From contig NW_003314264.1 in assembly GCF_000143415.4 (NCBI RefSeq), positions 31,238 to 95,237 of the forward strand: a stretch of DNA of 64,000 nt. Direction: 5' to 3'. The position numbers were made by a program, and so were the translations under genes. The notes under the pieces were generated by a model. The model was not told the origin of the DNA. It ran no database searches and saw only the letters and a list, made by a program, of their open reading frames with translations. Position 1 is the stretch's first letter. Each line of letters opens with the position of its first letter. Shown here in pieces: positions 1 through 64,000 of this stretch. The DNA comes from Selaginella moellendorffii. Lineage: Eukaryota > Plantae > Lycopodiophyta.

Positions 1-1
<1 letters not shown>

Positions 2-48
<47 letters not shown>

Positions 49-78
49 CTGTCTGTCTGTCTCTGTGTCTGTCTGTGT
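2..78. repeat. (CT)n microsatellite followed by (GTCT)/(GT) repeats
   Basis: Directly visible dinucleotide and tetranucleotide run. Confidence 0.95.
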
Positions 79-3000
79 TCATGTGCATGATGGACAGAGT
101 TTTTCATTTTCCAGGCATATGATGCAAAAAAAATGGTGGCTATGGCTTGCATGCTATGCTGTTACACCAGATTGAGATTGCAGTGGCAACAGAGGTTTTT
201 AGTCAGGAACCCATGTATCCGGGCACTCAAACTTCACCGTAGATTATTCTCACAGCAAAGGCGTTAGTCACCATGACTTACAAGATGACTTCTCTCTTTG
301 GTTTTGTAGCTCTATTTTTGCCACAAAGAAGCTTCACAGCAATAAAAAGCATCATGTGGATTCTGGCTTGCATTCCTGCAATGATTCTTGCATGAGGTCA
401 TGTAGATAGGATTGAAAGGCCAGCTTCGCAAACAAAGACAATCTATTTGCGGTACCTTTAGCATTCTTGCTTTCTCTATTGATGTTTACTTGCTCTAGAA
501 CGCTCCTTTAAACAAGCATGGATCGCTTCCAATTCCATGCAGTTTTTACAAGTGAGTAGTTTGTGTTTGTAACTAATAGCAGCAGCCACAAAGCGTCTCT
601 CCAAAAGAGAGCAGGTGGAATACACTGCAACGCTTTATCTCGCAGTGTCCATGACTGAAAGTCTGTACAAAGGTACTGCTTGTGTATTTTATAACACTAT
701 TCACTGATAAACATTGACCTAAACAGATCCAGGAGTGACTGAAATGCGGCAGGATCTGGAAAAATAACGTGTTGGAGATATGATACAATGCTCTGCTATC
801 TAGAGAGGTCATTATGCCAGAACTTATGATAACCTTGAATGCTGACAAGCTTCGAGCAGTTGTTGTCGACTTACAGGTATTCTTATGGTGTTTGTATGTT
901 TGGATTTGATTATGTGTGTACCAGATAGGTTTCATCAAGCAAAACTGACATCCTGCAGCTGCAGCTCAAGGACAGGATTCACCCATGCACCACCAAGTCA
1001 GTCATTTTGCTACCAACATCCATGGCTAGAAACTTTTCACCATTGCATAGGATTGTCATGTCCTACAAAGGGAGCTAGACATGTCTCAGTTGTCCTCAAT
1101 ACCAGGGGGAACGTCTGACACTCCATGTCTATGAACCACACTTCCCTTTCAGCACTCCCTCAACCTGCTCAATTAAAATCAAATCAATTGGTTATTTCCT
1201 TCTTTTCTTATTATTTGAATCTTCCTAATCATACCAGACAATAGAAGGTAAGTTCTAAGATTTTTATTATTCCAGGTGAAGTCAATCATTACTTTTGCAT
1301 AGTCAAGATTAACACCTGGCTGCAACTCTTTGGTTTATTGGGGCTGAAGATAAAAATAGTGGAATTGGTATTTGTGAAAGATAACCAAAGCAAGGGATCC
1401 TCATGATTAGTATGTGAGGTTGGAGGATTGGATACTATTGTATTTTGCCAAAACAGTTCATCTATGATGTATATAGTCCCATCTGTGACTTTTACCATTA
1501 AAAAATGCATTGAGTTTGACATAAAAATGCTTCAACCAACCTGCTAGATTCTTTAATAATTTCAGGGATAGTCAAAGTCTGGCAGGTAGCAAACACATCC
1601 ATGGATGTTTTATTTGTATCTGTGATTTTATGTGTAGCTTGTGCAAAGGCATTCTAGACGGTGTTACTAAGTATAAGAATTTTGAAGGGTAGTCCAACAT
1701 TATAAAACACAAATGCCTAAGTCCCAAAATGGAGCTAAAGGTGTGCCATATGGTAGTGGCTGAAGCTAAAATCTTGCAAGTGTAATATGTCTGGACCGAA
1801 AGCTCTAACTCAGAAAGTCGAGAGCTATGAAGGAACTCCTAAAGAAGTGCTTAAGGAACAAACAGAAAGCGATTGATAAACAAATCTCTAGAAAGGGACA
1901 AAAGAAGGAATGGCACATGGTAAATTGTGATACATGGAGGTGTTAAGACTAAGTTTTAGACTAAGTCCAAGATTGAGTTTGAGATCAAGGTTGATACTGA
2001 GTTTGAGATTAAGTCCAAAATGGAGTTCAAGACCAAGATTGAGATAAAAACTGACTTGAATGCAAGTTGGTGTGGTGTCCACATTCTGTTTCTTGATTTT
2101 CATGTATACCACTCAAAAATCTTGTGGTACAAGAGTGTCCTTGACAATTTATTGATCTTGTTTAGTTCAAACCATTCTATCAGTTTCTATTGTAATGCAA
2201 TCTCTTCCTCACTCTTATTGAAATAAATACTTTGATGAAGGTTTTCTAGGTGATGTGGCGAAGTAGCAGTAGTTTTTGAATGCCTCTATTTCATCCCAAT
2301 CTAGTGTTGAGTTCTCATTTCTACAAAGGCAGATAATTGTGTCTCTTTTATATGTGTTCAAATATATATTTGACACATTTTGTCATGGGTATTGAAAGTT
2401 ACCTGTCAGTGAATCCTTTCAGATATTCTTTCCTTACTATCACAATAACAGGAGGTCAGTGCTAGACTCTTAATCTCCACTTAAGTTAGTTGAGAAATTG
2501 GTCATCATGTATGTACTTATGTTGGATAAGCCTAAAGTAAAAACTCCTATATGTTTCTTGTTGAGCATACTCGGCCAAGTATAAGTAATTCATATGTTGG
2601 CTTGCACTTGCTAGTGTTGGAAACCCTTGCAATATTGAGTTTGGTCCCTCAATACTCGCTAGTGATAGCATACCATGTCTGCCAAGATATCATTTCCCCA
2701 TTTGTTGGTTCCATATGGTCTTATTAGCTATTTATGGAAAGTGTCTAAATTTGCTAATTTAGCATATGTCTAGAATGTAGAAATTATCTGGAACACAATA
2801 GTGTTGTTCCCGTGTCTAAATTCACAATCTAGTGCCATTTAGTATTAAGTAAGTTTTCATAACCCTAAACCCTAAAGGGGGGGTTGTTCTAAATGTATAG
2901 GGATAGTGGGTAGATCAACTTGAGGCATAATCTAGCCTCTGCTTGCGTGCATATCCTTGTTCTATGTCCAAGCCCAAGTGTCAAACTCTATTTAGCTCTG

Positions 3001-3639
3001 TTTTGTGTTTTGGTCTTGACATTAGGATGTTGGAAGCTTTTGGACTGCTCCAATGTCATTCCGTGCTTTTGTCCCTTCACTCCTTAGGCTGTACACTTGG
3101 GAGTCACTCTATGCTCTTGTCTCTTTGGACTATATATTTGGGAGTTGTCCATACTTTAGTTTCCTATGCTTCTTAGCTATATGCTTAAGAGTTTGGCTCT
3201 GTACTTTCATTTAGTGGCCCAAGGCCCTAAACTTAGGTTCTGCTTCACTACCCTTGGCCCACGTATCCAAGGGTTAAGGTTCTACTCCGTGGTTATCCTA
3301 TAGCAAACCACTATAGGATAAAGGGTGAAAACCATGTGTGTTACATTTGGTATCAAAGAATGAGTCCTAGTCACATTGAGCAACTAATCTCATTGCATAT
3401 GCAAAGGTAAAAATGATGATTTGAGTGGGTATAAATTTGGGTGCTATAACTTCGCATTCATTCCTTGGGTATAGATTTTTGTTACCTTTTTATATCATAT
3501 TGTGTGAGCTTGCATTTGGGCCCATAAAATGGATTGAGATGTTTCATTTACATGAGTTTGTGCTTGAGCTCGTGAGTGAGGAATATTAGCAACTCAAGCT
3601 ACACTTTGAGTTGGCAAAATTAATGTTACTATATCATTG

Positions 3640-4501
3640 TATAGCGCATATAATCATGGGATGAGATTTGGATATACTTGTAAGCAACCAAAGAAAACAA
3701 CTTGAGAGGCAATCCATAAGGGTTCAAATATAGAGGGAAAGGGCCCATGAATAAAAGTGCACCCCCTTTTCCAATTGGTTAAAGGTTTTGGGATACTTAG
3801 GGTTAAGTGTCCTTGGGTTTGAATAGTACTGGGTTGGGTGACCTTCCGGAAAGTCCAAACTTAGAAGCTTACAATACTGCCACTGTGGATCCCTGGAACC
3901 TTGAGGATAAATGGGGATAAAATAGCCATTAAGTGCTCTCTCATCAAGCAATTGCCCCTTTTTTTGTTGGCTTAAGGGGAGAGAGATAAAGTGCGCTACA
4001 TGTGGTATTGGAGCAAATGGCATGGGTTTGATTAATGGCTACTTAAAAATGTAATATACCCTTGAGTAAGGTATATTCTTACCCATAAATTTAAAATCGT
4101 ATATATTGGGCATCCATGCGTACGTCCTTCCTCTTGTGTGGAGTATCCATGGATGAAGGTATCCACTGTAGGACCACGATACGGGTGGATGACTAGTTGT
4201 TTCACATGGAATAGCTAATCTACACAATGGAAGGATTGGTAGAATTAGTGTGGAAATGGAAATGCTGGTTTCCCTTGTCTTAGTAGGGGTTGTTAGTCAA
4301 TAGTCAATGAGGACATTGACATCTTTGAAGGAGGGGTGAGTGTAGTGTATGTGATCATGAGATGAGATTTGGATATACTATCACTGTGGATCTTTGGAAC
4401 CTTAGGGATAAATGGGGATAAAATAGCCACTAAGGGCTCTCTCATCAAACAATTAACCCTTTTTCAATTGGCTTAAGGGGAGAGAGATAAGGTGCACAAC
4501 A
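3640..4501 (+). mobile_element. TRIM, older copy of the 45110-45782 element
   Basis: LTRs 3640-4000 (interrupted) and 4341-4501; PBS TGGTATTGGAGC 4003-4014; PPT GAAGGAGGGGTGAG 4327-4340; TSD CATTG/CATTA; reverse-complement match to 45110-45782. Confidence 0.9.
3679..3873 (+). mobile_element. Cassandra solo LTR carrying a 5S rRNA-derived segment
   Basis: TG...CA ends, TSD ATACT on both sides. GTTAAGTGTCCTTGGG...TAGTACTGGGTTGGGTGACC...GGAAAGTCC resembles the plant 5S internal control region. Confidence 0.9.
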
Positions 4502-4992
4502 CATTAGTTACCATGAGTTGTTCTATATTACCATAGGTAAAAGTAAATTGGGTTTTCTATGAATGGTTAATAGGCTAGTCTATAATTATTTAGCATAGCA
4601 CCAGTAGATCCTTCCTAGTCATGATTATAAGTGGATCAATCAAGACTATAAGGATTATGTGAGATATAAAATCCCTAGGTCTTAAAGAAGAGCTGAAAGG
4701 GTGCCACGTGGTAGTGGCTAAAGCAGAAACCAAATGAGGGTAACACATTTGGACTAAAAGCTCCGACTTGAAAGGTCGAGAGCAGAATGAGCACGAAGCA
4801 AATAGTAATCAAGTCTCTAAAAAAGGGACATAAGGGGACCAACACATGACACATGGAGGAGTTTGAGACGGAGTCTGAGATGGAGTCTAAAATAGACCCA
4901 AGATGGAGTCCGAGATGGAACTGAGACCAAGACCAAGTCCGAAATCGAGACCGAGACTAAGTCTGAGTTTGAGTCTGAGTTCGAATACTAAT

Positions 4993-5375
4993 TGTAAGCT
5001 TCTAAATTTGGACTTCCCGAGAGGTCACCCAGCCTAGTACTATTGAAACCCAAGGACGCTTAACCCCAAATATCCCAAGACCCTTAACTGATTGGAAAAA
5101 GGGGTTGCACTCTTATTCATAGGCCCTTTCCCTCTATATTTAAACCCCATGGACCGTGTCTCGAGTTCGACTTTGTTGGTTGGCTAGGGGAATCACACCA
5201 TATGTTAATTGACATCTAGCTGGTCTAGTTTGCTCCTGCTGGGCTTGACACAAGGGGTAGGGTGTCAAGAGAGTCCTCCAGAATAGGGCTTATGGAGGTT
5301 GTGAGTGAGACTCCTCCAAGTGGTCAAAGGTTTGGTTAAGTGACTAAAGTAGAATAGAAAAATTAGTTGCTTACA
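4993..5375. mobile_element. Chimeric Cassandra/family-B insertion with TSD
   Basis: Minus-strand Cassandra LTR, then plus-strand Cassandra internal sequence (matches 46741-46845), then the family-B LTR 3' end; TSD CTAAT at 4988-4992 and 5376-5380. Confidence 0.8.
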
Positions 5376-7781
5376 CTAATACAAGCTGTTGGGTGAAAGC
5401 CCAAAGCAATCATCCTCTGTGGGGAGGGGGCTGTGAGGGGTTCCATAGTAGGGAGAGTGTGGGGGTTGGACTCTAGTGTAGCCAGTTTGGCCAGAAAAGG
5501 TCAGTGTGACTAGAGAGGTACATGCATTTTGCATTGTGATTTTTGCAAAGGCATTTCTTGAGTTAGGAATTGAGATTAGGATTTTTCCCAGTCCAAATTC
5601 CTAACTTGGATGATTGGGTATGTAGTGGATATATAGGCTAGTGATAGCACGCCAGACCTATCCCTTTTTTGTCTTTTTATATCCTTGGCCATAATAACAT
5701 ACACTCCATTTGCTTAACATTTACTCTTCTCTTCCATGCCTATCTTACTCACTGCCTTCTAGGGATCAAGGCTATAAGATGTAGATTAATCTCAGCATCA
5801 ACATCTTTGTGGCAACACATGGCTAAGTATTTCTTTCCTTTTTATGTTTGGATCTATTCACAAGATCATTATAGAGGTGATTTTGTAGTTCTCCAGTGAC
5901 CAAGGATGTGGTCACATGGTGAGGAAGTCCCAGAGAATAAGGGAACTTAGTGGTCGGGCCTGTGGGCCTTGATCTAGTGGTAGTGTTGGCAAACATGGCC
6001 ATGGATAAAATGGGATTTGGTAGGGACTGAAAAAGGGATATTAGGAAAGGTTATTCCCATGTCTCAGGCATCCTAAGGATGCTAAGGAGTGGATTTGGGA
6101 TAACCACTTATGGACAGATGGCTCAGTCTTTAAGAGATGGGATTATGATGTAGGTGGTGTTAGATCACTAGTGTAACAAAGGTGAATAGACATGGCTTTA
6201 ATGTAATGGACTAATATGTTGGTGGTACCTTTGGGTGTCAGTAATGAGATCAAACACGTGGAGCACTTGGACCAAGTGCAAAGGTTGAGTGGCATGGATG
6301 CCATTCTTGGGGCTAGCAAGCCCCAAGTCCTAAATTGGACTTGTGGAGGTTGTGAATGAGACTCCTCCAAGTGGTCAGAGGTGTGGTTAAGTGATTAAAA
6401 TAGAATGGAAAAATTAGTCGTTTACAATTTAGTATCAAAGTTATTCCTTAGTCTAACTTTTATTAGTGCTCAAGTATATCACCACTTGTGTTGGCATCGG
6501 AAGGTCCTAAGAATGGGCTTATCCTTGAGTAGCAGGTTGGGAAGACATGGCTCTCCACTACAGTTCATGTGTGAACTTGTAAACAAGGTGGTGGATAGAA
6601 AAGGGCCAATAATGGAATGATTTTGGGATCTTGGGAACAGTATAAAGTTTTCCTTAGAGAGTTAAGGATGTGATCCAAATGAGTGTTTGATTTAGCAAAC
6701 TAGCTATTGTAGTTATGACAAACAACTATAGTTAGGATCATAGGAAAGATAGAGACTCCAAAACAATAAAAGAGTCACAATATTATCCTTATATAGTGAA
6801 AGTTGGTGCTCATGAATTTGAGACCAGAATTAATGACCATAAAGTCAAATACGGATGAGGACACAAATCCTTGAATTGGTAATTGGGGCTACATTTTATA
6901 AATGTTGGAACAAACCTAAGGAGTTGGGGATGTACTTAGAGGATAAGTTGATATTTTCATCATATGGACAGATAGTCCTAAGGGGCAAAGGTAGCCCATA
7001 GGGAATGGAAAATAATCAAGTGTTGGAGTAACACTTGAAAAGATGGTCGTTATGAGTAGGACATGAATACAAGAAGTTGTATTCTAGTAAGCTAGCACCT
7101 CAAAAGTAGAACCTTATAGGTCATCAGATTAACAAAGTCTAAAGAAGCTAGATGACTCAAGTAGAGTCAAGAAATGGTAGAAGCATTTTGACCGAGATAT
7201 GTTATGCCCCACAAAGGATGGGAAGGATCATAAGATCCAAGTATGAGAATAGTGGGTATCTCATTGATCGCAGAATGTGCCATTCTAAAGTTGTGGGAAA
7301 GGTGTTCCCAGAAGAAAGCAACTTTGATACAAAACTATGTGTAAATACTATGGTGCAGTGCTAATAGATAGTTGGCATGAGAAACAACTATATTGGTCTT
7401 GGCAAAAATCTAAACACAAGTAAAAAGTGTCATAAAAGTAGGCTCGTGGAGCGGATGGTGTAGAGACACCAAATGTGCCAAAGTATGATGCCTTGAGGTC
7501 AAGTTAGCAGGTTCATGAGAACCCCTTCCCAAAGGAATTTTAATAGAAATGGGAATGGCATAGCTTAAGTTGGAAGGCATGTGGTTGGAGTGTGGTGACC
7601 CAAATAATGATGGAGGTGTGGAAGTATCAGCAATGAGTTGTAAGACTTGACAACTATAAGGTAACAAAGCAAAAGGTACAAAATAATTGATTAAATTGGT
7701 AGAAAGTATCTACCCAAGACTTCTTATTTGGATAAGGTAGTTAGATATACGTTTATGAATATTGCGATATAGTAAGTCAAT

Positions 7782-8381
7782 TGTAAGGAACTAACTCCCT
7801 GAGGTGTCGTAGGCTAAAAGGATCCCCAAAAGCATGATAAAGAGTTCATTAGATGGGACCGAGTCTAAAATCAAGACTGACTCTGAGACCGAGTTCGAGA
7901 TAGAGTCTGGGATCGAGTCCGAGGCCGACTCCGAGACCAAGTTCGAGATTGAGTTCAAGATGGAGTCTGAGATCCGAGATTGGGTCCAAGACCAAATCCG
8001 AGGTCGAGTCCGAGATCGGGTCCGAGATTGAGTCCGAGACCAAGTCCCAGATCGAGTTTGAGATTGAGTCCGAGACCAAGTCCGAGTACTAATACAAGTT
8101 GAGGGGTGAAAGCCCAAAGCGTGTGTCTCCTGGGGCGGGGGGGCTGCAGGGGGTTCCAAAAGTATAATAGGGATAGTGAGGTCCAGGAACTAGTCTTGAA
8201 TGAACTCTCACGTGGTACTTCCAAACTGACTTGAGGTTGAGATTGCGGCCGACGGGCCTTGGGTGGGAGTGAGCATGGACTTGGGTGGTGCCATAGGGGC
8301 CACCCAAGGAACTGCTTAACAGAAGCTCCCGTTCTCGAAAGGGAAATCGACTGCGGTGCTCCCGGCTCATGAGGAGTGGTG
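7782..8381 (+). mobile_element. Family A LTR, 5' part, interrupted
   Basis: Starts TGTAAGGAAC and is collinear with 54652-55313. Confidence 0.9.
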
Positions 8382-11300
8382 TGTAAGCCACAAATTTTTC
8401 TTTTCCAATTTGCCAGCTTACCTCGTATATCCGACCAACACTACCTTGGCTTGTGCTAAGTTCCCTCGCCAAGGTTCCCGCCTATTGTACCAGCTCCTAC
8501 TTGGTCGTACTTGGTTTCAGCTACTCACTACACGAGCATTAGAGCATTAGCCATCCATCCACGGATTCCCAAATCTCTCCCAATCCCCCTCCCCGGGTTA
8601 GACTGGACTTAAGGTTCGGCTACACTCCCCGCAGGCACAAGCAGCCAAACACACCAAGCCTCCAGGTTCCTAACACCCCTTGGTACAACAAGACTTGATC
8701 ATGGGACCCTCTAAATCCCAAGCCTTGGGTGCAACACTTGCTTCGGGACATCGGGGTGAAACACCGTGGCCTAACAGCCCGGTATGGGTACTTCTACCCC
8801 CCCACTTCCATCCTGAAGGGAAGGCCCAAGCCCCTAGGAAGGGCAAGGACCAATGAGCCACAAGGTACTCACGTGGGGCACCACTCCACATGAGCAGGGA
8901 GCACCGCAATCGGTTTCCCTTTTCGGGAGTGGGAGTTGCTCTTGAGCACTTCCTTGGGTGGCCCCTCCGGCACCACCCAAGCCCATGCTCACTCCCACCC
9001 AAGGCTCCTCGGCCCCAGTCTCAACCTCAAGTCAGTTTAGAAGCACCACTAGAGAGTTCCTTCAAGATTGGTTCCTGGACCTCACTATCCCTACTATACT
9101 TTTGGAACCCCCTACAGCCCCCCATGGGAGATGCACGCTTTGGGCTTTCACCCCTTGACCCGTATTAGTATTTGGACTTAGTCTCGGATTCAATCTCGGA
9201 CTCGATCTCTAACCCGACTTTGGACTCGGACTCGGTCTCAGAGTCGATCTCGGACTCGATCTCGGACCCGATCTCAGACTCAACTTCGGACTCAACCTCG
9301 GACTCGGTCTCGGACCCGATTTGGATCTCGAACTCTGTCTCGAACTCGGTCTCGAACTCGGTCTCCGATTCGGCCTCGGACTCGATCCCGGACTCTATCT
9401 CGAACTTGGTCTCAGAGTTGGTCTTGGACTTGATCTTCGACTTGGTCCCATCCCATGAACTCTTTGTCATTTCGGTCATGCTTTTGGGGATCCTTTAGCC
9501 TACAACACCTCGGGGAGTCGGTTCCTTACAACTCCACCACCCATAGAAGTTCAATGCCCACATCAAACGTTTCTTTTTATCCTACGACTTGTTGACCATG
9601 TCTCCGGGGGCATTCCCCCACTTAGCGGTGTGCCTAAGTTAGTCTCCCCGGCCAAGAGCCCATGACAACGGAATATAGGTATCCCTATACCCCTCACCTC
9701 ACCACGCCCTAGTATGGGGTCGGGACTTGAACCTAGCCTTGCTTTACTAGGGGCTTGGGACTCGAACCCAACCTCTGTAGAATATGTCTATGGATTTGAC
9801 ATCCCTGTGGGGAGTCAGGCGTAGTGCCCTACGCCTGGTCGACCTAGCCAACCCATGCTAATTAGCTTACCTTTGGCGTGCCTTCAAGTCCCAACATATG
9901 CCATTGCTCAACTTCACAAATTGATATTTGAATTGAACTTTGCATAAGTACATAGAGTTCTGCCTTGCAGAAATTCCTCCACTAGATCTCGCGCGTTCGC
10001 TAGGTTCTCCTCCAGTTCCCATGTTGCTTCGCAGTGTGGAAATCCTTTCCACTTCACATGGAACTCTCTCACCTTGCGTCCTTGTCACTTCCTCTTGCGC
10101 ACATTGAGGATGGCCTCGACTTCGTATTCCTCTTTCCCTTGGATAACCTTAGGTAAAGGTCTTACTTGGTCCTTGGGAAGCGAATCCTCAAAGTACGGCT
10201 TGAGTAAGTTCACATGGAACACGGGGTGCATCTTCCCCATCTCTCGAGGAAGTTGGAGACGGTAAGCCACTTTACCAATTCGTGCCTCAATCTCGTAAGG
10301 CCCCGCGAACCTTCTTAAGGAACTCAAGATCAATTCACTTACAGGAATACATGCATTTTTACCTTTGGGTCAACTTCCGGCTGATCCCACTTGGTAGCTT
10401 GAGGTTCTTGGTGTTTAGCCACACCTTCTCCTTAGCTTGGAACTCTACGTCCCGACACTTATGGTTAGCATATTTGGTTTGCCTTTGTTGAGCCCGTTCC
10501 AAGGAATCCCTCACTAGATTCCAAATGTTGAGTCTCTCCGTTGTGAATGCCTCCACTGCAGGTAACTCTCCATAATACTCGGCCACGCCGAGTTCCATAG
10601 GACTTTCAATAGCTCGCCCATTGATGACTTCCCATGGACTCACCCCGATACTCAAATGTGGTGAGTTGTTATAACACATGTCCGCAAGTCCCAAATGACT
10701 TACCCAATCGGTCTGGTCTCCCGAGACATAGCATCGCAAATAATCCTCCAGCTGCCTATTCACCCTTTCTGTTTGTCCGTCTGTCAAGAAGTGTTAGTGC
10801 CATTAAACTTGACTTAATACCCAATACCTATCTGTGGGTGATAGGCTGTGCTGAATTTTAGCTTGGTGCGATACTGTTCCAGGAGAGTCCTCCAAAACCT
10901 ACTAGTGAAGATTTTATCTCAATCTGAGATGATCTCTTCCGGCCTTCCCCGCACTCGAACCACTTGTTCGAAGAACAGCTTCGCCACACCTTCCGCATCC
11001 ACTTCCGTTGTGGTGGGTATGAAATTTGCCATTTTAGAAAATCGGTCCACCACCACGAATATCGCATCAAACCCCTCGCTTGGGGGGAGTCCCGTGATGA
11101 AGTCCATTGTGAGACATTTCCACGGACGATCTGGAATTGGGATTCTTTGCAACAAGCCCCCACTAGCCTTAGTCACGGCTTTTACCTGCTGACATGTTGA
11201 ACATGTCTTTACATAGTCTTGGACGTCCTTAGCCATATCTTGCCAATGGTACTTCCTCTTGAGTAAGCCCATCATCTTGGGCACTCCACCGTGTCTCGCA

Positions 11301-11833
11301 AGAGGTCTGTCATGACACTCTTCTAAGGTTACCTTCCTTAGTTCCCCTTTTGGAACATACACCCTCGTTTGCTTGTAATATATGAGTCTGTTGCATTCCA
11401 CATAGCCCGTTTTCTCTTCCGTTGGTAGCTCCCCTCTCTAGTGAGCTTCTTGTGCCTCTAGATTCCTTAGCAACACTTCTTGTGCTAAACCATCATTCTC
11501 ATATGTTGTCCGGACATCGTCCCAAAAGGTTGCTATCGCACTAGATATCGCCAACTTCAAGCTCACTTTTCGACTTAGCGCATCTGCCATGATGTTGCTC
11601 TTCCCAGGCTTGTACAGAATCTCGCAATCAAACTTGGCCAAGGCATTGGCCCACCGACCCTGTTTCCCTCTCAAGTTGGGCTGTGACAAGAAGTGTTTCG
11701 TTGCCACATTGTCCATGTAACCTTGAAGTGTCTCCAAGGGTAGTGTTGCCACTCCTTGAGCGCCTTGACCACCACAAACAATTCCTTCTCGTGGGCAAGC
11801 CACTTTCGCTGAGCCTTGTCCAACTTCTTTGAG
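8382..11833 (-). mobile_element. Older family A copy, 3' half (RNase H, integrase, chromodomain, 3' UTR, PPT, 3' LTR 8382-9530)
   Basis: ORF pieces 10085-11803 match the polyprotein at 55859-60631 but carry stops and frameshifts; PPT 9531-9542; both introns present at 10781-10827 and 10311-10362. Confidence 0.95.
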
Positions 11834-11947
11834 AGGAGAGTTCTTTCAAAACTAGTTCCTACACCTCACTATCCGTAATATACTTTTGGAACCCCTTGTA
11901 GCCCCCCCCCCCGGGAGATACACGCTTTGGGCTTTCACCCCTCGACC

Positions 11948-13088
11948 CCACGGATAAGAGGGTTAAGTTGGCAAGTAGTATGGGAAACAATGTATACTAT
12001 AACTATTGTAAAGTAGGACACTTTTCGAGGGAATGTCCCTACCCAAAAAAGGCCAGAGCCAATATGGCCGTTAAGTTAAGTGAAATCCAAACTGAGGCAC
12101 ATAATCTAGTCCCTAACTCAAAGTTACTCATTACACAAGCAACTTTGGTACAGAGTCGTTCATGACATTTACTAACCCTCCGAGGGAAGCTCAGAGGTAG
12201 CTTTGTTAAGATATTTATTGACACAGGTGCTTCGGATAATTTTGTGGCTGCAGACATAGTCCGGCAAGCCGGACTAACAAAAAAGAACAAGTACTATTTG
12301 CTAAGGATCAAGGACTTGTTCGATAGGTTGGGAAAGGCAAAATACTTCTCAAGGATTGACCTAAGGTCAAGATAATACCAGATCAGGGTAGCAGAGGAAG
12401 ATGTCGAGAAGACAACTTGTCAGACAAGGTATGGGAGCTTTGAGTTTCTGGTGATTCTCTTTGGGCTGTGCAATGCGCCAGCAACATTTTTGGTATTGTT
12501 GAACCACATCTTTGTACCCTATCTAGATCACTTTGTGTTCATCTATATTGACGACATCTTGATCTATAGTGAGACACTAGAGGAGCATGCCGAACACTTG
12601 ACAAAGGTGTTTGAGAAACTAAGGGAACACAAGTTGTATGTTAAAGAGAGAAAATGTGACTTTGCTCAACAAGAGGTAAAGACGAGCATGTGGTGGGCAA
12701 AGACGAGCTCAAGGTGGACCCTGAAAAGGTCCAAACAATCTAGGAATGGGAGCGACCATTGAATGTACATGAGTTGAGGGCATTCTTGGGGCTATGCAAC
12801 TACTACCAAAAGTTTATGAAACACTATTCGAGAGTAGCCCTACTCTTAACGGACCAAGCAGGTAAAGGGAAGATGGTGATGAGAAGTGGAATGTGAGGCA
12901 AAATTTGTCCACCTTAAAGCGAAGTTGAGGAAGACCCCCCGTGTTGGCATTACCCAACTTTGGTAAGGACTTTGAGGTAGAAATGGATGCTTCGGACTTT
13001 GTGTTGGGTGCAGTTTTGAATCAAGACAACCATCCAATGGCATTCTTCTCAAAGAAGTTGGATAAGGTTTAGCAAAAGTGACCTACCC
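11948..13088 (+). pseudogene. Family A gag-knuckle/protease/RT fragment with an internal deletion
   Basis: Matches 56909-57240 joined to ~57955-58767; motifs [18 protein letters not shown] and YIDDILIYS; premature stops. Confidence 0.9.
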
Positions 13089-13456
13089 AAGGTCGAGTAT
13101 GAGATCGGGTTTGAGATCGAGTTCGAGACCAAGTCTGAGGTCAAGTCTGAGATCGAGTCTGAGATCTAGTTAGAGACTGAGTCCGAGTACCAATACAAGT
13201 CGAAGGGTGAAAGCCCAAAACATGTGTCTTCGGGGGGCGGGTTGGGGAGGGGCTGCAGAGGGTTCCAAAAGTTTAGTAGGGGTAGTGAGGTCCAGGAACC
13301 AATCTTGAAGGAACTCTCTAGTGGTGCTTCCAAACTGACTTGAGGTTGAAACTGGGGGTGAGGGGAGTGAGCATGGACTTTCCAATGCCAATAACAATGG
13401 TGATATACTTGAGTACCAATAAAAGTCGAATTAAGGAACAGAAGCCGATACCAAGT

Positions 13457-15051
13457 TGTAGGCGACTAATTTTTCTATTCTACTTTAGTCACCTCACCAC
13501 ATCTCCGACCACTTGGAGGAGTCTCACTCACAACCTCCATAAGTCCTATTTCGGACTTGGGCTTCATAGCCCCAAAAATGGCATCCCTGCCACTCAACTT
13601 TTGCACTTAGTCCAAGTGCTCCACGTGTCCAATCCCATGACCAACACCCAAGGTACCACCAACATACCAGCCTATTACGCTAGGCCATGCCCATTCACCT
13701 TGGTCACATCGGTGGTCCAACACCACCTGCATTGCAACCCTGTCTCTCCAAGACTGGGCCTTCTATCCATGAGTGGTCATCCTAGATCCACTCCTTAGCA
13801 TCCTTAGGATGCCCGCAAACATGGGGATAGCTTTTTCCAATATCTCCTTTTCGGTCCTCACCAAGTCCCTTTCTGTCCATGGCTGTGTTTGCCAACATTG
13901 CCACTAAATCAAGGCCCACAGGCCCGACCACTGAGTCCCATAGTCCTTTGGGACTTCCTCACCGTGTGACTATGTCCTTGGTCACTACACCAAAGGGCTA
14001 CTCTTCTTCCTTTCCATAGTCTGAGACTTTGGGACAACATTTCGAAACACCGTGGCCCTACATGGGCCTCCTGGGTACTCTCCCTGCCTTCTGCCTTTGG
14101 GTGCTCTAGCCATGGGCTTAGAGCGAGGTTCCATTGAGCCACGCCTAGTATCCAAGTAGGTAGTGCCACCCACACTTGGATTGGGAGCATCGGCCAGTCG
14201 ATCTCTCGGGGGAACTAGAGCCAGCTCTTGAACACTTCACCAAGCTACCCTGCTTATCGGTTCGTACACTCTAGTCTTGGACTTCCCAATGGATATCCCA
14301 TCACCCAACACTTGGGCACGGCCTTCCTGGGCCAAACTGGCCTTTCTTGGCCAAACTGGCTCTACTGGAGTCCTCCCCCTACTATACTTTTGGAGCTCAC
14401 CAAACCCCCTAGGGTCTGGGAGACGAACACTTTGGGCTTTCACCCTCTCAGACTCGAACTCAGACTCGGACTCAGACTCGGACTCAGACTCGGACTTGGA
14501 CTCGGACTCAGTCTCAGTCTCGGTCCCGGTCTCGGTCTCAGTCTTAGTCCTAGTCTCGGTCTCGATCTCAACGTCAAACTCCGTCTCGGGTCCTTCTCGG
14601 GCTCCATCTCGGCTCGGGTCCATCTCGGACTCCATCTCGGGTCCATCTCAAACTCCATCTCAGGTCCATCTCGGACTCCATCTTAGGTCCATCTTGGACT
14701 CCATCTCAGTCCATCTCGGACTCCATCTCGGGTCGATCTCGGACTCCATCTCGGGTTCATCTTGGGTCCATCTCGGACTCCATCTGGGGTCCATCTCGGA
14801 CTCCATCTCGGATCCATCTCGAACTCCATCTCGGGTCCATCTCGGGTCCATCTCGTGTCCCTTTTCTAGAGACTCTTTTATTACTCACTCCACGCTTGTT
14901 CCTTGAGCACTTCATTGGGAGTTCCACTCCCGCTTTTGACCTTTCAAGTCTAAGCTTTTGGTCCAAACGTGTTATGCTCGTTTGGCTTTCGCTTCAGACA
15001 CTACCACATGGCACCGGCTCCACTTTGGGGCCTAGGGATTTTTGTCTCACA
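13457..15051 (-). mobile_element. Family B LTR with adjacent PBS (13445-13453)
   Basis: TG...CA ends, minus-strand TGGTATCGG next to the LTR end, collinear with other B LTRs. Confidence 0.85.
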
Positions 15052-17135
15052 GTTAGTACTTGTACTATAGCTTTGTGTATTAGGAGGTTGTCATGGTCTT
15101 CATTTTAGTCTCTACTGAGTGTTGATCATGCATAACTAACCTCTTCAAAACATGCTCAAAGCTGTTGGCTAAAGTGAGGTAGTGAGCTTATGGTTATTAA
15201 TGAGCTTATTGTTGTACCATTGGATTTGAGTGGTCATTTAGTCTATATTTGTCCATGTTCCTATATCTTGTACTTAGGGTATTACCTTTATATTAGACAA
15301 GTATATAACTTGATAACATGAGTTTAATGTTTGGGTTTTGTGAAGGCAAGTTGAAGAGTGATTATTAGTTTTTTCTCCACTAGTGATTGCTTGTAGACTT
15401 TATCAAGAACTTTTAACACTTGCTTCACTTGATGAAGATTTATCAGTGATGGGCTTTCTTTAACGGATGGTGTTACGGAGGATCATATCATTAACTTATA
15501 TAGTTTTTCATGTTGACGTGTTAACTCTATTTTTGTCAATATCATTTGGTTACATTTAGTCTGTAGTGTTGAATTATATTGAGTCTTGGATGTGGTGAAT
15601 CACTCTTTGATGATGTAACTGAGATTTGCTAAAGGTTTAGTCTTATATACTAAGTAAGGTATCTTAAACTTTGGTTAGCTTGGTTGCTAAAGAATTTTGG
15701 GTCATGATTCACTCTAGCTTTCTATTAGTTTTGTTCTAGTGTTGATAATAATGAAGTGATACCTTGTCATGTACATTATTGATATTGAAATTAGAGTGAG
15801 ATGAGATGTCTCTCCATAGAATTAATATTGAGTTTTATTAATCTCAATGCAAATAGTATTAATGATTTAGTAGCATCCATGCATTTGCTAGTTAGCAATT
15901 ATATTAACGTTTAAACGAACTGAGTGGCAAGTTTGAGTTAGCAATATTCTAAACAAGATTATTTAGTAGGGGTTAAACTTTGAGCTTTTCCTTGAAAAGT
16001 GTTTCAGTCGTGGACTATGCTAATTTTACAAGAGGAAGAGCTAGTGATCAATATTGAAGATGTTGGTACTTTGTTAGATTTGAGTTAGGATATATTGATC
16101 ATTGATGAATCTTTTTACACTTATTATAAAGTGAGTTATGTCTTATTATGCATAAATGGATTCATAAAGAATCAGTTTGGTGGTTACTTGTTGAGTATAA
16201 CTTTGTTGTGCTTGGCTTTTAGATTAATGTAGAAATGCTCTACATTAGCTCTGACATTATAAAGTTTAGCTTCCGGATATGTTGAGAAGGATATTATGGG
16301 TTGTATCATGATTTCTTCTTTAGTATTAAAGTTGGTTTATGCGAGACTCATAATCATTATTAAGTAAGACTTAGCTATATGCTTTTTCAAGATTTTAGTT
16401 TTTTGAGTTTTATACTTATTGTTTTATTTGTGAGAAGTTGTTGGGGAAGGCATTTTTGTTAGGTGCCAGCTTTAGCCACGTGGTTAACATCGGTCAAAGG
16501 GAATCTCAAGGGTATATTAAAGCATGCTAGGCCAAGGAACTCAACCTACCCTAAGGCTCACAGTGAAGCGGTGGCACAATGGAGCTTTTGAAGTAGCTCG
16601 GGGCTGATTGGGCAGTGAGGAACCTCAAGAGGAGGCATAGCGTAGTATAAGAAGACTAGATATCTTTTTTTTGCGCCAGATCATAACATTGGTATTAGAA
16701 GAGTTAGTTGTGATAGCTGACTAAGCTGAATGCTAGAATTCTATTGTCGATGGTGGTGCCAAAGATAATGTTGATGGAGCTATAGAGATTTAGACCATTC
16801 AAGATGTTATTTATGAGTTGCGAGCCCTTAATCAAAATTAGCAAGAGATGCAAGATGAGATACATGGCATGATGGATACTATGCATAGGCATGTTGAGGC
16901 ACTCGAGGCTAGATGTGGTAGTGCTCCAAGTAAGCCTTCCTTGGTAGATTGTGTTTTTTCATTTTTTACTTTAGCTTGTTTTGATTATTTGACTATCTTT
17001 GCCTTTTTTCCCCCTTTTTCTTTCTTCTTGCTGATTGTCGTGAATGTGACTTCGGGTATCGAAAGATACTTGTCGGCCAGTCCTTATGGGCACTCTTTCT
17101 TTACTACCACAACAGCAGGAGGTCAGTACTACTGG

Positions 17136-17623
17136 TTGGGTGGTGCCGGAGGGGCCACCCAAGGAAGTGCTCAAGAGCAACTCCCACTCCCGGAAGGGAA
17201 ACCAACTGTGGTGCTCTCGGCTCATGTGGAGTGGTGCCCCACTTGAGTACCTTGTGGCTCATTGGTCCTTACCCTCCCTAGGGGCTTGGGCCTTCCCTTT
17301 GGGATGGAAGTGGGGGGGGTAGAGGTACCCATACCAGGCTGTTAGGCCATGGTGTTTCCCCCCTGGTGTCCCAAAGCAAGTGTTGCACCCAAGGCTTTGG
17401 ATTTAAAGGGTCCCATGATCAAGCCTTATTATACCAAGGGATGTTAGGAACCTGGAGGCTTAGTGTGTTTGGTTGCTTGTGCTTGCGGGGAGTGTAGCTG
17501 AACCTTAAGTCCAGTCTAACCGGAGGAAGGGGATTGGGAGAGATTTGGGAATTCGTGGATGGATGGCTAACACTCTGTTGCTCGTGTAGTGAGTAGCTGA
17601 AACTAAGTAGAACCAAGTAGGAG
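17136..17623 (+). mobile_element. Family A LTR fragment (R/U5 side)
   Basis: Collinear with ~55213-55687. Confidence 0.85.
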
Positions 17624-20600
17624 ATGGGGAAGTGGAGCTTGCACAATATGTGCAATAAAAGGTGTTGGAGACACTTAGAAAATTGACTTCAAGAAATCAA
17701 GATTAAATGTTCCAAAGAGGAATGGTTATATCAATAGAGGTTGAAACTACTCAAGAATGAGTAGTGGGATTAAGATAGAGAAGTTGTCTTTAACGGGTTT
17801 AGCAAGAACTAAACCAATAATAGGGAAAGAACCACCTTAGATGGTCAAATGAGTCTCTATATTGGAAAGATTATGCTGCTTAGAGGATGGTCAAGGTATG
17901 GTGAGCCTTTGGAGTCAAACCATTGATGAATATTTGCTGGGTGCTAAGGATGGAAAGGGTAATACATGTTGGTATTACTTTATAAAATGGTTTACCGTTT
18001 GATAAGGACATCAAACTTCATCTATAGGTGGTGAAGTTGTGAGACATAAAATCCCTAGGCCCTAAAGAAGAGCCGAAAGGGTGCATATGGTAGTGGTTAA
18101 GGTGGAAGCCAAATGAGGGTAACACATTTGGACTAAAAGCGCCAACTCGAAAGGTCGAGAGCAGAAGTGGAACTCCTAACAAAGTGCTCAAACAACAACC
18201 ATGAAGCAAACAGTAAGCGAGTCTCTAAAAAAGGGACACAAGAGGACCAACACATGACATGTGGAAGAGTCCGAGACAGAGTCCAAGATAGATTCCGAGA
18301 TGGACCCAAGATGGAGTCCGAGATGGAGTCCAAGAGCGAGATCGAGACTGAGACCGAAACCAAGGCTGAGACTGAGATCAAGACCGAGTCCGAGTTCGAG
18401 TTCAAAACTGAGACCGAGACTGAGTCCGAGTCTGAGTCTGAGTCTGAATACTATAACAAACTGTTGGGTGAAAGCCCAAAGCGATCATCCCCCGGGGGCT
18501 AGGGATTTCAAAAGTATAGTAGGGAGAGTGTGGGGTAGTGGAGCTAGTTTGGCTAGGAAAGGCTAGTGTGACTTAAGAAGGCTATATCCAAGTGTTGGGT
18601 GAGGATATATCTACTGAGGAGTCCAAGGCTAGAGTGAATAGGAATTGACAAATGGGGTAGTTTGGAGAAGTGTTCAAAAGTCGGCTCTAGTTCCCCTGAG
18701 AGATCGAATGGTCGATGCTCCCAGTCTAAGCGTGAGTGGCACTACTTACTTGGATACCTTGCATGGCTCAACAGAACCTCAATCTAAGCCCATGGCTAGA
18801 GCACCCAAAGGCGGAAGGTGGGGAGTGTACCCATGAGGCTCGCATAGGGCCACGATGTTCCGAAATATTGTCCTAGAGTCCCGGATGGTGGAAAGGAAGA
18901 GGAGCAGTTGTCTAGTGTAGTGACCAAGGATGTGGTCATATGGTGAGAAAGTCTCAAAGAACAAGGGGACTTAGTGGTTAGGCTTGTGAGCCTTGATCTA
19001 GTGGTAGTGTTGGCAAAGACAGCCATGGACAAAAAGGGACTTGGTGGGGATTGAAAAAGGGATATTGGGGAAGGCTATTCTTTATATTTGTGGGCATCCT
19101 AAGAATGCTAAAGAGTGGATCTGGGATGACCACTCATGGATAAATGGCCCAATCTTGGAGAGATAGGATTGTGATGTAGGTGGTGTTAGATCACCAGTGT
19201 AACAAAGGTGAATAAACATGGCCTTAATGTAATGGATTGATATGTCGGTGGTACCTTTAGGTGTCATTTATGGGATCAGACACGTGGAGCACTTGGACCA
19301 AGTGCAAAGGTTGAGTGGTATGGATGTTATTCTCGGGGCTAGCAAGCCCTAAGTCTTGAATTAGACATATGAAAGTTGTGAATAAGACTCCTTCAAGTGG
19401 TCAGAGGTGTGGTTAAATGATTAAAGTAGAATGGAAAAATTAGTCACCTACAGATTAGTTTATTTGTTCAAGTAGTTATTGTCATGCTCTTTATACTTCT
19501 CTTAGATTGGACTAAAGGCAATGCTAATGAGGTTTAGTCAAGTTGAGACTGAAAAAAGAGTTATTAAAGATGAAAGATCAAATACATAAATCATCATCTC
19601 TTCTTTGAAAGATGATTTGCAATGAAATATGATCTTATTACTCATGTTCACATCATGCAATTGTCTCTATTTCAATATGTTAGGTATGATGGTCTTACAA
19701 ATGGTGAGTCATAGAGTGAATAGCAATGAAGCATTAAACTATTTTGTTTAGGCTTGCTATTGGAAACTTAAGTTATAATGCTTAATTCTTTTCTGAGAAA
19801 CTTTATTATTACTCCTTGAGTAGATTAATGTTATATTAGTTTTGAGTTTAGTAAAAAAAAGAGTGGTATGGGCTTGTGTGTCTTGTGAACAAAAGTTAGT
19901 AGTGTTAGGTGTTGTAAATCTTTATTGGTGGGGTGTGGTATTTATGTTGTATTGTAGTATTGCTTGATTGATAATCAAGTCATTATGATACTGAAATCAT
20001 ATCCATGTGGCCGTGAGTAATGTGTTTATGAAATTGTTTGGTTAAACAATGATCAACCCCAAAGTGGTTGACAATGATACTAATCTACTTGTAAGAAATA
20101 ACATTGTAGTAACTTTGACTAAGACCAAGACTGAACTCATGTCCAAATCCAAAGTCCAAGTCCAAGTCTGAGTTCAAGTCCGAGGGTGAAAGCCTAAAGC
20201 ATTTGTCTCCCAGACCCTGGGGGGTAAGCTCCAAAAGTATAGTAGGAGGAGGACTCTAGTGGAGCCAGTTTCGCCAAGAAAGGCTAGGATGACCAAGGAA
20301 GATTATACCTTATATAATTTTATTGTACAAAGATGGTATATAGTATATACAATAGAAAATATACTATAAAGTTAAAAGTACATAAAGTAAGTACTATAGA
20401 AAATTATATATTTCTTAAATTAAAAAGAAGAGTTGAATAGCCCTAACTATTTTATATTATAAATTAGTTTTAGTTTTAACAATAATCTTATGATACTTAT
20501 TACACATTCATCAATGAATCTAATCACATTGAGTTGTTGGTTAGCACAGATATAGTCTAATATTTATGAAATATCATAAAGTTATAATACTATTTTTAAG

Positions 20601-22799
20601 ACTTTATACATTGATACATGGAAAACATATAAATAAATTAAATGACATACAGGGAAAAATATGATTGAGAACACATTAGACACAATACAAAAGGCTAAAA
20701 CCTAAAAAATGTCATTTCTCATCACTTAAAATTTTACTATTATTAAATCAATTTATGGACCATTATTAAATTTTATATTATGTTATGGTTTAGTAAAAAA
20801 AATTATGCATCATCAATATCCTAATATCAGAGTAAAACCTTACCTTTCACTAAAATTTTTTAACATCAATAACATTGTTATAATGCCATAAATTTAAATA
20901 AAAACACAGAGATAATAATTTTAATTCATATAAGCATTTTCTCTATATAAAAATATATACAGAAATAATGTTAATGATATGTAATATAATACTTTAACTT
21001 TTAATTAGTACTGACTCCATAACAATGTTTATATTTTTAATTTATAAGATGTATTTAATTTATCTTTATATTTTTAACATTATTATATTTTAGTGTACTT
21101 ACAGTAAACCTTTATTAAGAGGAAATATTGTAGTATTGAATGAATCATCAAGTAATAATAATTGTTTTATCAATTATATAGATTTCAAGTTAAAGAAAAA
21201 ATTAACTACCAAACGTCAAACTCTAAATAACTCATCTGGCCATAGGATTGCATAGTGAACAATTCCATTTATAGAAGATCTAAGACTTCACTGAACAGTC
21301 AGATTTTTAAATGTGATATAATGTTATGAGTTATATTTATTATGCTATAATGTGTGTTGATGATAAAGTCAAATATAGAAGGGATTTTTAATATAAATAT
21401 TATCATCATCATACTATTCTACTCAGTAAATTGTTGGAAGAACATCTGGGCAATCTCAAGGGACTATAAGGTTGTTTTAGTGATCCAGATTAATGGCATT
21501 GAAGCCAAAGTGATAGATGTTTTTAATCTTAGCATGCTTTTTATTGATAATCCAAAAACAATCAATGTGCAGGTTAATGTAATTACAACAATTCCAAAAG
21601 GTCAAGAATGAAATTTAAGTCTGGAGAAAATCAGTTTCTTTTTATAAAGAAATTGTAAGACAACTATAAAAGTTATATGACATTTCTAATTCTGCCACCA
21701 CTAGCATTAGTGTTGTCAATGCTCCCACTGGATGTTTGGTCTAACACATACTTTATACAATAGTCGTTGATAACTAATAGATATTCTTATGTGAGTTTTT
21801 AACTAAGGTTCACTTAGGAACACATGGGAACTTACTTGTCATGTCAAGAAAATAAATTGTCATATGTAAATGCTACTTATATGTCCATATCTCCATCTAA
21901 TATTTCATATTGCATTTCAAAAGTTAATTATACTTTTTTGGATGATGACAATCCTAGGTTAGCAGTCTTGCCCAGACTGCTAAAGGTGCTAAATATCTCT
22001 TATGTGTGTTTTTATATTTATGTATGTTATGATTAATATGAACTTTTCAAACATAATGAACTTTTCAAAAATACTAAATAACAAAAATGTACACGACACT
22101 CCCAGCACTTTTGCTAGTGCTCCCTTATTTCAAAGTGCTATTGGCATATGGCATCTGGCATCTTTTATTCCATTTTAAGAATATTACTTGTGCAAATATT
22201 TATAATCTGAAGGTTGATATTTAAAGGCTTTAAGACAACAGCCTAGATTTAAACACATGCTTCAATTTTTTATTTGTGACTCTTAGGGCAATGGAATAAT
22301 GAGATTACTCTCTCTCTCTCTCTCTCTCTTGGGAAAGCAAACAGAAAGGACTGTTGCTTTGGGTAATATTTGCAGAGAAAGCTGGTTGGAGGCTGGTGCG
22401 AAGCATGCCTACGTGGTAGGGACTTCATCCATGGCAGATTATGCACGAATATTGCTGGAAAACATGCATTATCTCAGTAAGTGTTCCAGGTTTATCAACC
22501 TTAAACTCACGACACAGTGTCCATGTAATTCACAGTAAAGTGGATATGTAAAACTTCTGGAAAAAGCAGTTGTTCTTATTTCAGATCCCATGAGTGAGCT
22601 TTTGGGGATGCTTATACGTTTTACAGTCAATATAAGGAACAATATATACTGCTACCTTTCTATGAAAAACTCTTTCAGTACCCTGGAAATTCAGAGAGAG
22701 AGATGAAGAAAATACCTTCTTCAACATCATTTACTGGAGGACTTGTGGTTAATGTGTCTTTCAGCATCTTTCTATTGTTTTTCTTGGTGCCTTTGAAGT

Positions 22800-23115
22800 T
22801 TCAATGCCCTACACCATGGATAGCATCCTTTTCACTCCTGGCAGACCACAACCATCGTCATCACCACAGACCAGCTGTGCGCATGCTACTTCATGTCTGC
22901 GGTGCCATACAAGTCCATGCATCCCCTACATCACCACCACCACCGTGCTCAAGTATATCACCTGCAGCATGAAATCCTCCACATTTGCGATGCCCGAGAC
23001 TCCAATCCAGCCCTTCTTCAATGACACAAGAAACGCAACTAGATTCTCCAGGAGCTTGCAGAGCCTGGCATCTTTGCAGCACAAGATCAACATCCTGCAA
23101 AGCATGGACATGGAG
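22800..23115 (+). pseudogene. Laccase central-domain fragment
   Basis: Frameshifted PYTMDSIL, TPGQTTTIVITTDQ, YFMSAVPY and FNDTRNATRFSRSLQSLAS, typical of plant laccases. Confidence 0.75.
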
Positions 23116-23123
23116 TGACAAGC

Positions 23124-23642
23124 ATGATCTTGAGTGCTTGCCTTGCAGTTGTGATCATCTCTTTCCTTGCTTCCTGGAGCTATAATCTGGTGGCTGTTCA
23201 AATGAAACAACCAAAGTCTATGACTTCTAGGTCAGTCTGCTTAAATATGCATCCAAATTGCCACCACCCAGGTTGTAAGCTCAATGGTGAGGAGGCTTGG
23301 AAGAACAAAGAACATTATCATTGTCAATGGTGAGCTCCCAGGACCAACGATCTGTGCCAACGACAATGATAGGCTTCTCATCACAGTAACGAACACTGAC
23401 AAGATGCCGATTCATTGGTGATGACCAGTCTCAAAAGTTCTAAAACATTCTGTGATCTAATTCTCTATCACAGTATGGAATCTGGCAATTTAGGAATCCC
23501 TGGTTTGATGGCCCAGCTATGTCATGCAGTGTCCTCTTAAGTGAAGCTAATCGTTCCTCTACAACTTCACCATGGATTCACACATGTGAACTCTCTTCTG
23601 GCATGCACACATCGTGGGGCTTTGAGCTACTGTCTATGGAAT
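23124..23642 (+). pseudogene. Laccase (multicopper oxidase) N-terminal exons
   Basis: Signal peptide; VNGELPGPTI...IHW, intron 23418-23473, YGIWQFRNPWFDGPA..QCP; TLFWHAH..ATVYG copper motifs; stops and frameshifts. Confidence 0.85.
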
Positions 23643-24729
23643 GAATGCAATGAAGGGCATTGTGGATCCCAGGGACCGCTTCAGTTGCAACGGAATCCTT
23701 TGGCCTTGGAGACTCACACTTTGACTTGGCTGTGGAAAGTTTTGGTGACAGCATAGGTAGTGTAGCAAAACTGGTCTGCAACTCTGAGCTATATGCCTTA
23801 TTTTGCAACTGCTGTAGCTCTGAGTCTTTTGCCACTGAGGGTTCCTACATGGAACCAATTGGTAAACCAAACTATAAATATGTTCTGCTTCATATGACAA
23901 GACGAGTAAGGAAGAAATTTTTACCTATCTAGGTATCCTACACCGCATGAAACACCTTCACTTCACTCCATGTCTAGAAAAAGACCGTTGGTATCAGTAT
24001 TCATGCTAATGCCACCACCCTGGCACATCAGTGCATAATATAGAGATGTCCTGTTGTGCCACTTGATTAATAACATAAACAAAAAACTATGTGATTTACC
24101 TATGTAATGGAAAACTGCTGTATTACATACGAAAGAATGCACACACATATGAGAGAACACGCTAAACACAATCGAGAATATGGAAGAACACTCAGGAGTA
24201 CGAATGAACATTGTCAAAAGCTGGGGATTGACTCCGATAACATCAAAGACTTTTGAGAAGAGAGTTTATTTGACAAATTTCTTTGTCCCTTGAGTTAAAG
24301 GTCTTCCAATTGTGAGGCCAATCAACAAGCCAAAAGATCAAATAAACTTCTTTCAAAGTCAAGATTGTAGCACATTATAAAACAATGAACACCAGGTAAT
24401 GTGAAATGAACTATGAGCTACTATGAGACCCATTTGTCTTTTTGGAAAGGTTTTATTGAATCTGAAGCATGTGCTGAGTGTCACAAAATAGGTTATTGAA
24501 AATACCACCCTTGAAACTCAGATAAAAATAAAATTACATTATACTATACAATGTTATTTGGCTAGGAATTTACGTGCTAGACAATGCCACCAATAGTATG
24601 TTATGTTACGCATTTGCAGCATTTTGCATTCTCTTTGTTTGTGCACCATTTTCAAATTTATAGCCTTTTGCATTCTCTAGATCTGTTTTATAGAAGAGGA
24701 TGCACTGCTAGAGGCATCAGTCCCTGTCA

Positions 24730-26855
24730 GATCTTAAGAATAAGATTCCCAGAGTATAAAAGACATTACTGTAGTCATAAAGTGTATATTAAAAATAATA
24801 AAATTCAATAGTTTTGATGTTCCTTATAGTAAGTATCTTTTGCATAAATATAAAACTCATATTAATGTAAAAGTTCACTCAACTGACACAAGTGTGAAGT
24901 ATATTTTTAAATACATATACAAAGGTCATTATTGTGCAAAGATACACTTTCACTAAAAAGGAAACACAAAATAAATGCATTAAAAAATTCCAATTATGTA
25001 TTGGCTGCTAAATGGATGTGGAGGTTATTTGGATATAATTTACATAGGAAATCATGTATATTGTATGATTGAGAGATTGCAATAAGTTTTAAACATTTAC
25101 ATAATTAGAAAAACATACAATATAATAATTACTGAGAAATTGTATAAACAATGGGATCATTACAAGATGATCAAGAATGGGATAAATGTCTCTCACATTT
25201 CAAATGCCTTCAAAAATTAGACATTTATTTAGAATAATGTGTCTCTTTTGCTAGGTTAATGATTTTAAAAATTTATGGATTAAATACAAAATAGATAAGT
25301 GTGAGGATTTAATATATAAATACAATGATGAGAACATGGCATATGCACATGCACTTCAAGAGTTTTCTCTTTTATTTGAAAATGTATTTTAGATTATGAT
25401 ATTACTATACCATGTACTACATATTTAGAAAATTAACAAAGGAAGTACTAACATATATGAGAATGAAATGTTTGAGTGCCAAGATATTGAAAGAAACAAG
25501 TTGTTACTGAATAAAGACTAGCGATATGTTTTAGACAATGTATGTAAAGCATTAATGAGCCACAAATATATTTTTGTTGATGGTGTAGGAGGAACAGGAA
25601 AGATATTTATATTCAACATATTAATAACTTATTCATGAGCACTTAGGAGGAAGACATTGTCTGTAACATGGATAGGAATAACAAGCATATTATTAATTGG
25701 TGGCCATATAGTATATTCTACATTTAAACTACTTGTACAAGTCACTAAAACATGTGTATCTGATTTAAGGGAATTCAAAGGAGACTGATGAAATTAGGAA
25801 AATAGATTTACTAGTTTGGGATGAAATAAGTATGTTTCTAGTACATGCATTTAATGGAGTAGAATATGTAATAAGTAATATTAAATTTTTTTCTAATAAA
25901 TTTGGTGGAATAACTGTTATAATTGGTGGTGATTTCAAACAAACATTACTTATGCTTAAAAGAGTGTGACAAGTTCAAATTTTATAAAATCGTGTCAAAT
26001 CCAATTTAATATAGTCATCTGTGATAAAATATACACTTACAAAAAATACATATGTTAACAAAGATGAAAAGGAGTGGTTAAAGTGGTTAATTAGGCTTGG
26101 AAATGGTGATTTACCAAGACTTGATGGATATGAAGATGATATAGTAGAGCTGCCAATAAAATGTACATCTAAAAGCTCCATGATAGATGCTATGTTTGGT
26201 AAAAAAGTGATAACTCACAAAAAAAAATTAACTATATTAAATGATCATTCATTAGATATAAATGAATAAGTTCTAATAAGGATGTCAAGAAAACTATTTT
26301 CTTTTAGAAGTGTGGATATAATTGATAGTGATTCTATTGAAGAGATGCTAGACTACCCATTGAAGAGATGCTTGACTACTCAGTAGAATATCTTAACTCC
26401 ATAACACCATTTAAGATGCCTTCACATAACTTAAATATATAAATTGGAAACATCGTGATGCTTTTATGAAATCTTGATGCAAGAAAGGGTTTATGCAATG
26501 GTACTAAGTTAATAATTACATAAGCATTACAAAATGTAAGAGAAGCAAAAATATTACATGGAAATACAGAAGGAACAAAGGTCTTACTAAGAATCATATT
26601 GAAACCTATAGATGGTGACATGCCATTTGTATTAAAAAGATGACAGTTTCCTTTAAGATTTGCATTCTCAATAGTGCCAAACTCTTCTTACTACATTCTA
26701 TTTTTGGACATGGGCAATTTTATGTTGCACTATCGCAATGTACCTCTAAAGAATGGATAGTGATATGTGTTAAGGAATGCAAGAATCAAGGTAAACTTAA
26801 CAAGAGACAACAAATTACATGTACAAAGAATATAGTCTACAAGGAAATATTGTAG
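24730..26855 (+). pseudogene. Decayed Helitron RepHel (Rep plus Pif1 helicase)
   Basis: SVKYIFKYIYKGH (~24890), FVDGVGGTGK Walker A (~25573), VWDEISM, FGGITVIIGGDFKQ, GLCNGTKL, FGHGQFYVALS, TKNIVYKEIL; many stops. Confidence 0.9.
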
Positions 26856-27312
26856 CTCTTTCAAAACTATACTATAAATTATTAAATGTGAACTTAAAAA
26901 TCATCATCCTTCTATATTTAAAAGAGTAAGGGCGACATATTCAATCGAGATTCTTTTCGAGCTTAATGGTGGAGATGAAGACACGTGGGAAAAACAGTTG
27001 AGAGTGGAATGCTTTACAAGTTTTAGGTTTTGTGTATTTTTTTGGAAGCGGAGCAACAGATTGAGGCTCACACTTGGATGAGCAGGAAATGAATTTTGGA
27101 CAAGTGATCAAATTTCTGCAGTAGTGTGGTGGTGAAGCACCTGAACATCAATTTCGAGAATTTCGATATGCACTGCACAGTACAGTAATATGGAGCATGA
27201 AGCATATTTCTGAACGTAGTCTGAAACTCTCAACCTCAATCTTCTTATGAAAGGTACTAAAACTGTCTGTCACATTGCAGGAAACAAGCTTGCATACTTT
27301 CAGAAGGTTTGT

Positions 27313-27430
27313 TCAGGACTCTCCAAGAATGAACGTTGTCTCTTGGTACTTCTCAATTTGCTCCACCAGAAACTTATCAACATCATTGCTCTCTACAAGA
27401 ACAAATTCTGCTTTCACCTGTAAGTCAAGT
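27313..27430 (-). pseudogene. Possible USP-like domain exon fragment (U-box kinase type)
   Basis: VKAEFVLVESNDVDKFLVEQIEKYQETTFILG resembles the USP-like domain of plant kinases; judged by eye. Confidence 0.4.
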
Positions 27431-27599
27431 GTTTCCTTTGAGTTTTCAGCAAGCCAATCGGACTTTGTAACGTCTCTAGACATTTTGCAGCTCCTGAGAG
27501 AAGTTCGCTGTCTGGCCTCCTTGGTTGCCATATATGCAAGTGTTTCCTTCAAAACTTGCGAGACAGGTATAAAATTTTAATTTATATTTTATTTTATTT

Positions 27600-28110
27600 T
27601 AATCCAAACGCATAGATGGCTTTACGAATTTTTTCATACTTGCTTTTGAGAAAACATTGATGGTTGAAAAATAAATATAGAAAACAGTTTCGCATCTCCT
27701 GAACCTTACAAATTCTAATTGCTCTTGATTGGATGATTCTGGCATGGGTCTTTTGCCAAGATTTAGGAACAAAGGCCTCGTATGCAGCATTTGCAGCTGC
27801 ATTGCCACCAATAAACAGCATAAGCTCAACCCCTTTGTCTGTCCAGTCGTTGGAATTTATGGACATAAACTGTTGAAAAAGGACATAAAATTGGGAAGAG
27901 AGATTATTTACATTTACCTTTGATACAGAAGCTCCCATGCTTCAATGAACAGCATAGCATTTGTCACAGATTATAACTCCATGTTTGTAGAGCTGGAGAA
28001 ACAACAGAAGATGCAGCAAGATGGAAATGAAAATGACTTACGCCCATTGGGGACCCTGCAACCTGCAACCTGCAACCCTGCACATAACTGGTTGTCTGGT
28101 TGCAAGATAA
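27600..28110 (-). pseudogene. ArfGAP zinc-finger gene fragment
   Basis: PDNQLCAG..PQWA, GVIICDKCYAVH*SMGASVSK, WTDKGVELM..GGNAAANAAYEAFVP, SKYE; GT-AG introns 27993-28041 (49 nt) and 27870-27917 (48 nt); premature stop. Confidence 0.8.
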
Positions 28111-30445
28111 ATGTCTGAAATTTAGTCGTGCTTCTCTCCATTTGCTAGGGTATCAAAGATCCACTCCTGAAAAACAAAGATCGGTGGACAGACCCTCTAG
28201 CAAAAAAAAGAAGAATAAAAGAAAAAGCATTGCATTGAAAACCATACCTTTAAACAAANNNNNNNNNNNNNNNNNNNNNNNNNNNNNNNNNNNNNNNNNN
28301 NNNNNNNNNNNNNNNNNNNNNNNNNNNNNNNNNNNNNNNNNNNNNNNNNNNNNNNNNNNNNNNNNNNNNNNNNNNNNNNNNNNNNNNNNNNNNNNNNNNN
28401 NNNNNNNNNNNNNNNNNNNNNNNNNNNNNNNNNNNNNNNNNNNNNNNNNNNNNNNNNNNNNNNNNNNNNNNNNNNNNNNNNNNNNNNNNNNNNNNNNNNN
28501 NNNNNNNNNNNNNNNNNNNNNNNNNNNNNNNNNNNNNNNNNNNNNNNNNNNNNNNNNNNNNNNNNNNNNNNNNNNNNNNNNNNNNNNNNNNNNNNNNNNN
28601 NNNNNNNNNNNNNNNNNNNNNNNNNNNNNNNNNNNNNNNNNNNNNNNNNNNNNNNNNNNNNNNNNNNNNNNNNNNNNNNNNNNNNNNNNNNNNNNNNNNN
28701 NNNNNNNNNNNNNNNNNNNNNNNNNNNNNNNNNNNNNNNNNNNNNNNNNNNNNNNNNNNNNNNNNNNNNNNNNNNNNNNNNNNNNNNNNNNNGATTTGTT
28801 CTTGTAGAGAGCGATGATGTTGATAAGTCTCTGGTGGAGCAAATTGAGAAGTACCAAGAGACAACGTTCATTCTTGGAGAGTCCTGAACAAACCTTCTGA
28901 AAGTATGCAAGCTTGTTTCCTGCAATGTGACAGACAGTTTTAGTACCTTTCATAAGAAGATTGAGGTTGAGAGTTTCAGACTACGTTCAGAAATATGCTC
29001 CATGCTCCATATTACTGTACTGTGCAGTGCATATCGAAATTCTCGAAATTGATGTTCAGGTGCTTCACCACCACACTACTGCAGAAATTTGATCACTCGT
29101 CCAAAATTCATTTCCTGCTCATTTTGAAATTATTATAGTGTTGAAAGCCATTGTGACATATGCCCCGTATAGCAAATTTGTGTTGATAAAACTCCATCAT
29201 TGTGACATTACAACGTTTAAGTGTATTGCCGTTATCTGTGTATTTTATATCATTTGACTAATCACACTCTAGAGGCTCTTCTACGTGCATACGCCTTCAC
29301 GCTGGTTGGCTCATCCTGAGTACACTTACAACACGACTCATCATTCTATTGGAATGTCCCATATGCAGCATTATATGGTTGAGCACTGGGAAAAAGAATT
29401 GGGTAGATAATAGGGTCACAACATGATGAAATGATTGATATTTCCTGCATTGATTCTTCCTTTGGATAGACTACTATACTATGGTCAAATGGTGGGTTCC
29501 CACTTGGATTTGTAAAAATGGCAGCAATTTCATTTGAACACAGTGCATTGTATCTTCAAGGATCTGTTGTGCTCTCTCCCTTGATGTTCATGACAATCTC
29601 TTGTGATGAAAGAGACATCTCATTCTCAAGTTCATGCAACATCTTGAATGCTTTTGTATTAAATGTATTAATTATTATGTATTATTTATTAATTAATAAT
29701 AAATAATAATTTATTACTATTATTATAATTATATAATATTTTAATAAAATAATATATATATTTTTATATAATTAAATTATATTTTTGTTTGAAGCATCAG
29801 AGAGCTTCAAGAAACTTAATCTCCAATGTGTATGACTGTAATACATTCCAAGCAAGGTTGTCAGTAATCTAGAGAAGAAGAAAAGAGAATACAGATGTTT
29901 GCCGGGGAGCTAAAAGTATCAAAATAGAAAACTCACCTCCTCAGTCACTGCCACTTGGCTCACTATTCTCAACACTGAGAACTTGCCAGTGGATAGATGG
30001 ACTCGCTGAGGTTAAGCCTGTGCAAGCCAACCAAGGTAGCTTGGCCCGTGACTCTAGAATGGGATCCAGCTTGTTGTCACTGAGCCATTGCACATGAAAA
30101 TGCATTCAGTTTGGCTACAAACAATATGTGAAAGCTTTTTAGCTCAAACTTAAGAGTGCCATACCATTGTTTGGCATGAAGAACTGGAAGAAATCAGCTT
30201 GACTGAGGAAGACAATGTTCAGTCTGCAGCGAACTTGACAAGATGGTGTGTAGTGAGCTGCTTCTGTTAGAGGTAGTGCTGAGCTTGGCATATAGCAGCA
30301 GAGATAGATTCAAGCAACCTCTTCAAGTGCATTATTGCAATCTCTCGACCAAGCTGAATAGCAAAGTAGAGGATCCGTTAGTAGCAAAGAGCAAGAAAGG
30401 AAGTCTGGATTACCATGTTCATGTAGGCTATGTTTAATATTAGAA

Positions 30446-33400
30446 TTTATAAATCTATAAGAGTAATAATAATCACAAAGCCTTTTATAAGAGAAATCAA
30501 GTTTACAAATAATTAATTTGCTTTTAATTTGCAATTATTTAAAAACAAATGAAAAAAAGATTAGCAGGGATTCCAGTAGAAATAAAATCAGGGATCCCAG
30601 CTCTGATGGGAAGTAGATATAAAAGTCTGTAAATGTAAATTAGTTTTCTGATATAAAAATATACTTTAATGATTCTGTAAATTAATATTTGTTCATTTTT
30701 TAGGTTCTAATAGTATTTCCTGAACTTGTGTTACTTAAGTGGTTAATAGATTTAACGTTTTTAGATTGTCATAGCTTACCCAGAGAAATTTTGATTGAAG
30801 CCAAGCAGGCATTGCAGCCTTGAAGCCTTGGAGGACTTGTACCTTCTATGGAGCACAATCGGTCTGTGGCATATTGCCAACAGAAAGGCTTCTTAGTGTA
30901 GAAAATATTTTTAACAGTTAGAGAAAAGCATGAATGACAACAGCGTAGCCATGTCCTGCCCCACTGAGGACATGACCGCATGGCAAGTGCTCGACCTCAA
31001 GCACGAATCTTGACATATCCATTCATGCTCTTGCCATTTGAAACAGGTCCTTTAGCCCAACATTCATGCTCCTAGCTGCATTCCTAGCTTTCTTACTGCT
31101 TAGATTCATGGTATCTAATGATACCATGCAGAGGTAGCCATGAGGTGCTGGTTTTTATCCTCTCAATGCTTCCAGAGTAGAGTTCCCTTGCAAAGCCCTA
31201 CTTTCACAACATTGTTTTCTTTGGGGAAGAAGTATGTGGTCATGGCAGCTCCCAGGATCAAAGAGTATCTCAGGGTTGAGTAATGGTAGAAAGTTCTAAG
31301 CAAGTTTTACTGCTCATTCAATCTGGAAGCCTGCTACTCATCGGGAGAAGGATTGGAAATCTAGGAGACACTATCTACTCCTAGAGAGGTCTCTGCTGGA
31401 ACCAGCAATGCTATAGGTTGGGTCCAGAAAAATGCTGTTATGTCATCCCTTGAGAGGAGCAGTGAGGACATATCCAAGTTATAGCCGCCAAAAATAGGGT
31501 GACAAAAGATGAGGCTTTGGAGATGATGTGACCCAGAAATGAACAATGAGTCAGCAAGGGCTGCTGTGTGATGAGTCACACCTCTGGAGTTACTCCAGTT
31601 CAATCCCAAAGTGGATCTTTGCGCCATATGATAGGCTTTTCTCTTGAATGAATCACCTAGAGAAAGTATTGGTCCTGCTATGTTATGAGTCTGGTCCTCA
31701 AAAAAAGGCCTCCAAGACTACCGAGCAGTTTCTCACCATGGAATCCAATGAAACTTTCAAAAGTGATGGGTAAGAGAAATCAGATAGAAAGTGTCATTGA
31801 CTCAGCTAAGTTCGTGATCAATGTCTACAACAGTATCATGAGTGTGCAAGATCTGATGAACCCTGCTCATGAAGCATGACGGAAGTGATCTTCAGATTTT
31901 CAATTTGAAGACAATTTTCAGACTCAAAGTAGGAGCAAGTAACTGATTTTCCATTCTCGCCCTGTTTCTTCTTGTTTGTACTGTTTTCTAGAAGATTATT
32001 TTGTCAAGTATGCCTTGTAAAAGCTTTGCTCAAGATGAAAAAGAAAACACTCTCTGGCACTGTCCAGCTTCCAGTGGAACTGTGGAAATGGATCAAGTTT
32101 CTCTACTTCCTCATCTTATTGTGTCCCACTTATTGAATTGTGAGTGATTAGAAAGCTCTTTAAATTTATGATAACGAATTAAATATACAAAATTTTAGGA
32201 GACCACTACTTCACTTTGGTTCTTTGGAATGATCCTGGTGAAAAACTTTGAGGCTTGCAAAAGTGAACACTCAGAAGCAATCAAAAGAATCAACATGGTT
32301 AAAACTGATTACATGGTCCTTGCATGTTTATGGTCTAAGAAGTCTACCCCTTGTCCCACTTGTCCATTTTGATTNNNNNNNNNNNNNNNNNNNNNNNNNN
32401 NNNNNNNNNNNNNNNNNNNNNNNNNNNNNNNNNNNNNNNNNNNNNNNNNNNNNNNNNNNNNNNNNNNNNNNNNNNNNNNNNNNNNTCATGCTTCATGAGC
32501 AGGGTTCATCAGATCTTGCACACTCATGATACTGTTGTAGACATTGATCACGAACTTAGCTGAGTCAATGACACTTTCTATCTGATTTCTCTTACCCATC
32601 ACTTTTGAAAGTTTCATTGGATTCCATGGTGAGAAACTGCTCGGTAGTCTTGGAGGCCTTTTTTTGAGGACCAGACTCATAACATAGCAGGACCAATACT
32701 TTCTCTAGGTGATTCATTCAAGAGAAAAGCCTATCATATGGCGCAAAGATCCACTTTGGGATTGAACTGGAGTAACTCCAGAGGTGTGACTCATCACACA
32801 GCAGCCCTTGCTGACTCATTGTTCATTTCTGGGTCACATCATCTCCAAAGCCTCATCTTTTGTCACCCTATTTTTGGCGGCTATAACTTGGATATGTCCT
32901 CACTGCTCCTCTCAAGGGATGACATAACAGCATTTTTCTGGACCCAACCTATAGCATTGCTGGTTCCAGCAGAGACCTCTCTAGGAGTAGATAGTGTCTC
33001 CTAGATTTCCAATCCTTCTCCCGATGAGTAGCAGGCTTCCAGATTGAATGAGCAGTAAAACTTGCTTAGAACTTTCTACCATTACTCAACCCTGAGATAC
33101 TCTTTGATCCTGGGAGCTGCCATGACCACATACTTCTTCCCCAAAGAAAACAATGTTGTGAAAGTAGGGCTTTGCAAGGGAACTCTACTCTGGAAGCATT
33201 GAGAGGATAAAAACCAGCACCTCATGGCTACCTCTGCATGGTATCATTAGATACCATGAATCTAAGCAGTAAGAAAGCTAGGAATGCAGCTAGGAGCATG
33301 AATGTTGGGCTAAAGGACCTGTTTCAAATGGCAAGAGCATGAATGGATATGTCAAGATTCGTGCTTGAGGTCGAGCACTTGCCATGCGGTCATGTCCTCA

Positions 33401-34059
33401 GTGGGGCAGGACATGGCTACGCTGTTGTCATTCATGCTTTTCTCTAACTGTTAAAAATATTTTCTACACTAAGAAGCCTTTCTGTTGGCAATATGGCACN
33501 NNNNNNNNNNNNNNNNNNNNNNNNNNNNNNNNNNNNNNNNNNNNNNNNNNNNNNNNNNNNNNNNNNNNNNNNNNNNNNNNNNNNNNNNNNNNNNNNNNNN
33601 NNNNNNNNNNNNNNNNNNNNNNNNNNNNNNNNNNNNNNNNNNNNNNNNNNNNNNNNNNNNNNNNNNNNNNNNNNNNNNNNNNNNNNNNNNNNNNNNNNNN
33701 NNNNNNNNNNNNNNNNNNNNNNNNNNNNNNNNNNNNNNNNNNNNNNNNNNNNNNNNNNNNNNNNNNNNNNNNNNNNNNNNNNNNNNNNNNNNNNNNNNNN
33801 NNNNNNNNNNNNNNNNNNNNNNNNNNNNAATCATTAAAGTATATTTTGATATCAGAAAACTAATTTACATTTACAGACTTTTATATCTACTTCCCATCAG
33901 AGCTGGGATCCCTGATTTTATTTCTGCTGGAATCCCTGCTAATCTTTTTTTCATTTATTTTTATATAATTACAAATTAAAAGCAAATTAATTATTTGTAA
34001 ACTTGATTTCTCTTATAAAAGGCTTTGTGATTATTATTACTCTTATAGATTTTATAAAT
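30446..34059. repeat. Long inverted repeat (30446-31879 and 32486-34059), interrupted by N gaps 32375-32485 and 33500-33828
   Basis: Identical ORFs on opposite strands in the ORF track (31685-31879 vs 32486-32680; 31361-31627 vs 32738-33004); the outer AT-rich parts differ by a few SNPs. Confidence 0.85.
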
Positions 34060-34173
34060 GCTCATGATAAATCTTAGAAGCATACAATACACACTAATTT
34101 ATTCTATGTTGCACTATTAGCTATAACTTTTCTATCTCAGTAAAGTGTTTTCAAAGGTTTATTTTTGTCTAGG

Positions 34174-34198
34174 CCAGCGGAGCTGGATTCCTTGCTAG
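34174..34198 (+). mobile_element. Helitron 3' terminus
   Basis: GC hairpin CCAGC-GGA-GCTGG, 8 nt spacer, CTAG followed by T. Confidence 0.6.
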
Positions 34199-34771
34199 TT
34201 AGACTCTATGTAACTCTATTTTGCATGTTAGTCTTTTCATTAGGTGTCTAGCAAGGCAAGAAATAACACCTTAGAATGCCACTCAATAATATTCCTCTAC
34301 TGTTATGTTTAGGACCTACTATGTTCTTGGAACAAATTGTTCTTGACTTCCCTCCATAAATATTTGTGACAAATGGAATATTTAGTTCACCCTATTGGTG
34401 ATGAATCATCTTTTTAGCAGCCCTAAAGTAAAAGAGGAAGTGGTTCAATAAAAGTTTAATCCCAAAGATTCAGCAACATAATTTAGTGACACATTTAGCA
34501 CAACTTGGAACTGCACATTTTTATAAATTTTGTAGCAAAAGCGGATCACGTGACAGGAAAGTCCAAGAACTCATGGAGAGTAAGTGATGAAGACTAAAGG
34601 AGCTAAGCTATGGACTTACTTGAAAAGAGAAACTTGCACGAGATTCCCAGGCCACCACATACTTGCAGGCTCCACCAGATACTTTCGCAAAAGACCAGCC
34701 CATCCAACTTAGCTTCGATCAAAACACTTTAGGGAAACATGGAAGAGAAAGCATAGAAAAACTTGTTTTCT

Positions 34772-35128
34772 TACCTGAGTGGTGATCACCAGTGTAGAAA
34801 TGGATCTTCTTCTTGTAGTTAGCGTTTTTTGATGTCGATGACGAAGACCACATAAGCACCTCCATTCCCAACCAGGGAGCCAGCACTGGCGAAGATGGTG
34901 ATGAAGACGTTCTTGATAAAGAGCCCTGGTGAAGGGGACGTGGTAAACCCTGGTGTGCAGCACTGCAGCCATGAAGAGGCCGATTGGCAACGCCACGATC
35001 TGGGCCGAGGTAAGCGTGATCACCAGCGGCTCCGTGTGGTAGGAGAAGAACTGGTTGAGGAAGGAGAGTATTGCACACGCAAAGAAGCCAATCGCCCACA
35101 TCCGGAACGTCCACACTGGCAAGGGAGG
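34772..35128 (-). pseudogene. Oligopeptide transporter (OPT family) exon fragment
   Basis: LPVWTFRMW..LSFLNQFFSY.TEPLVIT..Q..ALPIG.FMAAVL, then frameshifted NVFITIFASAG, ending ITTQ at a GTAAG donor. Confidence 0.85.
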
Positions 35129-35144
35129 TATTATTATTCTTGGT

Positions 35145-35394
35145 ATACTAACTCCTCTTGCTCTTCTCTTGCCTCTTCAATGTAGCCACTTCGTGCGAGG
35201 AGATCGATCATACTGCTAAAGTGTCGCTTGCTTACTTCCAGTCCATAGTCCCAATGGATGGAACAAAAGCATGAAATCCCAGCTTTCAGGTCTCCAGCAT
35301 GGTTGCAAGTCATAAGGATATAAATGAACGTTGGTGCGTTCATCTTCATCACAAACGAACCTTTGGCAGCCAGGAAGTCGAGAAGCTCACGCAT
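35145..35394 (-). pseudogene. PLS-class PPR fragment
   Basis: TFIYILMTCNHAG...DYGL....HFSSMIDLLARSGYIEEA matches PPR L2/S2-type motifs. Confidence 0.8.
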
Positions 35395-36781
35395 GTGGCT
35401 CTGGGAGAAATCTTCAAAGGCTGCCAGCTATGGTATGGCCCCACTGCGAGATCATCTTGCTCTAAAGCTGTGATGCAAGAACGGATTCCGGCGGCTTCTC
35501 AGTGAGACCTTTAGCCAAAGATGGACCCTTGGTCATGAGCTCCAACCCCAGTGCATCGATGGGAGGACATTTGCGCTGAAGGTAGCATTCTGGGACTGAG
35601 CAATGATCTGGTCGAGAATAGTGACAAGATCCTGAACTTTCGAGCCCAAAGAATTGAGGGATGTATTGACTCATAGCACGAGCAAGCAAGACACCTGTAG
35701 TTGGCAACAACTTGCCTTCGTCAACTTGGCCACCGCCTCCCCTCCATTCTCCATGAACAAGACTGCGGTTCCAACTCCAAGTCAAGATTGGCAACACCTT
35801 TGATGGACCTCAGCCTGAGCTTGGAGGGAGAAGCTGGAGCTGCACGCTGTAATTATTTATTTATATTATTATTATTATTATGCAAGCCTTCATACATTTT
35901 TGCCTCATTGCTCATGCTTTGTTTCTCTCTTTTCAAAGCCAAGTGATTTTCAAGGCATCTCAAGAATACAAAACTAAAGAAAGTACCTTTAGTTGACTGG
36001 CAGAAACTCAACTTTGACAACAAGGCACTGTAGGTAGGAAAAAGCAGAAGTGTTTTAGCGCTTTTGATTGACTTTCCTAGGTAGAGCTGAGATATGGAAG
36101 CTTAGATCTATCCTTTCTAACTGTCTTCTTGTATCACAAGCAGTTTATCATTGGCAAAGTTCTGCTACAATGGTAAACATGAAGAGTTGTTTCTCCTTGC
36201 AGCCAGTGTGCAAGATAATGAACATCATCCTTGACTGCATTGACCCTGAAAATGAACACTAACACAACTGGTAAAATCTTTTATCACTCACAGATAGATA
36301 GAGGAAAATCTTCATACCTTCTCCCAATTAAACTAGCCAGTAAATTTATGCCATCAAATTATATATTTGTCCAACATGAACGTAATACCACAGGTATGAA
36401 ATATAGAAACATAGATAAGCACAGACTAAATAACTAATTGAATCCAATCATACAACAATAAACTCATCAACACGTTTAGTCAATAGCTCTAAGTATGCCT
36501 TAAAGAGGCTAATTATACATGATCAATACTTAGTCAAAAATAAAGTGAAGACCATAAGATGGACTTATATTAGTACACAACCTTCTCATATATAAAGCTA
36601 TAATATGGGTACTAACATCTCAATCGCAAACAACTAAGTTGAACATCATCATACTCAACCAAGGCACAAGACTACCAAGACCAAGTTAGGGTCAGTGAGA
36701 GCTAACTACTCTTATAAAGTTTAACAAAATGCAAGAATAATGCTATAGGAGAAAAGCACAAGGATCACTTTTTTAGAAAAC

Positions 36782-39700
36782 TGTAATAACCACTTTTTGT
36801 CGCGAATGTGACTTTGGAGGGGGAAGGGGAGGGGCTATGAGGGGTTCCAAATGTATAGTAGGGATAGTGGGTAGGTCGGGAATGCTCAACAGAGTTTGGC
36901 ACTATTTCAGCATACTAATAGCCTAACACGAGAATATGGGTACTCTACCAACTAGTATGGTATAGAATTTGGGCTTAGACCCAAGCTGGACGCAGAATAA
37001 AGACAGGCATGCAAATGGGAGCTAAACTATGCCTCAGGTTAGTCAAATTTGGCTTTATTTTGTGTGTTGGTTTTGGCATTGGGATGCTAAATGCTCTAAG
37101 ATTGTTCCAAGTTGCTCCATACTCCTATCCCTTCACTCTTTAGGCTGTATGTTTAGGAGTTGCTCTGTGGTCCGATTCTATCACTCCTTGGCTCCATGCT
37201 TAGGAATTTGGTTCCATTCCTTCGTTCAATGGCCCAAGACTTTGAAACTTGGGTTCCTCACCATTGTCCTTTGGACACATGGCATGTGGCATGTGGCATG
37301 TGATATGTGGCACATGGAGGGTTTAAGTTTTGCTTTGTGGTCATCTTATAGTAAATCACTATAGGATAAAAGGTAAAAACCACGTGCATTACATTTAGTA
37401 TTAGAGGATGAGTCTTAGCGAGTCCTATTCAATGAGATTGGGCAACTAGTCTTGTTACATATGCAGAGATGAAAATGATAATTCGAATGGGTACACATTT
37501 GGGTGTAAAGGCTTCGTATTCGTTCCTTGTGTATAGATTTGGTTACCTTTTTGTACCATATTATATGAGCTTGCTTTTGGGCTCATAGAATGGACTAAGA
37601 TGTTCCGTTTGCATGAGTTTGTGCCTCGGCTTGTGAGTGAGGCATGTTATTAACTCAAGGTTACACTTTGAGTTGACAAGATGGATTTGAGGTGTACCAT
37701 TTTGCACGAGTTTGCCTTTGGGTTTATGAGTGAAGCACATTAGCAACTCAAGGTTACGCTTTGAGTTGGCAGGATTAATGTTAGCTTATCGGTGGTTCCA
37801 TGAGTTGTTCCATGTACCATGGGTAAAAGTAAACCTTCCCTAGGTTTGCTATGAGTGGCAAATAGGCTAGTCTGTAGCTATTTAGCACAGCACTAGTGGA
37901 TCCTTCCTAGGTATGATTATAAGTGAATCAATCAAGACTGTAGGGATTAGTCTATTGATTTAAATAGTCATTGCTGCACTCTCTCATAAAATTTTCTTGG
38001 ATTGGACTAAAAGAAATGCAAAAGCAAGCTTGAGGTTTGGTCAAAGATGAGTCTGAAAAAAGAGTTAACAGGGATTTTCTCTTCTTGTAGAAATGATTTG
38101 CAACAAAGTGTTAACTCATTGCTCGTATTCACAGTATGCAATCAAGAGTCCTTACCTTGATGCATGTTGGAAATGATAGTCTTATAAGTGGTGAGTTGTG
38201 GGATGAATAGCAGTAAAGCACTAAACCATTTTTCTAGGCTTGCTATTGGAAGACTTGAGTTACAATGCTCAATTCTTTTTTAGGGAGCTTTGCTATTGCT
38301 CCTTGAGTAGCATGGTGTTGGATTAGTTTTGAGAGTTTAGAAAGAGAGTAATATGAGCTTGTTTGTGGTGTTGTAATCTCTATTGGTGGAGTGTGGCATT
38401 TATGTTGCATTTTATCAAATTAAGTTGACACTTGATATTCACATAAACCTTTGAAGTAATGACATGGGCATTGCTCATGGGTTGTTCAAATGATGATTAA
38501 GTTATTATAATTTTATATCATATTCATATGATAATGAGCAATATGTTTGCAAAGTTGTTTGGTTAAACGATGATCAACCCCAAAGTGGTTGATAATGAAA
38601 CTAGTTTACTTGCATGTAGTAGCATTGTAATAGCTTTGACTAAGTTCTCAATAGTGATCGATGATATGCTAAACTTATGCTGGTAGCTTGTTTCCTTGAG
38701 ATTTGCCCATAAGATGTTGAAAGGGTTATAACATTCACTTGCTATAGCTTGATGGTTTATCCATTAGCATTTAAAGTAGATTGTTGGATGGAGAAGGTGT
38801 GTAGTTAAGGCATTGATATCACTAGCACTTGTGTTAGTGGAAATGGCATTGTTGTTTTAAGTGATGAGGAATTTTCCTTAAAACTTGATTTTCCATGTCA
38901 TTTTTCTTAGTGTTTTGGCTTCAAATTAGATTTTGAAGGTGGTTGAAGAAGAGTGTTAGTGCAATTTAGATATCCGAAGATATGGTCTTTGTGATTAAAT
39001 CTTAGATATTCATTTTGCATATTGCGAATGTCAATGTTGGATGTAAAAAATATAGGCATGATGTTCAATGCTTAAGCATATTATGGGTCTTGAAAATTTG
39101 TGTTGAGGTGAACCTATATGAAGTTGTTAGTAGGAAGAAGTTGGTTGAGTCTTGAAAGTTTGTATTTCTATACTAAGAGTTATTCTTTCTCTAGGATAGA
39201 AGATTTTTAAAATTTTTTTAGGCTTTTCCAATGGTTGATCTATTGATCATTTTGCCTAAAAACCATTTTCGTAAGCCAGTATAAACTAGTGAAAGTGTTG
39301 AAATTGACTTTGGTTAGCTTAAACCTTAGTAGGTAGTTTGTATGATGCGACGCAAAAAGGATGCTAACCTTTGGGGTTAAGGCAATTTAGAGTTTAGTGT
39401 TGGTGTAGAAAAGTGACTCTTGTATCTTTCTTCTAAAACGTTATGCTTGGTGGCAGGTTGCACTTTGCATTTTGTTAGACTTTATGAGAGTAGGGAGCTC
39501 TTATTGATTTTGATTTGGTCTTGGTGGCCCTATGCTTTGGCTGAGGATGGTGATGTCCAACTGAGTTGTTTGAAGTTGAGATGTTGATACCCGTACTATA
39601 GCTTTGTCTATAAGGAGGTTGTGTACCAATATGAGTCCATCTCATAGTTTTCACTTTAGTTTTGACTGAGTGTTGATTATGCATAGCTAGTCTCTTCAAA

Positions 39701-41900
39701 GCATGCTCAGAACTATTGGGTAGATGTGTTGGTGAGCTTATTATTGTACGATTGGATTCGAGTAGTCATTTAGTTTATGCTTGTTCATGTTTCTATATCT
39801 CATACTTGGGATATACATTCATGTTAGACAAATATATAACTCAATGACATGAGTTTAGTGTTTGGGTCTTGTGAAGGCAAGTTGAAGAGTGATTGTTTGT
39901 TAGTTTGCAACTAATGGTTGCTTGTAGACTTTGTTGAGGATTGTGACATTTACTTCACTTGATGATGATTTAGCAGTGATGGGCTTACTCTACCGGATGG
40001 TGTTACAGAGGATCGTGTTATAGGGATGGTGTTACAGAGGATCGTGTCGTGGCTTGCATGGTTTTTCCATGTTAGCATGTTGATTCCTTTGTCGATATCA
40101 TTTGGTTACATTTAGTCCATAGTGTTAGATTTCATTGAGTCTTGGACGTGGTAAATCACTTCTGATGATGTGTTATCTATAACTGAGTTTTGCTGAAGGA
40201 TTGATCTCAAATACTAACTAAGGTATCTTTGGCTTTGGCTAGCTTGGTTGCTAGAGAGCTTCAAGTGGTGATTCACTCTTGCTTTCTTCTAGATTTATTA
40301 TGGTGTTAATGGCATTAAAGTGATGCCTTGTCATTGACATTATTAATGTTAAGATTCGAGTGAAATGAGATGTCTTTTCATAGAATTGATATTGACTTTC
40401 ATTAGTCCCGATAAAGATAGTGTTGATGATTAAGCTATAGCTTTGTGTTATTAACAATTGTGCATTTGTTAGTTAGCAACTGTATTGACGTTCAAACAAA
40501 CTAAGTGGCAAGTTGAGTTAATTGTGTTTTAAATGAGATTACTTAGTAGAGGTTGAGCTTTAGCTTTTCCTTGAAAAGTAATTTAGTCATGGACTATACT
40601 AGATTTACGAGAGGAAGAGTTAGTGATCAATATCAGAATATTTGAATCTTTATTGGATTTAAATGGGGATATATTGATTATTGATGATTCTTGTACTTGT
40701 TATAAAGTAAGTTACAGCTTGTTATAGATAGATTCATGGAGGATCGTTTAGTAATCAATTATTAAGCATAGCTCCATTGTGTTTGGCTTTTGGATTAAAG
40801 TAAATATGCTCTTCATTAGCTTTACATTATGAAGTTTAGCTTATGGATGTGTTGAAGAGGATATTATGGGTTGCGCCATAATTTCTTGTTTAGTATTGAA
40901 GTCAGTTCATGTAAGACTTGTGATCATTGTGAAGTAAGACTTGGCTATAGACTTCTTCGAGCTTTTGGTCCCTTGAGTTTTCATGCTTGTGGTTCATTTG
41001 TTTGAAGTTGTTAGGGAAGGCATTTTGGCTTATTAATTTTGATATTAAAGTCAACTTTTGCATTTAGCAATCATTGGTGATGATTGACTATCATCTAGGA
41101 TAGTTGATTACCCTTATCAAAAATTTTATTTGATTATTGGTTATCTAGAATGATTTATCACTCTTTGGGATGGTAGATTTTTTTCTTCAACAATGATTAT
41201 GCATATCTTTATTGATGGGATGATTAATGATCTTTTATGATAGTTAGTTGTTCTTTTTTATAGCTTTTGGCTTTTTGCATTACCATATGTTCTTTGTGGT
41301 TTCTCTGGATTGGTTTCATGGGTTTCAGATATTGGTAAAATGTTATTGATACTTGCTTGAGCAACTTTGGTTCCTTGGTATTATTGACTGAGATCTATTT
41401 ATATTGACTAGTGCGATAGTTGGTATGAACAAATGATTGTTGGTCTTACCACATTCATTCTATTATGTTGATTTTTGCTCGAGTTAGCTTTAATAGATTA
41501 TGATGTTATTTCCTTTGGATGATACATTTGCAAGCATTTTTCTTGCCATATTAATAATACTTTGTGTTTTGTTAGTTGTTTTTTGTAAGTTGTTTAGCAC
41601 GCTATCTATAATCTTTAATAGTTAAGTTTTATCATTAAGTTTTTTTTATGATACACTTGCTATTGAATTTTGTTGGATAGTGAATCCTATATTTTCCAAT
41701 CATAGTAATCTTGGTGGTTCCTATACTATAATATTGGTTTATCAGATGATAACTTACTTGGAATACTTTTTTGTTCTAATCTAAGATTTTTTCACTAATA
41801 ATTAATTCTCTAAGATATCATTGTCTATGATTGTCTATGTCATTGTCTATATCATTGTCTATGATTGTCTATGTCTATATTATCCATCTCATGATCTTTG
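36782..41900 (+). mobile_element. Family D LTR element: LTR 36782-37393 plus a decayed AT-rich internal region
   Basis: TGTAATAAC...CATTACA, degenerate PBS TAGTATTAGAG; internal region matches 3346-4657, 15052-16460 and 19453-20120. Right boundary approximate. Confidence 0.7.
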
Positions 41901-42170
41901 AGTTTGGGCCCCAGACATGCATTTCAACCACTATCCCTATTATACATTTGGAACCCCCTATAGCCCCCTTCCCCCCTTTGAGGAAGACATGCTTTGGGAT
42001 TTCACCTCAAGCCTCCCTTAGTACTAAGAGTTAGTCTTTGAGACAAGTGTGAAAGTTACTAAATATGGAATTGCTCTAGATTGCAAATCCAAAAGCATGA
42101 ATAACACCATAGGGTTCATGACACTCTCTACATTCCATAGATATGCCTGTTGGGTTGATCTAGACACTTA

Positions 42171-42571
42171 TCTTAACAGGCTGTGGCTCGCCTGTTAACT
42201 TGATCCAGTCGTTGGCAGCCGTCGGATCGAGTCAGGTTCTCTGTGAGAACGTGGCTGACAACTGCTAGGTTCTCCAGAACCTAGCTACCAGCTGCCAGGT
42301 TCTGGAGAACTAGGCTACCAGCTGCCAGGTTCTGGAGAACTAGGCTACCAGCTGCTAGGTTCTGGAGAACTAGGCTACCAGCTGCCAATTCTAGAGAACC
42401 CTCTCATCCTCGAATAACATTCTTCCACATGTCCGTTAACGGTCTTGCCACAGCCTGTTAAGGCCGTTCCCGGGCACGGGCTTGCTCATTCCCTCCAGAA
42501 TGTGCTCACCGGGCTAACGCTCGGCTCGCCTGTTTTGGGCAGGAATGTGCTTGCCCTACCCAGGAACTACC
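42171..42571 (+). mobile_element. Miniature rolling-circle-like element (HINE/Helitron2-like) with a 30-bp tandem repeat
   Basis: Absent from the paralogous site near 47617; starts with TC after an A; no TSD; 5' inverted repeat, 30-bp units 42268-42387, 3' GC hairpin. Confidence 0.6.
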
Positions 42572-45109
42572 TCATAAATAGTATATAGATCTGGAATGGA
42601 ACCAACATATTGGGCATGATAGCGAGGGTGTTTAACGAATACGGTAAGCTACCATATAACAATATTGAGGGACTAGACTCAATATCATGGGGGTTTTTGA
42701 TATTAGCAAGTGCAAGCCAATGACAGAAGTTTCTCAAATTAGGCCAAGTCTACTTAGCAAGAAACACATTGGAGTTCCTACCTTATATTTATCCAATTTA
42801 AGTACATAGCCATTGACTAATTTCTCTACTAGCTCAAGTGGGAACTAGAAAGGAAACCAACTGTACCAACCTTCTACTGTCATGGTAGTAAGGAGAGAGT
42901 GTCTATAATTATTAGCTAACAAATATCTTTTTATACCTAAAGTCACACTTGTGATACTCTACCCCCCTTAAGGAAAATAGACATCCTCATCGATGCATAC
43001 CCGAGTTTAGCAAACCATCAAGGAAACAACTCCAAAAGTTAACAGAAAGCATACTATGTGGGAAACACACCAACTTAAATAAGTTATAGAACTATCTTTC
43101 CTCTACCCTTAAAGACGTTAAGACTCAAATACCCTCTGGCTGTCACCGACAAAGAAATGACTAATAGAGTTAGCCATCCTTGTTGCTCCAAGTACCACTT
43201 GGCTTACAAAGGAATGATATATCCCTGCCTGCAAGGACATAGGGAGAAAGCTAGAGGCCCAACTCCCCTGAGCAAAAAAAATCCCCTGTCAGGAAGATTT
43301 AGAAAATTATTATAAACTGGCAGATTAAATTATTTACACAACCACGCTCCTTTCAAAACTGAGTCATCGAGAGAGAGACGGGGACTTGTGATTAGTCTAT
43401 AATAGTTATCCCCATGGTTATGGATTGTACTATGCACCAAAGTGCTAAAGTCAACTTGCCAAAACTGACCCAAGAATGAACGAATGATAGAAATGATTTT
43501 ATAGAAATATTTTACTTTATTGATTTTGCAAGATTTGATTTAATTTGATTTTATTGATTAGCAAGATTTTACTTTATTGATTTGCAAGAATATAGAATAA
43601 AACTCAGCTTTGAACCCCAAAGGCATGAGTAAGGATAAGCATATATCACTTTCTCAACTCTACTTTGGATAAATAGTCATAGGCAGGAGAAAAGAAGGTT
43701 AATTCAATGCAAATGAATACAATAGTGAGTGAGGGTTGTTTTTCAGCACGTTTAAGTGCTATTTATATACTACATGATTTTATAACCATTCCTAACTGCT
43801 TCACGGTTGTTTATGACGTGCATTACGTAAGTCGGGTTTTTCTTCTTTGGATGCTTAAGCTTAGGCATAACTCCATTTCACCTAAGCTTCCTTCTTCTAC
43901 TTTACTTGGGAAGATATACAAAATAAAACATTTACCTCTTCATCATTCCCCCACGACAAAACTACTACCTGTCCTCAGGTAGTTGGATTCTCTAAATCCT
44001 ACTCTAGGTTGCTAAGTTTGGTCTTCATAGTGAAGCTCAATGCTTTGGCATAGATTATTGAGTTCCCAATGCATGATCTAAATTTCCTAGTTGAGCATAG
44101 CGATGTGCTGGTCTTGGCAGTTGATGCACTCTAAATTGGTGGATGTGGAAGTGAGGATTGCACTCTTGAGTTTTGGATTATGTGGCATTGATGATTCTAC
44201 TCGCTTATGAATCCATCCACTTTCTTGGTGATTATCTTGAGATAGTTCAAAGCTTGTGTGTGGTATTTCATAGTTTTATCATCTTCTATCAGCTGTATTG
44301 GCTTGTCAACTAGCTGCTTCCCTCCCTTGATGTGTTGAGTAAGCTCCTCTATGAAGCTTCAGACTGCTGGCTCACTAGGCTAACTTGCGGACTTGTGCAT
44401 GAAGGCATGGCTAGCCTTGACCTTATAGTGTTGCTGCAACGTCTGTTGCTGCTGTGGCTGCCTCATCTCACAAAACTTGTCAGCCAAGGGTGTATCACTG
44501 TCAGATGTGTAGATGGACTGGAGAAAACTTAAGTTGTACTCCTCCAATTCACTTAGACTCTCTTTTGTAGCTTTGTCCTCTTTGTCTTATTGAGTTTCTT
44601 GGCTGAGATCTTCTTGGCCTAAACTCACTTCATTGGCTATATTTACAACCAATTGTTTTGCAACATCTGTAGGCGCATCGTGTGTTGGATCTTGTGGCCT
44701 AAATTCTAGAATTTCTTCCACAACTTTGGCATTTATCATTCACCTAGTGTTGTCCATTTGTATACTCGTCACTTCTCCGATGCTTGGAGAGATTTGTATA
44801 GGCATCGGAGTTGTCTTTGTAGGCATTGACGAGTCATGACTCTATTCCTGATCCAGGTGTGGCATTTTATCATTATACTTGTTGCATCTAGCTTTTTCAT
44901 GGCATACTTGACCACTAGATTTCTGTGGCACAAACCCTAGAGGTCTCATAACTTGGATTTTTAGATCTAGATGGAGTTTCTTTTTTGAAAGGAAAATTTT
45001 CCTCACTTGAATCTATATCATCGGGATTTTCCTCCACTTCTACATCCCTCGCTATCTCTCTTGGAGGAGATACTAGAGGTGGTGGCTCAATGGCAAGGTG
45101 AGGCACAGG

Positions 45110-45782
45110 TGTAGCGCACCTTATCTCTCTCCCCTTAAGCCAACTGGAAAAGGGGCAATTGCTTGATGAGAGAGCCCTTAGTGGCTATTTTATCCCCATT
45201 TATCTCCCAAGGTTCCAAGGATCCACGGTGACAGTATATCCAAATCTCATCCCATGATCACATGCGCTACACTCACCCCCCCTCAGAGATGTCAATGTCC
45301 TCATTGACTATTGACTAACAACCCCTACTGAGCCAAGGGGAACCAGCACCTCCATTTCCGCACTCAATTTACCAATCCTTCCATTGTGTAGACCAGCTAT
45401 TCCATGTGAGGCAACTAGTCATCCACCCGTACCGCAGTCCCACGGTGGATACCTTCGTCCGTGGATACTCCACACAAGAGGGAGGACGTACGCATGGATG
45501 CCCAATACGTACGATTTCAAATTTAGGGGTAGGAATATACCTTGCTCAAGGGTATATTATACTTTTAAGTAGCCACTAATCAATGGGAATCGAACCCGTG
45601 CCATTTGCTCCGATACCAACTGTAGCGCACCTTATCTCTCTCCCCTTAAGCCAACTGGAAAAGGGGCAATTGCTTGATGAGAGAGCCCTTAGTGGCTATT
45701 TTATCCCCATTTATCTCCCAAGGTTCCAAGGATCCACGGTGACAGTATATCCAAATCTCATCCCATGATCACATGCGCTACA
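45110..45782 (-). mobile_element. Intact young TRIM, 673 bp
   Basis: Identical 162-bp LTRs 45110-45271 and 45621-45782; PBS TGGTATCGGAGC 45607-45618; PPT 45272-45284; TSD ACAGG. Confidence 0.97.
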
Positions 45783-46518
45783 ACAGGATCCACCTGAGCA
45801 GTGTAATGCTCATAAATGGGTTGCAAAAAGATGAAAACTCTTGTCTTCACCTACCTTCCCTTGCCTATCTATAAGGAAATATTTTTCATTTCAGTCACAA
45901 ATCCATTATAAAAAAAAATGAGCTATGTTTACTTACCATCTAATCTCAATAACTTCCAACAGGCAGGCTATCTTGATGCTAACATTTTGCACAATTGTCC
46001 TTCTATCAATGATGGCACATAACACCTTAAGCCTAACATGATAGTCAAGCTTTAAGTAGGTGAAGTTGCCTCCTCATCTGGATGTGAATTTTGGGAGGAT
46101 ATATTGTTTAGACATGTCATCCTTCTTGCTCATTGTGATTATTTCACTTTGTTGTCTAGGCAAAAAATCTGAGCAAACTGGATGAGTCCAAAGGGAGGTT
46201 CCAAATGTATAATAGGGAAAGTGGGTAAATTAGGCATGGCCGACTAACCTAAAGCATAGTTTAACTCCCACTCCCACTTGCGTGTCTATCCTTTTTCTGC
46301 ATCTGGCTTGGGTCTAAGCCCAAGTTCCACACTATGCTAGTTGGTGGAGTACCCATATCTTTGTGTTAGGCCAATGGTATGTTGAAATAGTGCTAGACTC
46401 TATTTGGCTTTGTTTTGCATGCTTGTAGCACACTTGAATTTGGAGCTAAATTCTAAGTCTATAGTGCTAAGAAATAAGGGTCTGGTATAATCCCATGTGC
46501 ACTGACTCCCCGTATCCA

Positions 46519-47101
46519 TGTAAGCAACCAAAAGGAATGACTCGAGAGATAATCTATGGGGTTCAAATATAGAGAGAAAGGGCCCATGAATAATAGTGCA
46601 CCTCTTTTCCAATTGGTTAAAGGTCTTGGGATAGTTGGGGTTAAGTGTCCTTGAGTTTGAATAGTACTGAGCTAGGTGATTTTCTAGGAAGTCAAAATTC
46701 AGGAGCTTACATTTAGTATTAGAGGGGTCTTGGGTCCAACTCTGTTGGTTAGCTTAGGGGAATCGCACCATATGTTAATTGACATTTGGCAGGTCCAATT
46801 TGCTCTGACTGGGCTCGACTCGAGGGGTAGGGTGTCAAGAGAGTGGGGCTCTCAAGAGAGCTGTGGCTCTTAACTTCGGTTCACGAGGGCGTGAATTTGT
46901 AGAGAAGCATAGTGGATTGTAAGCAATGACTCGAAAAACAATCTATGGGGTTCAAATATAGAGGGAAAAGGCCCATGAATAAGAGTGCACCCTCTTTTCT
47001 AATTGGTTAAGAGTTTTAAGATAGTTGGGGTTAAGCATCCTTAGGTTTAAATAGTACTGGGCTAAGTGACCTTTTGGGATGTCCAAATTCAAGAGCTTAC
47101 A
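46519..47101 (+). mobile_element. Full-length Cassandra TRIM (5S-derived LTRs)
   Basis: LTRs 46519-46711 and 46918-47101 with 5S A-box/C-box-like sequence; degenerate PBS; TSD ATCCA. Confidence 0.92.
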
Positions 47102-47148
47102 ATCCAGCACTTGAATGCAAAACGGTACAGTGGTCTAACACAAGGAAG

Positions 47149-47338
47149 AGGGTACTCCACCAACTAGAGTAGTGTGGAGCTTGGGCTTAGATCTAAGTCA
47201 AATGCAGAACAAGAAGCGATATAGCCCAGCAAAAGCCAAACTTAGGGTACTCCACCAACTAGAGTAGTGTGGAGCTTGGGCTTAGACCCAAGTCAAATGC
47301 AGAACAAGAAGCGATACAGCTTAGCAAAAGCCAAACTT
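47149..47338. repeat. Tandem duplication, 2 x 95 bp
   Basis: AGGGTACTCC...CCAAACTT repeated at 47149 and 47244. Confidence 0.9.
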
Positions 47339-47811
47339 ATATTTCAATTGGCCGAGTATTCATTCCATCCACTATCCCTATTATACATTTGTAACCCCCT
47401 ATAGCCCCCCCTTTGAGGAAGATATGCTTTGGGATTTCACCCCAAACCTCCCTTAGTACCAAGAGTTAGTCTCTAAGACAAGTGTGAAACTTACTAAATA
47501 TGGAATGGTGCTAGATTGCAAATCCGAATGCAAGAACAACACCATAGATAACATAATATAGAGAGCAACACTCTCTATATTCCATAGATATGCCTCTTGG
47601 GCTGATCTAGACACTTACCATAAATAGTATATGGATCCATAATGGAACCAACATATTAGGCATGATAGCGAGGGTGTCTGACGAATACGGTAAGCTACCA
47701 TATAATGATATTGAGGGACTAGACTCAATATCATGGGGGTTCTTGATACTAGCAAGTGCAAGCCAATGACAAAAGTTTCTCAAATTAGGCCAAATTTACT
47801 CAGCAAAAAAT

Positions 47812-49652
47812 TGTAAGCGACTAAATTTTCCATTCTACTTTAGTCACTTAACCCCACCTCTGACCACTTGGAAGGGTCTTATTCACAACCTCCTTAAGTC
47901 CAATTTAGGACTTAGGACTTGCTAGTCCCAAGAATGGCATCCATGCCACTCATCCCTTACACTTGGTCCAAGTGCTCCACGTGTCCAGTCCCAAGACCGA
48001 CACCCAAAGGTACCACTGACATATCGGCTTGTTACGCTAAGGCCATGCCCATTCGCCTTTATCACACTGGTGGTCCAATACCACTTGCATCACAATCCCG
48101 TCTCTCCAAGACTGGGCCATCCGTCCATAAGTGGTCATCCCAGATCCACTCCTTAGCATCCTTAGGATGCCTACTGACATAGGGAATAGCCTTCCTCAAC
48201 ATCCCTTTGTCAATTCCTACCAAGTCCTTCTTCCGTCCATGGCCAGGTTCACCAACACTGCCACTAGATCAAGGTCCGCAGGCCTGGCCACTAAGTCCTA
48301 TTGTCCTCTGGGACTTCCTCACCATGTGACCGTATCCATAGTCACTACAAAAGAGGACTGCTCCTCCTCCTTTCCCCCCTTGGGACTTCGGGACAACATT
48401 TCGGAACACCGTGGCCCTACGCGAGCCCCTTGGGTACTCTCCCCACCTTCCGCTTTTAGGTGCTCTAGCCATGGGCTTAGAGTGAGGTTCCGTTGAGCCA
48501 CACCAGGTATCCAAGTAGGTAGTGCCACCCACACTTGGACTGGGAGCATCGGCCAGTCAATCTCCAGGGGGAACTAGAGCCAGCTCTTGAACACTTCACC
48601 AAGCTACCCCGCTTGTCGGTCTGTATTCACTCTAGTTTTGGACTTCCCAGTGGTCAGTTCATCACCCAACACTGGGTCTGGCCTTCCTAGGCCAAACTAG
48701 CCTTTCTTGGCCAAACTGGCTCCACTGCAGTCCTCCCCCTTGCTATACTTTTGGAGCTCACCAAACCCCCCAGGGTCTGGGAGATGAACGCTTTGGGCTT
48801 TCACCCTCTTAGACTCGAACTCGGACTCGGACTTAGACTCGGACTCGGACTCGAACTCGGACTCAGGTTCGGGCTCAGACTCAGGCTCGGGCTTGGTCTC
48901 GGCCTCGGTCTCGGTCCCGGTCCTGGTCTCGGTCTCGGTCCCGGTCCTGGTCTCGGTCTCGGTCCCGGTCCTGGTCTCGGTCTCGGTCTCGGTCTTGGTC
49001 TCGGTCTCGGTCCCGGTCTCGGTCTGGGTCCCGGTCTCGGTCTTAGTCCTGGTCTCGGTCTTGACCTCGGACTCCATCTCAGGTCCTTCTCGGACTCCAT
49101 CTCAGATTACATCTCGGGTCCATCTCAGACTCCATCTCGGACTCCATCTTAGGTCCATCTCAGACTCCATCTCGGGTCCATCTTAGACTCCATCTCAGGT
49201 CCCTCTTGGACTCCATCTCGGGTCCTTCTTGAACTCTATCTTGGACTCCATCTAGGTCCATCTCGGACTCCATCTCGGACTCCACCTCAGACTCCAACTC
49301 GGGTCCATCTCGGGTCCATCTTGGACTCCATCTCGGGTCCTTCTCGGACTCCATCTTGGACTCTATCTTGGACTCCACCTCGGACTCCAACTCAGGTCCA
49401 TCTCAAACTCCATTTTGGACACTTCCACATGTGATGTGTTGGTCCTTTTGGGTCCCTTTTTGGAGCCTCGCTTATTGCTCACTTCATGCTCGTTCCTTAA
49501 GCACTCCATTGGGAGTTCCACTCCCGCTGTCGACCTTTCACGTCAGAGCCTTTTAGTCCAAACATGTTACACTCGTTTGGCTTTTGCTTTGGTCGCTACC
49601 ACGTGGCACCCTTTCGGCTCCACTTTGGGGCCTAGAGATTTTGTGTCTCATA
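47812..49652 (-). mobile_element. Family B solo LTR with expanded hexamer and 12-mer minisatellites
   Basis: Flanks rejoin as at ~42750-42770; degenerate TSD AAAAT/GAAAC. Confidence 0.85.
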
Positions 49653-50129
49653 GAAACACATAGGAATTCCTACCTTATATTTATCCAATTTAAGTACATG
49701 GCCATTGACCAATTTCTCAGCTAGCTCAAGTGGAAACTAGAAAGGAAACCAATAGTACCAACCTCCTACTATCATGGTAGTAAGGAAAGAGTGTCTGTAA
49801 TGATTGGCCAATAAATATCTTTTGATATTTAAAGTCACATTTGCGATACTCTCCCCCCGTTAGGGAAAATAAACGCCCTTATCAATACATACTCGAGTTT
49901 AGCAAATTGTCAAGGAAACAACTCCAAAAGTTAACGGAAAGCACACTATGTGGGAAACACACCAACTTAAATGAATTATGGAACTACCTCTCCTCTACGC
50001 TTAAAGACATTAAGACTCAGATACCCTTAAGCCGTCACTAACAAGGAAATGACTAATAGAGTTAGCCATCCTTGCTGCTTCGAGTACCACTTGGCTTACA
50101 AAGGAATGATACATTTTTGCCTACAAGAA

Positions 50130-53100
50130 GCAATCCACAACAACATGATATGGTGCCTGTAAACCGACATGAAACACATCGTGTACATGGGATAACTCAT
50201 CCAGAAGATCCAACTTAAAGGATACATTACCAACTCACTTTAATACTCAATAGAGCTTGACATATCTTGGCAATAGTTTCCAAGACAAAAATCCCTTGAC
50301 ATTCAAGTTTTGGGATTCCCTACGCTGGTGCACCAATTTATACTTAAAAGCACGTTATAGATCACAGTTTAGGAATTTAGTTCCTCCATACTGCCAAGTC
50401 CTCTCACATAACAAGTCTGTGATTATGCATGGACTCCTTCATGCTTGGCCTCATGAACCACCCCTTTTTTATATTCAACACCTTCAACTAGGGTCTTTGT
50501 TGTCCCCGACTTGCCAATCTCACTTAGAAAGTCACTCAACTAGCATAATATAATTCTATGCATAAGCATGAAAGTTTTTAACTATTGACTTTTGTTCAAA
50601 ACCATCTCTTTGAACATTCAGGGACTACTTCCCCAACTTTGATAGCCTCGCCTCATGGCAAGCTTCAAGACCACACCTCTGCTGTGCCACTCTGATTTCA
50701 CACATTTTATGAATCATTTACACTTGTCTTTCTAGATACCCTAAACCCTAAACCATTTACATTTGCCTTTCTAAGTACTAATCTACCTAGAATTGTTTTT
50801 TGGAACCTTGAAGGGACTTTGTCCTTTAGCTTGCTAAGACCTCTCGTTTTGCAAGCTTTTTAATTGCCATATGGTTTGACATAGACAATTCTATACTTTA
50901 GACTCTTCATGGCATCACGGTTGCTAATAGCAACATGTTCAAGTATCCACTTGATTCTTCACTCCCAACTTACATAACCACCCTTGGTTATGCCTTTTGA
51001 TTCTTAAGATTTTGTTCTATCCCTTTGCTACTTGTTTTTTTGCCTTACACCTTCCTGTTACTTATTCTCCTCTTATTTAGAAGGGTAGTTTTGCACTTTC
51101 TACTATGCCTTAACAAGTATTCTTAGGGATGAACTTACTTAATAATTTAGGAAGTGGTTCTTCAATTTGGATATGCTCACTATGCAATCCTATGCACTAG
51201 GATTAATAACGTTATGCATGGGCCTCTTATGCCCATTGCTAGCCATGCTAAAATCATTGTTTGGCTTTGTCCAATTCGGATAGATAGACTTCTTCTATCT
51301 TCGCAACCTTGGACATTTGGATAGCACTTTTTATCCATTATTTGCTAGGAACTTAGTCCCTTGGGCCTTATCTATTGCCCTTGCGACATCAAACACCACC
51401 TCTTGGTGTTATAGAGTGTTTGGGTGCCCCAATGATGGCCTCTTTGACAATAAGCATTCCTTTTTACAACATTAATTTACTATATCACAACATAAGCAAT
51501 TTATCCTCCCATAAGGGTATATCTAACTTCTTTATGCCATTAAAAAGTCTTGGGTAGCTACCTGCTACAAGTTTAACCGATTATTTTGCACCTTTTAATT
51601 GCCTTATAGTTGTCAAGTTCTACAACTCATTACTAGTGCTTCTACACCTCCATCATTATTTGGGTTACCACACTCCAACTGCATGCTTTCCAGCTTAGGC
51701 TATGCCATTCCCATTTCCATTAGGATTCCTTTGGGAAGGGGTTTTCGTGAACCCGCCAACTCATCTTAAGGCATCACGCCTTAGCACATTCGGTGTCTCC
51801 ACACCATTGGCTCTATGAGCCTGCCTTTATGACACTTCTTACTTCTGTCTAGGTCCTTGCCAAGACCAATACAGTTCTTTCTCATGCCAACTATCCGTTA
51901 GCACTACACCATAAAGTTTACTCACAACTTTGTGTCAAAGTTGTTTTCTTCTGGGAACACCTTCCCCACAACTTTAGTATGGCACATTCCACCATCGATG
52001 AGATACTCACTGCTCTCATACTTGGATCCTATGATCCTCCCCAACCTTCGTAGGGCACAACACACCTCAATCCAAATGCTTTTAGCGATCCCTTAGGACC
52101 ATTCCTTGACTCTACTTGAGTCATCTACCATTTTTAGACTTTAAAATCCTATGACCCACAAAGTCTTATTTGAGGTGCCAGTTCACTAGAATACAACTTC
52201 TTGTATTCATGTCCTACTCATAAGGACCATTTTTGCAAGTGTCACTCCAACACTTGATGTTGTTCCCTAGGGGCAACCTTTGCCCCTTAGGACTACTTGT
52301 CCATGTGATGAAAATACTAACTCATCCTCTAAGTACACCCCCAACTTTTTTGGTTGTTCTAGCATTTATTCAAGGTAGCCCTGGCTACCATTTTAAGGAC
52401 TTATGTTTTCATCCATATTTGACCTCCCACGGTCATTAATTTTGGTCTCAAATTCATGAGCACCAATCTCAATTTCAAGAGGATAATCTTGTGACTCCTT
52501 TATCGTTTTGGAATCTCTATCTTCCCTATGATCCCAACTATAGTTTTTTACCACAACTACATCAGCCAATTTGCTGAGTCAAACATTCATCTGAATTACA
52601 TCCTCAATTCAATGAGAAAACCTTACACTGGTCCCAAGATCCCAAAGTCGTTCCATTATTGGCCCTTTTTTATCCACCACCTCACCTACAAGTTCACACC
52701 TGAACTGTAGTGGAGAGCCATGTCTTCCAGACTTGCTACTCCTCAAGGATAGGCCCACTCCTAGGACCTTCCAATGCCAACACTAGTGGTGATATACTTG
52801 AGCATCAATTAAAGTTGGACTAAGGAACAGCTCCGATATCAAGTTGTAAGTGACTAAATTTTCCATTCTACTTTAGTCACTTAACCACACCTCTGACCAT
52901 TTGGAGGAGTCTCACTCACAACTTCCATAAGTTCTATTCCGATGTTGGGGACTTGCTAGCCCCAAAAATGGCATCTGTGCCACTCAACCATTGCACTTGG
53001 TCCAAGTGCTCCACGTGTTGGGTCCCAAGACCAACACCCAAAGGTGCCACTGACATATCAGCCCATTACACTAAGGCCATGCCCATTCACCTTTGCCACA

Positions 53101-54203
53101 CTGGTGGTCCAATACCACTTGCATCACAGTCCCGTCTCTCCAAGACTGGGCCATCTGTCCACGAGTGGTCATCCTTGATCCACTCCTTAGCATCCTTAGG
53201 ATGCCCATAGATATGGGGAATAGCCTTCCCCAATATCCCTTTGTCAGTTTCTACCAAGTCCTTTTTCTGTCCATGGCCATTTTTGCCAACATTGCCACTA
53301 GATTAAAGCCCGCAGGCCCGGCCACTAAGTCCTATTGTCCTTTGGGACTTCCTCACCATGTGACTGTATCCTTAGTCACTACACTAGAGGATTGCTCCTC
53401 CTCCTTTCCCTAGTTTGGGACTACAAGACAACATTTCGGAACACCGTGGCCCTACACGAGCCCCATGGGTACTCTCCCCACCTTTCGCCTTTAGGTGCTC
53501 TAGCCATGGGCTTAGAGTGAGGTTCCGTTGAGCTACACCAGGTATCCAAGTAGGTAGTGCCACCCACACTTATACTGGGAGCATCGACCATTCGATCTCT
53601 TGGGGGAACTAGAGCTGGCTCTTGAACACTTCACCAAGCTACCCCACTTGATGGTCCGTATTCACTCTAGCCTTTGACCTCCCAGTGGTTATCCCGTCAC
53701 CCACTGGGTATAGCCTTTCTGGGCCAAACTGGCCTTTCTTGGCCAAATTGGCTCCATTGGAGTCCTCCCCCTACTATACTTTTGGAGCTCACCAAACCCC
53801 TCAGGGTCTGGGAGACGAATGCTTTGGGCTTTCACCCTCTCAAACTCGAACTTGGACTCGGACTCGGCCTCGGTCTCTGTCCGGATCTCGGTCTCGACTT
53901 CGAACTCCATCTCGAGTCCTTCTTGGATACCATCTTAGATTCCATCTTGGGTCCATCTCGGACTCCACCTCAGTCCATCTCAGACTCCATCTCAGGTCCA
54001 TCTCGGACTCCATCTCGGTCCATCTTAGGCTCCATCTCGGGTCCATCTCGGACTCCATCTCGATCCATCTTGGACTCCATCTCAGACTCCTCAAATCGGA
54101 GCTTTTAGTCCAAATGTGTTACATTCGTTTGGCTTTCACTTCGGCCACTACCACGTGGCACCCTTTCGGCTCCACTTTGGGGCTTAGGGATTTGTGTCTC
54201 ACA
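50130..54203 (-). mobile_element. Family B LTR (52845-54203), degenerate PBS and internal region
   Basis: TG...CA LTR; ~51545-52844 is the reverse complement of 6427-7740; no pol motifs recognised. Left boundary approximate. Confidence 0.75.
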
Positions 54204-54651
54204 CTTTATTGTTTTGGAGTTTCTATCTACCCCGTGATCCCAATTATAATTGTTTACCATAATTATATTAGCTAGTTTGCTAAGTCAAATGCTCATTTGA
54301 ATCACATCCTCGACTCTCTAAGGAAAACCTTATATTGTTCCCAAAATTCATTCCCTTATTGGCCCTTTTTTATCCAACACCGTGCCTACAAGTTCACACA
54401 TGAACTGTAGTGGAGAGCCATGTCCTCTTGACCTTCTACTCCTTAAGTAGAGGCCCACTCGTAAGACCTTTCGATGCCAACATAAGTGGTAATATACTTG
54501 AGCACTAATAAGAATCAAATTAAGGAACAGCTTCGATACCAAATTGTAAGCGACTAATTTTTCCATTCTAGTTTAGTCACTTAACCACACCTTTGACCAT
54601 ATGGAGGAGTCTCACGCACAACCTCCATAAGTGATATTCCAGACTTGGAGA

Positions 54652-55799
54652 TGTAAGGAACCGACTCCCCGAGATGTCGTAGGCTAAAGGATCCCCAAAA
54701 GCTTGACCGAAGTGACAAAGAGTTCATCGGATGGGACCAAGTCAAGGATCGAGTCCAAGACCGACTCTAGGACCGAGTTCGAGATAGAGTCCGGAATCGA
54801 GTCCGAGACCGACTCGGGGACCGAGTTCGAGTCCGAGTTCGAGACCGAGTTCGAGACGGAGTCCGAGATCCGAAATCGGGTCCAAGACCGAGTCCGAGGT
54901 CGAGTCCGAGGTCGGGTCCGAGATCGGGTCCGAGATCGAGTCCGTGATCGAGTCCGAACCCGAATCCGAAGTCGGATCCGAAATCAGGTCCGAGATCGAG
55001 CCAGAGACTAAGTCCAAATACTAATATGGGTCAAGGGGTGAAAGCCCAAAGCGTGCGTCTCCCAAGGGGGGGGGGCTGCAGGGGGTTCCAAAAGTATAGT
55101 AGGGATAGTGAGGTCCAGGAACCAGTTTTGAAGGGACTCTCCAGTTGGGCTTCCAAACCGACTTGAGGTTGGGACTGGGACCGAGGGGCCTTGGGTGGGA
55201 GTGAGCATGGACTTGGCTGGTGCCGGAGGGGCCATCCAAGGAAGTGCTCAAGAGCAGCTCCCACTCCCGAAAGGGAAACCGATTGCGGTGCTCCCGGCTC
55301 ATGTGGAGTGGTGCCCCACTTGAGTACCATGCGGCTCATTGGTCCTCGCCCTTCCTAGGGGCTTGGGCCTTCCTTCGGGATGGAAGTGGGGGGCGAGAGG
55401 TACCCATACCGGGCCGCTAGGCCACGGTGTTTCGCCCCGGCGTCCCGAAGCAAGTGTTGCACTCAAGACTTGGGATTTAGAGGGTCCCATGATCAAGTCT
55501 TGTGGTACCAAGGGATGTTAGGAACCTGGAAGCTTGGTGTGCTTGGCTGCTTGTGCTTGCGGGGAGTGTAGCCGAACCTTAAGTCCAGTCTAACCCGGGG
55601 AGGGGGATTGGGAGTGATTTGGGAATCCATGGAAGGATGGCTAACACTCCGTTGCTCGTGCAGTGAGTAGCTGAAACCAAGTAGGAGCTGGTACCATAGG
55701 CGAGAACCTTGGCGAGGGAACTTAGCAAAAGCCAAGGCAGTGTTGGACGGATAGGCGAGGTAAGCTGGCAAAGTGGAAAGGAAAAATTTGTGGCTTACA
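54652..55799 (+). repeat. 5' LTR
   Basis: TGTAAGGAAC...GGCTTACA, direct repeat of 61035-62182. Confidence 0.98.
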
Positions 55800-55825
55800 A
55801 TTTGGTATCGGAGCCTTCTCCTCAG
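55760..55825 (+). other. Candidate 66-nt 5' UTR intron spanning the LTR end and PBS
   Basis: Donor GAG|GTAAGC, branch-like CTTAC at 55794-55798, acceptor CCTTCTCCTCAG| 33 nt before the ATG. Confidence 0.55.
55803..55814 (+). promoter_or_regulatory. Primer-binding site (tRNA-iMet type)
   Basis: TGGTATCGGAGC, 3 nt after the 5' LTR. Confidence 0.93.
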
Positions 55826-55858
55826 TTCTAGCGAAGGATAGAGGCGGATTGCTGGGAG

Positions 55859-58800
55859 ATGGCAAGGGCAGGGCGTAAGCAAACCCAGGCGGAGACAGAA
55901 CCTCCGCCAGAGCTGGAGCCTCCGGTCGAACAAGAGGCTATGGATGAGGAATCCTTGCATGAGGAGGACTCTAGTGAGGAAACTTCCAAACAGGAGTCCG
56001 GTGGCGAGGTTCGGTCATCCAAGGCTCGATTGGACGTTCTAGAAGGTCAATTGGCGCAGACCAATGCCCTGCTGGAGACTCTCGTACGCAAGCTAAAGCG
56101 TGACGAGAAACGGAAGAAAAGGCGAAAGACTGCGGATGCTGGCAGCGCAGAAGGTGCGGACCCTTCGGCAGGGACTGAGGCAAAACCAGACAAGGTCGAA
56201 CAGACCGAAGTGGAATCAGTCCCTCAGGCAGTTCCCAAGTACAAACCAAAGCCCCCACCGGTGTTCAAGGGAGTGAACGACTATAAGGTTGTGGAGGATT
56301 GGTTTTACGATATGGAGGACTACTTCCGAGCGTTACGGTTACCGAGCTCGGAGAAGGTCCCATGTGCAAAACCATACTTGGCAGATAATGCCAAGTCTTG
56401 GTGGAGAACAACGGAGGCCAACGAAGGACCGGTGGCCACCTGGGACATGATGAAGGCGAGGATCCGCGCGACATACGTTCCTCCGAATGCCACTCTGCAT
56501 CTGAGAGATGAGCTGAGTAGGCTGAAGCAGACTGGAACCATCCAGGAATATGTGAATGGGTTCATGGCAAAGAGGATACTTGTCACGGACATGGGGGATA
56601 TGGATGCGTTCCATGGCTTTATATCAGGTTTGCAAACCTGGGCTCGCGGTGAGGTGATGCGCTGGAACCCGACCAACTACAAGGAAGCGTTGGATGCGGC
56701 CATCAAGGTGCATTTCAACGATAACCTGCGAAAGGGGAACACGACGGGGTCGGGATCCACGTTTCACAAAGGGGCCAAACCGAGGGGACCATATAGCAGG
56801 GGGAAATTCAAGAAGAGTTTCTCTAAGAATGAGTCCTCGGGATTTCGAAAAGGCAAATCCGGTGGCCAGCGAGCAAGTACGTGGGGGAGTCAAGCGAAAA
56901 GAGACAAACCCACGGATAAGAAGGTCAAGTCATATAGCAGCGTGGGAAACAACGTATGCTATAACTGCGGTGAAGCGGGACACTTTTCGAGGGAATGTCC
57001 CTACCCGAAGAAGGCCAGAGCCAATATGGCCATCAAGTCGGGCGAAGTCCAAAATGAGGTATGTGATCCAGTCCCTAACTCAAAGTTACTCATTACACGA
57101 GCAACTTTGGTAGAGAGTCGTTCAAGACATCTACTAGCCCTCCGAGGGAAGCTCGGAGGTAGCTTTGTTAAGATCCTTATTGACACGGGTGCTTCGGATA
57201 ATTTTGTGGCTGCAGACATAGTCCGGCAAGCCGGACTAACGGTGCAGCGGCTAGGCGAACCAAGGACTATAGAGTTTGTTCAAGGTAGCCAAAGCACCGA
57301 TGAGGTACTTCGACAAGCGAAAGTCGAAGTAGGGACATGGAAGGTAGACATGGATTTCACCGTGTTGGACATGGCGGGATTTGACGAGATCTTCGGAATG
57401 GATTGGTTCAATCGGTTCGTGGTAGCCCTACATGGACAAGGTAGGAACCTTGTGGTACTGGCGAATGCCCAAGGAAGAAGATCTAGGGTGGAAGCCCAGG
57501 ATCTAAAGGTAGGGCAAAGCAAGGCCAAAGAATCCTGCTTAAACCTGGTGTCCACGAGAGGACAACTCACTAAAGGAACTAAGGCAGTCTTTTTGTGCTT
57601 ACTCTCGGTGAAGAGTGACAAGAAGACAAGAACGGAAGAAGTGCCTTTAGTGATCCAGCGGGTGTTGGACCAATTCCAGGATACCATGCCGGAGGAGCTA
57701 CCGGCGGGGCTGCCCCCAGCACGACCAATAGAACATAAGATTGAGCTGGTCGAGGGTGCTGAGGCAGTGGTTCGTCCCCCTTATCGTTTGAACGAAAAAA
57801 AACTCAAGGAGCTCAAGTGCCAACTAGAGGAGTTGGTGGACAAAGGGTATGTTAGGTTGAGCAAGTTGCCATATGGGGTGCCGGTGTTATTTGTGAAAAA
57901 GAAAGATGGATCTATGCGCATGTGCATAGATTACCGGTTGCTCAACAAGTATACAAAGAAGAACAAGTACCCTTTGCCAAGGATTGAGGACCTGTTCGAT
58001 AGGTTGGGAAAGGCAAAATACTTCTCGAGGATTGACCTAAGGTCAGGATACTACCAGATCAGGGTAGCCGAGGAAGATGTCGACAAGACAACCTGTCGAA
58101 CGAGGTATGGGAGCTTTGAGTTTCTGGTGATGCCCTTCGGGCTATGTAATGCGCCGGCAACGTTTTCGGCGCTAATGAACCACGTCTTTGTACCCTATCT
58201 GGATCACTTCGTGGTCGTCTATATCGACGACATCCTGATCTATAGCGAGACGCTAGAAGAGCATGCCGAACACTTGGCGAAGGTGTTTGAGAAACTAAGG
58301 GAACACAAGCTGTATGCTAAAGAGAGCAAATGTGACTTTGCTCAACAAGAGGTAAAGTTTCTCGGGCATGTGGTGGGCCAGGACGGGCTCAAGGTGGACC
58401 CGGAGAAGGTCCAAGCGATCCAGGAATGGGAGCGACCATCGAATGTACATGAGTTGAGGGCGTTCCTGGGGCTATGCAACTACTATCGAAAGTTTATCAG
58501 ACACTATTCGAGAGTAGCCCTGCCCTTAACGGACCAAACAGGAAAAGGGAAAATGGTATGGACAGCAGAATGCGAGGCGGCATTCGTCCACCTCAAAGGG
58601 AAGTTGAGGAAGGCTCCCGTATTGGCATTGCCAGACTTTGGTAAGGACTTTGAGGTAGAAACGGATGCTTCGGACTTTGCGTTGGGCGCAGTTCTGAAGC
58701 AAGACAACCATCCGGTAGCGTTCTTCTCGAAGAAGCTGGACAAGGCTCAACGGAAGTGGCCTGCCCATGAGAAGGAATTGTTTGCGGTGGTCAAGGCACT

Positions 58801-60631
58801 CAAGGAGTGGCGACACTACCTTGGGAGACACTTCAAGGTTTACACGGACAATGTGGCAACGAAACACTTCTTGTCAAAGCCCGACCTAAGAGGGAAACAA
58901 GGTCGGTGGGCCAATGCCTTGGCCGAGTTTGATTGCGAAATTCTGTATAAGCCTGGGAAGAGCAACATCGTGGCGGATGCGCTAAGTCGAAAAGCGAGCT
59001 TGAAGTTGGCAATATCCAGCGCAACAGCAACCTTCTGGGACGATGTGCGGACAGCATATGAGAACGATGGTCTAGCACAAGAAGTGTTGCTGAGGAATCT
59101 AGAGGCGCGGGAAGCTCACCAGAGAGGTGAGCTGCCAACGGAAGAGAAAACAGGCTATGCGGAACGCAACGGACTCATTTATTACAAGCAAACGAGGGTG
59201 TATGTTCCAGAAGGGGAACTAAGGAAGGTGGCCTTAGAAGAGTGTCATGACGGACCTCTTGCGGGACACGGCGGAGTGCCCAAGACGATGGGCTTACTCA
59301 AGAGGAAGTACCATTGGCCAGATATGGCTAAGGACGTCCAAGACTATGTAAAGACATGTCCAACATGTCAGCAGGTCAAAGCCGTGACTAAGGCTAGTGG
59401 GGGCTTGTTGCAAAGCATCCCAATTCCAGATCGCCCGTGGAAATGTCTTACGATGGACTTCATCACGGGACTACCCCCAAGCGAGGGGTTCGATGCGATA
59501 TTCGTGGTGGTGGACCGATTTTCAAAGATGGCACATTTCATACCCACCACAATGGACGTGGATGCGGAAGGTGTGGCGAAGCTGTTCTTTGAACAAGTGG
59601 TTCGAGTGCGGGGAAGGCCGGAAGAGATTATCTCAGATCGAGATAAGATCTTCACTAGTAGGTTCTGGAGGACACTCCTAGAACAGTATCGCACCAAATT
59701 GAAATTCAGCACAGCCTATCACCCACAGACAGGTAATGGGTATTAAGTCAAGATTGATGGCACTAACACTTCTTGACAGACGGACAAACGGAAAGGGTGA
59801 ATAGGCAGCTGGAGGATTATTTGCGATGCTATGTCTCGGGAGACCAGACCGACTGGGTAAGTCATTTGGGACTTGCGGAAATGTGTTATAACAACTCACC
59901 ACACTCAAGCATCGGGGTGAGTCCATGGGAAGTCATCAATGGGCGAGCTATTGAAGGTCCTGTGGAACTCGGCGTGGCCGAGTATCATGGAGAGTTACCC
60001 GCAGTGGAGGCATTCACGGCGGAAAGACTCAACATTTGGAATCTAGTGAGGGATTCCTTGGAACGGGCTCAACAAAGGCAAACTAAGTACGCGAACCAAA
60101 AGCGTCGGGATGTGGAGTTCCAAGCTGGGGAGAAGGTGTGGCTGAACACCAAGAACCTCAGCCTACCAAGCTGGATCAGCCGAAAGTTGACCCAAAGGTA
60201 AAGACGCATGAATTCCTGTAAATGAATTGATCTTGAGTTCCTTAAGCAGGTTCGCGGGGCCTTATGAAATTGAGGCACGAATCGGTAAAGTGGCTTACCG
60301 ACTCCGACTTCCTCGAGAGATGGGGAAGATGCACCCAGTGTTCCACGTGAACTTACTCAAGCCGTACTTTGAGGATCCGCTTCGCAAGGACCAAGTGAGA
60401 CCTTTACCTGAGGTTATCCAAGGGGAAGAGGAATACGAAGTCGAGGCCATCCTCAATGCGCGCAAGAGCAAGCGACAAGGACGCGAGGTGAGAGAGTTCC
60501 ATGTGAAGTGGAAAGGATTTCCACACTGCGAAGCAACATGGGAACCGGAGGAGAACCTAGCGAACGCACGAAATCTAGTGGAGGAATTTCTGCAAGGCAG
60601 AACTTTATGTACTTATGCAAAATTCAATTAA
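55859..60631 (+). CDS. Gag-Pol polyprotein; predicted spliced form joins 55859-59732, 59780-60197 and 60250-60631 (1557 aa); unspliced form is 1295 aa with a truncated integrase
   Basis: CCHC knuckle [14 protein letters not shown], protease LIDTGAS, RT YIDD, RNase H ETDAS, IN HHCC and D,D-35-E (complete only after splicing), GPY motif, chromodomain YEVEAIL...VKWKGF....TWEPEENL. Confidence 0.9.
59733..59779 (+). other. Predicted spliceosomal intron 1 in integrase (47 nt, phase 1)
   Basis: AG|GTAATG...CACTAAC...TGACAG|; removal gives [12 protein letters not shown]. Confidence 0.88.
60198..60249 (+). other. Predicted spliceosomal intron 2 in integrase (52 nt, phase 2)
   Basis: AAG|GTAAAG...TAAGCAG|G; removal gives KLTQR-FAGPY. 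Confidence 0.85.
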
Positions 60632-60724
60632 AAATATCAATTTGCAAAGTTGAGCAAATGGCATATGTTGGGACCCGAAGGCGCGCCAAAGGTAAGCTAA
60701 TTAGCATGGGTTGGATAGGTCGAC

Positions 60725-61015
60725 CAGGCGTAGGGCACTACGCCCGACTCCCTGCGGGGATGTCGAATCCGTAGACGTATTCTACGGAGGTTGGGTTCGA
60801 GTCCCAACCCCCTAGTAAAGCAAGGCTAGGTTCAAGTCCTGACCCTATACTAGGGCGTGGTGAGGTGAGGAGTATAGGGACACCTATATTCCGTTGTCAT
60901 GGGCTCTTGGCCGGGGAGGCTAACTTAGGCACACCGCTAAGTGGGGGGATGCCCCCGGAGACATGGACAACAAGTCGTAGGATAAAACGAGACGTTCGAT
61001 GTGGGCATCGAACTT
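60725..61015 (+). ncRNA. Putative structured cis-acting RNA in the retroelement 3' UTR
   Basis: Consecutive hairpins and two GGTTCRAGTCC motifs; retained in the older copy at ~9545-9838. Confidence 0.5.
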
Positions 61016-61022
61016 CTTCTAT

Positions 61023-61034
61023 GGGTGGTGGAGT
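61023..61034 (+). promoter_or_regulatory. Polypurine tract
   Basis: GGGTGGTGGAGT immediately before the 3' LTR. Confidence 0.85.
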
Positions 61035-62182
61035 TGTAAGGAACCGACTCCCCGAGATGTCGTAGGCTAAAGGATCCCCAAAAGCTTGACCGAAGTGACA
61101 AAGAGTTCATCGGATGGGACCAAGTCGAGGATCGAGTCCAAGACCGACTCTAGGACCGAGTTCGAGATAGAGTCCGGAATCGAGTCCGAGACCGACTCGG
61201 GGACCGAGTTCGAGTCCGAGTTCGAGACCGAGTTCGAGACGGAGTCCGAGATCCGAAATCGGGTCCAAGACCGAGTCCGAGGTCGAGTCCGAGGTCGGGT
61301 CCGAGATCGGGTCCGAGATCGAGTCCGTGATCGAGTCCGAACCCGAATCCGAAGTCGGATCCGAAATCGGGTCCGAGATCGAGCCAGAGACTAAGTCCAA
61401 ATACTAATACGGGTCAAGGGGTGAAAGCCCAAAGCGTGCGTCTCCCAGGGGGGGGGGGCTGCAGGGGGTTCCAAAAGTATAGTAGGGATAGTGAGGTCCA
61501 GGAACCAGTTTTGAAGGGACTCTCCAATTGGGCTTCCAAACCGACTTGAGGTTGGGACTGGGACCGAGGGGCCTTGGGTGGGAGTGAGCATGGACTTGGC
61601 TGGTGCCGGAGGGGCCATCCAAGGAAGTGCTCAAGAGCAGCTCCCACTCCCGAAAGGGAAACCGATTGCGGTGCTCCCGGCTCATGTGGAGTGGTGCCCC
61701 ACTTGAGTACCATGCGGCTCATTGGTCCTCGCCCTTCCTAGGGGCTTGGGCCTTCCTTCGGGATGGAAGTGGGGGGCGAGAGGTACCCATACCGGGCCGC
61801 TAGGCCACGGTGTTTCGCCCCGGCGTCCCGAAGCAAGTGTTGCACTCAAGACTTGGGATTTAGAGGGTCCCATGATCAAGTCTTGTGGTACCAAGGGATG
61901 TTAGGAACCTGGAAGCTTGGTGTGCTTGGCTGCTTGTGCTTGCGGGGAGTGTAGCCGAACCTTAAGTCCAGTCTAACCCGGGGAGGGGGATTGGGAGTGA
62001 TTTGGGAATCCATGGAAGGATGGCCAACACTCCGTTGCTCGTGCAGTGAGTAGCTGAAACCAAGTAGGAGCTGGTACCATAGGCAAGAACCTTGGCGAGG
62101 GAACTTAGCAAAAGCCAAGGCAGTGTTGGACGGATAGGCGAGGTAAGCTGGCAAAGTGGAAAGGAAAAATTTGTGGCTTACA
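61035..62182 (+). repeat. 3' LTR
   Basis: Direct repeat of 54652-55799. Confidence 0.98.
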
Positions 62183-64000
62183 GGAGATTTGTTAGCCCTA
62201 AGAATGGCATCTAGGCCACTCAACCTTTGCACTTGGTCCAAGTGCTCCACGTGTCTGATCCCATGACCGACACCCCAAAGGTACCACTAATATATCAGCC
62301 TGTTACGCTAAGGCCATGCATATTTGCCTTTGTCACATTGGTGATCCAACACCACCTACATCACAGTTTCGTCTCTCAAAGACTAGGCCATCCACCCATG
62401 AGTGATCATCCCAGATCCACTCCTTAGCATCCTCAAGATGCCCGTAGACATGGGGAACAACCTTCCCCAACATCCCTTTTTCAATCCCTACCAAGTCCCT
62501 TTCTGTCCACGGCCGTATTCGCCAACATTGCCATTGGGGTCAAGGCCCATAGGCTCGACCACTATGCCCCACTGGCCACGGGGATTTCCTTGCCACATGA
62601 CTACATCCTTGGTCACCACACAAAAGGACTGCTCTTCTTCCTTTCCACAATCCGGGACCTTGGGACAACATTTCGGAACACTGTGGCCCTATGTGGTCCT
62701 CTTGGGTACTCTCCCCACCTTCTGCCTTTGGGTGCTCTAGCCATGGGCTTAGAGCGAGGTTTCGTTGAGCCACACCAGATATCCAAGTAGGTAGTGCCAC
62801 CCATGCTTGGACTGGGAGCATCGACCATTCGATCTCTCAGGAGAACTACAGTCGGCTCTTGAACACTTCACCAAACTTCCCTGCTTGTCTGTCCGTATTC
62901 ACTCTAGCTTTGGACTCCTCAATGGAAATATCATCACCCAACACCTAGGCATAGCCTTCTTGGGTCACACTAAGCTTTCCTTTTACTAGGGTCCAACCCC
63001 CACACTCTCCCTACTATACTGTTGGAACCCCCTTGTAGGTTTTTTTCCCTGTATTTTCAGACTCTATACCTTGTTTCATCTCTCTTTCCTTGTTCATTTG
63101 TCTTCTTTCTTCTCTACTATCCAGCTTACATTATTTGAATGTTCTTTAATTTACATGCACATTCTTTTCCAGCTTTCAGGTCATGATTCTACTGCATCAG
63201 ACCCTAGGTTATCCTCCAGTGGTCACCTATAGGAGCAAGCCATGGATTCCAAGCATACTTTTAGATATACTCGGGATTATTCCAGGGTGTTTAGAGAAGA
63301 TTCATTGTTGAGTCTGAATGATACAACAGATTCCTCTTGGCATTTACAATGTGTTTGGATGACATCTCGATAGTGCAGTGAGGTTGTGAGCTAGCCTCGT
63401 AGCACTCTAATCCTTACTCTAAGTGAGAGATCTTATACCCAGATCTCACCAAAAGAAACTTCTCCATCGTCTTGTGATCCATTGTTGACTTCTTGTAAAT
63501 TTCTGTGCCCATAAATAATTTGACCGGGGTCGACCTCACCTGGACTGGTTAATAAATCAAATGTAGATCAAAGAAAGAATCTAAAACCTTCTGATAGGTG
63601 AATGAGTTTGTTGCAGCCACAGCCAGAATCTGTTAAAAAGCTACTACTGGAACTAGTTGTAGAACCAGTTGTAGTGAGCAATGGTGAGGCAAATCCTGCA
63701 AAGAGTGTCAAGTTTCGGTTACAAAAATAGAGCACACATAGAAAACAAAACAGACCTTGCCGAAACGATGAATTCAAGTAGCAATTTCTTGCAGTTTTTG
63801 GTCTGCCACAATACCTGGCTTTTGTAGATGTGCTTTCGAGCTCTTTTCCTCTCAACACCGCTGCTGCCTTGCGTTCCAGTTCTGCAAGGATCTTTAGGTC
63901 TTTCGACGCCAGCACTCGCCGTCCAAACAACAGAGGAAAATTTCCTCTTGAACCATGCTCCAGGCGTACTTTAAACTTGGAAAACAAAATTCTTTGGTCG

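Follow-up and report, generated by a model that had tools for sequence, protein, structure and literature searches.

A Ty3/gypsy element with a chromodomain, found in a 64,000-nt stretch of Selaginella moellendorffii DNA (the window), is probably young and intact, with an integrase split by two spliced introns and with the unspliced RNA as its likely template. LTR retrotransposons replicate by way of RNA, and loss of introns is what one expects of them. The family is already known as SM1-Galahad; its intron anatomy is new and partly supported by RNA. A family of hundreds of copies retaining two small introns within an enzyme domain would provide a direct route to asking how an LTR element selects the RNA that it copies, and would pair a datable gain of introns with a sister family of the same genome that lacks them. 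LTR families classed as broken on account of stops or frameshifts may likewise be intact, particularly where the introns of the host are very short.

Structure and identity of the element

The complete element occupied 54652-62182 of the forward strand (7531 nt), with the Pfam domain order Gag-PR-RT-RH-IN and the following features:

54647-54651 (+): left target-site duplication GGAGA, 5 bp
54652-55799 (+): 5' LTR, 1148 nt, TG...CA ends, 12-nt tandem repeats and a G-run
55803-55814 (+): primer-binding site (PBS) TGGTATCGGAGC, of tRNA-Met type in line with the SM1-Galahad description
55859-59732 (+): exon 1, encoding Gag (CCHC), protease, reverse transcriptase, RNase H, the integrase HHCC zinc finger and the first two catalytic Asp residues (Pfam, motifs, alignment to Ty3 and PFV integrases)
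59733-59779 (+): intron 1, 47 nt, phase 1, GT-AG, branch-like CACTAAC at 59761
59780-60197 (+): exon 2, encoding the catalytic Glu and the remaining integrase core and linker (Ty3 alignment)
60198-60249 (+): intron 2, 52 nt, phase 2, GT-AG, tandem acceptor AAG/CAG, AG/GT on both ends
60250-60631 (+): exon 3, encoding the GPY motif, an SH3-like C-terminal domain, the chromodomain and the stop (Pfam SH3_Tf2-1 and Chromo)
61023-61034 (+): polypurine tract (PPT)
61035-62182 (+): 3' LTR, 1148 nt, seven transitions relative to the 5' LTR
62183-62187 (+): right target-site duplication GGAGA

The paired TG...CA LTRs, short target-site duplication, PBS and PPT are those of a Ty3/gypsy element, and a Pfam Chromo match in exon 3 (E = 1.6e-16), fused to the integrase only once both introns are removed, is the mark of a chromovirus. 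The gag ATG lies 60 nt past the LTR. The LTRs, originally estimated to be about 99% identical, were found to differ at 7 of 1148 sites, all by transitions (99.4% identity), which corresponds to an age of ~0.2 million years if a substitution rate of 1.3e-8 per site per year, borrowed and not calibrated for this host, is applied. The first third of each LTR (54718-55040 and 61101-61400) was a 12-nt tandem array (GAGTCCGAGACC-like) with several frames open and a copy-dependent length.

SM1-Galahad was described from S. moellendorffii as a 7.5-kb element with LTRs of more than 1 kb (1076/1146 nt) containing G-runs, a tRNA-Met PBS and an RT-based placement among Galadriel-related chromoviruses (Novikov, Smyshlyaev and Novikova 2012, PMC3350952). 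Its published layout comprises one ORF of 3885 bp (1295 aa) without a chromodomain, followed by two small ORFs (316 and 309 bp), of which the second carries the chromodomain; the published element is a consensus of several out of hundreds of copies, no intact copy was found by its authors, and the structure was read as three ORFs (PMC3350952). A sister family in the same genome, SM2-Galahad, has a single ORF of 1577 aa and hundreds of copies too (PMC3350952). The window element shares host, size, LTRs, PBS and three-ORF layout with this description (7531 nt, LTRs of 1148 nt, ORFs of 3885, 318 and 309 bp, the second being 316 bp as published) and thus matches SM1-Galahad, the match being to the published description rather than to the consensus sequence. 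It differs from the published account in that this copy is intact and that the gaps between its ORFs are introns. Because the published sequence is a consensus of several copies, both ORF breaks are a trait of the family. Neither ‘intron’ nor ‘splic’ appears in the available main text of PMC3350952, which within the literature searched was also the only place where the name SM1-Galahad was met.

As originally predicted, the first ORF (55859-59746, 3885 nt without the stop) encodes 1295 aa and ends in HPQTGNGY* ahead of the catalytic Glu, from which intron 1 is separated by four codons. Intron 1 contains an in-frame stop (59744-59746) and has a GACAG repeat on both ends, and in intron 2 the donor itself creates the in-frame stop. 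Both segments have U2-type features (GT...AG ends and a branch-like motif, clear in intron 1 and weak in intron 2), and their GC content (38% and 37%) is lower than that of the flanking coding DNA (50-52%). Removal of both in silico produced a single 1557-aa frame with zero internal stops. Cutting out 59733-59779 restored the predicted spacing of 35 residues between the second catalytic Asp and the Glu (D1260 to E1296), and HHCC plus D,D(35)E were complete only without intron 1; cutting out 60198-60249 created the expected peptide KLTQRFAGPY and joined the chromodomain. With intron 1 alone removed, the frame was 1431 aa long, a catalytic core lacking both SH3-like domain and chromodomain, and with intron 2 alone removed it remained at 1295 aa.

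The exact position of the cuts was examined against other proteins. In an alignment to the Ty3 polyprotein (7q5b), the first ORF reached residue 1268 and exon 2 began at residue 1269, so that junction 1 neither loses nor gains residues. Between its Glu and GPY motifs the spliced protein had 140 residues, equal to the median of the 91 related proteins having both motifs. Alternative in-frame GT/GC-AG pairs (five at the first break and six at the second) were rejected, as only 59733-59779 and 60198-60249 fitted both the contigs described below and the Ty3 alignment. From this reading of the frames, unspliced RNA would encode Gag, protease, RT, RNase H and an integrase stump lacking the catalytic Glu (1295 aa), and a catalytically complete integrase is predicted to come from spliced RNA alone.

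The copy is nested within an LTR (54100-54651 and 62183-63030) belonging to a second family, which lies on the opposite strand and is apparently non-coding. That family has a similar PBS, a ~ 420-nt AT-rich internal part and LTRs that are ~ 70% Galahad-like in places, and is likely a non-autonomous partner; tandem and nested copies of it occur near 5896-6770, 13376-14346, 18502-19452, 47808-48706 and 52489-53738.

Contigs with and without the introns

Part of the stretch was contained in 20 of the 24 sequencing runs listed, and four of these were compared over 58800-61020. Three, from separate studies, are probable RNA (X6, X17 and X18) and one is probable DNA (X1, perhaps not independent of the genome assembly); these types are automated guesses, none of the runs being recorded as RNA. 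A single 2500-nt contig of X6 (record 22) skipped both introns, with 928, 421 and 331 nt aligned around the two skips. The skips were reported at 59728-59774 and 60196-60247, which, given the end repeats GACAG and AG, are equivalent to the GT-AG cuts. In the second study, an X18 contig (record 18) bridged junction 1 with flanks of 170 and 129 nt and lacked intron 1. In the third, an X17 contig (record 12) was gapless across intron 1. This evidence consists of three contigs with a depth of 2.7-11 and not of counted junction reads, and the removal of intron 2 is seen in one contig only. Since contigs of two of the three probable RNA runs skip exactly the GT-AG segments, the agreement is more than chance, and both segments are likely introns removed exactly from likely RNA, intron 1 in two studies and intron 2 in one.

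The transcribed X6 copy is not the window copy, from which it differs at 9 positions in 1680 nt. Allele comparison between X6 and X1 covered 28 rows within the X6 contig, among the 40 of 365 rows listed. At 19 of the 28, the X1 majority had a non-window letter absent from X6; X6 agreed with the X1 majority against the window at five and carried a minority letter at four. Two of these minority letters (59470 and 60162) made up less than 0.2% of the X1 depth and were common to X6 and X17. Given these shared rare letters, X17 does not represent genomic DNA sampled at random; they point to one rare young haplotype, close to the window copy, that occurs both with and without intron 1.

In X1, the summed depth of the intron 1 bin was 1.0e6, compared to 1.2e6 and 0.94e6 in the neighbouring bins, although summed depth does not equal copy number. 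Two X1 contigs, ~ 14% diverged, ran gapless through intron 1, and no intron-skipping joint was found among the 15 of 35 X1 joints listed. The X1 depth fell near intron 2 and reached its minimum in exon 2, where the window departs from most copies.

Further contig ends and joints were considered and set aside. The end of the X6 contig at 60578, past which X6 had no coverage, was not taken to indicate an early 3' end, as it came from a single study and as contigs of X17 (60487-60745) and of a diverged X18 member (60657-60815) go further. A possible intron 2 skip in X18 (record 20) was left uncounted: its bin depth of 1.71 was close to the 1.73 expected if skipped (1.09 if not), but its short side was only 24 letters long. 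Contigs of X17 extended 10 and 13 nt into intron 2, and none crossed it. In X18, a contig of a diverged family member had a loose end with a T-run right before intron 2 (60201), which may reflect antisense polyadenylated RNA or a library artefact.

Intron gain and selection

Among 120 related proteins, an HPQTDGQTE-type motif was unbroken in 113, and in all 113 an Asp stood 36 residues ahead of the Glu. On the DNA level, at least 83 related gypsy loci (44-56% identity) were compared, and insertions of 20 nt or more were seen in 0 of the 80 measurable at junction 1 and 0 of the 55 measurable at junction 2, as against 47 and 52 nt in the window copies. With related loci free of insertions and SM2-Galahad described as one ORF (known here from its description, not its sequence), gain within the SM1 line is the simplest account, and the introns were likely gained there after the split from intronless relatives. 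The repeats at the intron ends (GACAG; AG/GT) would fit insertion with duplication. No source of the introns was found within the window, where the only matches of each intron were in the second copy described below, an observation that bears on an introner origin. No near relative turned up in protein collections, where the best reached 54% and 50%, none of 12 candidates of exon 2 length qualified, and SM2-Galahad was absent from the results.

A second family member in the window (copy B) allowed a comparison:

8382-11837 (-): copy B, a decayed and truncated family member, 91% identical

Copy B had both introns in the same places and with the same lengths (47 and 52 nt), and its splice sites were altered (intron 2 acceptor AAG, donor 1 GTATTG). 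Scrambled Galahad pieces in both orientations (LTR, gag-protease and RT; 7781-8381 and 11835-13380) flank it, which suggests rearrangement after insertion.

Selection was assessed by simple site counting between the window copy and copy B, with the other reading frames as a control. In the spliced frame, pN/pS was 0.21 for exon 2 (17 synonymous and 13 non-synonymous differences; binomial p = 4e-5) versus 0.79 and 2.09 in the other frames, and 0.31 for exon 3 (p = 0.008) versus 0.43 and 1.03; over the stretch of exon 1 that was compared it was 0.20. These site counts show purifying selection on exons 2 and 3 in the spliced frame, suggesting that both exons were translated in that frame with the introns already present. 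The comparison of intron and exon substitution rates proposed along with the original prediction was uninformative, as only two copies were available: 8 of 99 intron sites differed versus 130 of 1809 exon sites (p = 0.69), and 75 of 604 third positions, neither contrast being significant.

Elsewhere in the window, a chimeric pseudogene (34450-35430, -) joins a PPR-like fragment, recognised by eye, to an oligopeptide-transporter fragment and corresponds to the gene model SELMODRAFT_404781. A frame within it (34928-35137, -) was 98% identical to that S. moellendorffii model, which aligned end to end with the window, and the next best matches from other genera were below 70%, in support of S. moellendorffii as the host. 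As for host introns, which the original prediction put at 48-56 nt in this window, one candidate was seen, in the oligopeptide-transporter pseudogene, with its donor at 34774 (-) and a length of 48 or 62 nt depending on the acceptor; no figure for Selaginella intron size was found in the literature searched. Other remains, identified by eye from translations, were decayed PIF1/Helitron-like helicase scraps (25639-26900 and 29346-29555) and laccase-like scraps (23245-23640). Near-identical inverted duplications flanked N gaps (27100-29100 and 30539-33979) and are possibly assembly artefacts.

Roles of the two RNA forms

The mechanism we propose assigns different products to the two RNA forms. 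Unspliced RNA would yield Gag, protease, RT and RNase H together with a dead integrase stump, and spliced RNA would supply the full integrase with its chromodomain. In contigs whose RNA status is guessed, the spliced and intron-retaining forms belong to one young sub-lineage. The full-length, intron-retaining RNA is the likely template for reverse transcription, since an intron placed in Ty was lost on transposition (PMC12786077); copying of the unspliced RNA would mean that new copies keep the introns. Spliced RNA would then have to be excluded from the replication pool. The route we favour, at about an even chance, is that spliced RNA lacks a needed cis element, through a further splice over the LTR end and PBS or a 3' end ahead of the PPT. 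Separate pools of translated and packaged RNA, as in BARE, are quite possible though less so, and the formation of intronless copies that do not spread seems unlikely.

Related arrangements are known from other elements. The precedent is Ogre, a Ty3/gypsy element of the Tat lineage in legumes: part of its transcripts have an intron spliced out that lies between protease and RT (PMC6317226). SM1-Galahad likewise retains a spliced intron in a gypsy pol. In Ogre, however, the spacer of ~ 274 bp sits at a domain boundary and gates RT, RNase H and integrase together, and the element is a non-chromovirus with a tRNA-Arg primer (PMC2533021), whereas SM1-Galahad has two ~ 50-nt introns inside the integrase that would gate the integrase alone. 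Its first ORF is open from Gag through RNase H, and the chromodomain, the Met-type PBS and a gag ATG 60 nt from the LTR also set it apart from Ogre, which has an extra 5' ORF. In the Ty1/copia element EVADE, a spliced subgenomic gag RNA is translated and made unfit as a genome by early termination (PMC5580714), and BARE1 keeps separate RNA pools for translation and packaging (PMC3735527). In both, the intron encodes part of the unspliced polyprotein and pol is lost by splicing, whereas the introns of SM1-Galahad are non-coding and splicing completes pol. Foamy viruses make the pol enzyme from a spliced RNA separate from the genome RNA (PMC7828637), but their splicing removes gag upstream of pol, with no intron within an enzyme domain. 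Spliceosomal introns survive retrotransposition in Penelope-like elements (PMC8557442), which are not LTR elements and transpose by a different chemistry, and in Cer1 splicing yields an accessory protein (PMC10309623). In a 2025 review, the notable exceptions to intron loss in plants are Ogre and EVADE (PMC12786077). No intron inside an LTR-element integrase was found in the literature searched, which included few subscription papers and not Repbase, and the available text of PMC5014426, PMC12477816, PMC2864245 and PMC12130899 contained nothing on introns in gypsy integrase.

The original prediction had gone further and proposed a switch regulating transposition. Its reading of spliceosomal-type introns inside the integrase, carried by the family and leaving an intact integrase only after splicing, is borne out by contigs with and without introns in probable RNA runs; the regulated switch is less secure, as the introns could be mere passengers that are tolerated and regulate nothing. 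Unspliced RNA is what LTR elements package in any case, so that a spliceable insertion would persist, and we lean slightly towards this explanation, leaving functional control by the introns somewhat short of even. Tolerance is in keeping with intron sites that have changed at least as fast as exon sites from one copy to the other and with the hundreds of copies reached by the intronless SM2-Galahad (PMC3350952). It has more difficulty with the retention, across copies diverged by ~ 14%, of two introns that are independent of each other and both bring in a stop in frame at once, when precise loss via cDNA, as seen for the Ty intron (PMC12786077), is the expected fate. Passenger introns rival only the switch and are compatible with the mechanism proposed above up to the exclusion of spliced RNA.

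Other readings deny the spliced RNA its part. Rare intronless genomic masters could supply both the integrase and, either as DNA or as RNA, the intronless contigs and mobilise the intron-bearing majority in trans; the guessed run types, a joint check in X1 that covers 15 of 35 joints, and the rarity of the expressed haplotype in that DNA run would all allow it. We regard it as improbable, because X17 has the rare alleles of X6 with intron 1 present, and because intronless offspring would be expected of such masters, yet introns are present in the published consensus, in both window copies and in the DNA contigs. Selection on exons 2 and 3 is moreover seen between two intron-bearing copies, and an exact intronless copy needs splicing to arise in the first place. 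Still less probable is a non-autonomous SM1-Galahad with a dead integrase, moved by SM2-Galahad and spliced only incidentally: no intact copy was known to the authors of 2012 and an intact sister family exists in the same genome (PMC3350952), but in the window copy every catalytic motif is present, and in the spliced frame exons 2 and 3 are open, with purifying selection as strong as that on exon 1. Joining of the three ORFs by frameshift or readthrough, or separate translation of the second and third, each of which has an ATG, would follow from the published three-ORF layout and is largely refuted. The breaks are insertions of 47 and 52 nt, not slips; recoding would add residues beside the catalytic Glu; the first ATG of the second ORF (59881) lies downstream of the Glu; the part of exon 3 ahead of its first ATG has four synonymous versus one non-synonymous difference (p = 0.02); and contigs show exact removal of the segments.

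A stronger form of the proposed mechanism is a hard-wired division between messenger and genome, in which splicing completes the integrase and chromodomain and the same RNA becomes unable to replicate through a splice over the PBS or an early 3' end. We consider this doubtful. If it is true, the final step of the transposition cycle would be gated by the host spliceosome, and a genome copied by reverse transcriptase would have gained and stably inherited two introns in its coding region. Donor-like motifs were not in excess in the element (5 versus 3.3 in shuffles), and candidate introns at 55760 and 60692 are therefore conjecture. Two features might contribute to such exclusion:

55760-55831 (+): candidate third intron, by motif only, with donor CGAG/GTAAGC at 55760 and acceptors at 55825 or 55831 (66 or 72 nt)
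60600-60680 (+): AT-rich tract at the ORF end (32% GC, AATTAA/AAAATA), a candidate early polyadenylation region

The donor at 55760 is strong, lies 40 nt inside the LTR end and is also present in the LTR of copy B, and the acceptors are pyrimidine-rich and just past the PBS; the candidate intron would excise the LTR end and PBS. The AT-rich tract could terminate the RNA ahead of the PPT, resembling the splicing-coupled termination in EVADE (PMC5580714). A consensus donor (CAAAG/GTAAGC) at 60692, in the 3' untranslated part, was also present in copy B, and two contigs were unspliced there.
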